Shown: positions 1 to 64,000 of the stretch, in pieces
Position numbering within the stretch: position 1 is the stretch's first letter
Layout: every line of letters starts with the position of its first letter
Origin: an uncultured Frankiaceae bacterium
GTDB taxonomy: Bacteria > Actinomycetota > Actinomycetes > BP-191
Direction of reading: 5' to 3'
Assembly: GCA_964651395.1 (NCBI GenBank)
Contig: CAZYXZ010000001.1
Span: 15,274-79,273 of the forward strand
Length of the DNA: 64,000 nucleotides
Made by a program: the position numbers and the translations under genes
Notes under the pieces: model-generated
The model's input: the letters and a program-made list of their open reading frames with translations, nothing else
Database searches by the model: none
Told to the model about the DNA's origin: nothing

Positions 1-1102
1 CGCCTACGACCACTACCAGCCGGCACTGGTCGGGGCGGTCACCGGGCGCAGCGAGTTCTCCACGGCCTACACGCCCTACCAGCCGGAGATGAGCCAGGGC
101 GGGCTGCAGGCGCTGTTCGAGTTCCAGACGCTGGTCAGCGAGGTGCTCGGCCTGCCGGTCGCCAACGCCAGCCTGTACGACGGCGCCTCCGCGGTGGCCG
201 AGGGCGTCATTCTCTGTGCCGCCGCGACCGGCCGCACCCGCGTGGTGGTCGCCGGGCTGGTCGACCCGCGCTACCGCGAGGTGCTCGCCACCTACGCACC
301 CGGCCTCGACCTCGAGCTGGTCGACGTGCCCGCGGGCACCGGCGCGGTCGACCCGGCCGCCGTCCGCGCGGCCGCCGAGGGCGCAGCGGCGGGCGTGGTC
401 CAGCATCCCAACGCGGCCGGCGTCCTCGAGGACGTGCCCGGCCTGGCCGAGGCCGCGCACGCGGCCGGCGCCCGGCTGCTCGTCTCGTTCGACCCGCTGC
501 TGGCGGGCGTGCTCGAGCCGCCGGGGCGGCTGGGCGCGGACGTCGTCGTCGCCGACGGGCTGTCCGCCGGCAACACGCTCGGCTTCGGCGGCCCGGGCGT
601 CGGCCTGTTCGCCTGCCGCGACGAGGACGTCCGGCGCCTGCCCGGCCGGCTGGTCGGCGAGACCCGCGACCTCGAGGGCAAACGGGGCTTCGTCCTCACG
701 CTCCAGGCGCGCGAGCAGCACATCCGGCGCGAGAAGGCGACCAGCAACATCTGCACCAACCAGTCGCTCAACGCGCTGGCCACTGCGGTCTACCTGTCCT
801 GGCTCGGCCCGCAGGGGCTGACCGAGCTGGGGGAGGCCTGCCTGGCGGGCGCGGCGTACGCCGCCGAGCGGCTGGCCGGCGTACCCGGCGTCGAGCCGGC
901 CTTCCCCGACGCGGCCTTCGGCAAGGAGATCGCGCTGCGCGTCGCGGACCCCGACGGCACCGCCGAGCGGCTGGCCGCCGCCGGCTATCTCGTCGGCCCG
1001 GCCGTCGACCTCGGCGGCGAGCGGCTGCTGCTGCTCGCCGTGACCGAGCAACGGACGAAGGCCGACATCGACGGCCTGGTTGCCGCCTGGGGAGCGCTGT
1101 GA
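1..1102 (+). CDS. gcvPA: Glycine dehydrogenase (decarboxylating) subunit 1 (glycine cleavage P-protein, N-terminal subunit), 5'-truncated by the window edge
   Basis: Translation '...[48 protein letters not shown]...' is characteristic of GcvPA. The frame is open from position 1, and its stop overlaps the GTG of the next gene (GTGA). Confidence 0.85.
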
Positions 1103-2580
1103 GCGCGGCGGGCGCGCCGGGTCCGGAGCTGCTGCTCTTCGAGCGGTCGCGGCCCGGGCGCCGCGCGTCGACGCTCAAGGCGACCGGGATCGAGCGGGCC
1201 GGCGCGGCGGAGCGGGTGCCTGCGGGCCTGCGGCGGACGGCGCCGATCGGGCTTCCGGAGATCGCCGAGCGCGACCTGGTCAGCCACTACACGCGCCTGG
1301 CCCACCGCAACTTCTCGATCGACGAGGGCTTCTACCCGCTCGGCTCGTGCTCGATGAAGTACAACCCGAAGATCGCCGAGACGGTGGCGGCGCTGCCCGG
1401 CTTCGCGCGGCTGCACCCAGCCCAGCCGGCGGAGCAGGTGCAGGGGATGCTCGAGCTGGTCGTCGAGCTCGAGCGGGGCCTGGCCACGCTGACCGGCCTC
1501 GACTCGGTCACCTTCCAGCCCGCGGCCGGCGCGCACGGCGAGCTGACCGGGCTGATGATCATCCGCAGGTACCTCGAGGACCAGGGCGACGTACGCCGTC
1601 GCGTCGTCATCCCCGACCAGGCGCACGGCACCAACCCGGCGTCGGTCCGCCTGGCCGGCTACGAGGTGTCCGAGGTCCCGAGCGACTCGCGCGGGCTGGT
1701 CGATCTCTCCGCTCTCGAGAAGCTGCTCGACACCGACGTGGCCGCACTGATGCTGACCAACCCCAACACCCTCGGCCTCTTCGACGAGAACATCGCCGAG
1801 ATCGGCCGGATGCTGCACGCGGTCGGCGCGAAGCTCTACTACGACGGCGCGAACTTCAACGCGATCCTGGGCCGGTGCCGGCCGGGCGACATGGGCTTCG
1901 ACGTCGTGCACATGAACCTGCACAAGACGTTCGCGACGCCGCACGGCGGCGGCGGTCCGGGCTCGGGCCCGGTCGCCGTCTCGGCCGAGCTCGCGCCGTA
2001 CCTGCCCGGCCCGATGCCGGCGCAGCTCTCCGATGGCACGTACGGGTGGCACACCCCGGCCCGTTCCATCGGCCGGGTGCACGGCTGGCACGGCAACATG
2101 GGCATCGACGTCCGCGCGTACTCGTACTTCGTCGGGCTCGGCGGTGACGGCCTGCGCCGGGTGAGCGAGCGCGCGGTGCTCAACGCCAACTACCTCATGC
2201 AGGCGCTGTCCCAGGACTACGACCTGCCCTACCCCGGACCGGTCATGCACGAGTTCGTGCTCAGCGCGCGGCGGCAGAAGAAGGCCACCGGGATCCGGGC
2301 GCTGGACGTGGCGAAGGCGCTGATCGACCGGCGGATCCACCCGATGACGGTGTACTTCCCGCTCATCGTGGACGAGGCGATGATGATCGAGCCGACCGAG
2401 ACCGAGTCCCGCGAGACGCTGGACGAGTTCATCGCGATCATGCGCGACATCGCGCGGCTGGCGGTGGAGGACCCGCAGGTGCTGCGGGACGCGCCGGTGA
2501 CGGCGCCGGTACGCCGGCTGGACGAGACGCGGGCGGCGCGGCAGCTCGTGCCGCGCTGGTGGCCTAGCGGGGAGAGCTAG
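1099..2580 (+). CDS. gcvPB: Glycine dehydrogenase (decarboxylating) subunit 2 (PLP-dependent)
   Basis: 493 aa; '[13 protein letters not shown]', '[18 protein letters not shown]' are typical GcvPB motifs. GTG start overlaps the gcvPA stop. Confidence 0.85.
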
Positions 2581-2777
2581 GCAGCACGGTGGCCGTTGGC
2601 GCGGCCGCAGGGGCCGCTGACCCGGCCGTCAGGCAGGATCTCGCCGGTGTCCTCGAAGACGACGACGCCGTTGCAGAGGAGGCTCCACCCCTGCTCGGGG
2701 TGGCAGGCGACCGTCTTGGCGGCGTCGTGGTCGACCGCGTCGGCGGGAGGACACTCGGGGCTGTGCGGGCACATCAT
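2577..2777 (-). CDS. Small Cys-containing hypothetical protein (66 aa)
   Basis: ORF with 5 Cys ('MMCPHSPECPP...CHPEQ...LLCNG...GPCGR'). It lies in the AT-richer gcvPB-pabB intergenic region. No family recognised. Confidence 0.3.
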   Translation of the reverse strand: MMCPHSPECPPADAVDHDAAKTVACHPEQGWSLLCNGVVVFEDTGEILPDGRVSGPCGRANGHRAA

Positions 2778-2978
2778 GACGCTTCTCTCGATCGCAGTTC
2801 TTCTTGCCTCTTTGCCATCATCGGCAGGTCCGCCGAGATGGGTAATGGCCTTAACGTCTCAATTGGACATCACCCAAAATGACCATCTCGGGCATTTCCG
2901 GTCGAGGTGCACAATCCGTCACCCGGAGTTCGGGCGGTGGACAACCCCTCGAAGCCGTAACGACAGGAAGGACGACCG

Positions 2979-4157
2979 GTGACGGTTCCTGGCCTTCCTG
3001 TGACCTTGCGGGGGCGCCTGCACGAGCGCGCCCGCTGGGAGTGGCGGGCTGCTGACGGCGGTGACCCGCTGGCGGCGATCGAGGGCTTTCTCGCCGCCGA
3101 AGGGCTGGATCTGCGTGACCTGACCCGCCCGGCAGGCCCCGGTACGGGGGCACCGGTGGGGGCGGCGCTGCTGCTCGGCGCGCAGGCCGGTCCGCCGGAG
3201 ACACGCATGTCCGCACGTCCCTCACCGTGCGCCGGCGTGCCCGACGCGGCGGTCGTCGTCTACGGCCGGGCGCCCTACGCGCGTCGCGAGAGCACCGGAC
3301 CGGGCGAGCTGGGGCCGTGGCAGGGGTCGTGGACGCCCGAGGAGCACGCCGCCGCCGTTATGTCAGTCCGCGACGCGATCGGCCGGGGTGATGTCTACCA
3401 GGCGAACGTTGTCGGCCATCGCAGCGCCGCCTTCTCCGGCGACCCCGCGGCGGTCGGCCGCGCGCTGTCCGGCGTACCGGACGCGCCGTACGCCGGATCG
3501 CTGGCCGGCGAGGGGTGGGCCGTGCACAGCGCGTCGCCCGAGCTGTTCCTGTCAGTGAGGGGCGGGCTCGCCCGCACTCGGCCGATCAAGGGCACGGCAC
3601 CGAGAGGCGTGGGCCCGGCGGACCTGGCCGGCCGCCGCGCGCTCCGGGCGAGCGCGAAGGACCGCGCCGAGCACGTGATGATCGTGGACCTCGAGCGCAA
3701 CGACCTGGCGCGGGTCGCGCGCACGGGCGGCGTCCGGGTGGACGAGCTCTACGCCGTCCGCCCGCTGGCCGGCGTGTGGCACGCGGAGTCGACCGTCACC
3801 GCTGACCTCCGCGACGGCGTGGGGCTGGCCGAGCTGCTCGGGGCCACGTTCCCCGGTGGCTCGGTGACCGGCGCGCCCAAGCTCGCCGCGCTCGCCGAGA
3901 TCGCGCGCCTCGAGGCGGTCGGCCGCGGGCCGTCGATGGGCGCGCTGGGCTGGGTGGGCGCCGACGGCAGCGTCCTGCTCGGGCTCACCATCCGCACGGT
4001 CGCCGTCGCGGACGGCCGGTGCCACCTGTGGGCGGGCGGCGGCATCACGTGGGGGAGCGACCCGGCCGGCGAGGTGGCGGAGGCCGACGCGAAGGCGGCC
4101 CCGCTGCTCGCCGCGCTCGGCGTACTGGCCGCGGACGCGCAGTCGGGGACGGCCTAG
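2979..4157 (+). CDS. Chorismate-binding enzyme, aminodeoxychorismate synthase / anthranilate synthase component I-like
   Basis: 392 aa; 'GDVYQANV', 'MIVDLERNDLARV', 'TFPGGSVTGAPK' and a 'GGGITWGSDP' C-terminus are typical of the PabB/TrpE family. GTG start preceded by AGGAAGGA. Confidence 0.75.
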   Translation: MTVPGLPVTLRGRLHERARWEWRAADGGDPLAAIEGFLAAEGLDLRDLTRPAGPGTGAPVGAALLLGAQAGPPETRMSARPSPCAGVPDAAVVVYGRAPYARRESTGPGELGPWQGSWTPEEHAAAVMSVRDAIGRGDVYQANVVGHRSAAFSGDPAAVGRALSGVPDAPYAGSLAGEGWAVHSASPELFLSVRGGLARTRPIKGTAPRGVGPADLAGRRALRASAKDRAEHVMIVDLERNDLARVARTGGVRVDELYAVRPLAGVWHAESTVTADLRDGVGLAELLGATFPGGSVTGAPKLAALAEIARLEAVGRGPSMGALGWVGADGSVLLGLTIRTVAVADGRCHLWAGGGITWGSDPAGEVAEADAKAAPLLAALGVLAADAQSGTA

Positions 4158-4160
4158 CGA

Positions 4161-4391
4161 CTAGCGGCGCAGCCGGTCGGCGAGCCAGCCGGCGAGGAAG
4201 CCGACGGCCGCGGCGACGACGATGGCCCAGGCGAGCTCGGTGTTCGCGGTCATCCAGAGGAACTTCACGCTGGCGTCGCGGAAGTTCTGCGCGACGAAGG
4301 TCACCAGCAGCAGGAGAACGACGCCGAGCCCGATCAGCCGGAGGTTGTTGCTTTCGTCGGGCAGCTTCGGGTCCTTCTCATCTCTACTCAT
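4161..4391 (-). CDS. Small membrane protein, LapA/DUF1049-like
   Basis: 76 aa from internal ATG 'MSRDEKDPKLPDESNNLRLIGLGVVLLLLVTFVAQNFRDASVKFLW...', with one TM helix. The longer ORF's upstream extension is R/P-rich and looks non-coding. Confidence 0.5.
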   Translation of the reverse strand: MSRDEKDPKLPDESNNLRLIGLGVVLLLLVTFVAQNFRDASVKFLWMTANTELAWAIVVAAAVGFLAGWLADRLRR

Positions 4392-4420
4392 GGCTTCCTC
4401 GTCTCCCTTCCTGCCTGCAG

Positions 4421-4911
4421 TTACGTCCGCCCATCCTTCTCCTGCGCCTGGTGCAGCGTCTTGCCATGGGGTACCCACTGCGCCATCTCGACCGGCCAGC
4501 CGGCGGCGGTCACCTCGGCGCACACGTCCGGGTCGTCGTCGAGGACCAGCACGATCTCGCCCAGCTCGCTGATCCGGCGCAGCTCGTCGACCTTGGTACG
4601 CCGGGCCGGCCGGTGGTCGCGGTTGCCGCGCATGACGAGGGGCCGCCCGCCGATGCCGTGCCGGGCCAGCCAGCGCTCCGTGTCGTCGCGCAGCCACTCG
4701 GGCCGGCCGGTCAGGTAGACCACCTCGTGGTCGTCGAGGAGGGACCGCACCCGGTCGACGCCCTCGGAGATCGGCGGGTCGTCGACGGCGCCAAGAAAAA
4801 AGGAGTGCCAGTCCTTCGGCCGTCGCTCGATGTGGTGCAGCCGGTGCCGGACGTCGGCGACGACGCCGTCGATGTCGATGACGGCGATGGGGCGCGGCGT
4901 ACCGGGCATGC
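4421..4911 (-). CDS. HAD-superfamily phosphatase-like protein (PNK 3'-phosphatase-like)
   Basis: Start at 'MPGTPRPIAVIDIDGVVADV...' has a DxDGV HAD motif I, followed by '...VYLTGRPE...LVLDDDPDV...'. The upstream part of the 288-aa ORF is compositionally non-coding. Confidence 0.55.
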
Positions 4912-4942
4912 CCGGCAGCCTATGTGCACTAGCGTCTGCCGC

Positions 4943-5314
4943 ATGGGACCGGACGCGTTCGCGGCGCTGCTGGGTATCAGCGTGAGCCGCGGCGGCCAGC
5001 ACAGCGCGACCGCCACGGTCGAGGTGACCGCCGACCATCTCAACCCCAACGGCCAGGGACATGGCGGGCTGACGTTCGCGGTCGCGAGCGCCGCGCTGGC
5101 GGCAGCGGCCAACGACGAGCAGTACAGCGGCGTGGCCACCTCGGTGCACGTCGACTACGTGCGGCCGGCGAGCCTCGGCGACACGCTCGTCGCCGAGACC
5201 GAGCTCGAGGAGCGGCTCGACCGCGAGGACCTGTTCGCCGTGCGGGTGCTGCGGCAGTCCGACGGCGCGCTGGTCGCGCGCGGTCACGCGCGGATGACGC
5301 GGCGGCCGCGCTAG
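4943..5314 (+). CDS. PaaI-family (hotdog-fold) thioesterase
   Basis: C-terminal 124 aa of the long ORF: 'MGPDAFAALLGISVSRGGQHSATATVEVTADHLNPNGQGHGGLTFAVASAALAAAAN...'. Typical PaaI thioesterase. Confidence 0.65.
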   Translation: MGPDAFAALLGISVSRGGQHSATATVEVTADHLNPNGQGHGGLTFAVASAALAAAANDEQYSGVATSVHVDYVRPASLGDTLVAETELEERLDREDLFAVRVLRQSDGALVARGHARMTRRPR

Positions 5315-6724
5315 CTACGGCGCCCGCGAGGCGTGGAGGTTGTTGGCGGCGTAGAGCAGCTCGGCCTCGCTGAGGTCACCGCTGATCGTCACGACGAGTC
5401 CGTTCTCGCGGACCAGCCAGAGGTGCGGCGTCGCCCGCGGGTGGATCACGACGTGGGCGGTGAGCCCGGCGTAGTCGCCGCCGGTGAGGACGACGTCGTA
5501 GCCGGCCGGCTCGAAGCCCTCACCGGGAGCCAGCGGGTCCTGCCAGCCGTGGTCACAGCCGGGGCAGTCCGGCGGGCTGTGCCGGTCGGGGTTCTGCGCG
5601 CGCGTGGTGATCAGCGCCTGGGCCAGGCCACGCCCGTACGTCTGCTGCGTCGCCCGGTCGGTGAGCGGGTTGAGCCCTTCCGCGCCAGTGGTCTGGCTTC
5701 GGGTCGCCCACGCCCCTGCCGACGGCTCGAGGTCGGCCGGCAGGATCGTCTGCGGGACGCGGTAGCCGACCGGGGTGTCGATCGCACTGATAGGCCCACC
5801 CCGGGTCCAGCCGGCGTCCTCGCCGCCGCTGAGCGTGTAGCTCAGCTTGGCCACACTCGACGACATCGAGGTGACGTCGAAGTCGATGACCTTCTTCGCG
5901 CCGACGAACTCCTCGACACCGACGACCACACCGGTCTCCTGGTCGAGCCAGACCGTGGCGCTCTGGCCACCGCTGCCGCCGATGCTGTTGCGGATGACGG
6001 GAACTGTCGTCTTCCAGGCCGGTCGGTCGCCGCTGCCGTAGCTGGTCGTCGTCACGGTCGCGCGCCCACTGGCGACGAGCGCTCGCACGTACGAGCCCAA
6101 CGTGGTCTGCGCGAAGTCGTCGACGATGCCGCGACCGGACGGATCGGGTGCTGCCAGCGCCAGGCCACGCTCGACGCGGTCGGGCGTCCCGTCCTGGCGG
6201 TAGCGGACTACTCCGTCGCGGAGCTGGACGGAGAACGTCACGCCGGCGCTGTTCGTGTAGTCGAGGTCCGCGCTGCCGTCGGCGTGCCGGTTGAGGCCGA
6301 ACTCGACCGGGTCCGCGTCCAGCCCGTCGCCGAGGTCGCGCCGCAGGGTGCCCACCGTCCGCGTGGACTCGGTGTGGACGAGCGCGAAGCGCATCTCCTC
6401 GGCCAGCCGCTGGCCCGGCGTGAGGCTCGAGGCAGCCGGTGGGCCGGTGGGCGGTCCGATCACCACCGGCGGCTGCGACGGCGGCTGGGTGGCCGGGGCC
6501 ACCGGCTTCTCGGCGGTCAGCGTGGAGCGGATGGCGTTGCCGCCGACGACCAGGCTCACGACGGCGGCGGCGGCGACCAGCGGCACGAGCCAGGCCGGCG
6601 ACGTACGCCGTCCGGGCACCGCCGGCAGCTGCGCGCGGAGGTCGTCGAAGAAGCCCGCCTCGGGTGGGGGCACGGGCAGGGCGCGCAGCGCGGCACCCAG
6701 CTCGTGGTCGCGGGTCTCGGTCAT
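5315..6724 (-). CDS. Anti-sigma factor, single-pass membrane protein with large extracytoplasmic domain
   Basis: Start 'MTETRDHELGAALRALP...'; TM segment 'AWLVPLVAAAAVVSLVVGG'. Its ATG overlaps the stop of the upstream ECF sigma factor (ATGA). Confidence 0.6.
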   Translation of the reverse strand: MTETRDHELGAALRALPVPPPEAGFFDDLRAQLPAVPGRRTSPAWLVPLVAAAAVVSLVVGGNAIRSTLTAEKPVAPATQPPSQPPVVIGPPTGPPAASSLTPGQRLAEEMRFALVHTESTRTVGTLRRDLGDGLDADPVEFGLNRHADGSADLDYTNSAGVTFSVQLRDGVVRYRQDGTPDRVERGLALAAPDPSGRGIVDDFAQTTLGSYVRALVASGRATVTTTSYGSGDRPAWKTTVPVIRNSIGGSGGQSATVWLDQETGVVVGVEEFVGAKKVIDFDVTSMSSSVAKLSYTLSGGEDAGWTRGGPISAIDTPVGYRVPQTILPADLEPSAGAWATRSQTTGAEGLNPLTDRATQQTYGRGLAQALITTRAQNPDRHSPPDCPGCDHGWQDPLAPGEGFEPAGYDVVLTGGDYAGLTAHVVIHPRATPHLWLVRENGLVVTISGDLSEAELLYAANNLHASRAP

Positions 6725-7251
6725 CGGGAGCCTCCCTGCAGGGTCGTGCGCAGTGCCGCGCGTCCGCGCGACACCCGCGACCCGACGGTGCCGACGGCGA
6801 CGCCGAGCACCTCGGCGGCCGCGGCGTAGTCGAAGCCCTGCGCGTCCACGAGCAGAACAGCCGCGCGAACGTCCGCGGGGAGTGCCGCGAGCGCGGCGGC
6901 GAGGTCGCCGCGGGCGGCCGCGACGTCCGCCGGGTCGGGGGCGGGCGACGGCAGCTCGTGCACGAGCTCGAGCGGCGCGGCCTTCGTACGGCCTCGCCGC
7001 CGGAGCTCGTCGACGCAGGTGTTGTAGGCGATGCGGTACAGCCACGTGGTGGCCGCGGCATCGCCACGGAACCCCCCGGCCGAGCGGTACGCCTTCAGGT
7101 ACACGTCCTGCATCAGGTCGTCGAGGCCGTCCGGCCCGACCATCCGGTGCACCAGCGCGCGCACGGCGCCGTCGTGGCGGCGTACGTAGGCGACGAAGGC
7201 GTCGGGGTCGGTCGGCGGGGCGTCCGCCTGCGCTTCCGCGAGCACGGTCAT
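6721..7251 (-). CDS. ECF (sigma-70 family) RNA polymerase sigma factor
   Basis: 176 aa 'MTVLAEAQ...LMQDVYLKAYRSAGGFRG...WLYRIAYNTCVDELRRR...VLLVDAQGFDYAAAAEVLGVAVGTVGSRVSRGRAAL'. Sigma-70 regions 2 and 4. Confidence 0.8.
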   Translation of the reverse strand: MTVLAEAQADAPPTDPDAFVAYVRRHDGAVRALVHRMVGPDGLDDLMQDVYLKAYRSAGGFRGDAAATTWLYRIAYNTCVDELRRRGRTKAAPLELVHELPSPAPDPADVAAARGDLAAALAALPADVRAAVLLVDAQGFDYAAAAEVLGVAVGTVGSRVSRGRAALRTTLQGGSR

Positions 7252-7283
7252 GTCGGGTTGGACGCCGTCCGCCCCGGAATCCT

Positions 7284-8477
7284 TCACCGCGACTTTCCGG
7301 CCGCGCCGTGCTTCCTGAGGAAGTCGGTGAGCGCCGGAAGCAGAGTTGTGCGGCTCTCGGTCCCCATCAACATCGACACGTGCCCGCCCGGGCAGCGCAC
7401 CACCGCCGGCTCCGCGGGCAGCAGCCGGGTCAGCGCGAGCGAGGAGGCGATGGGGACGATGTGGTCCCGGTCGGTCACCGCCACGAGCACGGGCAGATCG
7501 ACCGCGGCCAGGTCCACGGGGGCACCACCGACGGTGAGCTCCCCGCCCACCATGGTGTTGCCGCGGTAGAGGTCGACGATGTCGAAGGCCAGCCGACCGG
7601 CGAGCGGCCGCTGCTCCCAGGCCCACCGGTCGAGCGCACCGGTGATCTGCTGGAACTCGCGGTCGCTGCGCCGCCGTAGGCGCGCCAGAGTCAGGAGCAC
7701 TGTCTTGCGGCGCAGCACGTGGAAGGCCTCGCGCAGCACCCACGGCGGCACGCGCCCGGTCCCGTCGAGGGCGAGCACCGGTGTGAGGGTCGGGCTGCGC
7801 AGGATGTCGCCCATCCCGCCGGGGACCTGCGTGTCGACGGGCGGGGCGATGAGGCTCAGCGACGCGACCGGCCCCGCGCCGTACGCCGCCGTCGTGGCGA
7901 GCGCGAGGGTCGCGCCCATGCAGTAGCCGACGACGTGCACCCGCCCGGTCGGCGACCGGTGGGCCAGCTCGCGGATCGCCGCGCCGAGCAGCTCGGCGCT
8001 CTCGTCCCAGCCGACGCCCGGGACGGCCGCCGGGGCCGGGTCGCCCCAGTCGAGCAGATGGGTGTCCAGACCTGCGTCGCGCAGGCCGGCCACGAGGCTG
8101 CGTCCGGGCATCAGGTCGAGGATCCAGGGTCGCGTGATCAGCGAGTGCACCACCAGCACCGGCTCCGCGGGGCCCGTCGGGGGCGGATCCGAGCGGGTCA
8201 CGGTCGCGGTGCCGGCTGCCCAGACCAGCGACGCCGGGGTGGCGAGGTGCGCGCGCGGAGGGCCGGGGAGGAGCCGGTTCAGGACGTGCGGCCACGACGG
8301 GAACCAGAGCCCGATCCGGAGTGCGGCGGAGCGGACGTCGCGGAAGACCCGGATCGGGTAAGAGCGGTGCAGCAGTCTGCGGTCCGTGGTCCGGGCCCGC
8401 GCCAAGGCCGCGGCCGCGAGGAGTACCCCGTCCACCACGATGAGCAGGAGCGCTGCGACCGACGTCGCATCCCTCAC
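7284..8477 (-). CDS. Alpha/beta-hydrolase, PHA synthase (PhaC)-like with Cys-type lipase box
   Basis: 'VVGYCMGATLA' matches the G-x-C-x-G lipase box typical of PHA synthases. Likely GTG start overlapping the upstream methyltransferase stop. Confidence 0.55.
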   Translation of the reverse strand: MRDATSVAALLLIVVDGVLLAAAALARARTTDRRLLHRSYPIRVFRDVRSAALRIGLWFPSWPHVLNRLLPGPPRAHLATPASLVWAAGTATVTRSDPPPTGPAEPVLVVHSLITRPWILDLMPGRSLVAGLRDAGLDTHLLDWGDPAPAAVPGVGWDESAELLGAAIRELAHRSPTGRVHVVGYCMGATLALATTAAYGAGPVASLSLIAPPVDTQVPGGMGDILRSPTLTPVLALDGTGRVPPWVLREAFHVLRRKTVLLTLARLRRRSDREFQQITGALDRWAWEQRPLAGRLAFDIVDLYRGNTMVGGELTVGGAPVDLAAVDLPVLVAVTDRDHIVPIASSLALTRLLPAEPAVVRCPGGHVSMLMGTESRTTLLPALTDFLRKHGAAGKSR

Positions 8478-9028
8478 GGTCGGGGCTGCCGGTGCACGGA
8501 GACCGCGTAGTCGCCGGATGCGTAGGGCTCGCGGTCCCACGTGGCGTAGCGCTCGGCCGGCTCGAGCCCGGCCGCGACGGCCTCGGCGTCAAAGTCCGCT
8601 ACCGCGTACCCGCGGTCTGTGGAGAACCCGGCGACGAGGAGGCCGCCGGGGGAGACGTGTCGCGCGCAGCCGGCGATGAGGGCAGCCGTCGTACCGGGCG
8701 GAGTGAACAGCGGGACGTTGCCGGCCATGACCACGAGGTCGAAGGTGCGGCCGAGGTCGAGCGCGGCCAGGTCACTGCGCAGCCAGGTCAGCTCCGGGGC
8801 GCGCCGTCGGGCCTCGTCGATCATCGAGGCATCGGCGTCCACGCCGACGACGTCGACACCGCGCCTGGCCAGCTCGATCGCGACGCGTCCGGTGCCGCAC
8901 CCCGCGTCGAGGACAGACCGCGGTGCGTACGCCATGACGAAGTGCGCTTCCCCGTGGACGTCGACGCCGGAGGCGGCGAGCGCGTCGAAGCGTTCCTGGT
9001 AGCGCTGCCCGTCCCATTCGGTGGTCAC
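8474..9028 (-). CDS. SAM-dependent methyltransferase
   Basis: 'VLDAGCGTGRVAIELARRGVDVVGVDADASMID' is a class I MTase motif I. Confidence 0.7.
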   Translation of the reverse strand: MTTEWDGQRYQERFDALAASGVDVHGEAHFVMAYAPRSVLDAGCGTGRVAIELARRGVDVVGVDADASMIDEARRRAPELTWLRSDLAALDLGRTFDLVVMAGNVPLFTPPGTTAALIAGCARHVSPGGLLVAGFSTDRGYAVADFDAEAVAAGLEPAERYATWDREPYASGDYAVSVHRQPRP

Positions 9029-9128
9029 CCCGTAAGGCTACGGGTCGTGCGGGCGTCTCCGTCGCCGGAACATGCGGCCGGCCCGGCCGTCGGGTCACGA
9101 CGGGCCGGGCCGGCCGAGGAGCCGTAGG

Positions 9129-9707
9129 TCAGCCTCCCAGCAGGCCGCCGACGGTCGACGTGACGAGGCCGGTCACCTGACCCACGACGCCGGCGTCCGG
9201 TGCCGGGACCGGCAGGGCGTCCGGCGCGGGCAGTGGCAGGTCGGGCACGGCAGGAACATCCGCCGGAGGCGCGACGGTCACCAGGGCGGCGTCGCAGTCG
9301 TTCGCCTCAGCGGGGCAGTCCGGGTCGGAGAGGACGCCGGCGGTGACCAGCGGGTCGAGGGCTCGGGCCACGAGGTTGCCCGGGGTGTAGTCCTCGGCGT
9401 AGACCTGGGCGCCGGCTGTGCCGCCGGACACGCCGACCCGGCCGAGCGCGGTGCCGTCACCCTCGTTGCCGACCTGGACGAACGCGTAGCCGGTCCCGCC
9501 GGCATCCGCGCCGGCGCCGACCTTGACGCCCTGCTGGTCCACGAGTGCGGCCTGACCCGCAGTCGGGTCGGCCGGGTTCGCGCCGTCGTCCACACCCTGA
9601 CCGAAGTCGACGGGCACGGGAGGGGCCGCGGGAAGTGCGAGGGCCACCGCGGCGGCTGCCGGGGCCAGGGGGATCGCAAAGGCGACTACCACGAGAAGCT
9701 TGCGCAT
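9129..9707 (-). CDS. Secreted Ala/Pro-rich hypothetical protein
   Basis: Start at 'MRKLLVVVAFAIPLAPAAAAVALA' (signal peptide). Low-complexity Ala/Pro-rich mature region. Confidence 0.45.
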   Translation of the reverse strand: MRKLLVVVAFAIPLAPAAAAVALALPAAPPVPVDFGQGVDDGANPADPTAGQAALVDQQGVKVGAGADAGGTGYAFVQVGNEGDGTALGRVGVSGGTAGAQVYAEDYTPGNLVARALDPLVTAGVLSDPDCPAEANDCDAALVTVAPPADVPAVPDLPLPAPDALPVPAPDAGVVGQVTGLVTSTVGGLLGG

Positions 9708-9888
9708 TGCGCTGCCTTCCGTCGTGACTAGGGCTGTCTGCCCGAGTCGGGTGCAGGGACTAGACACCCCCGTGCAGCTGCGGCGGAGAGCAATAGCCGC
9801 ATCTGCTGATCTATGCGCACCTTGCGACGGAACGGGTGGCAGTTCCATGACTACTCGGGGTGGTTTCCGCCTGGTCAGTAGTGACTAG

Positions 9889-10221
9889 TCAGGCATGGGA
9901 GGGGGCCGGTGGCGCTCCCGGGATCTCGTAGAACTCCCCGTCGACGTAGCACCACCACCAGTCCTCGTACGGCTCGTACGAGCGGATCACCGGGTGCCCC
10001 GAGTCATGGAAGTGGGCGGTGGCGTGCCGGCCCGGCGAGTTGTCGCAGCAACCGACGTGAGCGCAGCCGAGGCAGAGCCTCAGGTGGACCCAACGACCGC
10101 CGGACGCCAGGCACTCCTCGCAACCGTCCGGCGTACGCGGAGCCGGGGCCGGATCGAGTCCCTCGACGTGCCCGCATCGCGCCATGACCCCACCGTGGCA
10201 CCAATGAGCCTCCCCGGGCAA
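9889..10221 (-). CDS. UBP-type zinc-finger domain protein
   Basis: 'CEECLASGGRWVHLRLCLGCAHVGCCDNSPGRHATAHFHDSGHPV' has the Cys/His pattern of Znf-UBP. The start may be the internal 'MARCGH'. Confidence 0.65.
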   Translation of the reverse strand: MPGEAHWCHGGVMARCGHVEGLDPAPAPRTPDGCEECLASGGRWVHLRLCLGCAHVGCCDNSPGRHATAHFHDSGHPVIRSYEPYEDWWWCYVDGEFYEIPGAPPAPSHA

Positions 10222-10276
10222 CGCGAGAGGCCGTCCCCGGGAGGGGGGACGGCCTCCGCGCTGACCCGGAGCTGGG

Positions 10277-10765
10277 TCAGCTCGCGGTTGCCACCGGGGT
10301 GACGTGCACCCGGCGGGCCAGCGTCGGGAACACCAGGCCCGCCAGAGCCACTCCGACGCCGCCGACTGCCAGACCGAGCACCGCGATGAGCAGACCGATG
10401 CCCACGACCAGGTCGGCGATGTTGAACGCCATGACCGAGGTGTAGAGGCTGGTCCGCAGGGCCGACGCGTTGAACGCCGTCGTGCGGGCCGGGTCCTTGC
10501 GGTCGAGCTCGGCGTACGTCTTGCCCTCCGTGGCCTCCAGCGCGTGCTTGCCGATGATGTCCGCCATCGACTGGGCCGTGGCCGCGTTGGTGACCGCGGT
10601 GTTCGGGATGCTCGCGTCGTCAGGGGTCGTGATGCGCTGAGCGACGAGCTCGCTGCGCACCTGGTCCCGTGCGTCGATCCCGCGGCTGACCGTGTACGCG
10701 CCCGCGCCCAGGAAGATCAGGCCGAGCACCATCAGCGCCACCGGAAATGCCTTCTTGACGTTCAT
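10277..10765 (-). CDS. Membrane protein, hypothetical
   Basis: 162 aa with an N-terminal and a C-terminal TM helix ('FPVALMVLGLIFLGAGAY', 'IADLVVGIGLLIAVLGLAVGGVGVALAGLVF'). Confidence 0.45.
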   Translation of the reverse strand: MNVKKAFPVALMVLGLIFLGAGAYTVSRGIDARDQVRSELVAQRITTPDDASIPNTAVTNAATAQSMADIIGKHALEATEGKTYAELDRKDPARTTAFNASALRTSLYTSVMAFNIADLVVGIGLLIAVLGLAVGGVGVALAGLVFPTLARRVHVTPVATAS

Positions 10766-10988
10766 GAGGGTCTCCTCCCATTCGGACTTCTCTGTCGCAG
10801 CCCACCTTCGTCGCGTGAGGTCGACGGCACAGCGGGCATTGGTCGGGAACTGGGGAGGACGGATGTCCTCAGTCCCGCCGACGGATCAGGGACCAAGGTC
10901 CCGAGGAGGTGGTGGCCTGCGCCCGTACCGGCCACGTGAGCGGGCGGCGAGAGTTGAGTGGCCAGCCCACGACCCCGGGAGCGCACGC

Positions 10989-14304
<3,316 letters not shown>

Positions 14305-14316
14305 CCGGAGGACGTC

Positions 14317-15336
14317 GTGCACACTGCCGAGAACCGCCGAGCGGCTGTGACCCCCATGCCGCGGAACGACGCGTCCACACATGACAAGCTCGCCTGGGCG
14401 CTGAACTACGCGATCCTGGCGCCGTCCAAGCACAACACCCAGCCGTGGTACTTCGAGGTCACGCGTGACGCGGTCGACATCCACGCCGACGGGGCTCGCG
14501 CTCTCACCGTGAGCGACCCGTTCGGTCGGGAGATGCTCATCAGCTGCGGTGCAGCCCTGGCGAACCTGCGCCTCGGTATCCGGGCACAAGGCTACGAGCC
14601 GGACGTCCACGTCTTCCCGCAAGGGGCCCACTTCAGCCACCTCGCCCGAGTTCGGCTGGGCGTCGCCCGGCCGGTCACGCCCGAGGAGCAGCGTCTCGTC
14701 GACGCCATGCCGAAGCGGCACACGCAGCGCCTCCCGCTGGACGGTCGCGACCTGCCACCCCAGCTACTGGACAACCTGGCGGAGATCGCCCGGCAGGAGG
14801 GCGCGCACCTGACCTTCGTCACGACACGGGGCGCCGAGCGACGGCTGGCCGAGCTGGTCACCGTCGCCGACCGTGCCGAGCACTGGGACGGCGCACGCCG
14901 CCTCGAGCTGAATGACTGGGTGCGCGGCCCCAACGACCGTTCTCCTGACGGCATCCCTGCGGACAGCCGCGGGCTCGGTGCCGCCGGCGCGAAGCAGACC
15001 TATCCGACTCGTGACTTCGACCTCGAGGGCACGATCGAACCCTGCGCGAACCCGGCCACGGACGTACCCACGGCCGCTCTCCTGTGGACCAGGCGCGACG
15101 AGCCGGCCGAGTGGCTGGTGGCCGGTCAGGCCCTGGAACTGGTGCTCCTGCGCGCGAGCGCCGACGACGTGCACGCCTCCTTCCTGAATCAGCCGCTGGA
15201 GATCAGACAGCTCCGCGCGAGGCTCGCCGTGGAGCTCGCCGTTCGCGGCTTCCCGCAGATGCTCCTTCGGTTGGGCAAGGGTGCGGCGGCGCCGGCCACG
15301 CCGCGTCGTCCGCTCGACGAGGTGACCGTCGGCTGA
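14317..15336 (+). CDS. Nitroreductase-family protein (Acg-like)
   Basis: 339 aa; 'LAPSKHNTQPWYF' is a nitroreductase-fold signature. Acg-like length, downstream of the DevR-like regulator. GTG start preceded by GGAGGA. Confidence 0.7.
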   Translation: MHTAENRRAAVTPMPRNDASTHDKLAWALNYAILAPSKHNTQPWYFEVTRDAVDIHADGARALTVSDPFGREMLISCGAALANLRLGIRAQGYEPDVHVFPQGAHFSHLARVRLGVARPVTPEEQRLVDAMPKRHTQRLPLDGRDLPPQLLDNLAEIARQEGAHLTFVTTRGAERRLAELVTVADRAEHWDGARRLELNDWVRGPNDRSPDGIPADSRGLGAAGAKQTYPTRDFDLEGTIEPCANPATDVPTAALLWTRRDEPAEWLVAGQALELVLLRASADDVHASFLNQPLEIRQLRARLAVELAVRGFPQMLLRLGKGAAAPATPRRPLDEVTVG

Positions 15337-15542
15337 CCATGCCTCAGGTCTCAGCGGGGGTGCCTGCGCGACGACCGGCTACGGCTCGAGCATCCACATC
15401 ATGGGACAGACCTCGATGGAGGGCGCCGCGTCGGAGGGAACAGTCACCTTGAGGCAACCGTTCTCGGTGTCCTCTGGCTCCCTGCAGGTGAGTAGTGTCC
15501 CCGCGACGCCGCCAGGACCGCTGACGACGTTTCGAAGGGTGG

Positions 15543-16217
15543 GTGGCGTTCTTCATGAATCGCAGAAAACTGGTGTTGCTTGCTCTCCTGGGGGCGTCTG
15601 TATCGCTGGCGTCCACGACTGTGGTGGCGCGTACAGCGGACTCAGTAACCAGTGCAGGGAACTCAGCGCAGACGAACACTTTCGGTTCGTCGCACGATGT
15701 CCAGGCGGCCGTGCTCACGAGCGGATCGGACTGCTCTACCGCGACGTACTCACAGGGTCCGGTGCCGGTGGCACGTGCTTCGAACATCACCTTCGGGGCC
15801 GGCGTTGAGATCGGCAACGACCCGGTGTTCAGGCTGCTCTGCGTGAAGAACGCGAGTGATGCCGCAGGTGTGCTCTACGTGACCTTCACGAACGTGACCA
15901 ACACCGAGGTCGGCATGTGCACGGCTGGCGAAGCCGCTGTCGCCGAGGGCAACGACACATCGTGTGCGGACGGAGCAGCGGGTGAGCTGGGGCCGATCCT
16001 GCGAGTCTCCGTCGCTGCGTGCGGAGCCGGGGGCACCATGCGTCCGAGTAGCGCGTACACCACGCCGGTTCAGATCGACGCCAGCCTCGCGGCTGGGGAA
16101 ACCTGCGCTATCAGTCTCGTCGACCAGATCGACCAGACGGCGACCCCGAATCAGAAGTCGGCCGGCCAGACAGACCGCTTCCAGTACGACATGGTCTTCA
16201 CCCTCCAGGACTCGTGA
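15543..16217 (+). CDS. Secreted protein, probable SipW-cognate substrate (TasA/camelysin-like)
   Basis: Signal peptide 'MNRRKLVLLALLGASVSLASTTVVARTA'. Ser/Thr/Ala-rich mature region. Immediately upstream of, and coupled (GTGA) to, a SipW-type signal peptidase. Confidence 0.5.
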   Translation: MAFFMNRRKLVLLALLGASVSLASTTVVARTADSVTSAGNSAQTNTFGSSHDVQAAVLTSGSDCSTATYSQGPVPVARASNITFGAGVEIGNDPVFRLLCVKNASDAAGVLYVTFTNVTNTEVGMCTAGEAAVAEGNDTSCADGAAGELGPILRVSVAACGAGGTMRPSSAYTTPVQIDASLAAGETCAISLVDQIDQTATPNQKSAGQTDRFQYDMVFTLQDS

Positions 16218-16792
16218 CCCAGGAGCAGCGCACACGTTCCGCGCCGCGGTTCAGACCCGGGCGAGTTCTGGCCCGGGTTCTGACCGTGGGGTGGACCGTG
16301 GCCGTTGTCGTTGCCCTCGCCGTGATCGGACTCACCTGGTTCGCCGGATGGCGGCTTCTTTCGGTCGAGTCCGACAGCATGTCGCCCACGGTGCCCCGCT
16401 TCGCCTTGGCAGTCACCTCCCCAGTGGCACCTCGCCGTATCGAGGTCGGGGACGTGATCCGATTCCGGGACCCGGGAGATCGCCGCACCACGGTGCTCCA
16501 CCGGGTGGAGCAGGTCCTGGTCACTGCTGACGGTGGACGATCCTTCGCGACACGCGGCGATGCCAATCGATCCGTCGATCCCGCCTTCGTCTCCGATACG
16601 GCCGTTCTGGGACGCATGCGATTCAGCACGCCGCATCTCGGTCGCGTGGTGACGGCCGTGGCGACGCCGGCCGCTGCGTACGTGCTGGGCGGGCTGCCCC
16701 TTCTCTTGCTCGGCGTCCGTGAAGTCGTCCTTCGTCGACGGCGCTCGCGCGCTTCGCAGCGGGAAGCCGTCCTCGAGACGGCCGGAGTCTAG
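16214..16792 (+). CDS. sipW: Signal peptidase I, SipW/archaeal-ER type (S26B)
   Basis: TM helix, then 'SVESDSMSPT' (SxSMxPT catalytic-Ser box). No E. coli-type LepB boxes, as in SipW. Confidence 0.7.
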   Translation: MTQEQRTRSAPRFRPGRVLARVLTVGWTVAVVVALAVIGLTWFAGWRLLSVESDSMSPTVPRFALAVTSPVAPRRIEVGDVIRFRDPGDRRTTVLHRVEQVLVTADGGRSFATRGDANRSVDPAFVSDTAVLGRMRFSTPHLGRVVTAVATPAAAYVLGGLPLLLLGVREVVLRRRRSRASQREAVLETAGV

Positions 16793-17070
16793 GAACGCAC
16801 CAGGCGCGCGATCGCGGCCGACGCCTCGGCGAGCTTCGCGTCGGCGTCCGGACCGCCGGAGTCGACCGCAGCGCGCACGCAGTGCGCCATGTGCTCGTCG
16901 AGCAGCTGCAGCGACACCGAGCGCAGCGCACTGGTCACTGCGGAGACCTGCGTGAGGACGTCGATGCAGTACCGGTCGTCCTCGACCATCGCGGCGAGGC
17001 CGCGCACCTGGCCTTCAATGCGGCGCAGCCGACGCAGGTGTGCCGCCTTGTTCTCCGCGTAACCGGGCAC
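16789..17070 (-). CDS. csoR: CsoR/RcnR-family copper-sensing transcriptional repressor
   Basis: 93 aa 'RLRRIEGQVRGLAAMVEDDRYCIDVLTQVSAVTSALRSVSLQLLDEHMAHCV' with conserved Cys/His. Divergent from copZ-copA. Confidence 0.8.
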   Translation of the reverse strand: MPGYAENKAAHLRRLRRIEGQVRGLAAMVEDDRYCIDVLTQVSAVTSALRSVSLQLLDEHMAHCVRAAVDSGGPDADAKLAEASAAIARLVRS

Positions 17071-17093
17071 GGGCCCTCCTCAGGTTGCTGCCA

Positions 17094-17114
17094 CCATACC
17101 CTAGGGGGGTATAG
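17094..17114. promoter_or_regulatory. CsoR-operator-like GC-rich pseudo-palindrome in the csoR-copZ divergent region
   Basis: ATACCC-TAGGG-GGGTAT (6-bp perfect arms) between csoR and copZ. Resembles described CsoR boxes (TACCC..GGGTA). Confidence 0.5.
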
Positions 17115-17121
17115 TGAGCAC

Positions 17122-17328
17122 ATGACCGACGTAACCCTCTCCGTGCCGGAGATCCACTGCGGGCACTGCAAGTCCTCGATCGAGGGGGCGGTTCGCCCGT
17201 TGGACGGCGTGGCCTCCGCCGAGGTCGATGTCGAGACCCGTTCCGTGCGCGTCGTCTTCGACGCCCCGGCGACGCTCGCGCAGATCCATGCAGTCATCGA
17301 GGACCAGGGCTATGCCATCGGCGGTTGA
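17122..17328 (+). CDS. copZ: Copper chaperone, heavy-metal-associated (HMA) domain
   Basis: 68 aa '[24 protein letters not shown]' with a GxCxxC HMA motif. Confidence 0.85.
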
Positions 17329-19465
17329 CGCCGACTTCACCGTCACGGGCATGACCTGCGGGTCGTGCGCCGCACGGGTCGAGCGCGTCCTGAGCCGCCA
17401 GCCCGGCGTCGAGTCCGCGGCGGTCAACTTCGCCACGGGCCGCGCGTCGGTGCGCAAGGACGCCGACCTCAGCGACGACCAGCTGGTGACCGCCGTCGGC
17501 AAGATCGGCTACGGCCTGGCGCCCACCCGGCCGCACGAAGCCGCGGTCGCCGACGGTGACGCGGTGGTGGCGTCGATGTGGCGGCGACGCCTCGTCGTCG
17601 CGGGCCCGCTGGGGGCCGCCGTGATGCTGCTGTCCATGCTCGCCATGCACGTGACCTGGGCGCGATGGACGGCGTTCGTCTTGACGACGCCGGTGCAGTT
17701 CTGGGCCGCGTGGCCTTTTCTCGACCAGGCGTGGCTGCGCGCGCGAGCCCGGCAGGCGAGCATGGACACGCTGATCACGGTGGGGACGTTGTCGGCGTAC
17801 CTGTTCTCCACCTGGCAGCTGCTCTTCGCCGACGACCACGCAGATCTCTACTTCGAGTCCTCAGCGCTCGTGATCGCCTTCCTGCTGCTCGGCCGCTCCC
17901 TGGAGGCTGGGGCGCGTGGGCGCGCCTCGGGCGCGGTCCGTTCCCTGTTGGAGCTGGGTGCCAAGAATGCGCGTCGCGTCCTCGACGGCACAGAGACCCT
18001 CGTGCCGCTCGAGCAGGTCCGGCTCGGCGACCTGCTTCGCGTGCGACCTGGGGAGAAGGTGCCTGTCGACGGCGACGTCGTCGACGGGTCGGCCACCGTC
18101 GACGAGTCGATGTTGACGGGGGAGTCCGTCCCCGTCCTCAAGCGCGCCGGTGACCGGGTCGTGGGAGCCTCGGTGAACACCGACGGCGTGCTGACCGTAC
18201 GGGCGAGCGCCGTGGGTGCCGACACGGCGCTGGCCCGGATCGTGCGTATGGTCGAAGACGCGCAGGGCAGCAAGGCGCCGGTACAGCGTCTCGCCGATCG
18301 GATCAGCGGTGTCTTCGTCCCCGTCGTCCTCGGCATCGCGCTGCTCACGCTGCTCGGGTGGACGACGGTGTCCCGTCCGGGTGACGGCCTCATCGCCGCC
18401 GTCGCGGTGCTGATCATCGCCTGCCCGTGCGCGCTGGGCCTGGCCACACCCACCGCGATCATGGTGGGCACCGGGCGGGGAGCCGCACTCGGCATCCTGT
18501 TCAAGGGCGGCCAGGTGCTCGAGCAGTCGCACGAGGTCGACACGGTCGTGTTCGACAAGACCGGCACACTCACGTACGGCCGGATGGCCCTCACCGAGGT
18601 CGCGACGGTCGACGTGGACCGGCGTGAACTGCTGCTCCTGGCTGCGGCGGCAGAAGCGGGCTCGGAGCATCCGGTCGGCCGGGCGATCGTCGACGCGACC
18701 CAGGCTGAGTTCGGCGAGCTGCCCGCGGCTGAGGAGTTCCGAGCAGTGCCCGGGCGTGGTGTCGTCGCGCGTGTCGAGGGCGTGGACGTCCGAGTCGGCA
18801 GCAGAGGACTGCTGGCGGAGGCCGGTGCCGGTTGCGACGCTGCTCTCGACGCGGTGGCCGAGGGCTACGAGGCGAGCGGTCAAACCGTCGTGTACGTCGC
18901 CTGGGCCGGCGCCGTGAGGGGCGTGCTAGCCGTCGCGGACACCGTTCGCGAGGACGCGGCCGCGGCCGTGCGCGAGCTGCGGGACATGGGTCTCGGCGTC
19001 CGGATGATCACGGGCGACAATGCGCGCACCGCGGCGGCGATCGGCCAGGCGGTGGGCATCGACCAGATTCGGGCCGGGGTGCTGCCGGGGGGGAAGGTCG
19101 ACGAGATCCGCCGGCTGCAGGACTCCGGGCGTGTGGTTGCCATGGTCGGTGACGGGATCAACGACGCGCCCGCCCTCGCCCAGGCCGAGCTCGGCATCGC
19201 GATCGGCACGGGCACCGATGTGGCGATCCAGTCCGCGGACATCGCGCTGCTCTCCGGGTCGCTCAACGCGGCGCCGACGGCGTTGCGGCTGGCCCGGCGT
19301 ACGTTCCGCACGATCCGGCAGAACCTCGGCTGGGCCTTCGCCTACAACGTGGCCCTGATCCCCGCGGCGGCGCTCGGGTTGCTCGACCCGGTTCTCGCCG
19401 GTGCCGCCATGGCGTTGTCCAGCGTGTCCGTCGTGCTCAACAGCTTGCGACTCGCCCGGGCCTAG
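17312..19465 (+). CDS. copA: Copper-translocating P1B-type ATPase
   Basis: N-terminal '[15 protein letters not shown]' HMA domain, 'CPC' membrane motif, 'DKTGTLT' phosphorylation site, 'GDGINDAP'. Overlaps the copZ 3' end. Confidence 0.9.
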
Positions 19466-19475
19466 TGTCGTAGCC

Positions 19476-20399
19476 ATGGCGGAGCCGGTGACCAGACAGC
19501 AGCTCGATGCGGCCCTGGGCGGGCTCGTCGGCGACGGTGTGCTGCGCGCAGACCAGGCGGAGGCGGTGCGCGCGCGGCTCGCCGGGACGGGTCCAGCAGC
19601 GGATTCCGTGGGTCGCGGCACGATCGCGGCGGCGTACGTCGGAGTGGGTCTGATCGCGGCGGCGGTGGCGACCGTCCTCGTGCAGAGCTGGGACGACCTG
19701 CGGGTCGCCGAAAGGAGTGCGGTCTTCGCCGCGCTGACCGTCGCCCTCGTCCTGGCCGGCGTCTGGCTCGAACGGGTGCGAACGGCGCGAGCCATGAGCT
19801 GGCTGATCGCCGTCGTGACGTCGGCTGGGCTGGCTGCGGCGGTCACATCCGGCCACGGTGTGGGCGACGACACGCGCTGGATGGTCGGGTCGGTGACGAT
19901 GCTCGCGGTCGCCGTCCCACTGCTCGTGGCGAGTCGTACCGCGGCCCAGGTGGTCGGCTTCTTCCTCGCGATCACGGTGGCGACGGTCGCGGCCGTCGAG
20001 CTGTTGGACCTCGGACCGGTAGGTGCCGGCGCGGTCACGTGGACGGCCGGCGTCGCCCTGGCCGCAGCGGCCGGCGCGGGCTGGGTCCCTGCACCGCCGC
20101 TCGCGCAGCCGCTGGGCGGCGGGATGGCGCTCGTGGGCGTGCATCTGGCCTTCGGCGACGCGCCGGTCCTTGGCGGGCTGCTCGCCGTGCTGCTCGCCCT
20201 CGCCGGCTACGCCGCCGCCGTGCGGGACGACGCGGCGATGCCCCTCACCGTCGCAACAGCCACCGTGGCCGTGACCGGACCCCGGCTCCTGGGGAGGTGG
20301 CTCGACGACAGCCTTGGGGCAGCGGGGGTCCTCGCCGTCAGCGGGGTCGTCGTCCTCGCCGCGGCCGCCCTCCACCTTCGCGTGGTCCGTCGGCGCTAG
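19476..20399 (+). CDS. Polytopic integral membrane protein, hypothetical
   Basis: 307 aa from 'MAEPVTRQQLDAALGG...'. Multiple Ala/Val/Leu-rich TM segments. Confidence 0.45.
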   Translation: MAEPVTRQQLDAALGGLVGDGVLRADQAEAVRARLAGTGPAADSVGRGTIAAAYVGVGLIAAAVATVLVQSWDDLRVAERSAVFAALTVALVLAGVWLERVRTARAMSWLIAVVTSAGLAAAVTSGHGVGDDTRWMVGSVTMLAVAVPLLVASRTAAQVVGFFLAITVATVAAVELLDLGPVGAGAVTWTAGVALAAAAGAGWVPAPPLAQPLGGGMALVGVHLAFGDAPVLGGLLAVLLALAGYAAAVRDDAAMPLTVATATVAVTGPRLLGRWLDDSLGAAGVLAVSGVVVLAAAALHLRVVRRR

Positions 20400-21355
20400 C
20401 GGATGCGCGCGCGCACGCAGCCTTGGTCCGGGCGCTGCTGCGCCGCCCACTCGATGCCGCCGAGCAGGTGCTGCCGGTAGTCGGCCCGATCCCACGTGCG
20501 CATCGCGTGTCCGAGGTTCGTGTAGAAGACCCGGCCCCGGCCGTAGCTCTTCGTCCAGGCGAGCGGGCTGTGGTGCGGATACGCGAGCGGCGGGAACAGC
20601 TGGACCGGGTTCGGGATCTCCTCGGGCACCGGGATGATCACCGTGGGGCCGGCCGGGCGGATGTCGCGCGGCCAGTAGTGCGTCTGCTCGTCGAGGGACA
20701 GCAGGACCTTGACGCGCTCGCGCGGGTCGGTCTTCCACCGGTAGAGCTCGTCCATCGTCCGGAAGTAGGGCACGCCGTGCCAGGGGGTGGTCGCGATGTG
20801 CTTCTGGTCCTCGACGATCACCGAGACCTCGGAGATCGCCTTCGAGGCGAGCAGGTCGCTGTCGACCGGGTTGCTGTTCTCCTCGAAGTCGAAGTGCGGG
20901 TGCATCTCGAACGAGGCGCCGATGAGCTTCTCGTACTCGGGCCAGTCGCCGAAGTCGGCGGCCGCGTGTACGCCGACGTACGCCCCGCCGCAGCCGAAGA
21001 AGGTGAGGAAGTCGGTCTTCTGCTTGTCGGTCAACGGGCCGCCGCCCGTCCCGGTGGTCTGCAGCATGATGACGCCGTCCACACGACGGTAGGTCGCGGG
21101 GGAGAGCACCGCGGCGTCCTCCGACCACTCGAGCGTGAAGGAGCCGGTGATCCGCGACAGGTAGCGCAGGACTCCGACGGCCTCCTGGATCCCGTCGTGG
21201 CGGAAGCCGTAGGTGGCGCTGAACACGAGGTAGTGCGGCACGCGCCGCTGCGGAGCCGCCGCAAGTGCCGGAAGGCCGCCGATGCCCACGGTGATGGCGA
21301 GTACGAGGGGGACGACCACGCGGCGGCTGAGGAGCCGGCGAAGCTGAACGCGCAC
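20396..21355 (-). CDS. ThuA-like (class I glutamine amidotransferase-like) secreted protein
   Basis: Signal peptide, then 'PHYLVFSATYGFRHDGI...', 'HAMRTWDRADYRQHLLGGIEWA'. Typical ThuA family. Confidence 0.65.
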   Translation of the reverse strand: MRVQLRRLLSRRVVVPLVLAITVGIGGLPALAAAPQRRVPHYLVFSATYGFRHDGIQEAVGVLRYLSRITGSFTLEWSEDAAVLSPATYRRVDGVIMLQTTGTGGGPLTDKQKTDFLTFFGCGGAYVGVHAAADFGDWPEYEKLIGASFEMHPHFDFEENSNPVDSDLLASKAISEVSVIVEDQKHIATTPWHGVPYFRTMDELYRWKTDPRERVKVLLSLDEQTHYWPRDIRPAGPTVIIPVPEEIPNPVQLFPPLAYPHHSPLAWTKSYGRGRVFYTNLGHAMRTWDRADYRQHLLGGIEWAAQQRPDQGCVRARIR

Positions 21356-21381
21356 GACGGGAACTCCGTTCGTAAGCTGGG

Positions 21382-23172
21382 CTACGGGACGATCAGTGAG
21401 CCGGTCATGCTCGCGTGCAGCGAGCAGAAGAACTCGTACGTGCCGGTCGGCAGCTGCACGACGCCCTCGATCGGGGCGCCCTTGCCGAGACTGATCAGCT
21501 TCGAGCGGAACAGCGGGCGGCCATCAGGGCGGCGGGCGCGGGAGATCACGTCATGCGGCGCGATGTCGGCGTTGACGAACTGCGCGGCCAAGCCCAGCGG
21601 GACCACGACCGTGGGGGTGAGGTAGCCGGCGTTCGTCGCGCCGGGCCCGGCGACGACTCGCACCTGCGCCCCGAGCGGCGGGAGCTCGGGCACGCCCAGC
21701 GGAGGACCGGGCGTGCCGCCCCCGCCCAGGCGGTAGGCGACGATCGTGCCGCTGTGGTTGGCGATGACGGTGTTGCCGGCCACCGTCACGCTCGACGCGA
21801 TGCTGCCGAAGCTGTCCTCGTTCGGCGAGGACGGCGACTCCCAGAGGACGGCGCCCGTGTCGGGGTGGTAGGCGCGCACGGCGGTGTCGCCGGTCCAGTA
21901 CACGACGCCGTTGGCCAGCGCGGCGTTGCCACCGGTCGGCGCGCCGGCGCCGGTGTGCCACTTCTCCGTCCCGGTCGCGGCGTCGAAGGCGAAGAGCCGG
22001 CCAGGGGTCGTGGGGACCCAGAGGGTCTTGCCGTCGGTCGCCGCCCGGCCGATGTTCCCGCTCAGGAACGACAGCGAGCTGAAGGTCTGCTCCGACCACA
22101 CCGGCGCCATCGTCGTCGCGTCGAAGGCGTGGAAGAAACCCGACTTCTGCGTGGCTGCGCCGAACAGGCGCCCGCGCGCGTCCCGCCACAGCGTCGGGCC
22201 GTTGCCGAAGTCGACGTCGAGCTGGCCGCACAGCGGGGAGGACCCGTAGTTGTCCTGGGGGTACCAGACCGTCCCGCCCAGGCTCTGGCAGACCGGGTTG
22301 TCGTAGCCCGTGGCGCTGTCCGGGGTGCCCTTGTACGCCGCGACCACGCGGCCGAAGGTCTTGTGCGACCGGTTCAGGTCGATCTTGAGGATCGCGTTGT
22401 CGTACTCATGCTCCTTGGTCTTCGACTCCGGGTTGGACGTCCCGGCGTACAGGTAGCCGGTCTTCGGGTCGACCGTCGGCGTGCCCCACACGCCGCCGCC
22501 GTTGTAGCCCTCGGCGAGCTCCGCCGCGGTCAGCGTCGTGGTCTTGAACAGCACCTTGCCGGTCTTGGCGTCGATGATCCCGTAGCCCTGCCGCGCCGAC
22601 GGCTGGAAGTCCGGGCCGGTGGTGAACAGCACCTGCAGCCCGTTGTAGACGACGGCGCTGGCCAGCTGGTTCGTGTCCTGGCCGAACCAGATCTCCCCGC
22701 TGAGCCAGAGCAGCTTGCCGTTGCGTACGTCGAACGCCGCCGCCCTGGGCCGGCCGTTGCCGGTCAGTCCCACGTGCACGCGGCCGTCCTCAACCGCGAC
22801 CGCGAACGTGCCGGTCGTGTCGGCGCCTTTCGACTCCCAGACGACGCGGCCGTCGTCGAGGTCGTAGGCGACGATCCGGCCACCAGTGTTGATGAACACG
22901 CACCCGCCGGACACGATCGCGGGCGCCGACTGGTATCCGGTCTGCGGAATCGTCCAGACCTCGGCAAGGGCCACGACGTTCTCGCGGTTGATGGTCGTCT
23001 CGGCGTCCTGGCGCTGCTGGCCCATCAGGTCCTGGCCGTAGCGCGCCCAGTCGCCGCCGGGTCGGCGCTCCGTGCAGGGTGCCGTTGCGGCGTGCGAGGG
23101 CACCGCCAGGCTCACACCGGCCAGAACGGCCGCGGCCACGGCGCTGCGCAGCACGCGCGGCTTCGCTCCCAT
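21382..23172 (-). CDS. Secreted PQQ-type beta-propeller repeat protein fused to a C-terminal cupredoxin (type-1 copper) domain
   Basis: Signal peptide 'MGAKPRVLRSAVAAAVLAGVSLAVPSHA'. Repeated 'G.V.a.dadTG..lW' blades. C-terminus 'GTYEFFCSLHASMTGSLIV' matches the Cys-x2-His-x2-Met blue-copper ligand set. Confidence 0.65.
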   Translation of the reverse strand: MGAKPRVLRSAVAAAVLAGVSLAVPSHAATAPCTERRPGGDWARYGQDLMGQQRQDAETTINRENVVALAEVWTIPQTGYQSAPAIVSGGCVFINTGGRIVAYDLDDGRVVWESKGADTTGTFAVAVEDGRVHVGLTGNGRPRAAAFDVRNGKLLWLSGEIWFGQDTNQLASAVVYNGLQVLFTTGPDFQPSARQGYGIIDAKTGKVLFKTTTLTAAELAEGYNGGGVWGTPTVDPKTGYLYAGTSNPESKTKEHEYDNAILKIDLNRSHKTFGRVVAAYKGTPDSATGYDNPVCQSLGGTVWYPQDNYGSSPLCGQLDVDFGNGPTLWRDARGRLFGAATQKSGFFHAFDATTMAPVWSEQTFSSLSFLSGNIGRAATDGKTLWVPTTPGRLFAFDAATGTEKWHTGAGAPTGGNAALANGVVYWTGDTAVRAYHPDTGAVLWESPSSPNEDSFGSIASSVTVAGNTVIANHSGTIVAYRLGGGGTPGPPLGVPELPPLGAQVRVVAGPGATNAGYLTPTVVVPLGLAAQFVNADIAPHDVISRARRPDGRPLFRSKLISLGKGAPIEGVVQLPTGTYEFFCSLHASMTGSLIVP

Positions 23173-23303
23173 GGCCACCTCCGTTCGACACCGGTACGGC
23201 GATCCCCGCAAGGGACGGGCGAGTTCTCCGGCGAAACCATAGGCGGGCCGCGACGTTGTCCTTCGGAACGGGCTCGTGTCGCCGAGATGAGGAGCTGGCC
23301 GCT

Positions 23304-25478
23304 GTGAGGCGCTGGACGTTGATCGTTTCGTTGGTGATCGGGACGGTGGCGGCGCCGACCGTCGCGAGCAGTGCCAGCGGACCGGTCGTCGCCGTGCTGT
23401 CGAACCGCCGGGCCGACCTTGTCTCCGACGGGCAGGCGCTCGTCGGGATCGCCGTCCCGGGCCTGTCCGGGCTTCGGGTCACGGTCGGGGGCCGTGACGT
23501 GACCCGGGCGTTCCGTCCGCGCCCCTCCGGCCGGGTCGAGGGCATCGTCGACGGACTCCGTGTCGGCCCGAACGTGCTGACCGCCACCCTCGGCGGCCGG
23601 TCGACCAGGCTGACGATCACCAACCACCCGAACGGCGGGCCGATCTTCGGGGGCCCGCAGATCCAGCCGTGGCGGTGCCCGGAGGGGTCGCGCGACAAGC
23701 AGTGCAACCGGGCGCCCGAGTTCACGTACCTCTACAAGTCGATCGATCCGAGCAAGGTCGGCCTTCAGGACTACGACCCGGAGGCTCCACCCTCGGATGT
23801 GGCGATGACGACGACGCAGACCGGCATGACGGTGCCGTTCGTCGTCCGGCAGGAGCTCGGCTACCAGGCGCGCGACCAGTACAAGATCCTCGTGCTGATC
23901 GACCCGGATGAGCCGTGGAGTCGCTGGGCGCCGCAGCCGACGTTCAACAACAAGCTGCTGGTCACCGGGGGAGGCGGCTGCGGCGGCTCGTACGGCGCGG
24001 GGTCCGCACCACTCGAGGACTTCAGCGGCACGTTCGAGGGCACACCCGGCCGGGTCGACAGCTATGTCGACGCGTTGGGACTGGGCTTCGCTGTGATGTC
24101 GACGGCGCTCGCGAACACCGGCCACAACTGCAACGTCGCGACCGAGGCCGAAGCGCTGATCATGCTCAAGGAGCGGGTCATCGAGAACTACGGCGACGTC
24201 CGCTACACGATCGGCACGGGCTGCTCGGGCGGCTCGATCGTGCAGCACACCGTCGCCAACGCGTACCCGGGGGCCGTCTACGACGGGCTGATCGTCACGT
24301 GTGCCTACCCGGACACCCTGACTGCCGGTGCGCAGTTCGCGGACTACCACCTCCTCCGCAAGTACTTCGAAGACCCGTCGCGATGGGGGACCGGCGTCGT
24401 CTGGACACCGATGCAGTGGGCGCTGGTCGAGGGCCACGTCAGCCACGTCAACGCCGTCGTCGCGGACGAGGGGCTGTTCAAGGCCGCCGTGCAGCCGGTC
24501 GGCGACTGCGTTCCCGCGGACCAGGCCTACCACCCGACGAGCAACCCGCGTGGCGTGCGCTGCTCGGTGCTCGACTTCATGAAGACGCTGTTCGGCCCGC
24601 GGCCGCCGCGAGTCTGGTCGCCACAGGAGAAGAAGGCCGGCCGCGGCTTCGCGGGGGTGCCGTGGAGCAACGCCGGCATCGAGTTCGGCTTGGAGACGTT
24701 GCGCGCCGGGCTGATCACGCCGGACATGTTCGTCGACCTCAACGAGAAGATCGGGGGGCTCGACGTCGACGCCCAGCCGTCAGCCGGGCGCATGGCCGGT
24801 GACGACACGGCCGTCGCCAATGCGTACCGGACCGGCATGGTGAACCTGGGTGACAACCTCGACCAGGTCGCGATCATCGACCACGCCGGGCCCGACCCGG
24901 GTGCGGCGCACGACTACGCGCACACCTGGTGGATGCGCGACCGCCTGGACAAGGCGCACGGACATCACGACAACCAGGTGCTCTGGATCGGCACGACGGC
25001 GTTGATCGGCGACATCACGTGGCCGACCGAGGCGCTGCTGTCCATGGACCGATGGCTCGCGGCGGTCGAGAAGGACCGCTCGCGACTTCCGCGGGCCCGC
25101 AAGATCGTCGTGAACCGGCCCGCCGACGTGCACGACCGTTGTGCGTACGCACCGGCGGTGCACGTGCAGACACCCCTCGACGGGGTCTGCCTGCCCGACG
25201 TGGTGATGACCCGCTACGGCACACCCCGTGAGGTCGCCGGGGGGCCGCGCACGAACGAGGTCCTGAAGTGCCGGCTGACGCCGCTCACCGCCGCCGGGCA
25301 CGGGCCGCTCGGGCTGAGCGAGGCGCAGCTCGCACGCCTGCGCAAGGTCTTCCCGGACGGGGTCTGCGACTGGGAGAGGCCCGGCGTCGGGCAGCGCAGC
25401 GTGGTCGGCTGGCAGACCTACCAGGACGCGCGCGGCCGGGTCGTCTACGGCGGCCGGCCGATGAGCCGGTTGCCCTAA
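23304..25478 (+). CDS. Large secreted protein, possible tannase/feruloyl-esterase-like alpha/beta hydrolase
   Basis: GTG start. Signal peptide 'VRRWTLIVSLVIGTVAAPTVASSASG'. 'GTGCSGGS' resembles the G-C-S-x-G-G nucleophile motif of the tannase family. Many Cys. Confidence 0.45.
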   Translation: MRRWTLIVSLVIGTVAAPTVASSASGPVVAVLSNRRADLVSDGQALVGIAVPGLSGLRVTVGGRDVTRAFRPRPSGRVEGIVDGLRVGPNVLTATLGGRSTRLTITNHPNGGPIFGGPQIQPWRCPEGSRDKQCNRAPEFTYLYKSIDPSKVGLQDYDPEAPPSDVAMTTTQTGMTVPFVVRQELGYQARDQYKILVLIDPDEPWSRWAPQPTFNNKLLVTGGGGCGGSYGAGSAPLEDFSGTFEGTPGRVDSYVDALGLGFAVMSTALANTGHNCNVATEAEALIMLKERVIENYGDVRYTIGTGCSGGSIVQHTVANAYPGAVYDGLIVTCAYPDTLTAGAQFADYHLLRKYFEDPSRWGTGVVWTPMQWALVEGHVSHVNAVVADEGLFKAAVQPVGDCVPADQAYHPTSNPRGVRCSVLDFMKTLFGPRPPRVWSPQEKKAGRGFAGVPWSNAGIEFGLETLRAGLITPDMFVDLNEKIGGLDVDAQPSAGRMAGDDTAVANAYRTGMVNLGDNLDQVAIIDHAGPDPGAAHDYAHTWWMRDRLDKAHGHHDNQVLWIGTTALIGDITWPTEALLSMDRWLAAVEKDRSRLPRARKIVVNRPADVHDRCAYAPAVHVQTPLDGVCLPDVVMTRYGTPREVAGGPRTNEVLKCRLTPLTAAGHGPLGLSEAQLARLRKVFPDGVCDWERPGVGQRSVVGWQTYQDARGRVVYGGRPMSRLP

Positions 25479-25509
25479 CCGCGGCCGGCGGTGACCGGCA
25501 CCTCGGTGC

Positions 25510-27606
<2,097 letters not shown>

Positions 27607-27852
27607 GTCGGCTCCTCGGGCTTCGGATGCCGACACACTGCTATCGCCGCGGTGAGGTCACCATGGCCCGTCGTAATGAACTGCACATAGCCCGACGTGC
27701 GGTACATCGTGGGACTTTCGTCCCACGTCCACAGGTATCTCGGCCCAGGGGGAATTCCCCTCAATTCGCTATGGCTGTCGGTGCCGCCAGCACGCAGCCT
27801 GGGCGATCTCGACGACACCCGGACGGTGGCCCATGCCTGAACGTGCGCGACA

Positions 27853-29841
27853 GTGAACGACCCGGAGTTCTGGCTGCCCACGCAGCGGCAGTCCCCGTCC
27901 CTTCGGCTGCGCCTCGGCGAGATCCTGCTGAAGGCCGGGCTGCTCACGTCGGACCAGCTGGAGGACTGCCTTGCGGTCCAGGCGCAGATGCCGCCGACTG
28001 CACCACGGCGCCGGCTCGGGGACATCGCGGTGAGCCGGGGCTACGTCTCCGAGGTGCAGATCGCACTGGCGATCGCCGGACGGCTGGACATTCCGGTCGT
28101 CGATCTCACGACGATGGTCGTCCCACGCGAGCTGCTGGTCCGCATCCCGCGCTCGGTGGCGGTGCGCTGCGGCGCCGTGGCCTATGCAGAGGCCGGCGAT
28201 CGACTGTGGGTCGCCATGGTGGATCCGACGAACGTCGTCATGGTCGACGACGTCCGCCTCTACACCGGAGTGCGCACGGTGGAGGTGGCGGTCGCACCCG
28301 CGGCCCAGATCGATGCCCTCCTCAACCGCGCGTGGGTGCTCGGTGAGGACGCGACCGCCGCGGTGAGCGCCCTCGAGGACAACCAGCCGTCGCCTGATGG
28401 CGAGGACCTGGCCACGGCGGTGGTCAGGGCCGAAGAGGCGCCGATCGTCCGGCTCGCGAACGTGATCCTCAGCAACGCTGCGCGCGCGCGAGCGAGCGAC
28501 ATCCACCTCGAGCCGCAAGCCGGGGACCTGCGGGTCCGCTACCGGGTCGACGGGCTGCTGCGCGAGGTGATGACCGTTCCGGCCAACGCCAGCTCGGCGC
28601 TGATCAGTCGGATCAAGATCATGTCCGCGTTGGACATCGCGGAGCGCCGGCGGCCGCAGGACGGCCGGGCCCGCTTCGAGGTGAACGAGCGATCGGTCGA
28701 CGCCCGGGTGTCGACCCTGCCCTCGATGCATGGCGAGAAGCTGGTCCTCCGGCTGCTGGAGACCGAGCAGGACGTGCAGCCGTTGGAGCGCAGCGGCATG
28801 TCGGCCCGCCAGCTCGAGATCGTCCGGGGCCAGCTCGTCGCGCCGCAGGGGCTGGTGCTGATCACCGGGCCCACCGGCTCGGGCAAGACATCGACCCTCT
28901 ACTCGGCCATCGACGAGGTGCGCTCGCCGGACCGCAACATCGTCACCCTGGAAGACCCGGTGGAGATCCAGCTGCCGGGGATCACGCAGATGCAGGTCAA
29001 CGAGCGGGCCGGCGTGACGTTCGCACGTGGCCTGCGCGCGATCCTGCGACAGGATCCGGATGTCATCCTGGTCGGCGAGATCCGTGACGCGGAAACGGCG
29101 GAGCTCGCCATGCAGGCCGCGCTGACCGGCCACCTCGTCCTCGCCACACTGCACACGAACGACGCGCCGAGTGCCCTCACCCGGCTGGTCGACATCGGCG
29201 TCGACGCGGCGCTTATCGCGTCATCGCTCGCTCTCGTGGTGGCGCAGCGTCTGGTGCGCGTCCCCTGCACCCAGTGCGCGACGGCGTACGAGCCCAGTCG
29301 TCGCGCGCTCGAGCACTTCGGCATCGCGAGCGAGGCACGTGAGGCGGCCAGGTTCCTCCGCGGGGCCGGGTGCGGTGAGTGCGGCGACACCGGCTACCTC
29401 GGGCGCACGGGTGTCTTCGAGGTGCTGCCGGTCACCTCCCAGCTGCGGGCGGTTCTCCTCGAGACACCCAGCGAGGGGCCGGTCCGGCAGGCCGCACGAG
29501 CGGCAGGCGTCCCCTCCTTGCGTTCCGAGGCGCTCGACCGAGCTCTCCGCGGCGCGACCACTCTCGACGAGGTGTCCCGGGCCACGCAGCCGGATTCCAC
29601 GGAGGCGCGCGCCTGCCGCGCGTGTGCCCGGCCTCTCGCCGACGACATGCTGGCCTGCCCGTGGTGCACCGCGGACGCCGACCACGATCGGTGCGGTCAT
29701 TGCGGCCGCCGCATGGGCCTGGACTGGAGGATGTGTCCGTGGTGCCGGACGTCGGCCACGCGGGCTGACTCCGTCGTCGCGGGTCTGCCCTCGGTGCTGC
29801 ATGCCGCCCCTCACCCGTCGGCCGGTTTGGCCGCGAGCTGA
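27853..29841 (+). CDS. GspE/PilB-family secretion-type ATPase with N-terminal MshEN-like c-di-GMP-binding domain and C-terminal double zinc ribbon
   Basis: The N-terminus 'RLGEILLKAGLLTSDQLEDCLAVQ' fits the 24-residue MshEN motif, with a second degenerate copy 'RLGDIAVSRGYVSEVQIALAIAGR'. Walker A 'GPTGSGKTS' and the standard tetracysteine Zn site are present. An extra C-terminal 'CRACARP...CPWC...CGHCGRR...CPWC' follows. Confidence 0.8.
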   Translation: MNDPEFWLPTQRQSPSLRLRLGEILLKAGLLTSDQLEDCLAVQAQMPPTAPRRRLGDIAVSRGYVSEVQIALAIAGRLDIPVVDLTTMVVPRELLVRIPRSVAVRCGAVAYAEAGDRLWVAMVDPTNVVMVDDVRLYTGVRTVEVAVAPAAQIDALLNRAWVLGEDATAAVSALEDNQPSPDGEDLATAVVRAEEAPIVRLANVILSNAARARASDIHLEPQAGDLRVRYRVDGLLREVMTVPANASSALISRIKIMSALDIAERRRPQDGRARFEVNERSVDARVSTLPSMHGEKLVLRLLETEQDVQPLERSGMSARQLEIVRGQLVAPQGLVLITGPTGSGKTSTLYSAIDEVRSPDRNIVTLEDPVEIQLPGITQMQVNERAGVTFARGLRAILRQDPDVILVGEIRDAETAELAMQAALTGHLVLATLHTNDAPSALTRLVDIGVDAALIASSLALVVAQRLVRVPCTQCATAYEPSRRALEHFGIASEAREAARFLRGAGCGECGDTGYLGRTGVFEVLPVTSQLRAVLLETPSEGPVRQAARAAGVPSLRSEALDRALRGATTLDEVSRATQPDSTEARACRACARPLADDMLACPWCTADADHDRCGHCGRRMGLDWRMCPWCRTSATRADSVVAGLPSVLHAAPHPSAGLAAS

Positions 29842-31199
29842 TGAGCCTCATGCCCCGGGTACATGCGGTGCTCGACTGGTTGCCGAACGGCTCAGCGCTG
29901 CCCGCCCGCGAGTGGGAGGCGCGCCACCGGATCGTGACCGCAGCGCTGTTCGCGCAGCTGCCGCTCGTCTTCGGCTACGGGTTGATCACCGGGCACTCGA
30001 TCGGCCACTCGTTCGTCGAGATGCTCGCACCGGGTGCCATGGCGCTCGTCGCGTGGCGCGCGCGAGGACGAACCTCGCGCGCATCCGCCGGCGTGCTCGG
30101 GCTCATGCTGACCTCGGCCACCTTCGTGCACCTGTCCAGCGGGCTGATCGAGTGGCACTTCCACTTCTTCGTCATGCTGGCGCTGGTCTCGCTGTACCAG
30201 GAGTGGCAGATCTACCTGATCGCCCTGGGTTTCGTCGTGGCCGAACACATCCTCGGCGGGCTGCTCGCCTTCCACGCCGTCTACAACCACGGTGCGGGGG
30301 AGTGGTGGTGGGGAGTCGTGCACGGCGCGTTCGTCCTCGCGGCAAGCGCCTTCCACGTGACGTCGTGGCGGTTCCAGGAGGCAGCGACCGCACGGGCGGT
30401 CGCGCTCCAGGCCCAGCTCACGGACGGGGAGCGTTCGCTCCTGGCACGCACCGATCGGATCGCGGCAACCCGCAGCGACCTCATCGCCGTCGCGTCGCAC
30501 GAGTTCCGGACGCCCATCACCGCGATCAAGGCCGCCGCCTCCGTGCTCGAGCAGTACGGCGACCGGCTCAGTCCTGCCGAGGTGGCCGAGCTCGTCAGCG
30601 GCATCACCGGCCGGACCGAGTCGCTCGCCATGACCTTGGACAACATGCTGCTCGCCGCCAGGCTCGAGCCTTCGGCGCCGGACTCGCGGGCGGCCGTCGA
30701 CTCCGTCATGCGCGACGCCGTCGTTGAGCTGAGTGACCGCGTCCCCGGCCTCACCGTCGTCGCCGAGATCGCGAGCGACGTCACCGTGCGGTGCGAGCGC
30801 GAGCCCCTGCACCTCATGCTGACCAGGCTGATCGAGGGCCTCATGCCGCACGGCGCCGGCGAGGCGGAAGTCGCGATCTCCGTGAGATCAACGACTGAGC
30901 TGGCCTGCATCGAGGCGTCGGTGCGCGCGGCGGCGCTCGACGCGCATACCGCCGGGGAGCTGCTCGAGGCGTTCACCCCGACCAGCGAAGGGCATCAAGC
31001 GGTCGACTCGGGCCTGCGCCTGTTCGCCGCGCGCGGGATCGCGGAGCTGCACGGGGGGTCGATGACCGCCGCACTGCGCGGGACCGACCTGGTCATCTGC
31101 GCCACGCTGCCGCTCGCTGCGACACCGTCGGACGTCGGGGCGCTCATCCCGGTCACCAGGGCCGAGGTCTCCCCACCCCTGTCGGCCGCGACCGGCTGA
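29841..31199 (+). CDS. Membrane-embedded sensor histidine kinase
   Basis: Start overlaps the GspE stop (TGATG). About 5 TM helices rich in His/Trp, then 'IAVASHEFRTPITAI' H-box and a C-terminal ATPase-like domain. Confidence 0.65.
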   Translation: MSLMPRVHAVLDWLPNGSALPAREWEARHRIVTAALFAQLPLVFGYGLITGHSIGHSFVEMLAPGAMALVAWRARGRTSRASAGVLGLMLTSATFVHLSSGLIEWHFHFFVMLALVSLYQEWQIYLIALGFVVAEHILGGLLAFHAVYNHGAGEWWWGVVHGAFVLAASAFHVTSWRFQEAATARAVALQAQLTDGERSLLARTDRIAATRSDLIAVASHEFRTPITAIKAAASVLEQYGDRLSPAEVAELVSGITGRTESLAMTLDNMLLAARLEPSAPDSRAAVDSVMRDAVVELSDRVPGLTVVAEIASDVTVRCEREPLHLMLTRLIEGLMPHGAGEAEVAISVRSTTELACIEASVRAAALDAHTAGELLEAFTPTSEGHQAVDSGLRLFAARGIAELHGGSMTAALRGTDLVICATLPLAATPSDVGALIPVTRAEVSPPLSAATG

Positions 31200-31414
31200 C
31201 CCTCGTCGAGCAGCCGGCACCCGGTCGTCGTATCCGGGGTTCGGCCGGCGGTCGCGCGGGCGTCAGGAGCCTTGCCGCAGGCGCCGGGTGGGCTATACCT
31301 TGAAGAAGGAGAGGCCGTGGCCTCTCCTTCTTCGGTTCGGTCGGCCCCGTCGGCCGCGAGTTCTCATGGCGGCGGAGCTAGTCTTGCCGGGGGTTCCGGG
31401 GGCAGGGGGGAGCG

Positions 31415-31900
31415 GTGATGGGGACGAACCGCAGCGATGGGCCAGACGTCTTCGGCGGGCTTCGCCCGCTCGAGGGTCCGCTGGCGCCCATCCCGGCCGA
31501 TGCGCTGCGTATCGAGGTCAGCGCCCATGCCGACGTGGCGCTGCCCGTGCTGCGTGGTGTGGTCGGTCGCCTGGCTCGCGCGGCCGGGTTGTCCGAGGAG
31601 CGAGCGGAGGCTGCTTCCCTCGCCGTGCACGAGCTGACGACGAACAGCCTCGCGCACGCCGACGACGCGTGCCTGCTGCACGTGTGGCACACCGCGCACG
31701 GGATCGCGGCAAGCATCACCGACTCCGGCTCGCTGTCGGAGGAGATGCTGGGGGAGCCGCAGTTCCTCGCCGAGCGTGGTCGTGGTCTGTGGCTCGCGAG
31801 CCGGCTCTGCGACCTCGCCGAGGTGCAGACCGGTCCCGGCGGCACCGAGATCCGCATCGCGGTGCACCGTGAACGGGCGGCGGAGATGACGGCCGGCTAG
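31415..31900 (+). CDS. Anti-sigma regulatory factor (RsbW/SpoIIAB-like Ser/Thr kinase, HATPase_c_2)
   Basis: 'LAVHELTTNSLAHA...ERGRGLWLASRLCDLAEVQTGPGGTEIRI' is typical of the GHKL anti-sigma kinase family. Confidence 0.6.
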   Translation: MMGTNRSDGPDVFGGLRPLEGPLAPIPADALRIEVSAHADVALPVLRGVVGRLARAAGLSEERAEAASLAVHELTTNSLAHADDACLLHVWHTAHGIAASITDSGSLSEEMLGEPQFLAERGRGLWLASRLCDLAEVQTGPGGTEIRIAVHRERAAEMTAG

Positions 31901-32009
31901 GCCATTTCGTCACCTGCACGGGACGCGACAACCAGGCGGGACCGGAAGCCGACCCGCGGGAAGTCACGGATCTCGTGCCCGGGAGCGCGGAGTAGGCCAC
32001 CATGCGGGC

Positions 32010-33383
32010 ATGGAGGCCGTGCGACTGGTGGGCGACGAGCTCATGGTGCCCTGCGTCGACGGAGTGGATCGACCCGGCCTCAACCTCGACCTCGCCGCGT
32101 CGACCGGAGCGCTGCCTGCCGTGGCTCGGCGGGTGGCGGAGTTCCTGCCCTGGTACTCGAGCGTTCACCGCGGTGCGGGGTGGAAGTCGCAGCACGCCAC
32201 CTCCGCGTACGAGCTGGCGCGGGCGGCGGCCCTGCGCTTCGCCGGCCGGGAGGGCGGCGACGACGTCGCGATCCTGTGTCGGAACACGACAGAGGCGATC
32301 AACCACCTCGCGTACCGATTGAACTTCGGACCGGACGACGTGGTCGCCACCACGGTCGTCGAGCACCACGCGAACCTGTTGCCGTGGGGCCGGGTGGCCA
32401 GGCGCCGGTACGTCGAGTGCGGCGCGGACGGCACGTTCCAGGTCGAGGACGTGCTGGCCGTCCTCGAGGAGCGGCCGCGGCCGCGGCTGCTGGCCGTCAC
32501 GGGCGCGTCGAACGTCACCGGCTGGCTCCCACCGCTCGACGAGATCGTCGCCGCTGCCCACGACCGGGGAGTGCCGGTTCTCGTCGACGCGGCACAGCTC
32601 GCCCCGCACCGGCCGCTCACCGTGGCCGCGGACTTTCTGGCCTGGAGCGGGCACAAGATGTACGCGCCCTTCGGCACGGGCGTGCTCATCGGGCCGCGGG
32701 CCACGTTCACGGAAGGGGATCCGTTCCTGGCCGGGGGAGGGGCGGTGGACCTCGTGGACCTGGACGAGGTGGTCTGGACCGACCCGCCCGAACGCGAGGA
32801 GGCGGGGTCGCCCAACGTCATCGGGGCCGTGGCGCTGCACGCCGCGATCGACGAGCTCACCCAGATCGGGTGGCCGGCCCTCATCGCGCACGACCGCGCA
32901 CTGTCGGCGCACCTGCGTGGTGGTCTGTCCGAGATCCCCGGCGTACGCCTGCTCGGCCCGGGCCCTGAGACGGACGCCCTTCCCGTGGCGTGTTTCGTCG
33001 TGGAAGGCGTGCCCCATGCGCTCGTCGCTGCGCGGTTGAGCGCGGAACATGCCATCGGCGTCCGCCACGGCTGCTTCTGCGCGCACCCGTACGTCGCGCG
33101 GTTGCTGGGACTCGACGACGCGGCGACCGCGAGCTACCAGGCCGCGCTCCGGCGTGGCGACCGGACGGGGATCCCGGGTGCCGTCCGCGCCAGCGGCGGA
33201 CTGCCGACGCGGCCCGAGGACGTCGACCGGCTCCTGGCCGCCGTCCGGGCCATCGCGAAGGCCGGGCCAGCGCCGTTCGACTACACGATGGACCCACACA
33301 CGGGCGACTACTGGCCGGTGACCACCGAACCGTCGTGGGCTGCCGCCGGCCGTGCTCTCGGCGCGGGCTGTGCTCGAGGGTGA
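32010..33383 (+). CDS. Class V aminotransferase / cysteine desulfurase-like PLP enzyme
   Basis: 457 aa; 'FLAWSGHKMYAPFGTGVL' has the Lys-PLP site. 'VRHGCFCAHPY' near the C-terminus resembles SufS/CsdA. Confidence 0.7.
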   Translation: MEAVRLVGDELMVPCVDGVDRPGLNLDLAASTGALPAVARRVAEFLPWYSSVHRGAGWKSQHATSAYELARAAALRFAGREGGDDVAILCRNTTEAINHLAYRLNFGPDDVVATTVVEHHANLLPWGRVARRRYVECGADGTFQVEDVLAVLEERPRPRLLAVTGASNVTGWLPPLDEIVAAAHDRGVPVLVDAAQLAPHRPLTVAADFLAWSGHKMYAPFGTGVLIGPRATFTEGDPFLAGGGAVDLVDLDEVVWTDPPEREEAGSPNVIGAVALHAAIDELTQIGWPALIAHDRALSAHLRGGLSEIPGVRLLGPGPETDALPVACFVVEGVPHALVAARLSAEHAIGVRHGCFCAHPYVARLLGLDDAATASYQAALRRGDRTGIPGAVRASGGLPTRPEDVDRLLAAVRAIAKAGPAPFDYTMDPHTGDYWPVTTEPSWAAAGRALGAGCARG

Positions 33384-34021
33384 GCCGGCTCGAGCAGGGC
33401 GATTCGTACGTCGACGTGTTCGCCGACGTCGCATGTCCCTTCACCCACGTGGGACTACGCAGGTTCGTGACCTACCGCGAGGAGCGTGGCCGCTCCTCGC
33501 CGCTCCTTCGCGTGCGCTCGTGGCCTCTCGAGCTGGTCAACGGCAAGCCGCTGGACGGACCCGCGCTCGTCCCGAAGGTCGCCGCGTTGCGCGCCGACGT
33601 CGCCTCCGGCCTGTTCGCCGGCTTCGACCCGCAGCGCTTCCCCGCGACGACCTTGCCCGCCATGGCGGCGGAGGCGGCGGCGTACCGGCAAGGGCTCGAG
33701 GTGGGGGAGCGGTTCAGCCTGGCGGTGCGAGATGCCTTGTTCGAAGCCGGCCGGGACGTGACGGACCCGACGGTCCTGCGCCGGCTACGCGCGGACATCG
33801 GAGTGCCGGAGCCGGACGACGCGGACCGTGCTCGCATCGAGCACGACTGGGCCGAAGGGCAGCGTCGGGGGGTCGCCGGGTCGCCGCACTTCTTCACGTC
33901 GGGCGGAGACTTCTTCTGCCCATCGCTCGAGATCGCACATGACGATGCCGGATACGAGGTGGCCTTCGACCAAGCCGGCTTCGCACGCTTCGTGGCGGCT
34001 GCCTTCGGGCCGGCCGGCTAG
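33380..34021 (+). CDS. DsbA-like thioredoxin-fold oxidoreductase (FrnE/HCCA-isomerase-like)
   Basis: GTG start overlapping the upstream stop (GTGA). 'VDVFADVACPFTHVG' is a CPxT/CxxC-like active site. Confidence 0.6.
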   Translation: MSRLEQGDSYVDVFADVACPFTHVGLRRFVTYREERGRSSPLLRVRSWPLELVNGKPLDGPALVPKVAALRADVASGLFAGFDPQRFPATTLPAMAAEAAAYRQGLEVGERFSLAVRDALFEAGRDVTDPTVLRRLRADIGVPEPDDADRARIEHDWAEGQRRGVAGSPHFFTSGGDFFCPSLEIAHDDAGYEVAFDQAGFARFVAAAFGPAG

Positions 34022-34033
34022 GTGTCGCCTCAC

Positions 34034-35515
34034 ATGGAGCGACGTGGCGTACCGTCGCGTCCGGCTGTCGATCGGAAGAGGGGTTCAGTGCGAGTGCGCA
34101 CGGCAGGTTCACTGGTCGTGGCACTGCTGGCGGCGTGCGTCACCGGCTCGGCTGCGGGCACGACGGCCGATCCGCGGGAGCCGGTGCCGGTCACGGATGA
34201 CCACGCGCTGGACCCCTCGGACAACCGCCCACGTGCGGAGACGAATGTCGCGGTGAATCCGCGCGACCCGCGCCATGTCGTGGTCAGCGCGATCCAGTTC
34301 ATGCACCCGTTCCGCGATGCGCTCGTCTCGACGGGCTACGAGGGGAACGACCGGGTTTGGGTGTCACGGGACGGCGGCCGCAGCTATCGCCCGTCGGGGC
34401 CACTGCCGCCGGCTCAGCCCAACGGCGTGACGCTGGGCAATGACCCGACGCTGGCCTGGGACCCGCGCGGCGGGCCGCTCTATGCGTCGTACACCGCGTT
34501 CGGCGACCCCGACGGGCTGACGAACACGCCGGACGACGGGCTCTACGTCGCGCGCTCAGACGACGGGGGAGTGCACTGGCGCCGCCTCGCGCACCTCGAG
34601 GGCTTCGACTGCGAGGGGCCGGATCGCTCCACCGTCGCGGTCGACCCGGTCCGGGGCTGGGTGTACGTGACCTGGACGCACTACGTGGAGGACAGCGCGT
34701 GCACCGGGCAGCCGGACCAGACGAAGACCGTCTTGCGCTGGGCGCGCTCGACCGACGGCGGCCGACACTTCTCCCGACCCGTCGATGTGATCGGCGAAGG
34801 CCGGGGCCGCGCGATCGCGCCGGCCGTCCTGCGCGACGGAACGCTGCTCGTCGCCTACATGGTCCCGCGCGACAACACGTCGAGCGCGGACTGCCGCACC
34901 TTCGCGAGCAGCATGGTCGTCAAGCGCTATGCGACGTCCGGACGTCTGCTGGGTGAGGTTCTCGCGGTGCCCGACGTCTGCTCGACGTACGGAGGGGTGG
35001 TGCCCAACGGCTCCGCGTACATCCCCATCTCGTACCCGAGCATCGCGGCGGATCCGGTCACGGGTCGCGTCCTGGTCGGCATCGCCTACACGGGCCCGAC
35101 TGCCCAGGGCGTCGTGACTGCTGCGTCCGCGGACGGCGGCCGCACGTGGCGGCGGAGCGTCGTCAGCGGGTTGCCAGGATCGTCCGGCAGCATGGCCGCC
35201 GTGATGATGGGGCCGCGGGGGAGAGCGGCCGTCGCGTGGCTCGAGATGGATCCGCTCGGCCTCTACCGACCGATGCTCGCCGCCTCCGCAGACCACGGGC
35301 GCACCTGGTCCGCGCCGGTCGCGCTCAGCTCGGTGCCCTCAGTCGGCAACATGCACCCGTTCTCGCCGTACGACGGCTACGGGATCGGCCACTACCTCGG
35401 TCTCGCGATCGGCTCGGACTCGGTCGCCCATGTGGCGTGGCCGGATGTCCGACCCCGCGGCGCGGACAGCCAGGACGTCGACGTGTGGACCCGGGACCTG
35501 CGTATCGGCCCGTAG
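34034..35515 (+). CDS. BNR/Asp-box repeat sialidase-like secreted glycosidase (possible lipoprotein)
   Basis: Five Asp-box motifs: 'SRDGGRSY', 'SDDGGVHW', 'STDGGRHF', 'SADGGRTW', 'SADHGRTW'. N-terminal 'LVVALLAACVTG' signal/lipobox. An alternative GTG start lies at 34022. Confidence 0.65.
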   Translation: MERRGVPSRPAVDRKRGSVRVRTAGSLVVALLAACVTGSAAGTTADPREPVPVTDDHALDPSDNRPRAETNVAVNPRDPRHVVVSAIQFMHPFRDALVSTGYEGNDRVWVSRDGGRSYRPSGPLPPAQPNGVTLGNDPTLAWDPRGGPLYASYTAFGDPDGLTNTPDDGLYVARSDDGGVHWRRLAHLEGFDCEGPDRSTVAVDPVRGWVYVTWTHYVEDSACTGQPDQTKTVLRWARSTDGGRHFSRPVDVIGEGRGRAIAPAVLRDGTLLVAYMVPRDNTSSADCRTFASSMVVKRYATSGRLLGEVLAVPDVCSTYGGVVPNGSAYIPISYPSIAADPVTGRVLVGIAYTGPTAQGVVTAASADGGRTWRRSVVSGLPGSSGSMAAVMMGPRGRAAVAWLEMDPLGLYRPMLAASADHGRTWSAPVALSSVPSVGNMHPFSPYDGYGIGHYLGLAIGSDSVAHVAWPDVRPRGADSQDVDVWTRDLRIGP

Positions 35516-35660
35516 TGAACCGGACTGGCAGCTGCTGCTCGGTACCCTTGGCCACCGGAAGCGCCGGAGTCTGGAGCGAGCACTCGGAGAACCTGGCGGA
35601 GTTCATGGAGCCGATCCTCGCGACCGGAGCTCCGCGCGAAGATGACTGACGGCGTGCGGC

Positions 35661-36152
35661 CTACCCCTTGTTGGCGTTGGTGCCGAACGTCGCGTTGAAG
35701 GTGGTCCTGCCCATCTGGGTCCTGACATCGACGCTGGAGTCGTCGCGTCCGATCTGACCGCGGACGTGGAAGCGCACCTCGCTGACCACGCCGGGCAGGT
35801 CTCTGAAAATCGGCCCCTGGTCGCCGTCGGCCGGGAGGCGCGCGGCACTCGCCGGGTTGCCGTTCTTGTAGTCGATGTCGATGGTCCGGCCGCTGTTACG
35901 CCCATTGGCGTTGGTGCTGAACGTGTTGTTGAACGTGGTCCTGCCCATCTTGGTCGTGACCTCGACCCAGATGACCGCGTCCAGGCGCTTCACGGGCGTG
36001 CCGGCCCGCGTGGGGCTGCTCGTGCGGATGGTGACCTCCGTGCCGCCGGCGGCGGCGGCCTGTGCGGGCGTGGCGAGAAGCGCGAGCCCAAGCACTCCGC
36101 CGGCGACGGTTGCGGTGCGGAGTGCGTGGCGGCGGATCCTGGTGGCGTTCAT
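35661..36152 (-). CDS. Secreted protein with internal tandem repeat, hypothetical
   Basis: Signal peptide 'MNATRIRRHALRTATVAGGVLGLALLATPAQA'. Two copies of '...T(K/Q)MGRTTFN(N/A)TF(S/G)TNAN(G/K)'. Confidence 0.5.
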   Translation of the reverse strand: MNATRIRRHALRTATVAGGVLGLALLATPAQAAAAGGTEVTIRTSSPTRAGTPVKRLDAVIWVEVTTKMGRTTFNNTFSTNANGRNSGRTIDIDYKNGNPASAARLPADGDQGPIFRDLPGVVSEVRFHVRGQIGRDDSSVDVRTQMGRTTFNATFGTNANKG

Positions 36153-36400
36153 CGGGCTCTCCCTCGGTCGGCGCCCTCGTTGCGGGCTACGTCGACTATC
36201 GGGTCGCGTCCGGGTGTCGTATCTCGCGAGATCTGGATTAGGCCGTGCTTGTGTTCAGATCCGATGAGGCAGCCATTGGCTGCCCAGTCTCACCGGATCT
36301 GATCGGATCCGACGCCGTGCCTCGCTTGGTCGCGAAAACAGCGGTTAGGGGAAGTCCGTCGGCCCAAAGCCGACCAGCTCATGCGGGCCGAACGGCAGAG

Positions 36401-36550
36401 CTACTTCTTCTTCCCGGACTTCTTGGCCGGCTCCCGCTGGCTGAGTGCGCTGCCGGCTGAGGTCTTTGACTTAGCTCCGGTCCGCTTGTCCTTGAGAACG
36501 TCGGACGCGGCGCTCGCGGCCTTCGGACTTGTTGTCTTCTTGCCTGGCAT
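36401..36550 (-). CDS. Small lysine-rich basic protein (49 aa), not in the supplied ORF track
   Basis: Minus-strand ORF 'MPGKKTTSPKAASAASDVLKDKRTGAKSKTSAGSALSQREPAKKSGKKK'. Preceded by a strong SD (AAGGAGG 5 nt upstream of ATG). Lys-rich despite 70% GC. Confidence 0.45.
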   Translation of the reverse strand: MPGKKTTSPKAASAASDVLKDKRTGAKSKTSAGSALSQREPAKKSGKKK

Positions 36551-36607
36551 GGGAAGCCTCCTTTGCCGCAGGTATGCCCTGGGGGTGCAAGGTCGACGCG
36601 CGCCGAT

Positions 36608-37936
36608 CTAGTGGCGCCGCCGCCGTAGCAGCTTGCGGACTAGCAGCAGGCGCCGAGGGGTGCGCGCTGGGGCGACTGCGGTCAGGTACACGTCAGTGAT
36701 AGCGCCCTCAGCGCGTCCGGGGGCCAGGGTGAGGGCCCTTCGATAGATGGGAGTGGGCTCGTCGTCCCATTCGTAGACGTCGAGCGTGAGTGTGTTGAGT
36801 CGGCGTGCGACGAGCGCGGCGATCGCGTAGGGGCATCGCAGGACGAGATGGACGTGGGTGCTGTGGTGTGCGCCGGCGAGCGCGCGGATGTGCTCGGCGA
36901 TCGCCGCCGCGAGTGGCGCCGCCTGCCGTGCGTCGAGCTCGGCGGGTGCGTAGGCGCTTCGCAGGTGCGACCAGGCGGCGAGTTCCGGCCGCAGGACCTC
37001 GATCAGTGCGGTGTACGCGGGGTCGCTGCTGCTGGGCAGGAGGTCGACGTAGGCCAGGACAGTCCGGCCAGTGTTGGTGCCGTGTCCGTGCCGAACGATG
37101 AGCTCCGGGTTCGGCGCTTCACCGCTGTCTGTCCAACTTGTGCTGGTTCGGTCGACGAGTTCGAGCGTGCCGACGAGGGTGCGCGGTAGGGCTGCGCCGA
37201 GTGCCGCAGCGATGCTGAGGTGCGCGCCGCCGGTGACGACGACGCGGCCGGCGGACGTCGCGCTCAGCGCGTTGTGGACGAGCGACGGCAGGTGGGCGAG
37301 CGCCTGCCGGAGATCCCGCAGCCCCGCGGGGGAGGGGAGGCGGCCGCTGGCGGCGGGTCGTATGCGCATGACGAGGTCGGCGGTGCTGGCAGCGGCGGCG
37401 GGTTGGATCCGGGTCTCGACGTCGAGGCGCAGGTGGCCTGCTGATCGGATACGGGCGGCGAGCGCGTTCAGTCTTCCTCGGGCGAGGTCGGCGGCCAGCT
37501 GGGCGCGTTCGCCGGGCGAGGCGATCGGTCCCTGCTTGAAGCGACTGGCGGTTCCCGACGGCTGGCCGAGCAGCCCGTCCGCGGCCGCGTGGTCGTATCC
37601 GTCGCCGGGCTTCGCCGGGTTCTTGTAGATCGTTGTGGCCATGGCGAGGGTGAACAGAGGCTGGGCTGCCGCCTCGATTAGTCGGGGTGCCTCGACGGTG
37701 CGGACGACCGTCGAGCGGGTGACTTCCGGCGTGAGCAGGATCAAGCCGGCGGAGATGCCTTCGGCGAGGGCATGGTCGAGCTCGTCCTCGGTGTCACCGG
37801 GTGGGAGATCCGTGGCGTCCTGCCAGACCGGGACGCCGGCGGTCCGGAGCGCCCAGGCGAGGTCGACGGCGAGGGCGCGCCCGTCGGATTGCCGGTAGGA
37901 CAGGAACAGCGGTCCCTCGGGGTCGATATCTGGCAC
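36608..37936 (-). CDS. TIR-domain effector with C-terminal sensor domain (TIR-SAVED-like CBASS effector)
   Basis: N-terminus 'PDIDPEGPLFLSYRQSDGRALAVDLAWALRTAGVPVWQD' is a TIR-domain signature. About 300 aa follow, consistent in size with a SAVED domain. GTG start preceded by AAGGAG. Confidence 0.6.
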   Translation of the reverse strand: MPDIDPEGPLFLSYRQSDGRALAVDLAWALRTAGVPVWQDATDLPPGDTEDELDHALAEGISAGLILLTPEVTRSTVVRTVEAPRLIEAAAQPLFTLAMATTIYKNPAKPGDGYDHAAADGLLGQPSGTASRFKQGPIASPGERAQLAADLARGRLNALAARIRSAGHLRLDVETRIQPAAAASTADLVMRIRPAASGRLPSPAGLRDLRQALAHLPSLVHNALSATSAGRVVVTGGAHLSIAAALGAALPRTLVGTLELVDRTSTSWTDSGEAPNPELIVRHGHGTNTGRTVLAYVDLLPSSSDPAYTALIEVLRPELAAWSHLRSAYAPAELDARQAAPLAAAIAEHIRALAGAHHSTHVHLVLRCPYAIAALVARRLNTLTLDVYEWDDEPTPIYRRALTLAPGRAEGAITDVYLTAVAPARTPRRLLLVRKLLRRRRH

Positions 37937-37944
37937 GTGGCTCC

Positions 37945-39267
37945 TTAGGGGCCGTTGGGGTCGCAGGTCGGGCAACCCGACTCGGGTGGGGCGGCGGCGG
38001 TCCAGGTGATTCCGCCGGCGCGCCAGTTCTCATCCGTCGCACCGTCGCCGCCGTAGGGGGCGGCGAGCAGGGTGTTGGGCTGCAGCGCGATGACGGCGAG
38101 GTCACCGGGGAGCACGGCGGCGTTGTCGCCGGCGGCTTGGAGGATGGTCGCGACGCTGACCTTGGCGGCGAGGCCGCCGACGAGATGCAGGTCGCCGCCG
38201 ACCGCGGTCATCGCCAGGTGGGTGAAGCCCTCGCCGTAAGGGCGGTCGAGGGTGGGCTCGGCGTCGAAGACGCCGTCGCGGACTTGCGCGCTGCGTTGGC
38301 AGGTGAGGCAGCCCTGATCCGGCCAGGGGCGCAGCCGGAGCACCTCGCCGATCCGCCCGGTGTCGAGGACGCAGCCCAGCACGGTGGTCAGGCCAGCGCG
38401 GCGCGCGAGGTGGTTGCTCACTCGCCGGGCGGCGACGCCGTCGGCGCAGCAAAGCACGAGGTCGGCATCGTCGAGTAGCGGGCGTACCTGGTCGGCGTCG
38501 GCGACGACGTCGAGGCGGTGCGGGTGAATCTCGGTGTCGGGTCGGTGCTCGCGGAGTTCTTCGGCGAGCGCGTCGACTTTGTGTCGGCCGACGTGCACGG
38601 CGCTGCTGGTGTGGCGGATCAGGTTGTGCCGGGCGAGCCGGTCCGGGTCGATGAGCAACAGCCGGCCGAGGCCGTAAGAGGCCAGCGCGTGCGCGGCGGC
38701 GCTGCCGATGCTGCCGGTGCCCACGAGCGCGATGGTGCGCGCCTGCAGTTCTGCGACCGGCCAGTGGCCGGTGAGCTGAACGATGCCAATGTGTGCAGGC
38801 TCTGTGAGGAGGTCGATGGGCTGGAGCTGTTCGTCGTTGAACATCCAGGCGGCGAACTCGGAGACGAGCTGCCACCCGTCTTCGTCTGGGATGTCCGGGG
38901 CGTAGGTGATCAGGATCGCCGGTTCGGGACCGAGCGCGGGCAGGTCGGGAAGCTGCTGGCGGACCGGGCCGGCTTTCAAGGCGATGTTGCGGAGTCGCGC
39001 GTGCAGGTGTTGGAGGTGCAGGTCGGCGTTGGCGCGTTCCCACCATCCGGTGCCACCGTTGACGTGCTGCAGATTGAGCCGGTGATTTTTTGGCGTGAGG
39101 GGGGTTGGGAATGTCTCCGGGGCGCTGACCTTGCCGATGCTGACACTGCCGACGGCGACCAGAGCATCGACGTCGCTCATCCGGAGCCCGAGTTCGCCGT
39201 GCCGGCCGCCGGTCTTGATTCGCTCCTGGGCGCTGAGGGGAAGCAGCACCGCGATCCGCTCAGGCAT
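37945..39267 (-). CDS. E1-like ubiquitin-activating (ThiF/MoeB-fold) enzyme, Cap2 E1-module-like
   Basis: 'IALVGTGSIGSAAAHALASYGLGRLLLIDPDRLARHNLIRH' (Rossmann GxGxxG plus DxD..NLxRQ-like). 'DLVLCCADGVAARRVSNHLARRAGLTTVLG'. C-terminal CxxC pairs. N-terminal about 160 aa uncharacterised. ATG overlaps the E2 gene stop by 8 nt. Confidence 0.7.
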   Translation of the reverse strand: MPERIAVLLPLSAQERIKTGGRHGELGLRMSDVDALVAVGSVSIGKVSAPETFPTPLTPKNHRLNLQHVNGGTGWWERANADLHLQHLHARLRNIALKAGPVRQQLPDLPALGPEPAILITYAPDIPDEDGWQLVSEFAAWMFNDEQLQPIDLLTEPAHIGIVQLTGHWPVAELQARTIALVGTGSIGSAAAHALASYGLGRLLLIDPDRLARHNLIRHTSSAVHVGRHKVDALAEELREHRPDTEIHPHRLDVVADADQVRPLLDDADLVLCCADGVAARRVSNHLARRAGLTTVLGCVLDTGRIGEVLRLRPWPDQGCLTCQRSAQVRDGVFDAEPTLDRPYGEGFTHLAMTAVGGDLHLVGGLAAKVSVATILQAAGDNAAVLPGDLAVIALQPNTLLAAPYGGDGATDENWRAGGITWTAAAPPESGCPTCDPNGP

Positions 39268-39745
39268 CGTCGGCGGTGGTGTCGTCGGTCGGTACGTTTG
39301 CGTCGTTCTCGTCGGCGAGGAGTTGGGCAGCCTGGGGAACGAGATGGTCGTGCACGGGGTCGCTGACGATCCCAGCCTCGGTCATCTGCTCGATCAGGCC
39401 GAGCTTCATCAGCGCGTACTCGACTCGCCACGCGCAGGCCTTCAGTAGCAGCTCGAGGATGCTGTCTTTCGGTTGCCAGTCGACGGCCGCCTGCAGTAGG
39501 CACAGCCCCCCGTCGGGCAGGACATGCCACTTGTGGTCGGTGCGCACGTGCAGCGACGGTTCCGGGTCGAGGGGATAGATCGTGGGGTAGTGCGCGGGGT
39601 AGGCGGGGCCCGGGATCACGTCGGCGACCAAGCCGCGTGGCACGACTATTGCAAGGCCGTCCGGGGCCGACCGGTCGAACGGCCACACCGGGAGCTCGCC
39701 CCGCCATGAGCCGCCGTTCGCCTCGGTCCAACTCAGCCCGGGCAT
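39260..39745 (-). CDS. E2-like ubiquitin-conjugating (UBC-fold) protein, Cap2 E2-module-like
   Basis: From 'MPGLSWTEANGG...'; 'HKWHVLPDGGLCLLQ' matches the E2 HPN-like loop with catalytic Cys. The ORF's upstream extension (R/P/S-rich) is treated as non-coding. Confidence 0.6.
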   Translation of the reverse strand: MPGLSWTEANGGSWRGELPVWPFDRSAPDGLAIVVPRGLVADVIPGPAYPAHYPTIYPLDPEPSLHVRTDHKWHVLPDGGLCLLQAAVDWQPKDSILELLLKACAWRVEYALMKLGLIEQMTEAGIVSDPVHDHLVPQAAQLLADENDANVPTDDTTADDA

Positions 39746-39827
39746 CCGCGCTGCGAGGGCGGTGAGATCAGCGGCATGTCGGCGTGGTTCTGCCTCCCAC
39801 CAAGGCTGGGGTGCCCGCGACTGCCGA

Positions 39828-40052
39828 TCACCCACCGGGGTTGTCACGGAGGCGATGAGCCCGGTCCGTGGTCGCCGCCGCGGCAGTGCTGCCGGCGGCT
39901 CCGGTGTGCAGCGCGGGTGCTTCGACGGGCACGGGGAACTGCTCGCCGAAGACTTCCCGCCACGCGCGCATCGCGCGTCCCTCATCGCCGGCCCGCGCAG
40001 CCGCACACGCGCGCGCGGCGTTGTCCGCGGCGCTCTGGAGCGCAGCGCGAAG
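39828..40052 (-). pseudogene. Displaced 3' segment of the CD-NTase ORF (76 codons ending -NPGG) separated from its gene by the IS3 insertion
   Basis: Reading on the minus strand from the TSD copy at 40050-40052 in the cdn frame gives an open 75-codon frame '...RAALQSAADNAARACAAARAGDEGRAMRAWREVFGEQFPVPVEAPALHTGAAGSTAAAATTDRAHRLRDNPGG*'. The stop is 80 bp upstream of the E2 start. Confidence 0.45.
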
Positions 40053-40079
40053 TGAACCGCCCCAGGTTCTCTGCCGCTC

Positions 40080-41063
40080 TCATACGGGTTGCGGCTCTCG
40101 GTTGAGAGTCGCGTAGTGGGCGGCCTCGTACTCGCTCGGGGTGAGGTAGTCGAGGCTACTGTGCAGCCGCCGGTTGTTGTACCAGTCGACCCAGCCGGCG
40201 GTGGCCCACTCGACGTCGGTGATGCTGCGGTAGGGCCCGGCGTGGAAGACCGTGGTGCGGATGCACTCGGTCTTGAACAGCCCGATCACGCACTCCATGA
40301 GCGCGTTGTCGTATGCGTCGCCGACGCTGCCGATCGACGGGCGGATGCCTTCGAGGTCGAGGTGCTCGGTGAACGTGATCGACGTGTACTGACTGCCCGC
40401 GTCCGCGTGACCGATCAGCTCGCCGGGCTGGAACGGGTGCCCTTCGCGCTCGCGCTGCCAGGTCGCCATCCGCAGCGGCGTCATCACCAGCTCGACGTCC
40501 TTGGACGTGGCGGCGTGCCAGGCCACGATCCGCTGCGCGAACACGTCGAGGATGAACGCGACGTAGACGAACCCGACCCAGGTCCGGACGTAGGTGAAGT
40601 CCATCACCCAGGTGCGGTTCGGCTCGGTCGCGGTGAAGTCCCGGTCGAGCAGGTCGCCGGCGCGCTTGCCGTCCTTGCCCGGGATGGTCGTGCGCACACC
40701 CTTGGCACGGCGGATGCCGTTGAGCCCCAGCGTTCTCATCGCCCGGTCGACCGAGCCCGGCGTCGCCGCCGGCAGCGAGCGGCGCACCAATCGCAGCATC
40801 TTGCGTCGCCCATAGAGACCTTCCGGGGCCAGCCGGCGGACCCCGGCCAGCTCGCCCACGACATCGACGGTCCAGGCCAGGTCACGCACCCGATCAGTGA
40901 CCTGCGCGTCGGTGACGGTGCGCGCCGCGACCAGCTGGTCGGGCTGCCTCCATGCCCGGTAGGTCCGTGCGGCGATCTGACAGCCCTGCTCGGACAGGAC
41001 CCGGCAGACCGACTCGACCGCAAGACCAGCGGCACGGCAGTCGTCGACGAACGCGACGATCAA
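40080..41063 (-). CDS. IS3-family transposase OrfB (DDE integrase core)
   Basis: 327 aa; 'TWVMDFTYVRTW...', 'HADAGSQYTS', 'GSVGDAYDNALMECVIGLFKTE' are the DDE motifs of IS3-family rve integrases. Confidence 0.85.
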   Translation of the reverse strand: MIVAFVDDCRAAGLAVESVCRVLSEQGCQIAARTYRAWRQPDQLVAARTVTDAQVTDRVRDLAWTVDVVGELAGVRRLAPEGLYGRRKMLRLVRRSLPAATPGSVDRAMRTLGLNGIRRAKGVRTTIPGKDGKRAGDLLDRDFTATEPNRTWVMDFTYVRTWVGFVYVAFILDVFAQRIVAWHAATSKDVELVMTPLRMATWQREREGHPFQPGELIGHADAGSQYTSITFTEHLDLEGIRPSIGSVGDAYDNALMECVIGLFKTECIRTTVFHAGPYRSITDVEWATAGWVDWYNNRRLHSSLDYLTPSEYEAAHYATLNREPQPV

Positions 41064-41371
41064 GAGCTGCGGGGGTCGAGCTCCCCCGCGAAGAAAATCG
41101 ACGCCCGGCGCAGGATCTCGTTGTCCTCCTCGAGCCGACGGACCTTGCCCTTCAGCTCCCGGATCTGCTCGAGCTCCTCGCTCGTCGCACCACGACGCTC
41201 GCCACGGTCGACCTGCGCCTGCAGAAACCAGCGCCGCACCGACTCCTGCCCGACGCCGTTACGTCGAGCGACCGCCTCGGCCGCGGCCGTCGGCGTCGGG
41301 TACTCGTGCACGTGCTCAAGCATCTGCTGGACGCAGCGTTCCTTCACCTTCGGATCGATCTTCTTCGGCAT
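41060..41371 (-). CDS. IS3-family transposase OrfA (HTH)
   Basis: 103 aa 'MPKKIDPKVKERCVQQMLEHV...SVRRWFLQAQ...LEEDNEILRRASIFFAGELD'. Leucine-zipper/HTH OrfA; overlaps orfB. Confidence 0.8.
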   Translation of the reverse strand: MPKKIDPKVKERCVQQMLEHVHEYPTPTAAAEAVARRNGVGQESVRRWFLQAQVDRGERRGATSEELEQIRELKGKVRRLEEDNEILRRASIFFAGELDPRSS

Positions 41372-41421
41372 GAACCCGTCCTCCTGGACTCACAAGGAGG
41401 CGGCATCAAACCTGGGGCGCT

Positions 41422-42192
41422 TCAAAGTGCCGACACGTCCAGGTCGGGCTGGATCGGTCCGCACAGCTTCGCCGGGTCGAGCACGGGGGAGTTGATGCGG
41501 TCGACGGCGCGCTGGAAAAACCCGGCCAAGGCTGTGGGCCGATCTGGGGCTTCGAGCAGGCAGTCAAGGGCGAGCACTTCCACGAGCAGCGACTTCACCT
41601 CGGTGGGCTGAAGCCGCGCCCAATACTTCAGCAACCGCACAAGGGGCACGAATAGCGCCCACTGCTCACTGACTAGCGTGATGAGCACCTGCGGGTTGGT
41701 AGCGATCCACTGCTGCGTCTTGTGTTCGGGTACCCACAGGCCGCCGGCGGCGCGGGGCAGCGCTGGCATCGCGTCGACCGTGAAGTCGTAGTCGCGGAGC
41801 CGGTCGCGGAAGTGGCAGCGGACCGCGTGGTTGCGAGGTTCGGCTCGGAGTAGCTCCTTTCCGACGGTCCCGTTCTCTACGCCGAGCAGGCGCATGGCGT
41901 GGGTCGCGATGAACGCGAGGGCGTCGTCAACGCCGACGGGACTCCCGGGCTGCGCCCAGTCGGGGAAGTGTTTCGGGTCCAGCTTGATCACTGTGTCGAC
42001 GTCATGGATGGGGTCGATGTGGGTGCGCCGCGCCAGTGAGCCGCTGCAGAAGACGTCCAGGACCTCGGTGATCGTGCAGTAGGCGTCGTCGAACAGATCG
42101 CGACGGCGGCGAGCTTCCTTCAGGTCCGCTGGATCGGTGTTGACGACCTGCTGGAACTCGTCGAACGCGTCGTCGAGCGTGCGCTTGCTCAT
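41422..42192 (-). CDS. cGAS/DncV-like nucleotidyltransferase (CD-NTase, SMODS-type), 3'-truncated by the IS3 insertion
   Basis: 'FCSGSLARRTHIDPIHDVDTVIKL' (GS-x11-DxD NTase motif) and downstream 'YDFTVDAMPAL' (third acidic residue). The stop codon is supplied by the IS terminal TTCA. Upstream GGAG SD. Confidence 0.6.
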   Translation of the reverse strand: MSKRTLDDAFDEFQQVVNTDPADLKEARRRRDLFDDAYCTITEVLDVFCSGSLARRTHIDPIHDVDTVIKLDPKHFPDWAQPGSPVGVDDALAFIATHAMRLLGVENGTVGKELLRAEPRNHAVRCHFRDRLRDYDFTVDAMPALPRAAGGLWVPEHKTQQWIATNPQVLITLVSEQWALFVPLVRLLKYWARLQPTEVKSLLVEVLALDCLLEAPDRPTALAGFFQRAVDRINSPVLDPAKLCGPIQPDLDVSAL

Positions 42193-42206
42193 GAGCAGCT
42201 CCAATG

Positions 42207-42228
42207 CTCTCGCCGGACACGGCGAGAG
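42207..42228. promoter_or_regulatory. Perfect 9-bp inverted repeat (CTCTCGCCG-GACA-CGGCGAGAG) 15-36 nt upstream of the cdn start
   Basis: Read directly from the sequence; lies between the SD and the promoter region of the CBASS operon. Confidence 0.3.
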
Positions 42229-42519
42229 TCAGGGTCTCTTCTTGCACTGACAGAAAACCTGGCCATCGCTCTGACGCCCTCCTGCGCGGCGGCGCGCGCA
42301 TTCACCCCGTTGGAACGCGGGTAGCGCAGGAGGGGAAGGAGGCCCGGTCGGCGAGTGTGGTTGCCGCCGGACGGCTGCCTGTAGGGTCCAGCACGCGTGC
42401 CCAACACGTGTGGCCCCGGTCGGTACCCGGTCCCCAATCGGACCTTCCGACCGGGGCTTCGTGTCGGCCCAGTTTAGGCCGAAAAGTGGGCCCTGCCTAG
42501 CACTCTCACCCCTTGAGTG

Positions 42520-42954
42520 CTAACTGCTGTCCGCGGCGCCTGCATCTTGAAGCCGGTCGCGGGCGCGGAGACGACGTTCGGTCTCGATCTGGCCCTGGAA
42601 GTGGAAGATCGCGTTGGCGAACTGGATCAGGAAGTCGGCCTGGCGTACTGGTGTTGCGGCGGATCGGTACAGCTCCCACAGTTCGAAGAGGTTGTCCAGC
42701 CGGCGCGAGCGCTCCTCGTCGGAGTCGAGGTCGGCGACGTCGTCGAGGAACTCCTGGTCGACCGACTCCGGATCGCTTGCTGCTTGTGGCTCGGGGCCGC
42801 CTACAGACGTCGTGCTGTTAGGCGGCTCTGCGACGAGCGGGAGCGCGGACACGTCTGGGGCGATCGGCCGCGCGAGGTTGGCTAACGCCTTGTCCAGCAT
42901 CAGCTGCGGGATCGGGCCGTTCTGACGTTCCCAGTCGTCGAGCCAGAGGCGCAT
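42520..42954 (-). CDS. Hypothetical acidic protein (island-borne)
   Basis: 144-aa ORF with protein-like, acidic composition. Between the Tn7-like module and the CBASS operon. Confidence 0.35.
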   Translation of the reverse strand: MRLWLDDWERQNGPIPQLMLDKALANLARPIAPDVSALPLVAEPPNSTTSVGGPEPQAASDPESVDQEFLDDVADLDSDEERSRRLDNLFELWELYRSAATPVRQADFLIQFANAIFHFQGQIETERRLRARDRLQDAGAADSS

Positions 42955-43336
42955 CGCGCGGAGGCGGCGCCGGCGACCTCATGAGCGCCGCTGGGTCATG
43001 TCCGCGGCCCGGATTGGGGGCCTTGGGCGGCATGCAGTTCCTGGTGGCGACCACGTTGGTCGTTGTGCGCTCCGTGACGATGCCTGGCCGTTCGATCTGG
43101 ATTTCCAGGCGCATCGGTGAGCCGATGCGGATGTCGTCGATGGCGAGGATGGGGATCTCGCGGTGGTCCGCGCGGAGCGCGGCGGGAACGACCCCGGGGC
43201 CGCCGGGGCCGGTGTCGGGTACTCGCAGTGCGGTACGGCGGTCGAGCAGGTAGGTGCTGCTCTCGGTGGTGATCTGCCATCGTCCAGTACGCAGGCGGTG
43301 CACCATGTTGATGGCTGTGGGGGCGTTCCCGGTCAT
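42818..43336 (-). CDS. Hypothetical protein translationally coupled to tniQ (C-terminus uncertain)
   Basis: ATG overlaps the tniQ stop (ATGA). First about 120 aa protein-like; the C-terminal R/P/A-rich tail overlaps the next ORF. Possible frameshift or shorter gene. Confidence 0.35.
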   Translation of the reverse strand: MTGNAPTAINMVHRLRTGRWQITTESSTYLLDRRTALRVPDTGPGGPGVVPAALRADHREIPILAIDDIRIGSPMRLEIQIERPGIVTERTTTNVVATRNCMPPKAPNPGRGHDPAALMRSPAPPPRDAPLARRLGTSERPDPAADAGQGVSQPRAADRPRRVRAPARRRAA

Positions 43337-44328
43337 GGGTGCGGACCGTAGGGGTCCGGTGTGACAGAACGTGCCTGCCGGTCGATGGCTGGTGCTGCAA
43401 AGTGCCCGTGGGCGCTATACAACGCAGCATCGGGACGGCCGGTGGGGGCGGTCGCGATGCCGTGCCATGGATCGGCGAGCCATCTGAAGGCCCGGGGATG
43501 CCGCGCCGCCGGGTGGTGGTGGATGCCCAGGCGGATGGCGAGGCGCTGGCTGAGCAGGGTGGTCTGCTCGCCGTGCGCCGCTCGCCGCGCCGGTTCAGCG
43601 GCGAGCTCGGCAGTCAACTCGACATGCTCTGGGAAGGTGACCGCGTTCGGGATTTGATGCTGCGGCTCGGGTCGAAAGCCGAACGCGCTGAGGTGTGCTT
43701 CCCGGGCTCGCCAGCGCGGGGCCAGCGGCCCGTACGTGCCGTCGGGACCGCGCCAGTCACTGAGGAGCGCGCCGGCGAGCGCGAACGCATGTGCCAGGGA
43801 CTGCGGGTGCTGCTGCCAGGTCAGGTCGAGGGTGCGTTGCGCCGCGACGAGCCAACGCGCGGGTGCTCGTTGTGGTCGCGGGCCCGCCAGCCACAGACCG
43901 TGGCTCGCGCAGTGGATGCGCGGCGGCACGGCCCATCGTGCCGGGTGGGCACCGGCGCGACGGCGTTGGCAGTCCGGACACACACGTGCACCCAGCGGGC
44001 TGTGCTGTGACTTCCAGTGCAGGTGCAGCCGCGATCCGGCGGGCGGTGTCTGGGACAGCGCGGGCAGGGCCCTGCGGAGTTGGGTTGGTGGGTGGCCACT
44101 GAGCACGGCAAGCGCCGCCCGCCGCTCCGGGTCGAGGGTGATGTCGTCCGCAGGGGACCAGTAGGTCCGACGCCGACTGGCCGGCTCGATAACGGCGAGG
44201 AGGGTGCGCAGCGTGAGGTGATGCGCATCGGCGAGGCGGTGGACGTAGGACAGCACGGTCTCGGCGGCTTGTGGCCGCACATGGCGGGGGAGCGGGCGCG
44301 CATCGCGCGCCGGTCGGTGGGGTGGCAT
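43333..44328 (-). CDS. tniQ: TniQ-family transposition target-selection protein
   Basis: 'ETVLSYVHRLADAHHLTLRTLL' plus a zinc-ribbon-like 'CPDCQRRR...HCASHGLW' are typical of TniQ/TnsD N-terminal domains. Confidence 0.7.
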   Translation of the reverse strand: MPPHRPARDARPLPRHVRPQAAETVLSYVHRLADAHHLTLRTLLAVIEPASRRRTYWSPADDITLDPERRAALAVLSGHPPTQLRRALPALSQTPPAGSRLHLHWKSQHSPLGARVCPDCQRRRAGAHPARWAVPPRIHCASHGLWLAGPRPQRAPARWLVAAQRTLDLTWQQHPQSLAHAFALAGALLSDWRGPDGTYGPLAPRWRAREAHLSAFGFRPEPQHQIPNAVTFPEHVELTAELAAEPARRAAHGEQTTLLSQRLAIRLGIHHHPAARHPRAFRWLADPWHGIATAPTGRPDAALYSAHGHFAAPAIDRQARSVTPDPYGPHP

Positions 44329-44332
44329 GCGC

Positions 44333-45343
44333 TCAGCGGTCGGTGCCTGTGCCGACCAGCGGGAGCCGGGAGGCGGCGGTGGTGTCGCTGCTCGCTTCAG
44401 CGAGGCCATCGCAGTCGAGCGCGTCGAGGCTGGCCCGGGTGATCGTTTCGGTGCCGTCGTCGATGGCGGCGATGGCGGCTTCACTGATCAGGTCGCTGAG
44501 GCTGCCGATGCGCCCAGCGCTGCGGGCGTGCAGGTAGGGAGCGAGCCGGCGCAGCGTGCCGGGCTTGTGCTTGTAGAGGCGAAGCGCGTCTTCCAAGTCG
44601 CCGACGAGCGCGTCCCAGAGGGCCCGGTCGTCGGCGGTGCCGTAGCGGAACGGGGTGAGGGTGACCGATCGGAATCGGCCGAGGATCTGTTCGCCGCGGG
44701 TTCCGCGCAGCAGGCCGCTTCGGTCGAGCCGGATGCCGGCGATGACGACGGTGATGCCGGTGCGTTCGGTGAGGTATTTGATCTGGTCGGAGGCTTCGGC
44801 GCCGCGGGCGGTGCCGAAGTTGAGGTTGTGGATCTCGTCGAGCAGCCACAGTTGCGTGTTGAGCGTGCGCATGTTCGCGACGACGATGTTCATCAGGTCG
44901 ACGCGGTTGCCGACCAGGTCGAGGTTGAAGAAGCGGGCGACCTCGCTGATGAACATGCGGGCGTTCGCGCCCGGCGGGACGAGGGTGTAGCCGACCGGGA
45001 TGTCTTCGTCTGCGCGTGGTGTGCGCTTGCGGTAGGCGAGCTCGAAGGAGCGGCCGGCGGCGAGCAACGCTTCGGTCTTGCCGGTGCGTGCCTCGCCGCT
45101 GACGAGCAGTCCGCGGCCGCGCCGGTCCAGTGCGCGCAGCCGTCTGGTCTGGTGCACGACCTGGCGGAGCCCAGGCGTGGCGATGACGACGTTGCGCTGG
45201 TGGTAGGCCCGACGCTCTTCGTCATCGTCCCGGCGGGCCTTCCCGCGCGTCCGTCCCCAGACCCGAGGGTCGAGCAGTGTCGGTGGTGCAGGTGCTTCGA
45301 GCTCGTCGCGCCACTGCTCATAGGTCGTCGGCGCTGGACGCAT
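44333..45343 (-). CDS. TnsC/TniB-family AAA+ ATPase transposition regulator
   Basis: Walker A 'SGEARTGKTEAL', Walker B 'LWLLDEIHNL'. Genes ordered tnsB-tnsC-tniQ. Confidence 0.7.
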   Translation of the reverse strand: MRPAPTTYEQWRDELEAPAPPTLLDPRVWGRTRGKARRDDDEERRAYHQRNVVIATPGLRQVVHQTRRLRALDRRGRGLLVSGEARTGKTEALLAAGRSFELAYRKRTPRADEDIPVGYTLVPPGANARMFISEVARFFNLDLVGNRVDLMNIVVANMRTLNTQLWLLDEIHNLNFGTARGAEASDQIKYLTERTGITVVIAGIRLDRSGLLRGTRGEQILGRFRSVTLTPFRYGTADDRALWDALVGDLEDALRLYKHKPGTLRRLAPYLHARSAGRIGSLSDLISEAAIAAIDDGTETITRASLDALDCDGLAEASSDTTAASRLPLVGTGTDR

Positions 45344-47409
45344 CAGTTCGCTCCGTCGTGCGGGTCGAACACGCCGAGACTCCTGCGTGGTCCTGTTGCT
45401 TCCCGCTGCGGGTCGACGTCGTAGCCGTCGATGCCCGCCTCAGGGAGCGGCACTGAGTGCAACCGGCTGTTCTGCCGGAGCCGTTTGCGAGCGGCTGTGC
45501 GCCGGGCAACATTGCCCGGGCCGCGTGGAGGTCCGGCTTGGACCCGATCGAGGAGGTCGCGGGCGTGCTTGGCGATCTCCTCTTGGCGGACTGGGTCGTC
45601 GCCGTCGCGGGTGAGGCGGACAGCTTGGCTCCAGATGGCGTCGCTGAAGGGGCGGTCGGCCCAGGCGCGCAGTGTCCAGGGCACGGCAATCCACTGCTCG
45701 GATTGGTCGGCGATTCGGTGGTCGCGCAGCCAGATGTGGTTGATGTCGAGTGGGTCGTGGTGGATCTCCCACTGCTGGCGGCGACCGGGCAGGCCGGATG
45801 GTTGGTCGTAGTAGGGCCGCAGCGCGGCGCTGTCGTAGATGCGGTGGTCGAGCTGGATGCCGTAGTGGTTGACGGTGCGCCAGACAGCGGGCATCAGCTC
45901 GATGTAGTCGGTCGGGCCGAGCGGCACGGGCACGTAGCCGTCGCGGGCGAGCAGCGCGGCGGCCATCTCGTTCGGGCTTAGCTGAATCTTGCTGTTCAGG
46001 GGATGCCGGAGTTTGGCGTGCTTGCGGGTCTGCCAGACGCTGACGACGAACTCGTCGAGCAGCTCCTGCAGCTCGGCCAGAGTCCAGAGCCGCTTCGGTC
46101 GCTTGTGACCGCGCTGCTGGGCGTTGCGCCCGACGTAGCCCTTGATGTGCTGCAGGAACAGGCTGTCGAAGGATCCGAAGCTGCGTTCGACGAAGGGCTT
46201 GCTGGTCGGGCGCTGCACCTGGGCCGGCGCGAAGCTGATGCCGACGTGCTCGCAGATGCGCAGGTGGGAGTCGGCGAACGCGATCTTGGCGCGATCCCAG
46301 ATCAGCGTGTCGATCATCACGACTGGTCGGGCTGCCGCGTCTTCGAGTCGTTGGTCGATGCTGATCAGCCGCTCGTAGGGCAGGGCGGAGTGCTGGAGCG
46401 CGAGGAACTCCGGCCAGCCTGGGCGCATCCGCTCCGGGACGAGGCCGCGGGCGAGCAGCAGGCCAGAGTCCACAGCGCTCGGGTCACCTGCATGCAACGT
46501 GGCGGCGAGGACACTGCGGCTCGCCGGATGCTTGAGCGTGAGCAGGTGTGGCCGGCCGACCACGCCGGGGGAGAGGATGGCTTCCACGTTGAGCACGGTC
46601 GCGTCGGCCTCGACTTCTCCGGGCGCGTAGGTGTCGCGTGGCTGGTAGGGCTGATCGGGGCGCAGTGCCGCGCTCTCGCGGGCCTTGGCACTGTCGAAAG
46701 TGTGCCGACCGCGGTCGGCCTCGTGCATCCGCCGATAGACGGTGGCCTTGCTGGGCATCGGGAAGTCCGGGCCGTGGCGTTCGCGGAGCAGCCGCTCGAC
46801 GCGCACCCGAAGCCGGCCCCGCTCGCCGGTGGACTCACCGATCTCACGGTCCATGCACTCGGTGATGGCAGCCATGAGCTCGGCGTCGCCGCGCTGACGT
46901 TGCGGTTGGGGCGCGAGTCGCCGGTCGACTAGCGCCCAGAGGCCTTCTTGCTGGTAGTCGCGGCAGTAGCGGCGCAGCGTGCCCAAGGCGATCGGGCTGG
47001 TGCTGTTGGCCGTCTGCGCGACCTTGCGTTGCTGCCGGTCGAACAGTGACGTGCTCGCCGGGTCGAACTGCGGGTCGGCCGGCAGGCCAGTGCGGGCTTC
47101 CCCGTAGAGGACCTCGCGGACATGCCGCTCGAGCGCACGAGCCGCGGTGACGATGTCTGTGCGCAACCCGTCCAAGCGTGCGTCGGCCGGCACGCGGGGT
47201 CGCTGCGAGTCGAGCAGCTCGAACGTCGGATCGGCAAGCAGGTCGCCGGCGAGAGTGGTGAGGACCTCACCGTCGTTGCCGAGCAGCGTCACCGTCGTGG
47301 TTCCGCCCGGTCGCAGCTCCCGCAGGGTGCTGAGAGCGCGCACGGAGTATGTGCGCTCAGCAAGGCGCAGCACCGCACCGATGCGCAGCATCGGCCGCCC
47401 GCCCGTCAT
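45343..47409 (-). CDS. TnsB/TniA-family (Mu-type DDE) transposase
   Basis: About 690 aa; 'VVMIDTLIWDRAKIAF...', 'HIKGYVGRN', a C-terminal region typical of the rve/Mu-transposase family. ATG overlaps the tnsA-like stop (ATGA). Confidence 0.75.
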   Translation of the reverse strand: MTGGRPMLRIGAVLRLAERTYSVRALSTLRELRPGGTTTVTLLGNDGEVLTTLAGDLLADPTFELLDSQRPRVPADARLDGLRTDIVTAARALERHVREVLYGEARTGLPADPQFDPASTSLFDRQQRKVAQTANSTSPIALGTLRRYCRDYQQEGLWALVDRRLAPQPQRQRGDAELMAAITECMDREIGESTGERGRLRVRVERLLRERHGPDFPMPSKATVYRRMHEADRGRHTFDSAKARESAALRPDQPYQPRDTYAPGEVEADATVLNVEAILSPGVVGRPHLLTLKHPASRSVLAATLHAGDPSAVDSGLLLARGLVPERMRPGWPEFLALQHSALPYERLISIDQRLEDAAARPVVMIDTLIWDRAKIAFADSHLRICEHVGISFAPAQVQRPTSKPFVERSFGSFDSLFLQHIKGYVGRNAQQRGHKRPKRLWTLAELQELLDEFVVSVWQTRKHAKLRHPLNSKIQLSPNEMAAALLARDGYVPVPLGPTDYIELMPAVWRTVNHYGIQLDHRIYDSAALRPYYDQPSGLPGRRQQWEIHHDPLDINHIWLRDHRIADQSEQWIAVPWTLRAWADRPFSDAIWSQAVRLTRDGDDPVRQEEIAKHARDLLDRVQAGPPRGPGNVARRTAARKRLRQNSRLHSVPLPEAGIDGYDVDPQREATGPRRSLGVFDPHDGAN

Positions 47410-48182
47410 GTCTCGCCTCCGGCGCGCACAAGGCTGTCCGATCGCATGGGCCGGTCCAGGTCGAGGCGCAGCCGACCGGCCCACAGCTCGTGGTAGAGCG
47501 CGGGGAGAACTCTCAGGGGGTCGCCGAAGAGCTCAGCGCCGGCGCGCAGGCCGAGCGGTTCGGCGAAGACGACGGCAAGCTGCGTGGCCAGCTCAGCGTT
47601 GCGGCAACGCGGGTGTCGGTACGCGGCGATGAATCGCAGGTTGCTGCGGTAGGGCTCAACCAATGGCCCCAGCACGCGGTAGCCCCATCCGAGCTGCGCG
47701 CACATTCGTGCAGTGGCCGTGAACGTCGTGGCGGCTGCGGTGTCGATCTGCGCCGGGTGTCGGCAGTCGACGAGGAGCCTGCTGGCGTCGGCGCGTATCA
47801 GCAGCGCGTCGGGCACATGCATCCGGTCCGACCAGACCAGCTGCATCGGCTGGCTGACGAGGGCGACAGTGTGCGGGTCAAAGTCGGCCTGCTGGAACCG
47901 GTCCCGTTCGAGTCCGGACTCGTATGTCCAGTACCGCCGTTCGGTCGCCGACCAGTACTGGCCCGACCGGGCCAAGCCCCGCCCGAGCTTGAGCACATCA
48001 CGCACCGGTTGCATCCCGGGCAGCGGCAGCGCGCCGAGGTCATCCGCGGCTAACCGGATCGGCTCGCCGTCCGCGGCCACGTAGCGCACCTGCGGCAGGT
48101 CGCGGCCCGACAGGTGAGCTGGACGTGCGGGCCGGCGTGGCGCAGCAGCGCGGAGGGTCCCCCCCGGCGCAAGCGTCCGCAT
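47406..48182 (-). CDS. TnsA-like endonuclease (Tn7-type transposition protein)
   Basis: From 'MRTLAPGG...'; 'YWTYESGLERDRFQQADFDPHTVALVSQPMQLVW...HVPDALLIRADASRLLVDCRHP' follows the TnsA catalytic-core pattern (ES..E...D..QP...PD). The last acidic/basic pair is divergent. Confidence 0.5.
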   Translation of the reverse strand: MRTLAPGGTLRAAAPRRPARPAHLSGRDLPQVRYVAADGEPIRLAADDLGALPLPGMQPVRDVLKLGRGLARSGQYWSATERRYWTYESGLERDRFQQADFDPHTVALVSQPMQLVWSDRMHVPDALLIRADASRLLVDCRHPAQIDTAAATTFTATARMCAQLGWGYRVLGPLVEPYRSNLRFIAAYRHPRCRNAELATQLAVVFAEPLGLRAGAELFGDPLRVLPALYHELWAGRLRLDLDRPMRSDSLVRAGGET

Positions 48183-48383
48183 CGACACCTCCGGGGGGAA
48201 GCAGCTGCACCTCCGGGAACTACGGAGAGTGACGAACTGCACGGGGCGTGCTGACCTCGCAACGGTACGGCTGGGAGGGGGATTCGGACAAATCGACCAG
48301 GAGGCGGACCTAGAGTGGGATGGACCTCGAGCATCGGCAGGTGACGTGTGAGCCGGACCACGGACCAGCCCGATCCGCTTGTG

Positions 48384-48731
48384 GCGCGCTATGTCGCGGA
48401 GATCGTCACCGCCATCGAGGCCGCGCGCGGCGGACGATCGCTTCGGCAGTTCGCCCAAATGTGTGGGGTGAGCGCCTCGACCTTGTCCGCGGTGATCCGT
48501 GGCCGGCGCTTCCCAGATCTGCAGACCGTCGTGCTGGTCGAGGCCGCTACCGGGATCGAGATCTGGCCGTTTGACCGCATTCGGGCCGCCGAGTTCGCGG
48601 CCTCGCGGATGCGGGTCGCAGAGTCACGCGTACGGCCCCGTGCGCAGTTAGGCCAACAGATCAGTTCCGCAGGCCGCACTCATAGGCCAGCCAGCCGGAC
48701 TCCCGGGGCCAGTCGCTGCGATCGAGGGTGA
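48384..48731 (+). CDS. XRE-family helix-turn-helix protein
   Basis: 'SLRQFAQMCGVSASTLSAVIRGRRFPDLQTVVLVEAATGIEIWPF' is an HTH_XRE-like motif. Divergent from the tnsA-like gene. C-terminal extent uncertain. Confidence 0.45.
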   Translation, partial: ARYVAEIVTAIEAARGGRSLRQFAQMCGVSASTLSAVIRGRRFPDLQTVVLVEAATGIEIWPFDRIRAAEFAASRMRVAESRVRPRAQLGQQISSAGRTHRPASRTPGASRCDRG

Positions 48732-49494
48732 CCCTCAGCCGGCGAGCGTGCGCGGTGAGCCCACGGCGGATCGCCCTTTCGATGCCGACGACATCCGGCC
48801 GGTCGTCCAGGTAGTCGCCCTGGCCCCAAACCACCCTGATCTGAGTGAGCAGTACGACCTCGGGATAGACCCACGGCTCGACGTTCCCGGCCCGCCATGC
48901 CGGCCAGTCGGCTTGATCGCAGCGTGCTGCCCAGATCCGCGCGAGGTACGGAAGCTCCAGGCTTCGCCAGGAATAGGCGACACCGATCGCCCCCCGTAGC
49001 TGCTCGAGGAAGCCGCGGTGGCCGCGGCTGCGGGCGAACATCCGGTCGAGACGGGTCTGCGCTCCAGTCAGTTCCGTGCTGCGCACCGGGGTCTTCTCGC
49101 CGACCACCTGCTCGTGCTCGGTGCAGTAGAGGAAGGGCGCGTGTGCCCACCGGGCGAGTCGCGCGCCGTCGTCACGGAGGCAGGCGGTACACCGGTACGG
49201 AACGGTGATCAGGCCGCTCTCTCGGCGCATCGTCATGCGCGGTCGCGATTCGTCGCGCAGCCATAGCGGGGGTTGGGTGACCCAGTCGCGGTAGGTGAGG
49301 GCCGGCATCGCGGAACGCAACAAGCCGACCGGTAGGCCGGACAGCGCCGATAGCTTCTCCTCGAGAGGCCCATGCGCGATCACATCCCGTGCCCGCTCCG
49401 TCGACGCGGGCAGCGCCAGCGGCAAGGCGCGCACCGGGAGGTGGTGCGCGTCGGCGAGGCGGCCCAGCCAGCTCAGCACCGTCTCGCCCGGCAC
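48661..49494 (-). CDS. TniQ-family protein (second copy)
   Basis: 'ETVLSWLGRLADAHHLPVRAL' plus zinc ribbon 'YRCTACLRDDGARLARWAHAPFLYCTEHEQ'. GTG start. Confidence 0.6.
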   Translation of the reverse strand: MPGETVLSWLGRLADAHHLPVRALPLALPASTERARDVIAHGPLEEKLSALSGLPVGLLRSAMPALTYRDWVTQPPLWLRDESRPRMTMRRESGLITVPYRCTACLRDDGARLARWAHAPFLYCTEHEQVVGEKTPVRSTELTGAQTRLDRMFARSRGHRGFLEQLRGAIGVAYSWRSLELPYLARIWAARCDQADWPAWRAGNVEPWVYPEVVLLTQIRVVWGQGDYLDDRPDVVGIERAIRRGLTAHARRLRVTLDRSDWPRESGWLAYECGLRN

Positions 49495-49538
49495 GGGGGG
49501 AACGCGGCGGGGGAGAGTCCGTGGCGACGGGTCCCAGT

Positions 49539-50483
49539 TCAGGACAGCCCCGCCTCGGCGGCGATCTGGTGGATCTCCGGGTAGCCGCGATAGCTCATCA
49601 GCGGCGACGGCGCGAGCCAGGCGAGCAGCTCACGGGTACATAGCGGCGCGTCCCGAGCCAAGTTGAGCCGGCGGCACATGATGTGCTGCAGGTCGGCGGC
49701 GAAGTGCAGCCAGTGATGACGCGCCTCGTGGTAGCCATCCGCGGTCGCGAGGTCATGGCGCAGAAGCGCCGTGGCAACCATGACGGCTTCGGGGAGCTGA
49801 AACGGCCGCACCGTCCAGCCGGTCGTCGGCCAGTCCTGGCTTGCCCGCCGTTGCTGCCAGGCCTGCTCGACCAGCGCCGGCCACCCCGGCGCGTCGCGAC
49901 CCGGGTGCCGCCAGCCACTGAACATCCGCAGGGTGCGCTTCCACGCGGACTCAGCAGCCGCAGCCGGGAAGACCCGCCACAGCCCAGACAGCTCAGCCTG
50001 TGCGCGGCGAACAGCCCCCGAACGCAAGGTGATGCCGGCGGCGTCGGTGAGCAGTAGCTGGTGTGCCGCGCAGTACAACTGCGGGCCGAGCCAACGTCGC
50101 GATGGCGCGGCGCCGCCGCGTCTGCGCGAGCAGCGCAGGCAGTATCCCGGCCAGGCACTGTCGTCGAGACCGCTGTCGTAGGACGCCGCTTCTCTGCCGT
50201 CAGGCAGCAGCGCGCGGTCGGCCGCACCTGGCAACGCGGCGGCCAGACGTCGCGTGGTTGTGCCGGCCATACAGGCGAGGTGGGCGCGGCCCGGGCGAGT
50301 GAGCCACAGATCGGTCGGCACCCAGTGGCCGGTGGCGCTCGGCGGGCCAGTGCCGAGCATGCGGGCCACGTGGTCGTCCAGGAGGTGGTTGGCTTGAGCG
50401 AGGCGACGAACGTAGGAGCCGGCGCCCTCACCGCCCACCGGCCGCACTGTTCGGGGGAGTGGTCGCAGCGGTTGGTCCGGCAT
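49539..50483 (-). CDS. TniQ-family protein (third copy)
   Basis: From 'MPDQPLRP...'; 'GEGAGSYVRRLAQANHLLDDHVARMLG' plus 'WPGYCLRCSRRRGG...LYCAAHQL'. Confidence 0.6.
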   Translation of the reverse strand: MPDQPLRPLPRTVRPVGGEGAGSYVRRLAQANHLLDDHVARMLGTGPPSATGHWVPTDLWLTRPGRAHLACMAGTTTRRLAAALPGAADRALLPDGREAASYDSGLDDSAWPGYCLRCSRRRGGAAPSRRWLGPQLYCAAHQLLLTDAAGITLRSGAVRRAQAELSGLWRVFPAAAAESAWKRTLRMFSGWRHPGRDAPGWPALVEQAWQQRRASQDWPTTGWTVRPFQLPEAVMVATALLRHDLATADGYHEARHHWLHFAADLQHIMCRRLNLARDAPLCTRELLAWLAPSPLMSYRGYPEIHQIAAEAGLS

Positions 50484-50613
50484 GGGCAACCCTGAGCGCT
50501 GACGGCGTTGTGTTGGCCCTTTCCCCAGGCTCCAGGATGCGAACCCCGAGCACGCCGGCGGACCGTTCAGGTGGCGCCAGCCGGACGGGAGACACGACCG
50601 GTGTTGCAGGCTC

Positions 50614-50874
50614 CTATCGCCGACCAGGCGGAATCGGTGACGCGTCCACCGCGGGTGTGATTCCGGGTGAGGGAAGCAGCCCGTGGTCGCGCCATTGCCG
50701 GACGATCTCGTCACGCTTCTGCTCGGCGTACCAGGTCAGGCCTGTGGTGATCACACCCGGAGGGAGCAGCAGAACCACGATCAGCAGGAGCCGCCCGCGC
50801 AGCCGCTGCCAGCGGCGCGACCAGTCGAAGTCGATGACCTCCAGGACCAGTTCAATGAACACGCTCCGCAGCAT
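50614..50874 (-). CDS. Small hypothetical membrane protein
   Basis: 86-aa ORF with one hydrophobic segment 'LLLIVVLLLPPGVITTGL'. Weak support. Confidence 0.25.
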   Translation of the reverse strand: MLRSVFIELVLEVIDFDWSRRWQRLRGRLLLIVVLLLPPGVITTGLTWYAEQKRDEIVRQWRDHGLLPSPGITPAVDASPIPPGRR

Positions 50875-50928
50875 GGCGACCGGGTGTGACAGCGAGCGGT
50901 GGTCCCGTCAGGCCGCGGTGCCTCTCCG

Positions 50929-51642
50929 TCAAATCTCGACGCGGTCGATGGGGAGGTCGGGTGGTTCGCCGAGGAACTCGATCCAGGCCCTCTTGACGCA
51001 GGGGTAGTGGGTGGAGGCCTCGACGAGGTCCAGGAACTTGGCGATGGTGTCGCTGAAGCGTGCTCTGAGCCGTTCGTCGACGAGCTCGCCGGTGTCGTCG
51101 AACGCGGTACTAGCCTGGGCGAGCGAGAACATGTCGGGGTAGATGCGGGCACCGAGATGTTCGAGTGGGACTCGTAGTGACCACAGGCCGCGGTTGCCTC
51201 CCACCATCGACGGTGATGCGGAGAGCAGGAGGCCGTGTTGCTCGTTGAAGGGCTGGGGGCTGGCGCGGGAGACCCAGTCGATGACGTTCTTCAGCGCACC
51301 GGGCATCGACGCGTTGTACTCCGGCGACACGATGACGACGCCATCGGATGCGGTCAGTCGTTTGCGCAGGGCGTGCGCCCCGGGTGGCATGCCGTCGGCA
51401 GACTCGACATCACCGTTGTAGGACGGTGCGTCGAAGTCCCGCATTGATGCGAAGTCGACGCTCGCACCGTTGCGCTCGACTGCAGTGGCGACGAGCCGTG
51501 CTAGCCGAGTGTTGAGCGACCCGGCGCGCAGGGACGCGGAGAACACCAGGATCCTCAGCGGCTCGCGGTCGGGGACGGTCCCGGCATCGCTCCGACGCTT
51601 CTCTGCCGTGCTCTGCGCCGGTGATGCCGTGGCTGGCCCCAT
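50929..51642 (-). CDS. NAD(P)H-dependent FMN reductase
   Basis: 'LRILVFSASLRAGSLNTRLARL...VVIVSPEYNASMPGALKNVIDW' is the typical NADPH-dependent FMN reductase fold. Confidence 0.75.
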   Translation of the reverse strand: MGPATASPAQSTAEKRRSDAGTVPDREPLRILVFSASLRAGSLNTRLARLVATAVERNGASVDFASMRDFDAPSYNGDVESADGMPPGAHALRKRLTASDGVVIVSPEYNASMPGALKNVIDWVSRASPQPFNEQHGLLLSASPSMVGGNRGLWSLRVPLEHLGARIYPDMFSLAQASTAFDDTGELVDERLRARFSDTIAKFLDLVEASTHYPCVKRAWIEFLGEPPDLPIDRVEI

Positions 51643-51644
51643 GT

Positions 51645-52688
51645 CTACGCGCTGGGCGTGACGACGGCCCGGCCGTCGAGCTGCCCGGACTCCAGCCGCC
51701 GGTAGGCGTCGAGAGCGTCGTCCATGCTGTAGCGCTCGATGTCAGGACGGATCTGCCCGGCGCGGTACATGGCCGCGACGTTGTAGAGGTCCTCGATCGT
51801 GCCCCAGTAGGTGTTGGTGATCGTCGCCTCGTAGGGCGTGGTGAAGAAACTCCACTCGGTGAGCCCGCCGGCGATCCCGACGACGGTGAGGCGCCCGCCT
51901 TGGGCCATGCACGCCTGGGCTGTCTTGATCGTTGGCGCGGCGCCCACGATGTCGAACGCAGCGTCGACGCCGCGCCCGCCGGTGAGTTCGCGGATCGCTT
52001 CCACCTGCCCGTCGCCGCCGGGGACAGTGACCGCACCGTTGGCTTCGGCGCGCTTCATGGCTTCCGGCTTCATGTCGGTGGCGATCACCGTGGCGCCGGT
52101 GAGCGCGGTGAGGATCTGCACGGCGATCTGACCAAGTCCCCCGAGCCCGATCACCAACGCGAAGCGACCGCCGCCGGCCAGGTTCGGCAGGGCGTTGCGG
52201 ATGGCGTGATACGGCGTCAGGCCCGCATCCGCCAACGGCGCGGCCGCGACCGGGTCGGCGTCACCGAGCGATACAAGGTTCCGCGCCGGGACAGCCACGT
52301 ACTCCGCCATCCCGCCGTCACGACCCAAGCCGAGTCCCAGATAGGGCATCGACCCCGCGTTCTCGCAGTACGTGTCCTGGCCTCGCGAACACATGCGGCA
52401 ATGCCCGCAGCCGATCGGCCCGTACACGAGGTACGCCGCGCCGACGTCGATCCCGGAGACGCCAGGTCCGAGCGTGTCGACCCAGCCCGCGTTCTCGTGG
52501 CCAAGCGTGAATGGCGGAGGAATGGAGCCCGGCGAGCCCTTCGCGAAGTCCTTGTAGAGCGCGACATCGGAGTGGCACGCGCCTGCACCGGCGACCTTTA
52601 GCAGTACCTCGCCCGGGCCGGGCTCCGGCTGGTCGACGCTTTCCAGCGTGGGGAAGGTCTGCCACTCGCTGAAGACGACGGCCCGCAT
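51645..52688 (-). CDS. Zinc-dependent alcohol dehydrogenase (MDR family)
   Basis: 'GACHSDV', 'GHENAGWV', 'CGHCRMCSRGQDTYCEN' (structural Zn), 'GLGGLGQ' Rossmann motif. Confidence 0.85.
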   Translation of the reverse strand: MRAVVFSEWQTFPTLESVDQPEPGPGEVLLKVAGAGACHSDVALYKDFAKGSPGSIPPPFTLGHENAGWVDTLGPGVSGIDVGAAYLVYGPIGCGHCRMCSRGQDTYCENAGSMPYLGLGLGRDGGMAEYVAVPARNLVSLGDADPVAAAPLADAGLTPYHAIRNALPNLAGGGRFALVIGLGGLGQIAVQILTALTGATVIATDMKPEAMKRAEANGAVTVPGGDGQVEAIRELTGGRGVDAAFDIVGAAPTIKTAQACMAQGGRLTVVGIAGGLTEWSFFTTPYEATITNTYWGTIEDLYNVAAMYRAGQIRPDIERYSMDDALDAYRRLESGQLDGRAVVTPSA

Positions 52689-52796
52689 CGCGACCTCATT
52701 TCTCCCGCCCGCAAGGCAGCCTACGCGGCAGCGGCCAAGTCACGCGCGGGCCACCAGCGGAGCTACGAGCGAACGCAGAGCAACACGGTTCACTGC

Positions 52797-53288
52797 TCAG
52801 ACTCCTACCGCCGTGATGGGAGTGCTCGGCTGGTTCGTGACGCCTTGCCAGTCCTCGGGCACCAGCACGATTGGTTGTCGCGCGCGGTGTGTCAGCTCGT
52901 AGGTGGTGGACCCGAGCAGCCGTGCTCGCAGTCCTGTGTGGCCGTCGGCACCGACGACGATGAGCGCGGCCTGCTCCCGCTCTGCGGCGGCGATCAGGCC
53001 GTCGGCGGCAGAGTCGTCCTCGACGAGAGCGCAGCGCAGATCGTGGCCGTCTTCGCGACCTGCCTCGGTCCACGGTCCGTGGAGCTTGGCGTGCAGGGCC
53101 GCCTCCCAGTTGGTGAATCCGATGGGAGGCAGGTCTCGGAGAAACTCGCGCGTGTAGGTGAGCACATGAACGGCCACCAGCTCAGCGCCGGACTCGGCTG
53201 CACGCGCGGCGGCCCACTTGAGGGCGCGAGCGGAACCGAGCGAGCCGTTCACGCCGACGAGGATGGTGGGCAACGCCTCCTGCGTCAT
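52797..53288 (-). CDS. Universal stress protein (UspA family)
   Basis: From 'MTQEALPTILVGVNGSLGSARALKWAAARA...ALIVVGADGHTGLRARLLGSTTYELTHRARQPIVLV'. AGGAG SD 8 nt upstream. Confidence 0.75.
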   Translation of the reverse strand: MTQEALPTILVGVNGSLGSARALKWAAARAAESGAELVAVHVLTYTREFLRDLPPIGFTNWEAALHAKLHGPWTEAGREDGHDLRCALVEDDSAADGLIAAAEREQAALIVVGADGHTGLRARLLGSTTYELTHRARQPIVLVPEDWQGVTNQPSTPITAVGV

Positions 53289-53438
53289 GGCCTGCTCCTC
53301 TCGAACGACTGCTCGCTGACTCGATTCTAACACCCAACCGCATATGCGCTAGAGTGGAACAATGCATCGGCGGCCACCGAGGAGGGCGCCATAACGAAGC
53401 TCGACCGGCTGCGTGACACATACGGGCAGAGCCCATGG

Positions 53439-54497
53439 TTGGACAACCTGACCCGGGACTACCTGCGCGACGACACGCTGGAGTGGCTGGTTCACTGCGG
53501 CATCCGTGGCGTGACCGCCAATCCGAGCATCTTCGCCAAGGCGATCGAAGGATCCGACGCCTACGACGACGACTTCGCAGCCGCCATGGCCAGCGGCCAG
53601 GACGTCGACGCCGCCTACTGGGCCCTCGTCGCCAGCGACGTGACCGGTGCACTGCGGGTGCTTCGTCCGACGTTCGAGGCGAGTGGCGGCGTCGACGGGT
53701 TCGTCTCAGTCGAGATCGCTCCGGAACTGGCGCACGACACCGCAGGCAGCGTCCAGGCGGCGCGAGCACTGCGGCAGTGCATCACCGCCCCGAACCTGTA
53801 CGTGAAGGTCCCCGCGACACCGGAGGGCATCCCGGCGATCCGCACGCTGGTCGGCGAAGGACAAAGCATCAACATCACGCTGCTGTTCTCGCTCGGCCGC
53901 TACGCGCAGGTCATCGAGGCCTACCTGAGCGGACTCGAGCACCTGGCAGGTCAAGGGACGGACCTCGCTGGCGTAAGCACCGTCGCGTCCTTCTTCGTCA
54001 GCCGGGTGGACACCGAGGTGGACCGTCGACTGGAGGCGGACGGCAGCGCCCACGCGCTCGCCTTGCGGGGAAGGGCTGCGATTGCGCAGGCGCGTGTCGC
54101 GTACGCGACGTTCCAGGCGGCGTTCGCCGGCGAGCGGTGGGACAGGCTTGCGGCGCGCGGCGCCCGCCCCCAGCGGCTGCTGTGGGCCTCGACGTCGACG
54201 AAGCACCCCGACTACCCCGACACGCGCTACGTCGACGCCCTGATCGGACCCGACACCGTGAACACACTCACCGAGGCGACGATCGCCGCGTTCGAAGACC
54301 ACGGGACGCTGCAGCGAAGCATCGACCTCAACATCGACGAGGCATTCGGCGATCTGGTGGCGCTGAAGCGGGCCGGTATCGACCTGGACGACGTTGGCCG
54401 CGCACTCGAAGAGGCCGGTGTGGCCCGCTTCCTCGCCGACCTCGAACACCTGCGCACGGTCCTGACTGAGAAGGCCGCGCGCCTCGCGGCGGCCTGA
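53439..54497 (+). CDS. tal: Transaldolase
   Basis: 'SPWLDNLTRDYLRDDTLEWLVHCGIRGVTANPSIFAKAI', 'VSVEIAPELAHD', 'NITLLFS'. The start is probably a few codons upstream of the TTG (the in-frame upstream 'TKLDRLRDTYGQ' has no ATG/GTG). Confidence 0.85.
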   Translation: MDNLTRDYLRDDTLEWLVHCGIRGVTANPSIFAKAIEGSDAYDDDFAAAMASGQDVDAAYWALVASDVTGALRVLRPTFEASGGVDGFVSVEIAPELAHDTAGSVQAARALRQCITAPNLYVKVPATPEGIPAIRTLVGEGQSINITLLFSLGRYAQVIEAYLSGLEHLAGQGTDLAGVSTVASFFVSRVDTEVDRRLEADGSAHALALRGRAAIAQARVAYATFQAAFAGERWDRLAARGARPQRLLWASTSTKHPDYPDTRYVDALIGPDTVNTLTEATIAAFEDHGTLQRSIDLNIDEAFGDLVALKRAGIDLDDVGRALEEAGVARFLADLEHLRTVLTEKAARLAAA

Positions 54498-54541
54498 CCG
54501 CACAGCTCCCATCAGCCTCTGCCCCGACGGGATGGTGAACG

Positions 54542-54877
54542 GTGATGCAGAAGTTCTCGCTCGCAGCGCTCGCCCGTGAACTCCTCGAACGCGTGGACGA
54601 GGCCGGCGGCGGGCACACGGCGCAGACCGTCGTCGGCGGGCATGAGCGTGTCCTGCGTCAGACCGTGCTGGCCTTGCGCAGAGGCGCGACGCTCGCTGAC
54701 CACGAGAACCCCGGCGAGGCGACCGTCCAGGTACTCAAGGGCCGGGTCGTGCTGACCAGCGGCGATGCGTCCTGGGAGGGCCGAACCGGCGACCTGATCG
54801 TCGTCCCGGACGCCCGACACAACCTGACTGCCCTGGAAGAGTCAGCGGTGCTGCTGACCGTGGCGAAACTGCCGTGA
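54542..54877 (+). CDS. Cupin-domain protein
   Basis: 'HTAQTVVGGHERVLRQTVLALRRGATLADHENPGEATVQVLKGRVVL...GDLIVVP' is a cupin beta-barrel pattern. Confidence 0.55.
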   Translation: MMQKFSLAALARELLERVDEAGGGHTAQTVVGGHERVLRQTVLALRRGATLADHENPGEATVQVLKGRVVLTSGDASWEGRTGDLIVVPDARHNLTALEESAVLLTVAKLP

Positions 54878-54891
54878 CCGCCAGTGGGCCG

Positions 54892-55239
54892 CTAAGGGAG
54901 TGCGTTGAGCAGTCCGGGCGGCGCGTCCGGACCGAACGCGCTGACCAGCACTCCTCGGGCACCACAGAATGTGCAGCACAGCCCCAGGACGATCGCTTCG
55001 TCACCAGGGTCGCTCGGTCCTTCGAAGCGGAACTGCCGCTCGATGATGCTGTGGCCCAGCTCGTGGCGGCCCTGACAGGACGGGCACTCGGCCGCTCCAC
55101 CGCGCAGGTTGAAGTCTTCGGTGTATCCCTCGCGGGCCAAGAGGTCGAGGGCCTCGGTCACGGTCGACGGCGAGGAACTCACGCGTCTCACCTCCCACCG
55201 CCACGCAGGCGCTGCACCGCGATGACGGACATCGGACAT
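54892..55239 (-). CDS. Hypothetical Cys-containing protein divergent from nirK
   Basis: ORF 'ECPSCQGRHELGHSIIERQFRFEGPSDPGDEAIVLGLCCTFCGARGVLV'. No family recognised; start uncertain. Confidence 0.3.
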   Translation of the reverse strand: MSDVRHRGAAPAWRWEVRRVSSSPSTVTEALDLLAREGYTEDFNLRGGAAECPSCQGRHELGHSIIERQFRFEGPSDPGDEAIVLGLCCTFCGARGVLVSAFGPDAPPGLLNALP

Positions 55240-55292
55240 TGCACGCAGACGAGCAGGCTAGCGGGTCGGCAGATGCGACCGGAGGGCAGGAC

Positions 55293-56678
55293 ATGAGCGC
55301 GACGCAGACGCCATCACCAGCCGCGGAGCCCTCCAGCGGCCGGGGGCTCATCGTCTTCGCCGTCGTGCTCTCCGGTGTCGCGCTCGCGCTTGCTGCGGTC
55401 GGCGTCGGCAAGCTGTCCAGCGACGACGCGTTCCCCGCGGCAAGCACCGGTACGACGGGCACCAAGACCATCGACGTCGAGCTGGGAGAGCTGTTCATCC
55501 GCGGCAGCTCCACCGCGGCGGCCGCCGGCGAGCGGATCGTGTTCACCGTGCGCAACAGCGGCAAGGCACAGCACAACTTCGTGTCTAGCAGCGGGGCGGC
55601 GACACCCCTGCTCGACCCAGGGGGGAGCGCCCGACTCGAAGCCGGTCCGTTCGACAAGACCGTCGAGTTCATCTGCAGCGTCCCCGGTCACGCGCAAGCC
55701 GGCATGACGATGACCTTGGCCATCAGCGGCGCCACCGGGGCATCACCGGCGGCCGCGGACACCCCCGACGACACGGCGAAGATCGACTTCTCCGCCGCGC
55801 CGGCCGCCGGCTGGCAGGTCCGCGACCCGCGCCTCCCCGCAGCTCCGGCCGGGCGCGTGCACCGGGTCACGATGCGCGCGCTCGAGAAGGTCATGGAGGT
55901 CGCACCTGGGGTGAAGCAGGAGGTGTGGACGTTCGAAGGCATCTCTCCCGGGCCGGCTCTGCGCGGTCGAGTCGGCGACATCTTTGAGGTCACACTGCGC
56001 AACGAGGGCAAGGTCGCGCACTCGATCGACTTCCACGCCTCGAAGGTCGCGTGGAACGACGAGATGCGCAGCATCGGCCCCGGCGAGTCGCTGGTCTACC
56101 GCTACGAGGCGAAGCACAGCGGCGTGTTCATGTACCACTGCGGCACCGCCCCCGCGCTGCACCACATCGGCAACGGCATGTTCGGGGCCATCGTCATCGA
56201 CCCGCCCAACCTTCCGCCGGTCGACCACGAGTACCTGCTGGTGCAGTCCGAGCTCTACACCGGTCCGCAGAGCAAGCCCGGTGACCTGGCGAAGATGCAG
56301 CAGTCACGCTGGGATGCGGTGGTGTTCAACGGCTACGTCAACCAATACCAGCACAAGCCGATCCGTGTGGAGCCCGGACAACGGGTGCGTACCTACGTCT
56401 TGGACGCGGGCCCGAACGAGCACAGCTCGTTCCACATCGTCGGCACCATCTTCGACACGCTGTTCAAGGAGGGCGCGTACCAGCTCCGGCCGGATGCGAG
56501 CCGCGGGGGCGCGCAGGCGCTGGACCTGCAGCCGGCGCAGGGTGGTTTCGTCGAGTTCACCCTTGATGAGGCGGGCCTCTATCCGTTCATCACGCACAAG
56601 TTCGCCAACGTCGGTATCGGGGCGCTCGGCGTCTTCCAAGCCGGCGAGGTTGCGCCGGGTGCGATGGGCGGGCACTGA
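55293..56678 (+). CDS. nirK: Copper-containing nitrite reductase with N-terminal membrane anchor and extra cupredoxin domain
   Basis: N-terminal TM, then cupredoxin 'VEFICSVPGHAQAGMTM'. NirK core 'HSIDFHAS', 'MYHCGTAPALHHIGNGMFGAIVI', 'HIVG'. GGAGGG SD. Confidence 0.85.
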   Translation: MSATQTPSPAAEPSSGRGLIVFAVVLSGVALALAAVGVGKLSSDDAFPAASTGTTGTKTIDVELGELFIRGSSTAAAAGERIVFTVRNSGKAQHNFVSSSGAATPLLDPGGSARLEAGPFDKTVEFICSVPGHAQAGMTMTLAISGATGASPAAADTPDDTAKIDFSAAPAAGWQVRDPRLPAAPAGRVHRVTMRALEKVMEVAPGVKQEVWTFEGISPGPALRGRVGDIFEVTLRNEGKVAHSIDFHASKVAWNDEMRSIGPGESLVYRYEAKHSGVFMYHCGTAPALHHIGNGMFGAIVIDPPNLPPVDHEYLLVQSELYTGPQSKPGDLAKMQQSRWDAVVFNGYVNQYQHKPIRVEPGQRVRTYVLDAGPNEHSSFHIVGTIFDTLFKEGAYQLRPDASRGGAQALDLQPAQGGFVEFTLDEAGLYPFITHKFANVGIGALGVFQAGEVAPGAMGGH

Positions 56679-56701
56679 TCGCGTCCAGATCGCCGGCGCC
56701 G

Positions 56702-57934
56702 GTGGCTCCGTTCGCTGTCGCGCGGCGCAGCGTCGTGGTGGCCGCCGGGTACGCCATCGCGGCCCTGGCGTGGGCGCTCACCGGTGATGCGCTGCCGGGG
56801 GGTCGATGGTTGGCGCTCCACTTGTTCACGCTCGGCACGCTGACGAACGCGGTGAGCGCACTGAGCCTGCACTTCGGGCAAACCCTGCTGCATGCGCGTC
56901 CAGACCGCCAACGCGAGCTGCCACGGCTGGCGATGCGCAACGTCGCAGTCCTTGGCGTGCTGCTCGGCGTGGCCACCGGATGGACGCCTGCTGTCGCGGC
57001 CGGCTCAACGGTGCTCGCCGCCGATGTGTTCATCACGTGGTGGCTGCTCCGCCGCGCGCGGAAGCACTCCCTACCTGGCCGGTTCGGGTTCGTTGTGCGC
57101 ACCTATGAACGCGCGTGCGGCGCCTTCCTGCATGGCGCGCTGCTGGGAGCACTGCTCGGCACGGGTGTGCTGCGTGGCCGCTGGTACAGCGCGGGGCGGA
57201 TGGCCCACCTGCACGTGATGCTCCTCGGCTGGGCGGGGCTGCCGATCCTGGCCACCGTCGTGTTCTTCGTCCCCACTCTGGCGCGCGCACGCATCATGCC
57301 CGGTGCTGACGTGGCTTCCGCGCGTGCATTGCGGCTGGCGCCCACCGCGCTGACCGTCGCGACGCTCTCGCTGCTGCTCACCGGAGTCGGTGGCAACGCC
57401 GGCACCGGCTTGCGACTGCTCGCCGGCGCCGCGGTGCTCGTGTTCGCGGGTGCCGCTGCAGTGGTCGGCGTGTGGGCCTGGCGGGCTGGGACGGGGGCAG
57501 CACCACCCGGATCGGCGACGCTGATCCGCTACGCCTGCCTGGCGCTGCCCGCGGCCTGCTCCGCGCAGGCCACGCTCCTCATGCTGGACGAGACCGCGGC
57601 GATGGTCGCCGTCGGAGCGTTCTACCTCACCTCGGTGCTGGCCGCCTCGCTGCTCGGCAGCGCTCCGTACTTCCTCGTCATGTCCTCCCCAGCCGAGGCA
57701 CCCGAACGACGCCGGGTACTGGAACGCGTCGCCCGCGGAGGAAGGCACCGGCTCATGCTTCTGGTCGCGGCGTCAACACTGCTCACGCTGACCCACGCTG
57801 TCCGCGACAGCGGGGGCTGGACCGCCGGCGCGCAGCGTCTCGCCTGGGCGGCGCTGTTGGTCACGGCAGCCTGGACGTTGGGCAGTGTGCATATCGGATG
57901 GCCGAAGCTCGCGAAGCGACCTAGGGTCATGTGA
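56702..57934 (+). CDS. Polytopic membrane protein, NnrS-like (NO-response-associated)
   Basis: 410 aa, about 10-12 TM helices with conserved His ('LHLFTLGTLTNAVSALSLHF', 'MAHLHVMLLGWAGL'). Immediately downstream of nirK. Assignment by context and topology. Confidence 0.45.
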   Translation: MAPFAVARRSVVVAAGYAIAALAWALTGDALPGGRWLALHLFTLGTLTNAVSALSLHFGQTLLHARPDRQRELPRLAMRNVAVLGVLLGVATGWTPAVAAGSTVLAADVFITWWLLRRARKHSLPGRFGFVVRTYERACGAFLHGALLGALLGTGVLRGRWYSAGRMAHLHVMLLGWAGLPILATVVFFVPTLARARIMPGADVASARALRLAPTALTVATLSLLLTGVGGNAGTGLRLLAGAAVLVFAGAAAVVGVWAWRAGTGAAPPGSATLIRYACLALPAACSAQATLLMLDETAAMVAVGAFYLTSVLAASLLGSAPYFLVMSSPAEAPERRRVLERVARGGRHRLMLLVAASTLLTLTHAVRDSGGWTAGAQRLAWAALLVTAAWTLGSVHIGWPKLAKRPRVM

Positions 57935-58272
57935 TGGCGGCAGTTGGCGGTGCCGGGCGGTGCGTGTTCGCGCTGCTCACGCTGCTGCTTGCCCTAGGCG
58001 CGGCATCTGCCTCGCACACCCTGGCAACGTCGCCACCAGTCGAGCGGACGACCGCCGACAATGACGTGGTCCTGCTCAACGCCAGTGCGCCGGCAACGAT
58101 TCGCCATGCGGTGCAGCGAAGCGGCATGCTGGGCGCCCTGCCCGATCGGGCGGTCGTGGCTGCGCCGCCCATCGGTGACACAGATGCACCCCGGTGGGGG
58201 AGCCCCGAGTTCGCGGCGGCGCGACAGTTCGACTCTTGGATCGCCGAACGCGCTCCGCCCGTCAGCTCCTGA
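57931..58272 (+). CDS. Small secreted hypothetical protein
   Basis: Signal peptide 'AGRCVFALLTLLLALGAASA'. Start overlaps the upstream stop. Confidence 0.35.
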   Translation: MMAAVGGAGRCVFALLTLLLALGAASASHTLATSPPVERTTADNDVVLLNASAPATIRHAVQRSGMLGALPDRAVVAAPPIGDTDAPRWGSPEFAAARQFDSWIAERAPPVSS

Positions 58273-58333
58273 GTTCCCGTGACACCGCGGCCGCCGGCTG
58301 GTGGCCGTCGGCCTTCCGCATGTCCTTCAGGAG

Positions 58334-58681
58334 ATGACCATGACCGCCGCTTCCCACGCGCCCATCCGCGGGCGACCCGATCTCACCTCGCAGGATCTCC
58401 GCGAGCTGGCCCGGATGCTGCGCGAGCACCGCCAGGCCCGAGCGGACCAGCTGATCGCCCTTCAACTGAACGACCCAGCGGGGGGCGAGCTCGACGTGGA
58501 GTCGCGCCTGCGCGCGGAGACCGTCGCGCGTGCGGTGCTCGAGCTCGTCGACGGTGCCCTGACACGGATGGGGGAGGGCGGCTACGGCTGGTGCGTGCGC
58601 TGCCTGGAGCCGATCCCGATGGAGCGGCTGTTCGTCATGCCCTACGTCGCGTACTGCGTGCCCTGCCAGGTCAGCGCCTGA
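58334..58681 (+). CDS. DksA/TraR-family C4-type zinc-finger protein
   Basis: 'GYGWCVRCLEPIPMERLFVMPYVAYCVPCQ' (CxxC-x17-CxxC) with a preceding coiled-coil region. CAGGAG SD. Confidence 0.7.
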   Translation: MTMTAASHAPIRGRPDLTSQDLRELARMLREHRQARADQLIALQLNDPAGGELDVESRLRAETVARAVLELVDGALTRMGEGGYGWCVRCLEPIPMERLFVMPYVAYCVPCQVSA

Positions 58682-58730
58682 GCGCCCGTCGGCCGGCAGC
58701 ACTGTCGCTGCCGGCCGGCGGGGCGCTCGG

Positions 58731-59963
58731 TCAGGCGAACTTGTCCGGGTGCTGGGCGATGATGCCGTCGGTGAGCATGTCGGCCATGTGCAGGATCTGC
58801 GTGTGGATCAGGTCGTAGTCGGCGATGTCGGCGGCGAAGTCGCCTTGGAGCCGGTGCACGGCCTCGCTGAGCGTGTGGTCGAGGTGTTCGCGCATCATCG
58901 TGCGGCCTTCGCTGGCTGGCCAGTTCTCCGGGTTGGCCTGCGCGAGGAAGTCGGCGATCAGATCGGCGTTGGCGTACCACGTGGTCTTGGTCGTGGTCAC
59001 CTTCGCGGTGTCGCCGGCCTTCGCCGCGCCGACCAGGTCAGCGGCGACGAGGATGTGCTCCTTGAGCAGCCGGGTCAGCTCAGTACCGGCGGCGTCGCCG
59101 TAGATCGGCTTGATCGCATCGCCGATGTCGTCCTGGTTCTTGAGCAGCCGCTTCGCGACGAGGTCGGTGTCAGCTGCACCGTCAGCCGCGGCCAGGATGA
59201 ACAGCCGGGTCCAGACGATGTGGTCCTCCCACAGCCGGTGCAGTCCGAGTCGCAGCTCGGTGGACTTGCTCGGCTTCGTGAGCGGCCCGAACTTGTCGGG
59301 GTGCTGGGCGATGATGCCGTCGGCGAGCATGTCAGCCATGTGCAGGATCTGCGTGTGGATCAGATCCCAGTCGGCGATGTCGGCGGCGAAGTCACCTTGG
59401 AGCCGGTGCACGGCCTCGTCGAGGGTGTGGTCGAGGTGTTCGCGCATCATCGCGCGGCCTTCGCTGGCCGGCCAGTGCTCCGGGTTGGCACCAGCGAGGA
59501 AGTCGGCGATCTTGTCGCCGTTGGCGTACCACGTCGCCTTGGTCGTGGTCACCTTCGCGGTGTCGCCAGCCTTCGCTGCGCCGACGAGTTCGGCGGCGAC
59601 GAGGATGTGCTCCTTGAGCAGCCGGGTCAGCTCAGTACCGGCGGCGTCGCCGTAGATCGGCTTGATCGCATCGCCGATGTCGTCCTGGTTCTTGAGCAGC
59701 CGCTGCGCGGCGAGGTCGGTGTCAGCTGCGCCGTCAGCCGCGGCGAGGATGAACAGCCGTGTCCAGGCGATGTGGTCCTCCCACAGCCGGTGCAGCCCGA
59801 TTCGCAGCTCGTCCTGCTTGGCGGAGGCTTCGCTTGCGGCGACGCTCGGGCCCGACGCGTGGGTGTCGGTGTGACTTTCCGGGTCGGTTGAGCACGCTGC
59901 GGCGAGCAGCGGTGCGGCCAGGACGCCGGCGGCGATCAGGGTGCGCATGCGGGTCAGTTTCAT
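58731..59963 (-). CDS. Lipoprotein with two near-identical about 183-aa helical domains (internal tandem duplication)
   Basis: Signal/lipobox 'LAAPLLAAAC'. Two copies of 'LRxGLHRLWEDHIxWTRLFILAAADGAADTDL...IHTQILHMADML(A/T)DGIIAQHPDKF'. Confidence 0.55.
   Translation of the reverse strand: MKLTRMRTLIAAGVLAAPLLAAACSTDPESHTDTHASGPSVAASEASAKQDELRIGLHRLWEDHIAWTRLFILAAADGAADTDLAAQRLLKNQDDIGDAIKPIYGDAAGTELTRLLKEHILVAAELVGAAKAGDTAKVTTTKATWYANGDKIADFLAGANPEHWPASEGRAMMREHLDHTLDEAVHRLQGDFAADIADWDLIHTQILHMADMLADGIIAQHPDKFGPLTKPSKSTELRLGLHRLWEDHIVWTRLFILAAADGAADTDLVAKRLLKNQDDIGDAIKPIYGDAAGTELTRLLKEHILVAADLVGAAKAGDTAKVTTTKTTWYANADLIADFLAQANPENWPASEGRTMMREHLDHTLSEAVHRLQGDFAADIADYDLIHTQILHMADMLTDGIIAQHPDKFA
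58738..59830. repeat. Tandem direct duplication, about 2 x 550 bp at about 93% nucleotide identity, within the lipoprotein gene
   Basis: 58738-59287 and 59288-59830 align nearly base-for-base (e.g. 'gaacttgtc(c/g)gggtgctgggcgatgatgccgtcgg(t/c)gagcatgtc(g/a)gccatgtgcaggatctgcgtgtggatcag...'). Confidence 0.7.
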
Positions 59964-59989
59964 GGTGAGCTCCTCTGGCTCGGTTGTGG

Positions 59990-61234
59990 TTAGCCGGCGG
60001 CCGCGACAACGCGGCTCGTCAGCTCGGCGAGCGGAATGGTGGGGTCGGCCAACGCGGCGTGGCGGATCGGCTGCTGGTCGCGGATGAGCTGCTGGATGGT
60101 GTCGTTGACGTCCCAGGTGTTGGCGTTCATGCCTGCCACGACACGTCCGTCGCGGAGCCAGAACGCGAGGAACTCGCGTGATGCGGGATCTCCGCGGAAG
60201 ACGACCTGGTCGCCGGGTGCAGAGTGGCCGGCGTACTCCATGCCGAGGTCGTACTGGTCGGAGAAGAAGTACGGAATCCGCTCATAGCTGACCGCGTGGC
60301 CGAGCATGTTCTTGGCCGCGGTGATGCCCTGGTGCAGCGCGTTGGCCCAGTGCTCGACGCGCAGTCGGGCGCCCAGGAGCGGATGGAACGCGTTGGCGAC
60401 GTCACCAGCGGCGTAGATGTCCGGCGCGCTGGTGTGCAGGTGGTGGTCGACGAGGATGCCGTTGTCGACGGCGAGACCGGCCGCCTGTGCGAGCCCGGTC
60501 CGCGGGACCACGCCAATGCCGACGACGACGAGGTCGGCGTCGATGCGCTGCCCGTCGCTGGTTCGCACTCCCTCGACGCGGGTGGTGCCGTCGATGCTGC
60601 TGACCTCGCTGCCGAGGCGCAGGGTGACGCCGTTCTCAGCGTGCAGATCCCGGTAGACGGTGGCGACCTCGCGGCCGAGGACCCGCTCGAGCGGGAGCGG
60701 CGACGGGTCGATCATCGTGACGGGCAGACCGAGGGTGCGCAGCGAGGCGGTGACCTCGCTGCCGATCCAGCCGGCGCCGACGACCACGGCGGCGCGGGCG
60801 GACGATGCCGCCTCACGCAGCCGGTCGGCGTCGTGCAGCGTGCGCAGGTAGTGGACGCCGTCCAGACGTGCGCCGGGCAGATCGAGCCGGCGCGGTTCGG
60901 CGCCGGTGGCCAGCAGCAGGCTGTCGTAGTGCAGCTCTTCGAGGTCATCCAGGGTGACCTGCTGGGCGTGCGGGTCGACGCCGGTGACGCCGACGCCGGT
61001 GCGCAGCTCGACGCCTTCGGTCGCGTAGAAGTGGGCGTCGTGGACGTAGACCTTCTCCTGGTCCTTGGTGCCGGTGAGGTAGCCCTTGGACAGAGCCGGC
61101 CGCTCGTAGGGGCGGTCGGCTTCGGCGCCGATGAGTACGATGCGCCCGTCGAAGCCTTCCGCGCGCAGCGTCTCAGCGGCCTTCGCGCCGGCGAGGCTGG
61201 CCCCGGCGATGACGTGGGTGAGTGGCGCGGTCAT
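59990..61234 (-). CDS. FAD-dependent NAD(P)H:ferredoxin/rubredoxin reductase-family oxidoreductase
   Basis: 'HVIAGASLAGAKAAETL' (FAD GxGxxG), 'AVVVGAGWIGSEVTASL' (NAD), 'IYAAGDVA'. Confidence 0.8.
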   Translation of the reverse strand: MTAPLTHVIAGASLAGAKAAETLRAEGFDGRIVLIGAEADRPYERPALSKGYLTGTKDQEKVYVHDAHFYATEGVELRTGVGVTGVDPHAQQVTLDDLEELHYDSLLLATGAEPRRLDLPGARLDGVHYLRTLHDADRLREAASSARAAVVVGAGWIGSEVTASLRTLGLPVTMIDPSPLPLERVLGREVATVYRDLHAENGVTLRLGSEVSSIDGTTRVEGVRTSDGQRIDADLVVVGIGVVPRTGLAQAAGLAVDNGILVDHHLHTSAPDIYAAGDVANAFHPLLGARLRVEHWANALHQGITAAKNMLGHAVSYERIPYFFSDQYDLGMEYAGHSAPGDQVVFRGDPASREFLAFWLRDGRVVAGMNANTWDVNDTIQQLIRDQQPIRHAALADPTIPLAELTSRVVAAAG

Positions 61235-61262
61235 GAGCGGGCCTCCTGGTCGGTGCGGGCGG

Positions 61263-61919
61263 TCATCGCAGGGCGCCGGTGAGGGCGAAGAACTCGCTGC
61301 GGGTGGCCTGGTCGTGGCGGAGCAGGCCGTGCAGTGCGCTGGTCAGGGTCCGCGAGCCGTGCGCGCGGACACCGCGCAGCGACATGCATTGGTGCTCGGC
61401 TTCGAGGACGACCGCGACACCTTTGGGACGTAGGTACTCGTCGAGGCAGTTGGCGACGTGTTGGGTGAGCCGCTCCTGAACCTGCAGGCCGCGGGCGAAG
61501 TGTTCGACGGTCCGGGCGAGCTTGCTCAGTCCCACGATCTGACCGGCCGGGAGGTAGCCGACGTGGGCGATGCCGGTGAACGGCAGCAGGTGGTGCTCGC
61601 AGAGGGAGTGGAAGGGGATGTCGCGGGCGAGGACGAGCTCGTCATAGCCCTCCTCGTTGGGGAACGTGGTGAGGGTGAACGGGCGCGGTGTGAGCATCTC
61701 GGCGTAGGCGGCGGCGACTCGGCGCGGCGTCTCCCGCAGATGCGCGGCTTCGGGGTCCTGGCCGAGGGCGGTCAGCAGCGCACGGACGGCGTCCTCGGCG
61801 TCGCGGAGGTCGATGGCTCTCGCTTCGCCAACGACCCGCAGCGGCGCGGGCGACGACGGCCACGCCACCCCTTCCAGGCTGTCCGAGTCGGTGCTGCTGC
61901 TGGAGTCGAGCAGGGTCAT
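61263..61919 (-). CDS. folE: GTP cyclohydrolase I
   Basis: 'FHSLCEHHLLPFTGIAHVGYLP', 'HQCMSLRGV' are canonical FolE motifs. Confidence 0.85.
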   Translation of the reverse strand: MTLLDSSSSTDSDSLEGVAWPSSPAPLRVVGEARAIDLRDAEDAVRALLTALGQDPEAAHLRETPRRVAAAYAEMLTPRPFTLTTFPNEEGYDELVLARDIPFHSLCEHHLLPFTGIAHVGYLPAGQIVGLSKLARTVEHFARGLQVQERLTQHVANCLDEYLRPKGVAVVLEAEHQCMSLRGVRAHGSRTLTSALHGLLRHDQATRSEFFALTGALR

Positions 61920-62839
61920 CGGTGGTCCTCCAGAGCGAGGGGCACCGCCGCGTCAGCGGGAGGGGGCGCGCTGACGCGGCGGAGACGGTGGGCGTGCAAG
62001 GACAGAAAGCGCTCCTGGCTGGGTCGGGTGAGTCCGCCGCTGTTCAGCCAGCCGGCGGTGGCTTTCTGTGCGCGTCCGATCAGTTCGTGCGCGTGGCTGA
62101 AGTCGGCCGGGCTGACGGTGAGCGGGCAGAGCGGGGGCATCACGTGCAGCTCGACGCGGCCGGCGAAGTCGACGACGTCGCGGATCAGTCGTTGCTGGAT
62201 GAGCAGGCTGATCGCGTGCAGCGCCGAGGCGAGTGCGCTTGCGGGTGCGCTACTGAGCGAGCACGCGAAGCCGGCCGGGAGGACGAAGATCCGGTCGGCG
62301 CCCAGCTCGACCGCTTGGGAGATGGCCGCGTGATCGGCGAGGCCGCCGTCGACGAGCAGCAGCCCGTCGCGTTCGACGGCCGGGAGGATTCCGGGGATGG
62401 CCGCGCTAGCCAGGACCGCCGAGGGCAGGTCGCCGGAGGAGATCAGCACCTCTTCGCCGGAGAGGATGTTGGTGGCGACCACATGGACCGGCAGCTGGGC
62501 CTGGTCGAAGCGGGTGATCGGCAGCCTCGCGGCGAGGAGGCGGCGTAGCCCGTCGTCGGCGAACAGCGCGTCGCGCGCGCCTCGCAGCGCGTGCAGGTGT
62601 CGCAGCGGCTCGACGGGGAAGACGTCGCGTCGGCGTAGCTGCCGCCACGCCGTGCCCAACTCGTCGAGGCTCTCCCAGCTCAGGCCGTGCGCCGCCATGT
62701 AGGCCGCGTTCAGTGCGCCGGCGCTCGTCCCGATCAGCAGGTCCGGGATGTGGCCGTCGCTGTGCAGCGCGCGCAGCATCCCGACCTGGATCGCGCCGAG
62801 GCTGCCGCCGCCGGAGAGGACGAACGCCGTGGTCATCAC
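61916..62839 (-). CDS. Patatin-like phospholipase
   Basis: 'FVLSGGGSLGAIQVGMLRAL' (GGxR/K), 'GTSAG' nucleophile elbow, 'DGG' Asp motif. Confidence 0.8.
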   Translation of the reverse strand: MMTTAFVLSGGGSLGAIQVGMLRALHSDGHIPDLLIGTSAGALNAAYMAAHGLSWESLDELGTAWRQLRRRDVFPVEPLRHLHALRGARDALFADDGLRRLLAARLPITRFDQAQLPVHVVATNILSGEEVLISSGDLPSAVLASAAIPGILPAVERDGLLLVDGGLADHAAISQAVELGADRIFVLPAGFACSLSSAPASALASALHAISLLIQQRLIRDVVDFAGRVELHVMPPLCPLTVSPADFSHAHELIGRAQKATAGWLNSGGLTRPSQERFLSLHAHRLRRVSAPPPADAAVPLALEDHR

Positions 62840-62850
62840 ACGCCGCCGGG

Positions 62851-63288
62851 TTAGCTGCGGGTCTGGACGGCCGCCGCGAGGCGGGCGAGGGTGAGCGCGG
62901 CGAGCATCAGCCCGAAGTCGCGCAATGCGATGTCGTAGTGCCCGGGGATGAGCAGCAGGTTGACGATGATCCCGCCGAGCCAGGCCGCAACGAGATAGCC
63001 GCCGAAGCGCGGCTTCACCAGCACCACGAGGCCGGCGAGGATCTCCACCACGCCGATGCCGTGCATCGCCTGGTGCGCGGTGCCGGGCAGGATGTCGTTG
63101 ATCCGCGGCGCCAAGTAGACCTCCCAGTGCTCGTGGAGCACGTGGGCGAACTTGTCCAGGCCGAACAGCACGGGTGCGACGAAGAAGCCGATGCGCAGCA
63201 GCCAGAACGCCTGGAACGTCGCGTCGTTGCGCAGCCGGTCGGTCGGACGGGCGGACACTGCGGGTACGGAGTGGGTGATCGCGCTCAT
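62851..63288 (-). CDS. DoxX-family membrane protein
   Basis: 145 aa, four TM helices ('LLRIGFFVAPVLFGLDKF', 'GVVEILAGLVVLV'). Confidence 0.65.
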   Translation of the reverse strand: MSAITHSVPAVSARPTDRLRNDATFQAFWLLRIGFFVAPVLFGLDKFAHVLHEHWEVYLAPRINDILPGTAHQAMHGIGVVEILAGLVVLVKPRFGGYLVAAWLGGIIVNLLLIPGHYDIALRDFGLMLAALTLARLAAAVQTRS

Positions 63289-63412
63289 CGAGGGCTCCTT
63301 CTAAAGCCGAGTTGGATGAACGTTAGAACGCCAGACCTCTTGCGTCAACTCCCATTCGTTTTAGACTGTTCGTGACGGAGCAGGACGTCGACATCACGAG
63401 AGGACATGGCTG

Positions 63413-64000
63413 GTGAGTGAAGGTCGGGCCGCACAGATCGCCGGGGTTGCCTCGTTGGCCGACCCGGTTCGACGGGCGCTTTACGACGCCGTCGTGTCCA
63501 GCTCCGACGCGCTGTCGCGGGAGCAGGCGGCCGTCGCCGCCGACGTGCCCCGAGGGACCGCCGCGTTTCACCTGGACAAGCTGGTGGCCGAAGGCTTGCT
63601 CGATGTCGAGTACCGGCGGCTGACCGGCCGCACCGGGCCGGGCGCGGGGAGGCCCGCGAAGCTCTACCGACGCTCAGCCCGGGAGATCGCGTTCAGCGTT
63701 CCGCCGCGACGCTACGACCTAGCCGGTCGCCTGCTTGCCGAGGCCGTGGACGCGGCGAGCACCACCCGGGTCGACGTGCGGACGGCGTTGGCCAAGCAGG
63801 CTCGGGCGTTCGGCGTGCGACTCGCTCGACAGGTCCGTGCCGGCGTGGGCGCCCGCGCTTCCCGCGCGAAGGTGCTGCGGGCCGTGCATGAGGTGCTCGA
63901 GGAGCACGGCTTCGAGCCGCGTTTGGAATCGGCGCGCACCGTGCTGGGCAACTGCCCGTTCCATTCCCTCGCCGCTGAGCACACGTCGCTGGTCTGCGGG
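63413..64000 (+). CDS. Winged-helix transcriptional regulator (ArsR/MarR-like), 3'-truncated by the window edge
   Basis: GTG start; 'ALYDAVVSSSDALSREQAAVAADVPRGTAAFHLDKLVAEGLL' is an HTH. Open to the end of the window. Confidence 0.45.
   Translation, partial: MSEGRAAQIAGVASLADPVRRALYDAVVSSSDALSREQAAVAADVPRGTAAFHLDKLVAEGLLDVEYRRLTGRTGPGAGRPAKLYRRSAREIAFSVPPRRYDLAGRLLAEAVDAASTTRVDVRTALAKQARAFGVRLARQVRAGVGARASRAKVLRAVHEVLEEHGFEPRLESARTVLGNCPFHSLAAEHTSLVCG

What the first reader, a model, noticed from the sequence alone, without database searches (positions are those of the whole stretch)
21382..23172. PQQ-type beta-propeller fused to a C-terminal cupredoxin (type-1 copper) domain
A secreted 596-aa protein has about 8 PQQ/BamB-like blades ('G.VyA.DadTG..lW') followed by a cupredoxin-like domain of about 90 aa whose terminus 'GTYEFFCSLHASMTGSLIV' matches the Cys-x2-His-x2-Met ligand set of blue copper proteins. 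An upstream His completing the T1 site was not located by eye. A propeller-cupredoxin fusion is uncommon and suggests a built-in electron-transfer partner for a propeller-type dehydrogenase or receptor. The window has a wider copper theme: laccase, csoR-copZA, and a NirK with an extra cupredoxin.
Basis: partly seen in the sequence, partly recalled or inferred. Interest (0 to 1): 0.5.

Follow-up and report, generated by a model that had tools for sequence, protein, structure and literature searches.

The report
Propeller dehydrogenase with fused blue-copper domain
A secreted actinobacterial protein joins an eight-bladed, quinoprotein-dehydrogenase-like propeller to a complete blue-copper (type-1) domain and is genetically paired with a ThuA-like protein, so it is most likely a self-wired extracellular dehydrogenase that uses copper where known relatives use a cytochrome; the class is unstudied but not one of a kind.

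Summary
Minus-strand ORF 21382-23172 encodes a 596-aa protein with a signal peptide, an 8-bladed PQQ-dehydrogenase-like propeller, a Gly/Pro linker and a ~87-aa cupredoxin. These ligands are kept in 31 of 32 homologous fusions, and the domain models as a cupredoxin.

The propeller falls far below every curated PQQ-enzyme cutoff and lacks the vicinal Cys-Cys. Its most conserved residues nevertheless sit where PQQ alcohol dehydrogenases hold their metal and PQQ ligands.

A ThuA-like secreted protein lies 26 nt downstream, and relatives are fused to ThuA in both orders. Every relative with enough flanking DNA has either a ThuA-like or a DUF1080 (3-keto-glycoside lyase/hydratase family) gene adjacent or, in one locus, about 5 kb away.

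The closest stand-alone cupredoxins are translationally coupled to 6-bladed AA12/GSDH-type propellers.

Best reading: an extracytoplasmic polyol or glycoside dehydrogenase with a built-in copper electron acceptor, analogous to quinohemoprotein alcohol dehydrogenases. Cofactor, substrate and final acceptor are inferred only. The neighbouring csoR-copZA genes show no regulatory link.

Verdict: a new variant of a known kind, of moderate interest.

The parts
21382..23172 (-). Complete CDS of 596 aa plus stop: signal peptide, 8-bladed quinoprotein-like propeller, linker, cupredoxin.
   Evidence: Translation; GGAGG RBS 6 nt upstream of the ATG; Pfam; AF2 model with pLDDT 89.5.
23089..23172 (-). Predicted Sec signal peptide, residues 1-28 (MGAKPRVLRSAVAAAVLAGVSLAVPSHA|A). 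It is not a lipobox, because Cys33 is preceded by Pro.
   Evidence: Read from the sequence and from the N-termini of homologues. Low-pLDDT helix 7-19 in the model. Inferred; no predictor was run.
21721..23076 (-). Eight-bladed beta-propeller, residues 33-484, homologous to the PQQ alcohol dehydrogenase superfamily. Four near-invariant Cys (33, 91, 295, 315) probably form two disulfides.
22210..22218 (-). Invariant D319-V-D321 in the loop just before strand A of blade 5, the position of the catalytic Asp of PQQ alcohol dehydrogenases. It may be a DxD lanthanide-type motif; the register is ambiguous by 2 residues.
   Evidence: D319 in 69/69 and D321 in 68/69 sequences. Blade register from the model. 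hhalign places D321 on the catalytic Asp of 1kb0. DxD motif definition: preprint 10.64898/2026.07.10.737718.
21646..21720 (-). Gly/Pro-rich flexible linker, residues 485-509.
   Evidence: pLDDT of 42 for residues 491-500; sequence GGGGTPGPPLGVPELPPLG.
21385..21645 (-). Cupredoxin (type-1 copper) domain, residues 510-596. Ligands and their codons: H540 (21553-21555), C583 (21424-21426), H586 (21415-21417), M589 (21406-21408). The loop spacing C-x2-H-x2-M matches amicyanin.
   Evidence: Alignment with amicyanin; codons; AF2 pLDDT 94.6; Foldseek returns only cupredoxins; ligands invariant in homologues.
20396..21355 (-). ThuA-like partner gene of 319 aa with its own signal peptide. It lies 26 nt downstream on the same strand, has a GGAG RBS, and is probably in the same operon.
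   Evidence: PF06283 at 1.2e-42; sequence. Rosetta-stone fusions P0002, P0005, P0028 and P0039. Adjacency in L004, L005, L006, L008 and L012/13.
23173..23303 (.). 131-bp divergent intergenic region that should hold the promoters of the propeller-ThuA operon and of the DUF6351 gene. It contains no CsoR box and no sigma-70 consensus.
23304..25478 (+). Divergent neighbour: a secreted tannase-like alpha/beta-hydrolase of family DUF6351. Its start is revised to the GTG at 23304, with a GAGGAG RBS. It recurs 3.5 kb from the ThuA-propeller-cupredoxin triple fusion in L016.
   Evidence: PF19878 at 1.6e-206; L016; 51% identity; start codon read.

Best explanation
The gene encodes a secreted, self-wired dehydrogenase.

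The 8-bladed propeller is a divergent member of the quinoprotein (PQQ) alcohol/sugar dehydrogenase superfamily. It is proposed to hold a redox cofactor, most likely PQQ with a Ca2+ or lanthanide ion, in the top-face pocket. That pocket is formed by D188, W229, N247, D319/D321, Q342-K343 and H348. There it oxidises a hydroxyl group of an extracellular polyol or glycoside to a ketone.

The two electrons would then leave one at a time to the type-1 copper site (H540, C583, H586, M589) of the C-terminal cupredoxin, which is tethered by a ~25-residue flexible linker. The cupredoxin plays the role that the C-terminal cytochrome c domain plays in type II quinohemoprotein alcohol dehydrogenases, and that amicyanin or azurin play for other periplasmic dehydrogenases. 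Reduced copper would pass the electron to an unidentified envelope acceptor.

The co-operonic ThuA-like protein is an obligatory partner, acting either as a subunit or as the enzyme that handles the keto product. In sister lineages a DUF1080 protein (3-keto-glycoside lyase/hydratase family) takes its place.

Shown here: the domain identities, the ligand set and its conservation, the fold, the partner linkage and the fusions.

Inferred: cofactor identity, catalysis, substrate class, direction of electron flow and the final acceptor.
For: 1. The cupredoxin is complete. It aligns with amicyanin at E=5.6e-7 with His/Cys/His/Met in register. The model has pLDDT 94.6 and matches only cupredoxins in the top 50 PDB hits. 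The ligands are invariant in 31/32 fusions down to ~31% propeller identity.

3. The most conserved polar residues of 69 diverse members fall on top-face loops, at the positions of the PQQ-ADH metal and PQQ ligands. Position 188 is D39/E22 and corresponds to the metal-binding Glu of 'GGAEYGVRG'. W229 (68/69) corresponds to the stacking Trp, and N247 (64/69) to the Asn of 'GTGN'. D319 (69/69) and D321 (68/69) correspond to the catalytic Asp region. K343 (68/69) corresponds to the Lys of 'PKNGFF'.

4. Partner linkage. ThuA lies 26 nt downstream. Fusions exist as ThuA-propeller-cupredoxin, ThuA-propeller and propeller-ThuA. All 11 distinct related loci with enough flank have a ThuA-like or a PF06439/DUF1080-containing gene adjacent or, in L011, about 5 kb away. 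Some overlap by 4 nt.

5. DUF1080 proteins are 3-keto-glucoside lyases/hydratases (10.1101/2024.03.25.586180). They act with periplasmic glycoside 3-dehydrogenases (PMC9007349).

6. The nearest stand-alone cupredoxins (36-38% identity) overlap by 4 nt with AA12/GSDH-type 6-bladed propeller genes. This cupredoxin clade therefore recurrently serves quinoprotein-like propellers.
Against: - The protein is far below every curated PQQ-enzyme threshold (TIGR03075 59.8 vs 480; TIGR03074 31 vs 833).
- The vicinal Cys-Cys ring and the adjacent 'NRG' Arg of PQQ-ADHs are absent, and that segment is variable.
- The alignment of the second half of the active site rests on blade topology and weak scores (3.3 bits; E=0.064). 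HMMER prefers out-of-register blade matches.
- No pqq biosynthesis gene lies in the 64-kb window, and the rest of the genome could not be examined.
- Most family members lack a cupredoxin and have none within 8 kb, so the copper domain is dispensable for the core function.
- The biochemical role of ThuA is unknown.
Confidence: 0.55

Rival explanations
1. The propeller is a non-catalytic scaffold, like BamB, YxaL or Rv3035. It docks ThuA/DUF1080-type partners or other envelope proteins. The cupredoxin then acts on its own, as an electron shuttle or as a copper-binding or copper-buffering module tied to the adjacent csoR-copZA copper-stress genes.
Against: - There is no CsoR operator upstream; the only box is at 17096-17112.
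- The copA unit is convergent with this operon, not co-transcribed.
- None of the homologous loci carries copA or csoR.
- The invariant residues are top-face acidic, Asn and Lys residues at the positions of the dehydrogenase ligands, not a binding surface typical of BamB.
- ThuA and DUF1080 have no known redox cofactor, so a tethered one-electron carrier would have no electron source unless the propeller is the redox enzyme.
- There is no lipobox.
Confidence: 0.15
2. Same architecture, different chemistry. This would be a polyvinyl-alcohol-dehydrogenase-like secondary-alcohol or 1,3-diol dehydrogenase. It would work with the divergent DUF6351 alpha/beta-hydrolase, as PVADH works with oxidised-PVA hydrolase, on a non-sugar polymer or an aromatic ester. 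ThuA would be an accessory.
For: JGI labels many family members 'polyvinyl alcohol dehydrogenase (cytochrome)'. DUF6351 (tannase-like) is the divergent neighbour here and lies 3.5 kb from the triple fusion in L016, at 51% identity. Distant family members are fused to acetoacetate-decarboxylase-like domains, which suggests beta-keto chemistry (P0215, P0218).
Against: DUF6351 is seen in only 2 of about 13 loci, whereas a ThuA or DUF1080 partner is present at every locus with enough flank. The JGI label is an automatic KO transfer. The protein has no haem motif (no CxxCH) and fails the PQQ-ADH cutoff. The pvaA/pvaB analogy comes from my own knowledge and was not tested here.
Confidence: 0.15
3. 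A cofactor-less hydrolase or lyase propeller, like tetrathionate hydrolase, or a propeller with a different cofactor that is metal-only or protein-derived. The cupredoxin would serve an unrelated step.
Against: A covalently tethered one-electron carrier, conserved across the family, argues for redox catalysis. The TIGR04528 score is 44.5 against a cutoff of 650, so the protein is not a member. The conserved acidic/Asn set mirrors a metal site next to a planar cofactor stacked on W229.
Confidence: 0.1

Closest known systems
Type II quinohemoprotein alcohol dehydrogenases (PDB 1kv9, 1kb0, 1yiq)
   Same: Both have an 8-bladed PQQ-type propeller followed by a linker and a C-terminal one-electron carrier domain on the same chain. 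These enzymes are the best Foldseek and profile matches. The acidic, Asn, Asp and Lys positions of the active site are conserved by register.
   Different: The carrier here is a type-1 copper cupredoxin rather than cytochrome c, and there is no CxxCH motif. The vicinal Cys-Cys and the NRG Arg are absent. The score is far below the TIGR03075 cutoff. The host is an actinobacterium rather than a proteobacterium. The protein has an obligatory ThuA/DUF1080 partner.
Amicyanin (partner of methylamine dehydrogenase) and other small cupredoxins
   Same: Greek-key fold; His...Cys-x2-His-x2-Met with the same short loop spacing as amicyanin's CTPHPFM; best sequence match in the PDB. Both have the role of accepting electrons from a periplasmic quinoprotein.
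   Different: The domain is covalently fused rather than free. It is not a member of the amicyanin equivalog (TIGR02657 13.7 vs 110). The donor would be a PQQ-like propeller, not a TTQ enzyme.
Actinobacterial cupredoxin + AA12/GSDH-type six-bladed propeller operons (L020, L021), and fungal AA12 pyranose dehydrogenase with an appended cytochrome b
   Same: The same cupredoxin clade (36-38% identity) is translationally coupled to a quinoprotein-like sugar dehydrogenase. The logic of a propeller dehydrogenase plus a dedicated carrier is shared.
   Different: The genes are separate, and the propeller is six-bladed and unrelated in sequence to the 8-bladed family. The fungal comparison comes from my own knowledge.
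ThuA/ThuB trehalose-to-3-ketotrehalose system, and LacABC glycoside 3-dehydrogenase + DUF1080
   Same: A ThuA-family or DUF1080-family protein is genetically coupled to an envelope or periplasmic sugar dehydrogenase.
   Different: The dehydrogenase here is neither a Gfo/Idh/MocA (ThuB) nor an FAD GMC (LacA) enzyme; it is a propeller. All components are secreted by a monoderm. The ThuAB chemistry is cited from my own knowledge; its papers were not in the searchable library.
BamB / YxaL / Rv3035 non-catalytic PQQ-like propellers
   Different: Those proteins are ~330-400 aa without the long top-face loops. They have no fused redox domain. BamB is an outer-membrane lipoprotein, whereas here there is no lipobox and the conserved residues are ligand-like.

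Membership tests
Cupredoxin / type-1 blue copper protein (plastocyanin-azurin family, PF00127) | Greek-key beta-sandwich fold | tested here: met
   The AF2 model of residues 492-596 has pLDDT 94.6. All top 50 Foldseek PDB hits are cupredoxins: TM 0.74/0.81 to 5fc9 and about 0.70 to amicyanins.
Cupredoxin / type-1 blue copper protein (plastocyanin-azurin family, PF00127) | His (N-terminal half) plus a Cys-Xn-His-Xn-Met loop at the C-terminus, in register with known ligands | tested here: met
   H540, C583, H586 and M589 align with the amicyanin ligands. They are invariant in alignments A3 and A5, and 31/32 fusions keep them.
Cupredoxin / type-1 blue copper protein (plastocyanin-azurin family, PF00127) | Score above the Pfam gathering threshold | tested here: not met
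   Copper-bind 16.4 vs 21.2 and Cupredoxin_1 19 vs 27 for this protein. Homologous domains do pass, for example P0157 at 34 bits. This is a sensitivity issue, not a contradiction.
Cupredoxin / type-1 blue copper protein (plastocyanin-azurin family, PF00127) | Binds Cu with a ~600 nm LMCT band and small A-parallel EPR | not testable with these tools
   Needs expressed protein.
PQQ-dependent alcohol/sugar dehydrogenase, 8-bladed (TIGR03075 / PF01011) | Eight-bladed propeller with PQQ-type repeats and the N-terminal W..YG motif | tested here: met
PQQ-dependent alcohol/sugar dehydrogenase, 8-bladed (TIGR03075 / PF01011) | Score above the curated family cutoff | tested here: not met
   TIGR03075 59.8 vs 480; TIGR03074 31.1 vs 833.
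PQQ-dependent alcohol/sugar dehydrogenase, 8-bladed (TIGR03075 / PF01011) | Vicinal Cys-Cys disulfide ring above PQQ (alcohol dehydrogenase types) | tested here: not met
   The in-register alignment puts 'GADTTGTF' opposite 'CCDVVNRG'. Columns 116-123 are variable and contain no Cys.
PQQ-dependent alcohol/sugar dehydrogenase, 8-bladed (TIGR03075 / PF01011) | Metal ligands Glu/Asn/Asp, the catalytic Asp, and Lys/Arg at the PQQ carbonyls | tested here: inconclusive
   D/E188, W229 and N247 are aligned by HMMER in register and are conserved. D319/D321 and K343 are assigned by blade topology with only weak alignment support.
PQQ-dependent alcohol/sugar dehydrogenase, 8-bladed (TIGR03075 / PF01011) | PQQ available (pqqA-E in the genome) and bound | not testable with these tools
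   No pqq gene lies in the window.
Lanthanide-dependent PQQ dehydrogenases (XoxF/ExaF/PedH type) | Second Asp two residues after the catalytic Asp (DxD) | tested here: inconclusive
   D319-V-D321 is invariant. However, hhalign puts D321, not D319, on the catalytic Asp, while topology allows either. Motif definition from 10.64898/2026.07.10.737718.
Type II quinohemoprotein ADH / PVA dehydrogenase (cytochrome) (the JGI label) | Covalent haem c domain (CxxCH) | tested here: not met
   There is no CxxCH; the only Cys residues are at 33, 91, 295, 315 and 583.
BamB | Lipoprotein (lipobox Cys) of a diderm BAM complex; ~370-aa propeller | tested here: not met
   Cys33 is preceded by Pro in this protein and in many homologues. 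TIGR03300 55.8 vs 285. Relatives are Actinomycetota MAGs.
ThuA family (PF06283), for the partner gene 20396-21355 | Score above the Pfam gathering threshold over the full domain | tested here: met
   147 bits vs 33.4, covering profile positions 3-209 of 209. The only PDB relative is the ThuA-like protein 4e5v.

The most novel reading that the evidence does not exclude
Members of Actinomycetota, which mostly lack soluble c-type cytochromes, may have built a parallel family of extracellular quinoprotein-type dehydrogenases wired through type-1 copper instead of haem.

This 8-bladed clade has no Cys-Cys ring and carries an invariant DxD that may specify a lanthanide. With its interchangeable ThuA or DUF1080 partner it would form a secreted oxidise-then-eliminate (3-keto-glycoside) system for breaking down glycosides outside the cell.

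That reading would also give ThuA, whose biochemical role is not known to me, its first defined molecular context.
Probability: 0.25. Interest if true: 0.7.

Novelty: new variant of a known kind. Interest (0 to 1): 0.5.

Why it matters
Quinoprotein dehydrogenases are known to hand electrons to cytochrome c domains or to free cupredoxins. A covalent propeller-cupredoxin enzyme has not been described in the literature I could search.

If it is active, it would be a compact single-chain module running from substrate through cofactor to copper, which is attractive for bioelectrocatalysis. It would also show how monoderm actinobacteria wire extracellular oxidations.

The tight and interchangeable linkage to ThuA-like or DUF1080 proteins, including fusions in both orders, offers a concrete handle on ThuA. 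To my knowledge ThuA's biochemical role is undefined; the primary ThuAB papers were not retrievable here. The linkage also extends the recently discovered 3-keto-glycoside route to soil Actinomycetota.

The possible DxD lanthanide signature would add to the growing list of candidate lanthanide enzymes outside methylotrophs.

Tried and rejected
- Copper regulon link. I searched the window for the CsoR operator found between csoR and copZ (ATACCCTAGGGGGGTAT). There is no copy near the propeller operon, so this was rejected as evidence of co-regulation.
- Promoter and terminator consensus scan of 20200-23500: nothing found.
- Retrieving the source record. The 596-aa product and the ThuA product are 'not on record' in the contig index. 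However, ThuA, CsoR and GcvPB are in the protein collection from one 132,784-bp NCBI contig. The organism is still unnamed.
- The first genome-contig scan with alignment A1 failed for lack of a conserved stretch.
- A sub-profile of residues 280-400 against the PDB, and against fragments of 1kb0/1kv9, gave out-of-register blade matches and designed propellers. Only weak in-register support emerged. Global hhalign against a partial 1kb0 sequence padded with X was uninformative for blades 5-6.
- The cupredoxin domain as a single query found one protein.
- With the domain profile, the top 'stand-alone plastocyanins' turned out to be frameshift fragments of fused genes on long-read contigs. They were rejected as evidence for gene fission.
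- The AlphaFold database (afdb50) fold library was unavailable.
- I tested whether the N-terminal half of the DUF1080-type partner is a hidden ThuA. There is no similarity.
- Literature searches for ThuA+cupredoxin, ThuA/ThuB/3-ketotrehalose, and PQQ+cupredoxin+fusion returned nothing on this architecture.
- Model coordinates are not exposed by the tools, so Cu-site and PQQ-pocket geometry could not be measured.
Full report
OBSERVATION

The finding's coordinates delimit a genuine gene, but on the minus strand. The ATG is at 23170-23172, six bases after a GGAGG Shine-Dalgarno, and the stop is at 21382-21384, giving 596 codons. Third-position GC is 0.90 in a 70.6% GC window. The N-terminus (MGAKPRVLRSAVAAAVLAGVSLAVPSHA|ATAPC) reads as a Sec signal peptide. 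The conserved Cys33 is preceded by Pro, so it is not a lipobox. This is inferred by eye; no predictor was available.

Pfam finds PQQ_2 (2.2e-26) and PQQ (1.3e-12). The two cupredoxin models hit only below their gathering scores.

An AlphaFold2 model built on 69 homologues has mean pLDDT 89.5. It shows eight four-stranded blades (residues ~69-482), a disordered Gly/Pro linker (pLDDT 42 for residues 491-500) and a confident C-terminal beta domain.

THE COPPER DOMAIN

Searched alone, the last 114 residues hit amicyanin (1id2, E=5.6e-7; 3c75), then plastocyanins and the Nitrosopumilus cupredoxin 5fc9. The alignment places 'IAPHDVI' on amicyanin's 'VMPHNVA' and 'FFCSLHASMTG' on 'YFCTPHPFMRG'.

The ligand set is H540, C583, H586 and M589 (codons), with amicyanin's short C-x2-H-x2-M loop.

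A separate model of residues 492-596 has pLDDT 94.6. Its 50 best Foldseek matches in the PDB are all cupredoxins, with TM 0.74/0.81 to 5fc9 and about 0.70 to amicyanins.

Among 265 homologues fetched, 32 carry the domain. Of these, 31 keep His...C-x2-H-x2-M; P0131 has lost the Cys. The ligands are invariant columns in two independent alignments. Model coordinates are not returned by the tools, so the site geometry itself was not measured.

THE PROPELLER

A single-sequence search of the PDB finds BamB first. The family profile instead ranks quinohemoprotein alcohol dehydrogenases on top (1kb0 at 2.6e-35, 1kv9 at 1.7e-34), with a long in-register alignment of residues 34-259.

Foldseek's first 28 hits are all PQQ dehydrogenases: type II QH-ADHs, MxaF, XoxF, PedH and sorbose dehydrogenase. 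Tetrathionate hydrolase and BamB follow.

The protein is not a member of any curated PQQ-enzyme family: TIGR03075 scores 59.8 against a cutoff of 480, and TIGR04528 'empty quinoprotein' 44.5 against 650. The in-register alignment puts 'GADTTGTF' opposite the hallmark 'CCDVVNRG', so the vicinal disulfide and the adjacent Arg are absent. These columns vary across the family.

The best-conserved polar residues of 69 members (29-67% identity) nevertheless map to top-face loops at the positions of the dehydrogenase ligands:

- Position 188 is Asp in 39 and Glu in 22 sequences. It sits opposite the metal-binding Glu of 'GGAEYGVRG'.
- W229 (68/69) sits opposite the Trp that stacks on PQQ.
- N247 (64/69) sits opposite the Asn of 'GTGN'.
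- D319 (69/69) and D321 (68/69) lie in the loop immediately before strand A of blade 5, where the catalytic Asp sits.
- Q342-K343 (68/69) sit opposite 'PKNGFF'.

The first three assignments come from a significant alignment. The last two rest on blade topology plus weak alignments (3.3 bits; hhalign E=0.064), because HMMER otherwise prefers out-of-register blade matches.

The D-x-D pair resembles the lanthanide signature of XoxF-type enzymes (definition in preprint 10.64898/2026.07.10.737718). However, hhalign puts D321 rather than D319 on the catalytic Asp. The register is therefore uncertain by two residues, and lanthanide dependence is only a possibility.

A ThuA-family gene lies 26 nt downstream on the same strand (20396-21355; PF06283 1.2e-42). 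It has its own signal peptide and RBS.

The database holds fusions in both orders:

- ThuA-propeller-cupredoxin: P0002 (925 aa) and P0005 (946 aa).
- ThuA-propeller: P0028.
- Propeller-ThuA: P0039.

In related loci, ThuA follows the propeller gene (L004, L005, L006, L008) or precedes it with a 4-nt overlap (L012/13).

All remaining loci with enough flank instead have a ~500-525-aa secreted protein whose C-terminal half is PF06439 (3keto-disac_hyd/DUF1080). It lies immediately upstream in L001, L002=L014, L003 and L009 (a 4-nt overlap in L014), downstream in L007=L015, and about 5 kb away in L011. Every one of the 11 distinct related loci with enough flanking DNA thus has one of the two partners adjacent or, in L011, about 5 kb away, whether or not the cupredoxin is present. 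L010, at 3 kb, is too short to tell.

DUF1080 proteins are 3-keto-glucoside 1,2-lyases/hydratases (10.1101/2024.03.25.586180). They function with periplasmic glycoside 3-dehydrogenases (PMC9007349). From my own knowledge, ThuA acts with ThuB in forming 3-ketotrehalose; the primary papers were not retrievable.

A secreted tannase-like DUF6351 hydrolase is the divergent neighbour here. I revise its start to the GTG at 23304. It recurs 3.5 kb from the triple fusion in L016 at 51% identity.

THE CUPREDOXIN CLADE

A profile of the fused domains finds 632 proteins. The highest hits are short 'plastocyanins' on long-read contigs. These are frameshift fragments of fused genes, not free proteins.

The nearest genuine stand-alone proteins (133 aa, 36-38% identity) overlap by 4 nt with a 420-aa six-bladed AA12/GSDH-type propeller gene in two independent contigs. 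This cupredoxin lineage therefore recurrently serves quinoprotein-like propellers in Actinomycetota.

Cupredoxin-bearing members are scattered over the propeller-domain clustering in at least nine places. Cupredoxin-less members have no cupredoxin ORF within 8 kb. The domain is thus a modular, repeatedly lost or gained accessory.

COPPER THEME

The window does contain the following:

- a small multicopper oxidase, possibly of the two-domain SLAC type (13237-14304);
- csoR (16789-17079);
- a copZ-like ORF and copA (17123-19465);
- a NirK-like/multicopper protein with an extra cupredoxin (55113-56678).

However, the CsoR box ATACCCTAGGGGGGTAT occurs only at 17096-17112. The copA-DUF2157 unit is convergent with the ThuA end of this operon. 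Homologous loci carry no copper-homeostasis genes, although a multicopper oxidase lies 1.5 kb from P0001 in L011. I therefore treat the neighbourhood as at most a copper-supply convenience, not as a regulon.

MECHANISM

Most likely (confidence 0.55) the protein is an extracytoplasmic dehydrogenase. The propeller would oxidise a hydroxyl group of a polyol or glycoside using PQQ plus a metal. It would pass single electrons to the tethered type-1 copper, as type II quinohemoprotein alcohol dehydrogenases do to their C-terminal haem. The ThuA-like (or DUF1080) partner would handle the keto product or act as a subunit.

The domain identities, ligand conservation, fold and genetic linkage are shown here. 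Cofactor, substrate, direction of electron flow and final acceptor are inferred.

Rivals:

- A PVA-dehydrogenase-like secondary-alcohol enzyme working with DUF6351 (0.15).
- A cofactor-less or differently cofactored propeller (0.1).

NOVELTY AND SCORE

The architecture exists in public databases under generic names such as 'PQQ-binding-like beta-propeller repeat protein' and 'polyvinyl alcohol dehydrogenase (cytochrome)'. It spans at least 159 clusters at 50% identity. I found no paper describing a propeller-cupredoxin enzyme or the ThuA link.

It is a new variant of a known kind: a quinoprotein dehydrogenase with a built-in carrier, using copper instead of haem. It has an unexpected and consistent partner system. 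Interest is 0.5.

Noticed in passing
L001, L002/L014, L003, L009, L007/L015, L011 versus window, L004-L006, L008, L012/13, L016: The propeller family has two mutually exclusive partners. One is a ThuA-like protein. The other is a ~500-525-aa secreted protein with an unknown N-terminal half and a C-terminal DUF1080 (PF06439) domain. The two DUF1080-type partners compared are 41% identical to each other and show no similarity to ThuA.
   Followed up: yes
L020:6001-7670 and L021:5001-6661: Stand-alone 133-aa cupredoxins of the same clade overlap by 4 nt with a 420-aa six-bladed AA12/GSDH-type propeller (PF22807, PF07995; weak TIGR02604). This is a split-gene, six-bladed counterpart of the fusion.
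   Followed up: partly
window 23304-25478 (+) and L016:13287-15809: A secreted tannase-like DUF6351 hydrolase lies next to the propeller operon in two independent loci (51% identity). The longest ORF (from 23079) overlaps the propeller gene. The likely true start is the GTG at 23304, with a GAGGAG RBS and a signal peptide.
   Followed up: partly
window 17096-17112: A perfect palindromic CsoR-type operator, ATACCCTAGGGGGGTAT, lies between csoR (16789-17079, minus) and a copZ-like HMA ORF starting at 17123, followed by copA (17228-19465). It is the only perfect copy in the window; the one other hit (8345-8361) needs two mismatches, which is at chance level.
   Followed up: yes
window 36608-42228 (-): A CBASS-like defence cluster: TIR-SAVED effector (36608-38029), ThiF/E1-like protein (37945-39381) and SMODS nucleotidyltransferase (41422-42228). 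An rve-family integrase (40080-41258) sits inside it. TniB and Mu-transposase-like genes follow at 44333-47532.
   Followed up: no
window 27853-29841 (+): A type II/IV secretion ATPase (T2SSE plus MshEN) with a C-terminal double zinc ribbon. It is flanked by a hybrid histidine kinase (25510-27636, minus) and a HisKA protein (29841-31199), which is an unusual arrangement.
   Followed up: no
window 12523-15336 (+): A LuxR-type response regulator, a small (355-aa) multicopper oxidase, possibly of the two-domain SLAC type, and a nitroreductase-like protein lie head to tail with no gaps (12523-13236, 13237-14304, 14305-15336).
   Followed up: no
window 55113-56678 (+): A 521-aa protein with Cu-oxidase_3/_2 matches plus an extra N-terminal cupredoxin-like region. 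It lies ~32 kb from the finding, beyond mobile-element genes, and NirK identity was not verified.
   Followed up: no
P0215, P0218, P0186 (distant homologues): Some family members are fused to acetoacetate-decarboxylase-like (PF06314) domains or to thrombospondin type 3 repeats. Others, of 900-1700 aa, carry large regions with no Pfam match.
   Followed up: no
L017, L018, L019 (ERZ25039xxx long-read contigs): Gene calls on these contigs are broken by frameshifts. This produces spurious short 'plastocyanin' proteins that top the homology list, which is a caution for domain-architecture counts.
   Followed up: yes
P0131 (634 aa): One fusion has lost the Cys ligand ('FHDSVFGKAKMHG'), so its cupredoxin domain is probably copper-free and degenerate.
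   Followed up: no
L011:13284-18405: Near the closest homologue (P0001, 67% identity) lie a three-domain-size multicopper oxidase (574 aa), a second and shorter PQQ_2 propeller (369 aa), and the DUF1080-type protein. The oxidase is a possible electron sink for the cupredoxin.
   Followed up: no

Follow-up and report, generated by a model that had tools for sequence, protein, structure and literature searches.

Type II CBASS is a model for ubiquitin-like priming of cGAS-like enzymes in bacteria. All mechanistic work in the searchable literature concerns systems with a fused E2-E1 Cap2 and a Cap3; one preprint states that every Cap2-encoding system also encodes Cap3, and another that the ubiquitin-like pathways of type II CBASS use a fused E2-E1 protein. 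The cyclases conjugated by Cap2 have a C-terminal Gly or Ala as their hallmark (PMC10097602). Cap3 is known to be dispensable for defence in the V. cholerae CBASS, and M. abscessus has a type II CBASS that works without a JAB (PMC12359967). On the effector side, the Microbacterium TIR-SAVED protein is a cA3-activated NADase filament (10.1101/2022.05.04.490601).

The locus analysed here, from a window of 64 kb (the whole stretch of DNA under study), is a variant of this known system. A preliminary description of the DNA had claimed four minus-strand genes, and all of them are present at the coordinates it gave, encoding a CD-NTase/SMODS cyclase, a small E2, a ThiF-type E1 and a TIR-SAVED effector (Table 1). 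Strong family matches were found for all four, in Pfam (SMODS 6e-8, ThiF 5e-25, SAVED 5e-14, TIR_2 5.5e-9) and in PADLOC (Cyclase 3e-88, E2 1.5e-65, 'E1-E2' 3e-145, TIR effector 1.4e-117). The motifs quoted in that description ('TVDAMPAL', 'LPDGGLCLL', 'GTGSIGS', 'LIDPD', 'NLIRH', 'PLFLSYRQSD' and the cyclase GS-x11-DVD) can all be read in the sequence, and its assignment to the type II CBASS component set is borne out by the family matches together with conserved catalytic residues. The window copy lacks a JAB and is broken by an insertion sequence (IS), and we are confident that the locus represents an abortive-infection operon of type II CBASS which belongs to an actinobacterial subfamily and was put out of action when an IS3-family element inserted recently.

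Table 1. Features of the CBASS locus, in window coordinates.
Feature	Position	Strand	Basis
CD-NTase (SMODS) cyclase 5' fragment, codons 1-256 from ATG 42192	41425..42192	-	Pfam SMODS; PADLOC PDLC00818
IS3-family insertion sequence, 1,372 bp	40053..41424	-	inverted repeat; NCBIfam transpos_IS3; Pfam rve, HTH_Tnp_1
IS orfA	41060-41371	-	Pfam HTH_Tnp_1
IS orfB (rve integrase)	40080-41063	-	Pfam rve
Target-site duplication CTT, promoter-distal copy	40050..40052	-	read from sequence; second copy 41425-41427
Cyclase 3' remnant, codons 257-329 + stop	39828..40049	-	reconstruction; in frame once IS and one CTT are removed
Stand-alone E2, 191 aa from most likely start GTG 39835	39260..39835	-	PADLOC PDLC00860 1.5e-65, full length
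E1 N-terminal domain, residues 1-168, MPN/JAB-like fold, proposed E2-docking domain	38764..39267	-	fold resemblance
E1 adenylation domain, residues 169-440, ThiF/MoeB/UBA5-like	37945..38763	-	motif set
TIR-SAVED effector, 442 aa from most likely start GTG 37936	36608..37936	-	Pfam TIR_2 + SAVED; PADLOC 1.4e-117; 7QQK

The cyclase has the active-site pattern GS...[DE]x[DE]...[DE] (G51-S52-x11-D64-V-D66, D140). The nearest solved cyclases are of the CdnD/CdnC type, the closest being P. aeruginosa CdnD (8e-21, ~290 residues aligned; the alignment to 6P82 extends through residue 296). One could instead suppose that the protein is a non-signalling minimal nucleotidyltransferase of the antitoxin (MNT) type and that the cluster is not CBASS, as it reaches a modest 33.5 bits against Pfam SMODS and the top match in NCBIfam, CBASS_cyclase_b, reaches 108 bits, under the curated cut-off of 200 bits. 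However, the PADLOC cyclase match, the extent of the CdnD alignment, the obligate linkage to a SAVED effector across ~80 loci and a conserved tail ending in Gly, as is typical for substrates of Cap2, all contradict this supposition, which is effectively refuted, and the protein can be regarded as a CBASS cyclase, as initially described.

The cyclase gene is no longer intact and expressible. Its ORF is cut after codon 256 of 329 by the IS, and the frame of the 5' fragment ends at a TGA formed by the first three bases of the element. The IS has the properties of the IS3 family, namely two overlapping ORFs (HTH orfA and DDE/rve orfB), 25-nt imperfect terminal inverted repeats (TGAAC...GTTCA) and a 3-bp target duplication, which is the usual length in this family. 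It scores 228 bits against NCBIfam transpos_IS3 (cut-off 160), and matches to IS3 transposase regions of actinobacterial plasmids are confined to positions 40050-41426 of the window. Excision of the IS together with one CTT copy restores a 329-aa cyclase ORF, whose junction is collinear with the cyclase of the related locus L086 and with homologues. The C-terminal helices are encoded by the 3' remnant, as is the tail ...HRLRDNPGG*. The reconstructed protein has Gly as its last residue, as expected for a conserved conjugation site, and its R-x-[KR]-D-x-P-x-G* pattern is matched by 39 of 40 relatives (...RP[IV]KDAPQG*). The insertion thus deprives the cyclase of its last 73 residues, among them two C-terminal helices and this conjugation tail. 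It also bears on the claim that the genes are tightly linked, which holds for the overlapping E2 and E1 genes, but not for the cyclase, since the IS puts 1.4 kb between cyclase and E2.

Because the IS truncates the cyclase, removes the conjugation tail and breaks the apparent translational coupling from the cyclase into E2 and E1, the sequence indicates that the operon in its present state is very probably non-functional; what remains is most likely either a dead system or a TIR-SAVED orphan. It is unlikely that the operon still defends despite the IS, either through an active 256-aa truncated cyclase or through TIR-SAVED alone sensing a host nucleotide. The E2, E1 and TIR-SAVED ORFs are intact, the last with its own AAGGAG ribosome-binding site, and a 2025 preprint describes a haloarchaeal TIR-SAVED that acts without its cyclase and senses c-di-AMP (10.1101/2025.06.19.660554), but the truncation takes the last helices aligned with CdnD (query residues ~257-296) in addition to the tail, the PADLOC cyclase profile is covered at positions 3-254 of 322 only, and E2 and E1, neither of which has an evident ribosome-binding site, appear to rely on coupling through the 8-nt overlap. 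Read as inactivated, the locus is a clean example of an abortive-infection system disabled by a mobile element.

E2 and E1 are indeed separate genes, as noted before, with an overlap of 8 nt (ATGCCTGA, 39260-39267). The GTG listed for E2 in Table 1 most likely represents its start, and would overlap the reconstructed cyclase stop by 8 nt as well. No Pfam or NCBIfam family matched E2, and the PDB yielded weak UBC matches only; compared by hhalign with the E2 domain of the fused Microbacterium Cap2, it gave a probability of 80% (E 1.5e-5). The Cys in LPDGGLCLL is invariant (41 of 41 sequences), accompanied by an invariant His 8 residues upstream and an invariant Trp 8 residues downstream.

The adenylation motif set of E1 is intact (GxGxxG, Arg218, Lys230, Asp276, C320xxC323 and C432xxC435), and the E1 adenylation and E2 conjugation activities that characterise the Cap2 of type II systems are predicted to be encoded here. 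Among 180 family sequences, no Cys is conserved in the crossover loop (E1 residues 324-357), and Tyr344 and His350 are invariant; the position corresponding to C548 of E. cloacae Cap2 is mapped with an uncertainty of ~4 residues. C320 and C323, at the start of this loop, look like Zn ligands, with a catalytic role being possible. The N-terminal domain of E1 is present as first described, but "uncharacterised" no longer applies to it, as it resembles the MPN/JAB fold, and also the Cap2 structure and the N-terminal domain of ATG7. That it might be a cryptic active isopeptidase replacing the missing Cap3, in the manner of the E1-fused JAB in BubCD, is extremely unlikely: the JAMM zinc motif E...HxHx7Sx2D is not conserved and the only invariant residues are G24, T121 and W141, unlike in the operon-encoded JABs of relatives, which keep ETGG...EWHTH...S..D. 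The domain is an MPN/JAB-fold pseudo-enzyme, and it probably docks the free E2.

The effector start was placed at the GTG given in Table 1, which most likely yields a protein of 442 aa rather than 455 aa, because an AAGGAG ribosome-binding site precedes this codon, 8 nt past the E1 stop. The suggestion that its C-terminal domain is SAVED proved correct, as the protein is homologous along its whole length to the TIR-SAVED of Microbacterium, whose structure is solved (7QQK; 2.8e-66, residues 17-410 aligned to 7QQK residues 6-401, 39% identity). Its catalytic Glu82, in 'TVEAPRL', is equivalent to E84 of the Microbacterium protein ('VEAP'). As is characteristic of CBASS, the same operon thus carries an effector with a cyclic-oligonucleotide sensor domain.

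In an intact form of the operon, the CD-NTase would sense infection and synthesise a cyclic oligonucleotide, for which a trinucleotide such as cA3 is the most likely candidate. E1 would adenylate the C-terminal glycine of the cyclase (...NPGG), and conjugation of the cyclase to target lysines would, by analogy with studies of Cap2, prime signal synthesis; these conjugates would go untrimmed because no JAB/Cap3 is present. Binding of the signal to the SAVED domain of the effector is expected from the solved homologue to cause filament stacking and formation of composite TIR active sites, whereby NAD+ would be destroyed and the infected cell killed or arrested.

The preliminary description had seen no JAB/Cap3, and in agreement with this, a family-specific JAB HMM found none in six frames of the 64-kb window (E<=1e-3). 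The same HMM detects a JAB in 73 of 86 related loci (~85%), directly after E1, and from this prevalence one might suppose that this genome lost its JAB recently by a local deletion, or that its assembly is at fault, and that the absence is no feature of the lineage. We consider this very unlikely. The 8 nt from the E1 stop to the TIR-SAVED start contain a well-placed ribosome-binding site and no JAB remnant. In all four independent assemblies of the closest E1 clade (L083-L086), E1 is likewise followed by TIR-SAVED in a four-gene operon without JAB, and further JAB-less lineages exist (L002, L018, L033, L035, L036, L048 and L073). Within the JAB-less clade, two events have disabled the cyclase, namely the IS in the window and a frameshift in L083-L085. 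Without a JAB, priming would be unopposed and may carry a cost, which could explain this repeated loss, albeit seen in two lineages only.

Separate E2 and E1 genes are the norm in a large family of Actinomycetota, for which PADLOC has full-length CBASS profiles (E2 PDLC00860, 'E1-E2' PDLC00828/00829, cyclase PDLC00818, TIR effector PDLC00728). In our family sample (80 fetched loci, 361 protein clusters), the order CYC-E2-E1-(JAB)-SAVED effector is kept in ~80 actinobacterial loci, from Streptomyces, Micromonospora, Nocardia, Amycolatopsis, Mycobacterium and other genera, and the whole family is split, with no single-polypeptide Cap2. The window proteins share only 40-53% identity with any relative retrieved. 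The architecture had been called unusual, which is true relative to the characterised fused Cap2 systems, including that of Microbacterium, but not among Actinomycetota, where the split form is common and profiled by PADLOC. Although detected by PADLOC, the split subfamily was found described nowhere in the searchable literature. It stands apart by its separate E2 and E1, the inactivated JAB-like domain on E1, the lack of a crossover-loop Cys and the unusually conserved tail ...DAPQG; the particular copy in the window, without JAB and broken by the IS, matters less.

Among the known systems, the type II-C CBASS of Microbacterium ketosireducens (Hogrel et al. 2022; 7QQK) shares the CD-NTase, the ubiquitin-like module and TIR-SAVED with the window. 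The comparison, suggested at the outset, revealed effectors homologous over their full length, and the cA3-triggered filaments and NAD+ hydrolysis of the Microbacterium protein would be expected for the window effector as well. In the Microbacterium operon (L087), Cap2 is a fused protein of 507 aa (Prok-E2_A + ThiF), and a JAB and another effector-like gene (DUF6602) are also present, whereas in the window E2 is encoded apart from an E1 that carries the MPN-like domain, a JAB is missing, the effector is the only one and the cyclase is interrupted by the IS. The canonical Cap2/Cap3 systems (E. cloacae, V. cholerae, E. coli; Ledvina et al. 2023, Jenson et al. 2023; 7TO3, 7TSQ) again differ by their fused E2-E1 and their Cap3. 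Furthermore, the window E1 is without the crossover-loop catalytic Cys of fused Cap2s (C548, E. cloacae), with the invariant Tyr344 nearby, and has MoeB/UBA5-like CxxC...CxxC pairs that are absent from the two fused Cap2s examined. The M. abscessus CmaABC system (PMC12359967) confers phage resistance without Cap3/JAB, with its E1/E2 protein being essential, and the absence of a JAB is therefore compatible with function; CmaABC differs in its fused Cap2, its patatin phospholipase effector and its signalling, probably by cGAMP. The PADLOC split subfamily shows full-length, very strong matches to all four window proteins and the same gene order, but most of its members have a JAB after E1 (73 of 86 loci) and an intact cyclase, and the window has neither.

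Lastly, the window E1 resembles type I Bub BubCD (PMC11601596) in having an N-terminal JAB/MPN-fold domain joined to an E1 domain (BubCD is a protein of ~450 aa) and a separate E2, and eukaryotic ATG7, whose N-terminal domain recruits the separate E2s ATG3 and ATG10. The BubCD crossover loop likewise has no Cys and an invariant Tyr, with the equivalence of Tyr344 and BubCD Y370 being only tentative. In BubCD, however, the JAB is catalytically active, the E2 uses Ser and the substrate is a Ubl, whereas the window sequences predict an MPN domain without JAMM, an E2 with Cys and the cyclase as substrate. A possible, still speculative interpretation would be that the chemistry of the split module differs from that of fused Cap2: the pseudo-JAB (MPN-minus) would dock free E2 much as ATG7 recruits ATG3/ATG10, the loop, with its invariant Tyr344 and His350, would operate without a catalytic Cys, and hand-over of the cyclase would proceed either through an oxyester on tyrosine, the route proposed for BubCD Y370, or straight from the acyl-adenylate onto the E2 Cys, making the family an evolutionary link between Bub JAB-E1 fusions, Cap2 and ATG7. 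If the differences that set the split subfamily apart hold, it would provide a natural two-component Cap2 for dissecting the E1-to-E2 hand-off, and could serve as a reference when the origin of ATG7-type conjugation is considered.

At this locus lies a variant of type II CBASS that an IS3 element has disrupted; it is a member of a widespread, PADLOC-catalogued and uncharacterised actinobacterial subfamily. The analysis supports the interpretation offered in the preliminary description, namely a type II CBASS variant in which E2 and E1 are split, Cap3 is missing and the effector is a TIR-SAVED protein. What is new lies in features of the subfamily (a pseudo-JAB domain in the E1, a crossover loop without cysteine and the DAPQG tail of the cyclase), to which the window copy itself adds little.

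The co-directional minus-strand ORFs at 36608-42204 lie in actinomycete-like sequence of ~70% GC, and all the motifs cited in the preliminary description were found there. Pfam and PADLOC matches together cover the four proteins, as expected for a type II CBASS-like operon, and the searches with SMODS, SAVED, TIR and ThiF family HMMs gave strong matches for cyclase, E1 and effector. The cyclase is a SMODS/CD-NTase (Pfam 6e-8; PADLOC Cyclase PDLC00818, 3e-88), while the E1 is of the ThiF type (Pfam 5e-25) and matches the PADLOC 'E1-E2' profiles PDLC00829/00828 (3e-145 and 3e-143) over their entire 426/431 positions. The E2 matched PADLOC PDLC00860 (1.5e-65) and no Pfam or NCBIfam family. Across 41 sequences one cysteine never varies, nor do a His 8 residues upstream and a Trp 8 residues downstream of that cysteine; hhalign aligned the protein with the E2 part of the fused Cap2 from Microbacterium (probability 80%, E 1.5e-5), and matches to UBC enzymes in the PDB were weak yet consistent (E 0.03-0.8). 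In L086, one of the loci nearest to the window by E1, the E2 (L086:3402-3956) has ADQAGG at its C-terminus, a Gly-Gly ending like that of ubiquitin. This may be coincidental; the window E2 ends in TTADDA, and the Gly-Gly end is not conserved across the family.

The effector is a TIR-SAVED protein (TIR_2 5.5e-9, SAVED 5e-14; PADLOC TIR effector 1.4e-117). The proposed C-terminal SAVED domain was confirmed by the Pfam match and by alignment of residues 17-410 with the solved Microbacterium TIR-SAVED (7QQK), an alignment that shows the catalytic Glu to be kept. The Microbacterium effector is an NADase that is activated by cA3 and forms filaments (10.1101/2022.05.04.490601), and the nearest solved cyclases are of the CdnD/CdnC types; by analogy with these, our best guess is that the signal would be a cyclic trinucleotide. 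For the TIR-SAVED gene, GTG 37936 is the probable start codon, and an AAGGAG site of its own lies 8 nt past the stop codon of E1. Just downstream of it lies a 49-aa lysine-rich ORF (36401-36550, minus; MPGKKTTSPKAASAASDVLKDKRTGAKSKTSAGSALSQREPAKKSGKKK), preceded by a strong ribosome-binding site (AAAGGAGG). A scan for promoters and terminators gave none above shuffled expectation.

The operon had been described as four tightly linked genes. Their number and common direction stand; the cyclase, however, is not intact. Coverage of the PADLOC cyclase profile ends at position 254 of 322, and the two ORFs that separate the cyclase from E2 form an orfA/orfB pair of the IS3 family (Pfam rve; NCBIfam transpos_IS3, 228 bits, cut-off 160). 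The limits of the element are fixed independently, because in a megablast of the whole island (14.9 kb) against plasmids only 40050-41426 matched, in IS3-transposase regions. With the IS and one CTT copy taken out, the 5' fragment is in frame with 222 nt downstream and yields a 329-aa cyclase ending in HRLRDNPGG. This reconstruction is supported by alignment of the rebuilt protein with P. aeruginosa CdnD (6P82) as far as residue 296 (8e-21), by a junction (DLDVSAL followed by RAALQ) collinear with the nearest intact homologue, that of L086 (DLDVPVLRAALK), and by a tail that fits the family consensus, the cyclase ending in RP(I/V)KDAPQG in 39 of 40 relatives and in RRMPDNGQG in L086. That the remnant has not decayed and the duplication is perfect speaks for a recent insertion. 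As it stands, the truncated cyclase lacks 73 residues, which include the helices at the C-terminus as well as the glycine tail. Since overlaps of 8 nt join E2 (GTG 39835) to the stop of the restored cyclase and E1 to E2, and no obvious ribosome-binding site was found for either, the IS has probably uncoupled translation of E2 and E1 as well.

The cyclase gene is also disrupted in the nearest JAB-less relatives, L083, L084 and L085 (three independent assemblies), as a frameshifted 239-aa ORF. In L083 it occupies L083:2866-3585 and runs on in another frame to about 3840; the remainder, in the +1 frame in all three, ends in RRMPDHGQG. In L086 the gene is intact (325 aa). Together with the IS in the window, this frameshift means that the cyclase has been inactivated at least two times in the JAB-less clade.

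Around the operon is an island of ~14.6 kb (about 36.2-50.8 kb) in which GC skew is raised, and distinctly positive in the block 36-47 kb; housekeeping-type genes flank it. Directly upstream of the operon is a Tn5053/Tn7-like tni gene set (43333-50714, minus), and the CBASS genes may be cargo of this element. Neither a search for inverted repeats over 35.5-49.5 kb nor blastn-short between the two flanks gave convincing transposon ends.

Mobile-element features in and beside the CBASS operon (window coordinates)
Feature	Position	Strand	Remarks
IS3-family element	40053-41424		1,372 bp; 25-nt imperfect inverted repeats; CTT/CTT direct duplication at flanks
ORF of tni block	42520-42954	minus	
ORF of tni block	42818-43336	minus	
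TniQ-domain protein	43333-44484	minus	
TniB/TnsC-like ATPase	44333-45343	minus	
TniA/TnsB-like transposase	45343-47484	minus	Mu-transpos_C
ORF of tni block	47406-48458	minus	
TniQ-domain protein	48661-49494	minus	
TniQ-domain protein	49539-50714	minus	

The preliminary description had also noted the lack of a JAB/Cap3 gene. Indeed, a JAB HMM made from 59 family members matched 73 of 86 loci and had no match in any of the six frames of the 64-kb window. Among the JAB-less loci, L002 and L035 are from Mycobacterium and have a DUF6602 effector; further informative cases are L018, L033, L036, L048, L073 and L083-L086. In a neighbour-joining tree the last four group as sister to the window E1, and they have exactly the same four genes as the window; the absence of JAB is therefore a trait of this lineage rather than a deletion confined to the window. 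Such an absence is also compatible with function, because V. cholerae CBASS can do without Cap3 and the JAB-less CmaABC of M. abscessus protects against phage TM4 (PMC12359967). In some relatives, the JAB is fused to the N-terminus of TIR-SAVED (~584-616 aa; PADLOC PDLC02013 / PDLC00727, and the 616-aa protein P0151), so the deconjugating enzyme can be encoded on its own, joined to the effector or missing. Upstream of the cyclase, L083-L086 have a divergent gene (e.g. L086:1190-2308) for a 342-372-aa HTH_3 and peptidase M78 fusion, as if the separate CBASS regulators CapH and CapP had been joined. The window lacks this gene and has the tni genes at that position.

Homologues of the E1 fall into 361 clusters at 90% identity; among the matches listed, the clusters are 352-446 aa long, mostly ~425 aa, and those with an organism name are all from Actinomycetota. 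A genome scan gave 124 species-level matches, and the 80 loci retained are all from Actinomycetota except one MAG labelled Dehalococcoidia. With genes called by a plus-strand chain caller and by HMM searches of six-frame ORFs, the conserved order is cyclase (~320 aa), E2 (~180-205 aa), E1 (~425-450 aa), JAB (~160-200 aa) and SAVED effector. In this actinobacterial family E2 and E1 are thus generally encoded by separate genes: the preliminary description was right that the two are split, but within the family this is the norm and not an unusual architecture. Prior cataloguing was judged from the PADLOC profiles, which exist at full length for both the family E2 and the family E1. The comparison with the experimentally studied TIR-SAVED operon of Microbacterium ketosireducens (L087) does show a difference, as E2 and E1 are fused there in a 507-aa Cap2 (Prok-E2_A + ThiF), accompanied by a JAB, a DUF6602 protein and TIR-SAVED. 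Separately, a near-identical seven-gene block, including, in this order, a cyclase of 321 aa, E2 of 204 aa, E1 of ~432-452 aa, JAB of 202 aa, TIR-SAVED of 434 aa and a 500-aa protein, recurs in L054, L055, L058, L066, L068, L072 and similar loci. Its presence in many actinobacterial genera, including Blastococcus, Tessaracoccus, Sediminivirga, Dietzia and Ornithinimicrobium, suggests recent horizontal spread.

In fold comparisons, the N-terminal domain of the E1 resembles Cap3 (7.5), the JAB-E1 fusion BubCD (7.3) and the N-terminal domain of ATG7 (5.1). The separate JABs of relatives keep ETGG...EWHTH...S..D, whereas this domain lacks the JAMM motif and has G24, T121 and W141 as its only invariant residues. 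H87-L-H89 of the window E1 was considered as a JAMM HxH and ruled out, being neither conserved nor outside a predicted helix. Sequence searches with this domain found only chance matches among PDB sequences (profile search, E>1) and none in Pfam at E<=10; hhalign gave none to the fused Microbacterium Cap2 and a probability of 26% against the family's own JAB.

Five cysteines (C299, C320, C323, C432 and C435) are invariant in 180 distinct family E1s. The CxxC pairs C320/C323 and C432/C435 resemble the MoeB/UBA5 zinc site and are absent from the fused Cap2s of E. cloacae and Microbacterium. C299 or C320/C323 may have a catalytic role. Jenson et al. mutated a C493/C496 pair of E. coli Cap2 as its predicted E1 active site. 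The fused Cap2s have their catalytic Cys in the crossover loop, C548 in E. cloacae (Ala in the 7TO3 structure, GIGAWHPVFP) and within EAGCGDPVSP in Microbacterium, whereas the family E1s have no conserved cysteine in this loop (residues 324-357, 180 E1s). Conserved there are E337, Y344, H350 and M353 (each in at least 179 of 180, the last three in 180 of 180). The alignments differ slightly on the position equivalent to the catalytic Cys. MAFFT put the Microbacterium Cys on Y344 and C548 on the variable position 348 (T, F or Q). UBA5, unlike the family, has a loop cysteine, C250, which from the E1 alignment and the known UBA5 sequence we take to correspond to residue 344 or 345, by its spacing from the CxxC pair and the conserved Met. 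BubCD has no loop Cys and needs an invariant Tyr (PMC11601596). The family E1s are alike in both respects, lacking the loop Cys and having an invariant Tyr, which suggests that they may use a tyrosine intermediate or direct adenylate-to-E2 transfer.

Follow-up and report, generated by a model that had tools for sequence, protein, structure and literature searches.

The knock-out of defence genes by insertion sequences (ISs) is a known phenomenon. In type II CBASS, a C-terminal glycine of the CD-NTase is required for Cap2-dependent conjugation and for defence (PMC10097602), and the active site of the E1 enzyme binds the conserved, disordered tail of the cyclase (bioRxiv 10.1101/2022.03.31.486616). 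In the CBASS of E. coli, loss of this glycine leads to only a partial loss of defence against some phages (PMC10097602). The solved structure closest to the cyclase analyzed here is that of CdnD of Pseudomonas aeruginosa (PDB 6p82 / 6p8u; profile E-value of 1.8e-41 over residues 2-293, Foldseek E-value of 2e-19, ~25% identity), which belongs to clade D of the CD-NTases and to a type III (HORMA/TRIP13) CBASS. In contrast to our cyclase, this 300 amino acid protein is partnered by HORMA, not by E1/E2, and does not have the long C-terminal tail. Here, we analyzed a stretch of 64,000 nucleotides from an uncultured Frankiaceae bacterium (the window, to which all positions refer), in which a CBASS operon carries an IS3-family element within its CD-NTase gene (cdn). 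We consider it very probable that insertion of this element into cdn, with a truncated cyclase and loss of CBASS function as its consequences, is the best explanation for this arrangement.

The operon comprises four genes in the order cdn, E2, E1 and TIR-SAVED, all encoded on the minus strand, and has features of a type II CBASS, namely a CD-NTase and a cyclic-nucleotide-sensing effector in one operon together with E1 and E2 activities (encoded here by two genes). The E2-like gene (39260-39847, minus strand) encodes a protein with a conserved Cys within the GGLCLLQ motif, which matches positions 4-180 of PADLOC model PDLC00860 (E-value = 1.5e-65) from ORF residue 62 onwards. Alignment with the E2 genes of two related operons (L082 and L083) indicates that its probable start is a GTG at 39847 or 39835, overlapping the stop codon of the restored cdn, and not 80 bp beyond this stop as had been proposed in a first-pass annotation of the sequence. 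The E1-like gene (37945-39267, minus strand) encodes a 440 amino acid adenylating enzyme with a ThiF domain (Pfam E-value = 5.2e-25) and a full-length match to PADLOC PDLC00829 (E-value = 3.4e-145). Finally, the effector gene (36608-37975, minus strand) encodes a 455 amino acid protein with TIR_2 and SAVED domains (Pfam), which matches PADLOC Effector model PDLC00728 over its full length (E-value = 1.4e-117) and aligns with the JAB-TIR-SAVED model PDLC00727 at positions 171-589 only. E2, E1 and the effector are each encoded at full length, and in related operons the genes are arranged alike, E2 directly adjoining cdn. No JAB/Cap3 gene was found in the operon or among the neighbouring ORFs by Pfam, NCBIfam and PADLOC searches of the ORFs near the operon, nor in related operons L082, L083 and L084. 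In place of the Cap2 invoked in the first-pass annotation, E2 and E1 thus follow cdn immediately as separate genes. To our knowledge, there is no experimental study of a split E2/E1 CBASS without JAB. Scanning the operon for promoters and terminators, with models that do not extend to actinobacterial promoters and are therefore uninformative for this DNA, revealed no sigma-70-like promoter, and terminator-like sites were at chance level.

The inserted element (40053-41424, transposase on the minus strand) encodes two proteins, both matched by the NCBIfam transpos_IS3 model. The orfA gene (41060-41371, minus strand) encodes a 103 amino acid protein with an HTH_Tnp_1 domain (Pfam; NCBIfam model positions 3-83), and orfB (40080-41063, minus strand) encodes a 327 amino acid protein with a DDE integrase core (rve/rve_2/rve_3; Pfam rve E-value = 6.2e-18; NCBIfam model positions 92-369), in the -1 frame relative to orfA and overlapping it by 4 nt. 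The transposase scores 228.4 bits against NCBIfam NF033516 (cutoff 160). Thus the element is like known members of the IS3 family, to which it had initially been assigned, in its length of 1,372 bp, its overlapping ORFs in the 0 and -1 frames, its HTH-containing OrfA and rve-type OrfB, its imperfect inverted repeats with 5'-TG...CA-3' ends and its 3-bp target duplication. Unlike the classical IS3 frameshift site A AAA AAG, the orfA/orfB overlap of this element shows a T-rich run, GATTTTCTTC, with a G+C-rich hairpin (GCGGGGG AGCTCGA CCCCCGC) just 3' of it (41069-41098, minus strand), which, as read from the sequence, is a probable programmed -1 frameshift signal for the production of OrfAB. A scan of 185,579 species-representative genomes revealed copies with at most 83% amino acid identity to OrfB, and the usual naming criteria would therefore make the element a new member of the IS3 family. 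The exact sequence of one 30-nt IS end is present in two metagenome contigs, the elements of which are only 77-87% identical, and there is no second copy within the window, where the IS matches only itself.

Both ends of the element can be placed precisely. The terminal inverted repeat distal to orfB, TGAACCGCCCCAGGTTCTCTGCCGC, lies at 40053-40077, and its terminus is conserved in relatives; the repeat proximal to orfA (41400-41424) ends with the bases TCA (41422-41424), which read TGA on the minus strand. These repeats are 25 nt long, imperfect (84% complementary) and of the form TGAA...TTCA. They are flanked by the two copies of an AAG target-site duplication, one at 40050-40052 (CTT, Leu, on the minus strand) and the other at 41425-41427, which codes for Leu256, the final residue of the truncated cyclase. 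The termini lie at exactly the same bases in 43 related IS elements from other Actinomycetota genomes, 14 of which (14/43) have identical 3-bp flanks, so that the boundaries, inverted repeats and AAG duplication first proposed for the element proved almost base-exact. As sole evidence, the inverted repeat is not significant, since at 70% G+C the window contains many inverted pairs that are comparably good by chance. The 75-codon open frame beyond the element is likewise weak if taken alone, as a second frame through this region stays open over more than 1.5 kb at the same G+C content, and homology was used in its place. It is the combination of the 43 shared termini, the 3-bp flanks in 14 of them and the HMM score of the orphaned gene fragment (see below) that is decisive in placing the insertion beyond chance.

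The 5' part of cdn (41425-42192, minus strand) encodes residues 1-256, with the catalytic motifs GS and DxD among them. As previously noted, its stop codon is supplied by the IS, being a TGA formed by the terminal bases of the element (41424-41422), and zero foreign residues are added to the protein, which is identical to a 256 amino acid protein already in the database (P0001). The orphaned 3' part (39828-40052, minus strand) encodes 73 more residues followed by a stop codon, and comprises two C-terminal core helices and a disordered tail. Removal of the IS together with one AAG generates a continuous ORF on the minus strand, from the ATG at 42192 to the stop at 39830-39828, which encodes 329 amino acids and ends with RLRDNPGG. 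This ending is the one given in the first-pass annotation, while its count of 75 additional sense codons for these 225 nt takes in both the duplicated Leu codon and the stop. On its own, the 74 amino acid orphan fragment scores 49.9 bits against positions 254-323 (of 323) of an HMM built from 119 homologues only, as compared with at most 5.4 bits for 200 shuffled sequences, and no match to this HMM was found in the other reading frames of the orphan region. The fragment has no internal stop or frameshift. Among conserved columns, it deviates at 2 of 12 and the retained part of cdn at 4 of 74, a difference that speaks neither for nor against decay of the fragment (Fisher p = 0.19).

The same junctions bear on whether the assembly could have misjoined a repeat into a cdn gene that is really intact. 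Misassembly is often caused by IS elements, and in the independent Logan assembly of run SRR13766249 the relevant contig (L001) ends 15 bp before the far IS end, leaving the second junction without independent support. This contig does span the cdn/IS junction, however, and a misjoin would not yield a perfect 3-bp duplication at the exact IS termini with gene halves that rejoin in frame; moreover, the exact OrfB sequence is on record for one contig only, with no sign of a multi-copy repeat. Hence, we regard an artefact as extremely improbable. With regard to an IS-free allele, a protein search with the restored sequence retrieved at 100% identity only the truncated protein itself (the next match being 54% identical), and an exact search of JGI metagenomes for the 32-nt empty-site junction found no match.

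The restored 329 amino acid protein, whose length fits the typical CD-NTase size of ~330 residues anticipated for it, matches PADLOC cyclase model PDLC00818 from residue 6 to residue 328 (model positions 3-321 of 322; E-value = 4.6e-107) and the Pfam SMODS domain (32.5 bits; cutoff 26.5). Its SGSLAR (residues 50-55) and DVD (residues 64-66) motifs are invariant in the alignment of the cyclase family, and the latter aligns with D62/D64 of P. aeruginosa CdnD, the residues mutated in structure 6p8j. An AlphaFold model (pLDDT of 90.9) shows a CdnD-like CD-NTase fold with C-terminal helices at residues 253-275 and 279-290, followed by disorder from about residue 296 (pLDDT below 50 from residue 306). 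In addition, the restored C-terminal part aligns with relatives over its full length, including the conserved terminal Gly. These profile and fold matches corroborate the identification of the interrupted gene as a CBASS CD-NTase. While the Pol-beta-type nucleotidyltransferase core, with its GS motif and catalytic acidic residues, is present in the gene, the complete two-lobed fold is absent from the 256 amino acid ORF as encoded and appears only after in silico excision of the IS, and for this reason the interrupted cdn is a disrupted member of the CD-NTases, that is, a pseudogene.

Based on these features, we propose that the IS3-family element transposed into codon 256/257 of cdn, making the usual 3-bp target duplication and stranding the 73 remaining codons 1.37 kb downstream. 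The truncated cyclase would keep its GS/DxD motifs and lose the two helices that complete the helical lobe, along with the disordered tail, whose terminal glycine would be the handle for adenylation and conjugation by E1/E2 in type II CBASS. Such a protein would most likely be misfolded or inactive, with no way of being primed. Production of the cyclic-nucleotide signal would then cease, the TIR-SAVED effector would not be triggered and the system as a whole would not work. Removal of core helices generally destabilises a protein fold, and loss of function is proposed here because the cut takes away two such helices as well as the tail. The 256 amino acid product holds every catalytic residue, an observation that counts against loss of function.

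The same product could instead be active and free of E1/E2 control, the system being re-tuned or de-regulated. The GS motif, the DxD motif and the third Asp all precede residue 256, the E2, E1 and effector genes are intact, and in E. coli CBASS the effect of terminal-Gly loss on defence is only partial for some phages (PMC10097602). However, the cut lies 40 residues within the folded domain and eliminates two confidently predicted helices, which are found in 119 of 119 homologues and in the solved CdnD structures; homologues range from 313 to 369 amino acids (n = 119), with none below 300, and toxicity would be expected from an unregulated enzyme acting alongside an intact TIR-SAVED effector. 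We therefore consider an active truncated cyclase very unlikely. The first-pass annotation had left inactivation and de-regulation side by side; with two core helices lost together with the tail in the structural model, inactivation appears much likelier, and the truncated cyclase is most likely inactive.

As for the tail, a terminal Gly is present in 110 of the 119 homologues, within a family motif P-R-x-V-[RK]-D-x-P-Q-G. The restored tail, which ends with RLRDNPGG, departs from this motif at two near-invariant positions, carrying His at -9, where the family has Arg, and Gly at -2, where it has Gln. The Gly-Gly C-terminus described earlier is correct for the restored protein, whereas the usual end of the family is Q-G. 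As judged from sequence and model, the restored protein has the disordered tail with a terminal Gly/Ala that characterizes type II cyclases, and since the E2 and ThiF-type E1 genes directly follow cdn, this tail is plausibly a conjugation substrate, by analogy with described systems. We know of no study of the long conserved tail motif of actinobacterial split-E2/E1 CBASS.

The insertion looks recent, because the target duplication is perfect, both IS ORFs have stayed intact, neither a stop nor a frameshift interrupts the orphan fragment, and E2, E1 and the effector remain full length. On the same strand, immediately upstream of the operon, we identified a TnsA-like/TniA (Mu-type)/TniB/TniQ module (TnsA_like_Actin, E-value = 4.1e-60; Mu-transpos_C; TniB; TniQ), and no convincing terminal inverted repeats of a Tn7-like transposon were found in the inverted-pair list of the window. 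By this adjacency, the CBASS operon is a candidate for cargo carried by a Tn7-like element. Defence systems are carried as cargo by known Tn7-like transposons (PMC8649781), with which this locus shares the adjoining module. It is conceivable that a newly acquired CBASS, brought in as such cargo, imposed a cost or autoimmunity on this host and that its loss of function was adaptive. The transposition module fits horizontal acquisition, the intact remaining components and the undecayed orphan suggest that the cyclase was struck first and recently, and CBASS toxicity is documented (e.g. PMC11153139). On the other hand, a single insertion cannot tell selection from drift, non-essential genes are random targets for ISs and a second independent insertion was not found, so that we consider adaptive loss rather unlikely. 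A wider proposal holds that the insertion, rather than being random decay, was selected as an off-switch at the level of the host. The target would be a self-toxic CBASS that had transposed recently and represents an uncharacterised subtype of actinobacteria (split E2/E1, no JAB, long tail), the tail being a critical regulatory handle with a mode of recognition unlike that of canonical Cap2; this we hold to be quite improbable.

Insertional loss of function, our preferred explanation, has direct consequences for annotation. The 256 amino acid 'SMODS protein' is one half of a pseudogene whose other half is an unannotated stretch of 225 nt downstream of the IS, and the CBASS of this genome should be scored as disrupted, neither as active nor as a short variant. 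The locus opens no new mechanism or question, and adds one more well-resolved, apparently recent case in which a mobile element has most likely disabled a costly abortive-infection system. In addition, the reconstructed cyclase allows a comparison of repaired and IS-bearing versions of the actinobacterial split-E2/E1 CBASS subtype.

Compared with described type II CBASS, the system differs from those with a Cap2 E1-E2 fusion and a Cap3 JAB protein in that E2 and E1 are split, no JAB/Cap3 was found and the cyclase gene is interrupted. Its tail motif extends over ~9 residues (R-x-V-[RK]-D-x-P-Q-G), whereas in the type II CBASS analyzed in PMC10097602 the last residue alone is conserved. With the type II CBASS of E. 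coli, V. cholerae and E. cloacae (PMC10097602; bioRxiv 10.1101/2022.03.31.486616), it shares the adjacent E1 (ThiF) and E2 activities and an effector with a SAVED domain.

Our analysis showed that an apparently recent insertion of an IS3-family element has made a pseudogene of the CBASS cyclase (CD-NTase) gene, cdn, in an otherwise intact operon of the E2/E1 type, so that the first-pass annotation was essentially correct in its observation and its overall interpretation. Every relevant gene of this locus lies on the minus strand, in a region of 66-72% G+C. The truncated cdn ORF runs from TTG 42204 (260 codons) or ATG 42192 (256 aa) to 41422, and its 3' end reads ...GAC GTG TCG GCA CTT TGA, where CTT is one copy of the target duplication (41425-27) and TGA, as had been claimed for the stop codon, is made up of the opening three bases of the IS. 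No foreign residues are therefore added to the truncated product, which finishes with ...DVSAL at position 256. In-silico deletion of 40053-41427 joins the frame, which only offsets that are multiples of three preserve, to 73 more sense codons, followed by the stop codon 39830-39828. The restored cyclase has 329 aa from ATG 42192 and the C-terminus RLRDNPGG; the earlier estimate of about 330 aa thus held, while its count of 75 restored codons did not.

An open frame proves nothing by itself here, because one of the two other frames stays open over >1.5 kb; it is homology that proves the reconstruction. The restored cyclase matches PADLOC model PDLC00818 over residues 6-328 of 329 (model positions 3-321 of 322; E 4.6e-107). 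Its 119 homologues have a minimum length of 313 aa and a median of 328 aa, and the sole 256-aa database entry is the truncated cyclase itself (P0001). The removed part contains the invariant or near-invariant columns L260, A263, A267, A270, W286, G291, F294, P295, D325, and G329. Against an HMM built exclusively from the 119 homologues, the 74-aa translation of the orphan fragment (the 3' part of cdn, 39828-40052) scored 49.9 bits over positions 254-323 of 323, against at most 5.4 bits for 200 shuffled versions, and translations in the two remaining frames of this region gave no match. The restored C-terminus therefore aligns with CD-NTases, which argues against the alternative that the frame is a coincidence of GC bias.

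The IS itself (40053-41424; 1,372 bp) starts with TGAACCGCCCCAGGTTCTCTGCCGC and ends with the near-complement GCGGCATCAAACCTGGGGCGCTTCA; its 25-nt terminal arms are 84% complementary, and AAG directly flanks both ends (40050-52 and 41425-27). Since many chance inverted pairs of like quality occur in this G+C-rich DNA, the inverted repeats alone are unconvincing, and the boundaries were set by comparison with related elements. When 185,579 species-representative genomes were scanned with OrfB, they yielded 362 OrfB relatives (≤83% identical; Actinomycetota in all of the 80 listed). In each of the 43 relatives with both flanks available (1,353-1,384 bp), the stretch that resembles the IS has the same limits, TGAA[G/C]CGCCCCAGGTT ... 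AACCTGGGGCG[C/G]TTCA, and identical 3-bp flanks border 14 of these 43 elements, against a chance expectation of about one. The genome of Ornithinimicrobium panacihumi contains at least 12 contig-end copies of a relative. The element encodes orfA (103 aa; 41371-41060; HTH_Tnp_1 domain) and, in the -1 frame, orfB (327 aa; 41063-40080; rve, rve_3, and rve_2 domains), which match the NCBIfam IS3 model NF033516 at positions 3-83 and 92-369, respectively (228 bits for orfB; cutoff 160). The family, limits, repeats of about 25 bp, and AAG duplication initially described were all borne out. The orfA/orfB overlap holds a T-rich run (GATTTTCTTC) followed by a perfect hairpin with a 7-bp stem (GCGGGGG-AGCTCGA-CCCCCGC, 41069-41089), a putative -1 frameshift signal.

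The window holds a single copy of this IS, its exact OrfB sequence is on record for one contig only, and its exact 30-nt end was seen in just two metagenome contigs, both with related elements (77-87% identical). Among the loci with relatives of the IS (including L014, L031, L039, L064, and L078), several assemblies present them as stand-alone contigs of ~1.36 kb at very high coverage (e.g., cov 392, cov 436), a hallmark of an IS that is active and present there in multiple copies; in some Actinomycetota, this family shows high activity.

Run SRR13766249, assembled independently in Logan, also contains the cdn/IS junction and almost all of the IS (L001, short-read contig SRR13766249_31363, equivalent to window 40068-43510). 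As this contig ends 15 bp before the far IS end, the independent support covers the cdn/IS junction only; low coverage or a repeat boundary may explain the break. Misassembly is very unlikely, because a perfect target duplication and an in-frame rejoin would not arise from a misjoin. A search for an intact allele found none in the collections covered: in a set of 5.8 billion clustered proteins, the nearest cyclase apart from P0001 shares 54% identity, and the 32-nt empty-site junction was absent from JGI metagenomes. Conserved columns deviate at 2/12 positions in the orphan part and 4/74 in the retained part (p = 0.19), with no significant excess and no sign of decay in the orphan part, as would fit a recent insertion.

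An AlphaFold2 model of the restored cyclase, built from a 41-sequence alignment (mean pLDDT 90.9, pTM 0.86), ends in helices 253-275 and 279-290 and then has no regular structure, with pLDDT <50 from residue 306. Its best PDB matches are CD-NTases, led by P. aeruginosa CdnD (6p82; E 2e-19), and the family profile matches P. aeruginosa CdnD (6p8u) over residues 2-293 (E 1.8e-41). The IS thus cuts off ~40 folded residues of the helical lobe plus a tail of ~35 residues. The truncated cyclase keeps the catalytic motifs SGSLAR and DVD (64-66, equivalent to PaCdnD D62/D64). From general protein-folding knowledge, we infer that a CD-NTase without its last two core helices would be unstable or inactive. 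Either inactivation or de-regulation had been suggested; as part of the fold is gone, inactivation appears much more likely.

Gly is the terminal residue of 110 homologues, whose last ten positions follow the pattern P-R-[P/R]-V-[R/K]-D-x-P-Q-G, with Arg(-9) in 109/110, Asp(-5) in 100/110, Pro(-3) in 94/110, and Gln(-2) in 107/110. The window tail, AHRLRDNPGG, follows this motif except at two positions, His(-9) and Gly(-2), and one homologue (P0013) shares the PGG ending. In type II CBASS, the conserved end of the cyclase tail binds the adenylation site of the Cap2 E1 (bioRxiv 10.1101/2022.03.31.486616), and deletion of the terminal Gly abolishes conjugation and phenocopies Cap2 loss (PMC10097602). 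Penultimate tail residues vary in canonical type II CBASS, where the reported conservation is a single terminal Gly/Ala (PMC10097602), whereas ~9 residues are conserved in this actinobacterial clade, far more than in those systems.

Downstream of cdn lie E2 (ending at 39260; PADLOC PDLC00860, E 1.5e-65), E1 (440 aa; 39267-37945; Pfam ThiF, E 5.2e-25; PADLOC, full length, E 3.4e-145), and a TIR_2 + SAVED effector (455 aa; 37975-36608; PADLOC, full length, E 1.4e-117). The PDLC00860 match begins at residue 62 of the long E2 ORF, and when E2 was aligned with its counterparts in two related operons, a conserved N-terminal W-x-E-x-EPRR motif emerged upstream of the ATG picked initially. The most likely E2 start is therefore GTG 39847 or GTG 39835, which gives an overlap of 20 or 8 nt with the restored cdn stop; E2 does not lie 80 bp downstream as had been claimed. 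The overlap suggests translational coupling, which the insertion would break. Three related operons (L082, 1808-5916; L083, 6001-10829; L084, 5076-9904), compared with window 36608-39847, have the same order, cdn - E2 (184-191 aa) - ThiF E1 (~425 aa) - SAVED effector, with cdn-E2 spacings of 3-8 bp. The L083 operon lies beside a DrmE_C/DNA-methylase (DISARM-like) cluster (1-5743), i.e., in a defence island. In L082, the gene divergent from cdn (573-1601) encodes an HTH + Peptidase_M78 protein, resembling the two-protein CBASS transcriptional regulator module (bioRxiv 10.1101/2022.04.27.489752).

Directly upstream of the operon, on the same strand, is a Tn7-like transposition module (in 43333-50714) comprising TniQ (43333-44484), TniB (44333-45343), Mu-type TniA (45343-47484), and a TnsA-like gene (47406-48458; NCBIfam TnsA_like_Actin, E 4.1e-60). 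Two additional TniQ genes are at 48661-49494 and 49539-50714. Tn7-like elements are known to carry defence systems, CBASS among them, as cargo (PMC8649781), and by its adjacency to the module this CBASS is probably transposon cargo; an inverted-repeat search of the window did not locate the transposon ends. Two small minus-strand ORFs (172 and 144 aa) lie between TniQ and cdn (42520-43336); neither matched Pfam, NCBIfam, or PADLOC, and the 144-aa ORF is also called in the Logan contig.

It is well known that IS elements disrupt accessory and defence genes, and CBASS, the conjugation handle at the cyclase C-terminus, and the IS3 family are likewise established; the present IS and cyclase are new sequence variants of known families. 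The main value of the locus lies in its correct annotation and in the ready comparison that it offers between a repaired and a disrupted allele for an actinobacterial CBASS subtype with split E2 and E1 which, to our knowledge, is unstudied. JAB/Cap3 was found neither in window ORFs near the operon nor in the operons of L082, L083, and L084, and the window effector matches just the TIR-SAVED part of the PADLOC JAB-TIR-SAVED fusion model (PDLC00727/PDLC02013). Judged by its gene content, the system would work like type II CBASS, although it departs from that type on the Cap3 criterion and in encoding E2 and E1 as separate genes.

Follow-up and report, generated by a model that had tools for sequence, protein, structure and literature searches.

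An intact-looking Tn7-like element with three TniQ paralogues from a little-studied actinobacterial branch

The 64,000-nt stretch of DNA analyzed here (the window), from an uncultured Frankiaceae bacterium, carries an intact-looking Tn7-like transposon that, judged from its protein signatures, is of the heteromeric TnsA/TnsB type and belongs to the TnsA_like_Actin clade of actinobacteria. It represents a variation on an established kind of mobile element, and the actinobacterial branch from which it comes has been little studied. Its arrangement is atypical, as an earlier reading of the sequence (the original prediction) had proposed, because about 90 relatives (TnsB 37 to 44% identical) carry tnsA-B-C and a single tniQ after tnsC. 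We consider it somewhat more probable than not that a single element accounts for the whole locus, with both upstream TniQs and an XRE-family gene inside; with its right end at about 50594, it would extend leftwards, in the order tniQ3-tniQ2-XRE-tnsABC-tniQ1, to a left end that probably lies near 36.2 to 36.3 kb, and an IS3-disrupted type II CBASS operon would be its passenger.

The tns operon and its TniQ paralogues

The co-directional tnsA-like-tnsB-tnsC-tniQ series with overlapping starts and stops that had been predicted is present, with all of its genes on the minus strand and overlapping or abutting: a tnsA-like gene for a putative endonuclease subunit (47406-48182; 258 aa, with the start corrected here to 48182), tnsB for a Mu-type DDE transposase (45343-47409; 688 aa), tnsC for a TniB-type AAA+ regulator (44333-45343; 336 aa), and tniQ1 in the canonical position after tnsC (43333-44328; 331 aa). 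Read from the sequence, tnsA/tnsB is an ATGA overlap, tnsB/tnsC a TGATG overlap, and tnsC/tniQ1 a 4-nt gap, and tniQ1 overlaps the next open reading frame (ORF) by ATGA. TnsB matched the Mu-transpos_C and HTH_32 domains; its closest homologues are only about 40% identical, and D269, D372, and E408 (spaced by 103 and 36 residues) are invariant across 15 homologues. TnsC matched PF05621 (TniB) at 1.5e-14 as well as AAA_22, with GEARTGKT as Walker A and LLDE as Walker B. All five core ORFs are full-length, with catalytic residues and coupled junctions kept, so the degenerate remnants that had been allowed for do not apply here, and the catalytic signatures are intact.

The tnsA-like protein bears on a different kind of element altogether, the Tn5053/Tn402-type tniA-tniB-tniQ transposon, which has no TnsA endonuclease and carries a TniR resolvase and a res site. 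In favor of that assignment, a Pfam search with the protein gave no match, and its single-sequence AlphaFold model was unusable (mean pLDDT of 34.5) and was set aside. Against it, the protein scored 204 bits with NCBIfam NF033179 TnsA_like_Actin (cutoff of 110), its relatives carry PF08722, and its YESGLE...VPD...VDCR aligns with the E...PD...DVR conserved in the family, a motif by which it would be an endonuclease with the third motif in a K-to-R form. The family profile picked out TnsA-containing PDB chains, if weakly (E of 4e-4 and 0.65); the sequence alone retrieved no TnsA match among solved structures. With a true TnsA homologue in place (on the strength of the NF033179 score and the E...PD...DxR motif) and no resolvase domain in any island ORF, the Tn5053/Tn402 scenario that the original prediction had held out does not stand; it is effectively refuted, and we assign it a negligible probability.

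The two additional TniQ genes expected upstream of tnsA were found on the same strand: tniQ2 (48661-49494, minus strand; 277 aa from a GTG) and the outermost selector paralogue, tniQ3 (49539-50483, minus strand; 314 aa). The three paralogues are genuine, as shown by matches to PF06527 (5e-12 for tniQ1, 1e-11 for tniQ2, and 1e-05 for tniQ3, the last at 26.7 bits and just below the cutoff of 27) and by zinc-ribbon residues, CxxC...CxxH, that are invariant in all three. The ribbon had been predicted together with a shared "ETVLS" helix, for which tniQ3 instead reads GEGAGSYVRRLAQANHL. They are old paralogues, with pairwise identities of 26 to 36%, and they score higher against one another than against the TniQs of six more distant relatives. 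Homologues of tniQ3 are few: a search of 1.84 billion representative proteins gave only 26 matches, with 33% identity for the best external one (P0036). A word-index search with a TniQ profile retrieved almost nothing. The conserved N-terminus of tniQ2, LPRRVPP, precedes its first canonical start codon, and no canonical start codon lies ahead of it; an alternative CTG start at 49542 would give 293 aa and overlap the tniQ3 stop (cCTGA). Between the upstream tniQs and tnsA, where a divergent XRE-family gene had been predicted, such a gene was confirmed (48348-48731, plus strand; HTH_3 at 1e-07); it diverges from tnsA and converges with tniQ2. A scan of 48.0 to 50.95 kb for promoters and terminators returned nothing.

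Putative ends and the CBASS operon

The putative right end (50484-50594, minus strand) has a TGTCTC terminus at 50594-50589, 111 bp before the tniQ3 ATG and 20 bp after the stop of a flanking 86-aa ORF. The first six right ends of relatives that were inspected all start with TGTCTC, and this hexamer, searched for post hoc, was present upstream of tnsA at 21 of 55 family loci versus 9 of 55 on the control strand; such counts point to it as the family's commonest right-end terminus. Within the window it occurs only 8 times, both strands counted, and the XRE-tnsA spacer has none. The assignment of the right end to 50594 is tentative. The candidate left-end region (36215-36321, plus strand) holds family-like site motifs: a TGT at 36215 followed by TCTCGCGAG; a TGT at 36250 and, 15 nt on, TGAGGCAG, which forms the core of sites in the family and is found just 3 times in the window; and then further copies of TCAGATCCGRTG, one inverted and a third one degenerate. 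This region does not match the right end significantly and is a weak candidate.

The Tn7-type terminal repeats, target duplication, and empty site by which the original prediction was to be checked did not materialize. No repeated 20- to 22-bp sites were common to both flanks, and the search for an end pair, which took in inverted and direct repeats, common 12-mers, ungapped alignment against shuffles, a clustered 14-mer test, and blastn-short of 20 to 43 kb against 47 to 64 kb, yielded nothing above noise in k-mer, ungapped, BLAST, or position weight matrix (PWM) scans; PWMs were nondiscriminating in a window of 70% G+C, whether derived from the ends of relatives or from these relatives' 20-bp sites. 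The best match in that search, an 18-bp perfect inverted match (30084-30101/50545-50562; E of 0.009), falls in a histidine-kinase ORF, has no extension, and was rejected as chance. Every 32-mer starting with TGT was also globally aligned to the right end and to a TGTCCG site at 48290, 108 bp upstream of the tnsA ATG, and none rose above background. The 5 bp flanking the right end are CGACC, whereas those flanking the candidate left end are CCGGG (36210-36214) or GTGCT (36245-36249), so a 5-bp target duplication was absent for the candidate ends examined; CGACC followed by TGT does not occur in 30 to 43 kb. FMN-reductase relatives in 185,579 species genomes led to no empty site, and the 80 such loci (≤81% identical) have no flanking genes in common with the window and thus no synteny. 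No tRNA or Rfam RNA was detected in the window. Given that related ends, a duplication, and an empty site were not found, we infer rather than map the 14.5-kb size and the status of CBASS as cargo.

The ORF that overlaps tniQ1 and is translationally coupled to it (42818-43336, minus strand) is conserved over about 42979-43285; its residues 18 to 119 are 45% identical to the ORF after the TniQ1-like gene of the nearest relative. It is followed by a hypothetical acidic protein of 144 aa (42520-42954, minus strand), whose ORF is backed by third-codon-position G+C; neither matched a family in Pfam, NCBIfam, or PADLOC. Next on the minus strand comes the CBASS operon. The 5' part of the CD-NTase gene (41425-42204; SMODS) is cut off by an IS3-family insertion sequence with orfA and orfB (40053-41424, minus strand), and the frame continues across the excised IS3 into the 3' part (39830-40052). 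An E2-like gene (39260-39835; PADLOC E2 model, 220 bits) is separate from that for a ThiF-like, Cap2-type E1 (37945-39267; ThiF; PADLOC E1-E2 model, 482 bits), and the last gene encodes a TIR-SAVED effector (36608-37975; TIR_2 and SAVED; PADLOC TIR effector model, 391 bits). Restored in silico, the CD-NTase has about 329 to 333 aa and scores 356 bits against the PADLOC cyclase model, which together with E1/E2 proteins and a cyclic-nucleotide-sensing effector makes this a type II system; in the ORFs scanned, no gene for JAB (Cap3) turned up. The IS3 has 25-bp inverted repeats (TGAAC.../...GTTCA; 84% complementary), HTH_Tnp_1 and rve/rve_3 domains, and a clean 3-bp CTT target duplication, and it therefore did not cause a deletion. 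The CBASS operon predicted downstream of tniQ is thus real, but the splitting of its cyclase gene had been missed.

CBASS is a known cargo, recorded in 216 Tn7-like elements (PMC8649781). As in type II TIR-SAVED CBASS on such elements, the CD-NTase, E2, E1, and TIR-SAVED genes lie here on the cargo side of tniQ; in contrast to it, the cyclase is split by IS3, E2 and E1 are separate genes, and no JAB (Cap3) was seen. Adjacency does not prove cargo, since in one relative (L001) CBASS lies outside the right end. The predicted cargo role and island boundary of about 14.5 kb are no more than plausible, since no convincing left end, duplication, or empty site was found.

Relatives and competing explanations

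Actinobacterial Tn7-like transposons constitute clade 2 of Benler et al. 2021 (PMC8649781), and TnsA_like_Actin (NF033179) elements have been surveyed in Streptomyces (bioRxiv 10.1101/2024.11.13.623437). The window's element resembles these in its tnsA-like-tnsB-tnsC-tniQ order with coupled junctions, in the E...PD...DxR motif of TnsA, in TniQs of about 300 aa, and in the TGTCTC terminus. Unlike them, it has two additional TniQs and XRE in the interval from the putative right end to tnsA, and a small conserved ORF comes after tniQ1; the chromosome that carries it is Acidimicrobiia-like, and the host is probably neither Streptomyces nor Nocardia. The nearest relative is represented by two contigs, L086 and L167, of the same grassland metagenome sample. 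On L086, a TniQ3-like gene converges with an XRE homologue (61 to 64% identical, in the same position as here), and L167 has a TnsC 56% identical, a TniQ1-like gene (P0037; 38% identical to tniQ1, E of 5e-42), and the same small downstream ORF. Because these are separate contigs, their linkage is only inferred. Of the other searches with XRE, one by word index retrieved almost nothing, and a metagenome scan, for which the XRE pair was used, nothing at all. In Streptomyces relatives, too, an XRE gene diverges from tnsA; being common to two different elements, it is a conserved host flank, and it was rejected as proof that XRE genes belong to these elements.

The original prediction had left open whether the extra TniQs meant several attachment-site specificities or a composite of two elements, and the evidence favors a single element that includes the upstream TniQs and XRE, given the TGTCTC outside tniQ3 and the TniQ3-like/XRE pair in the nearest relative; the upstream layout is probably integral to it. 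A composite or tandem array, which we regard as unlikely though deserving of serious weight, would instead consist of a complete tnsABC-tniQ1 element with its passengers, whose right end lies in the 165-bp XRE-tnsA spacer, and of tniQ3-tniQ2 (with or without XRE) as a remnant or nonautonomous partner of a second, related element, lodged between the first and the attachment site. Tandem arrays are common in the family (L084, L098, L143, and L160), the right ends of the Streptomyces relatives lie about 100 bp from the start of the host XRE, a TGTCCG is present upstream of tnsA, and there is neither an end pair nor a target duplication to connect 50594 with a left end. The 48290 site, however, is without TGTCTC, an inverted-repeat partner, or a matching duplication; 165 bp is too short for a left end plus a right end; and a remnant would require a precise loss of tnsABC that left tniQ3 111 bp from a right-end terminus. 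Moreover, the window XRE is no orthologue of the Streptomyces host XRE (E of about 0.002), whereas it has its counterpart after the TniQ3-like gene on L086.

More doubtful than a composite is the view that a Tn7-like element, mobile in the past, lost its left end or had it scrambled and became a fixed chromosomal island, with CBASS a mere neighboring defense locus. It would explain why neither a target duplication nor a left end akin to the right one was found, and it fits the lost canonical start codon of tniQ2, the inactivation of CBASS by IS3, and the finding that the proteins looked up (five tns/tniQ, CBASS E1, and XRE) are singletons at 90% identity, so that no recent spread is visible. 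An exact look-up of the window's proteins placed seven on one NCBI contig of 132,784 bp and XRE on a 1,108-bp Logan contig, all of them singletons with no recorded context. Yet the core ORFs are full-length with their catalytic residues and coupled junctions, the IS3 insertion removed nothing, and the left intergenic region has family-like site motifs; as the family's ends are short and divergent, a failure to detect them is weak evidence.

Three selectors proposed to share one transposase

Elements with dual tniQ/tnsD genes, in tandem after tnsC, have been described at 1,048 loci (Faure et al. 2023, PMC10293859), and multiple TniQs are known to serve alternative pathways (PMC10293859; PMC9881144). 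Like those elements and Tn7 itself (TnsD and TnsE), the single element favored here would have several selectors on one TnsABC, presumably for alternative pathways; unlike the dual elements, it has three, two of them at the opposite, tnsA-proximal end beyond a divergent regulator gene. The three TniQs have the conserved N-terminal region and the zinc ribbon in common and differ in their C-terminal halves, and each may recruit TnsC, and via TnsC also TnsA/TnsB, to a DNA target of its own; the insertion pathways would then number up to three, in analogy to the dual elements. XRE would control the divergent tnsA promoter.

In Tn6022 (TniQ and TnsF) and LoPAST (TniQ and TnsP), a short TniQ requires a separate DNA-binding partner. 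The TniQs here are likewise short, without a long C-terminal DNA-binding extension, and next to a TniQ gene lies one for XRE, a DNA-binding protein that is small and conserved; as an HTH_3 protein, XRE is unrelated to TnsF or TnsP, and its putative link to TniQ comes only from gene neighborhood and one HTH-TniQ fusion in distant relatives. A bolder proposal, to which we give little credence, is that tniQ3-tniQ2-XRE is a dedicated targeting module in the right end of a previously undescribed Tn7-like sublineage, with XRE acting as the DNA-reading partner of the short TniQs in the manner of TnsF/TnsP and not only as a repressor. Leads in this direction are the TniQ/XRE pair kept in the nearest relative, the HTH-TniQ fusion, and the insertions of Streptomyces relatives, which occur about 100 bp upstream of the host XRE gene, beside its palindromic operator. 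If true, the element would gain extra, possibly switchable, insertion specificities.

For annotation, tniQ genes upstream of tnsA need not imply two elements, and until ends are mapped, a tns-adjacent CBASS is best not described as cargo or as functional. Tn7-like elements are studied for the way in which they select targets, and programmable insertion tools are built on them; we know of no experimentally characterized member of the actinobacterial clade. Three short TniQs on one TnsABC, two of them located at the right end beside a conserved HTH protein, would offer a compact natural case of multitarget steering of one transposase, in which one may ask whether small DNA-binding partners supply specificity.

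Gene content and integrity of the transposition module

An intact-looking Tn7-like transposition module was present in the window (G+C content, ~70%), and domain searches bore out the gene list of the original prediction. All core tns/tniQ genes were on the minus strand: a tnsA-like gene (start at 48182), tnsB (45343-47409; Mu-transpos_C), tnsC (44333-45343; TniB and AAA_22), and tniQ1 (43333-44328; PF06527, 5e-12), with two further TniQ genes, tniQ2 (48661-49494; PF06527, 1e-11) and tniQ3 (49539-50483; PF06527, 1e-05, marginally below the cut-off), upstream of tnsA. A gene for an HTH_3/XRE protein (48348-48731; here, XRE) was divergent from tnsA and convergent with tniQ2. Junctions were operon-like: an ATGA overlap joined tnsA to tnsB and a TGATG overlap tnsB to tnsC, and 4 nt separated tnsC from tniQ1. 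The tnsA-like protein had no match in a Pfam domain search; it did match NCBIfam NF033179 (“TnsA-like heteromeric transposase endonuclease subunit”) at 204 bits, where the cut-off is 110, and its family profile gave weak matches to Protein Data Bank chains containing TnsA.

Catalytic signatures were kept in TnsA, TnsB, and TnsC. An alignment with five relatives placed the TnsA signature E...PD...DxR at YESGLE, VPD, and VDCR; the TnsB triad D269/D372/E408 was invariant across 15 homologues; and TnsC carried GEARTGKT and LLDE. TniQ1, TniQ2, and TniQ3 had in common an N-terminal LPR.V.P..GE...S...RLA and an invariant zinc-ribbon CxxC...CxxH, and their pairwise identity was only 26-36%, which marks them as old paralogues. 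Because the family match holds and the catalytic signatures are retained, neither the view that these genes are degenerate remnants nor the view that the tnsA-like product is not an endonuclease homologue stands. Among the relatives, one Streptomyces locus (L085) encoded a TnsA (9204-10004) flanked by Endonuclease_7 genes and with E, PD, and DxR all replaced, recalling the nuclease-dead TnsA that has reportedly been found in telomeric Streptomyces elements.

The start of tniQ2 was odd. No ATG, GTG, or TTG was found ahead of its conserved LPRRVPP (49488-49550, minus strand), and the sole near-cognate start, a CTG at 49542, overlapped the tniQ3 stop codon (cCTGA), which suggests either that translation re-initiates in coupling with tniQ3 or that tniQ2 has lost its start codon recently. 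A small minus-strand ORF (42818-43336) with an ATGA junction to tniQ1 had no match in family searches; residues 18-119 were 45% identical to an ORF (2260-2694) that comes after the TniQ1-like gene on grassland metagenome contig L167, and the C-terminal third of the window ORF resembled out-of-frame read-through. This sub-lineage may thus have an accessory gene here that has gone unrecognised.

Putative right end and probable membership of the upstream tniQ genes

The right end of the family was defined by comparing the junctions of relatives. In two Streptomyces genomes, different elements occupied one site (L083, 9040-9340; L084, 2550-2830 and 8860-9380), and the host flank was conserved up to a common TGTCTC, which lies ~100 bp upstream of a host XRE gene that is itself conserved. 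The palindrome TTGCAAGCACGTGCTTGCAA adjoins this site, and L084 holds two tandem elements, the first with a split tnsB. TGTCTC also started the other four right ends examined first, those of L001, L002, L085, and the second L084 element. Of 55 family loci, 21 had it upstream of tnsA, versus 9 when the control strand was scanned; the recurring form was TG plus TCTCRTTN5TGAGGCAG, twice.

This hexamer is rare in the window (8 copies, both strands counted). A correct-strand copy at 50594-50589 lies 111 bp upstream of tniQ3, and 20 bp separate it from the stop codon of an 86-aa ORF (50614-50874) adjoining the putative right end; the interval between XRE and tnsA had no TGTCTC, just a TGTCCG. Relatives of TniQ3 numbered only 26 at E ≤ 0.001 in an exhaustive HMMER search of 1.84 billion representatives. 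The best external match (P0036, 33%) was on L086, a 3.8-kb contig from the same sample as L167, where it was followed by a convergent XRE gene whose product was 61-64% identical to that of the window. The next match, the TniQ1-like P0037 (38%, E 5e-42), was on L167, where a gene for a TnsC sharing 56% identity with that of the window comes before it and the small-ORF homologue after it. The two contigs are HeB_grass_Scaff2414313 (L086) and Scaff1759013 (L167) of sample ERZ1758302. The nearest known relative thus has the same modules, with the TniQ/XRE pairing conserved; we infer that L086 and L167 are parts of one element.

Together, the position of TGTCTC and this relative favor a single element that has tniQ3, tniQ2, and XRE inside its right end, a reading that is somewhat probable. 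A composite or tandem arrangement of elements is rather unlikely. In the compared loci, a tniQ gene upstream of tnsA occurred only with two tandem elements (L098, L143, and L160). An 18-bp perfect inverted match between 30084-30101 and 50545-50562 (BLAST E 0.009), the latter arm falling in the putative right end and the former inside a histidine-kinase ORF, did not extend and was put down to chance.

Left boundary and the CBASS operon

For the predicted island of ~14.5 kb, searches gave no left end that resembles the right one, nor did they reveal clustered 12-18-mers in common or a 5-bp target duplication. The best left-end candidate, which is suggestive only, is in a spacer of 455 bp that adjoins the TIR-SAVED gene on its left: a TGT at 36215 followed by TCTCGCGAG, a TGT at 36250 with a perfect TGAGGCAG 15 nt on (only three copies in the window), and then two more copies of this TCAGATCCGRTG motif, one inverted and the third degenerate, an arrangement resembling the left end of the second element of L084. 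The same spacer holds a near-perfect 48-nt hairpin (36255-36302; TCAGATCCGATGAGGCAGCC...GGCTGCCCAG..CCGGATCTGA) and an unannotated minus-strand ORF (36403-36552) for 49 lysine-rich amino acids with a strong AAAGGAGG ribosome-binding site. Nor was an empty site recovered: the best relatives of the FMN-reductase gene (50929-51642), 81% and 79% identical and from Acidimicrobiia and Microthrixaceae metagenome-assembled genomes, respectively, have no neighbouring genes in common with the window; sampling of the host lineage is thus poor. The adjacent 86-aa ORF had no family match and no homologue in 80 FMN-reductase loci.

The CBASS operon encodes a CD-NTase, E2, E1, and a TIR-SAVED effector; E2 and E1 (37945-39835) are separate overlapping genes, with no single Cap2 fusion, and the ORFs scanned included no JAB (Cap3) gene. 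An IS3-family element (40053-41424; 1372 bp, 25-bp inverted repeats; orfA, 41060-41371; orfB, 40080-41063) splits the CD-NTase gene, flanked by a clean 3-bp CTT duplication (40050-40052 and 41425-41427). Its excision in silico restored a CD-NTase ORF of ~330 aa scoring 356 bits against a cyclase model; as it stands, this CBASS is probably inactive. That CBASS is cargo, as originally predicted, is in keeping with its position on the cargo side and with CBASS being a documented Tn7-like passenger (PMC8649781), but adjacency to these elements does not always mean cargo, since a patatin/CD-NTase/E2 CBASS (2244-4777) beside the L001 element lies beyond the right end of that element, which TGTCTC marks at 7807. 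Both the 14.5-kb size and the cargo status remain reasonable inferences because no left end, duplication, or empty site was found.

Target selectors and the XRE protein

The lineage of this element is poorly sampled. The closest TnsB homologues among 5.8 billion proteins were ~40% identical, and the looked-up proteins (five tns/tniQ, CBASS E1, and XRE) were all singletons at 90% identity. A 1108-bp Logan contig is recorded as encoding exactly the same XRE protein, so some public sequencing run may contain an identical or near-identical element.

XRE would control transcription from the divergent tnsA promoter. Another reading, more speculative and improbable, makes it the DNA-reading partner of the short TniQs, for which the conserved TniQ/XRE pairing, an HTH-TniQ fusion, and the Streptomyces site beside a host XRE operator speak. 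The fusion may occur naturally in three metagenome relatives (L162, 5816-6967; L163, 8498-9649; L142, 4464-6896), where tniQ ORFs encode a generic HTH at the N terminus that gave weak HTH_23, HTH_3, and Sigma70_r4_2 matches and that shares 39% identity with the XRE of the window across 46 aa.

In all six genome or assembly loci and 80 metagenome loci compared, tnsA-tnsB-tnsC was followed by a single tniQ. Published surveys report that roughly one in four Tn7-like loci has tandem dual tniQ/tnsD genes (PMC10293859) and that multiple TniQs serve alternative pathways (PMC9881144); here, in contrast to tandem duals, the selectors number three, and two of these lie next to a regulator on the tnsA-proximal side. 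The arrangement is therefore atypical and a variation on a known theme. Overall, the original observation holds, and its interpretation has partial support. [quoted passage not shown]
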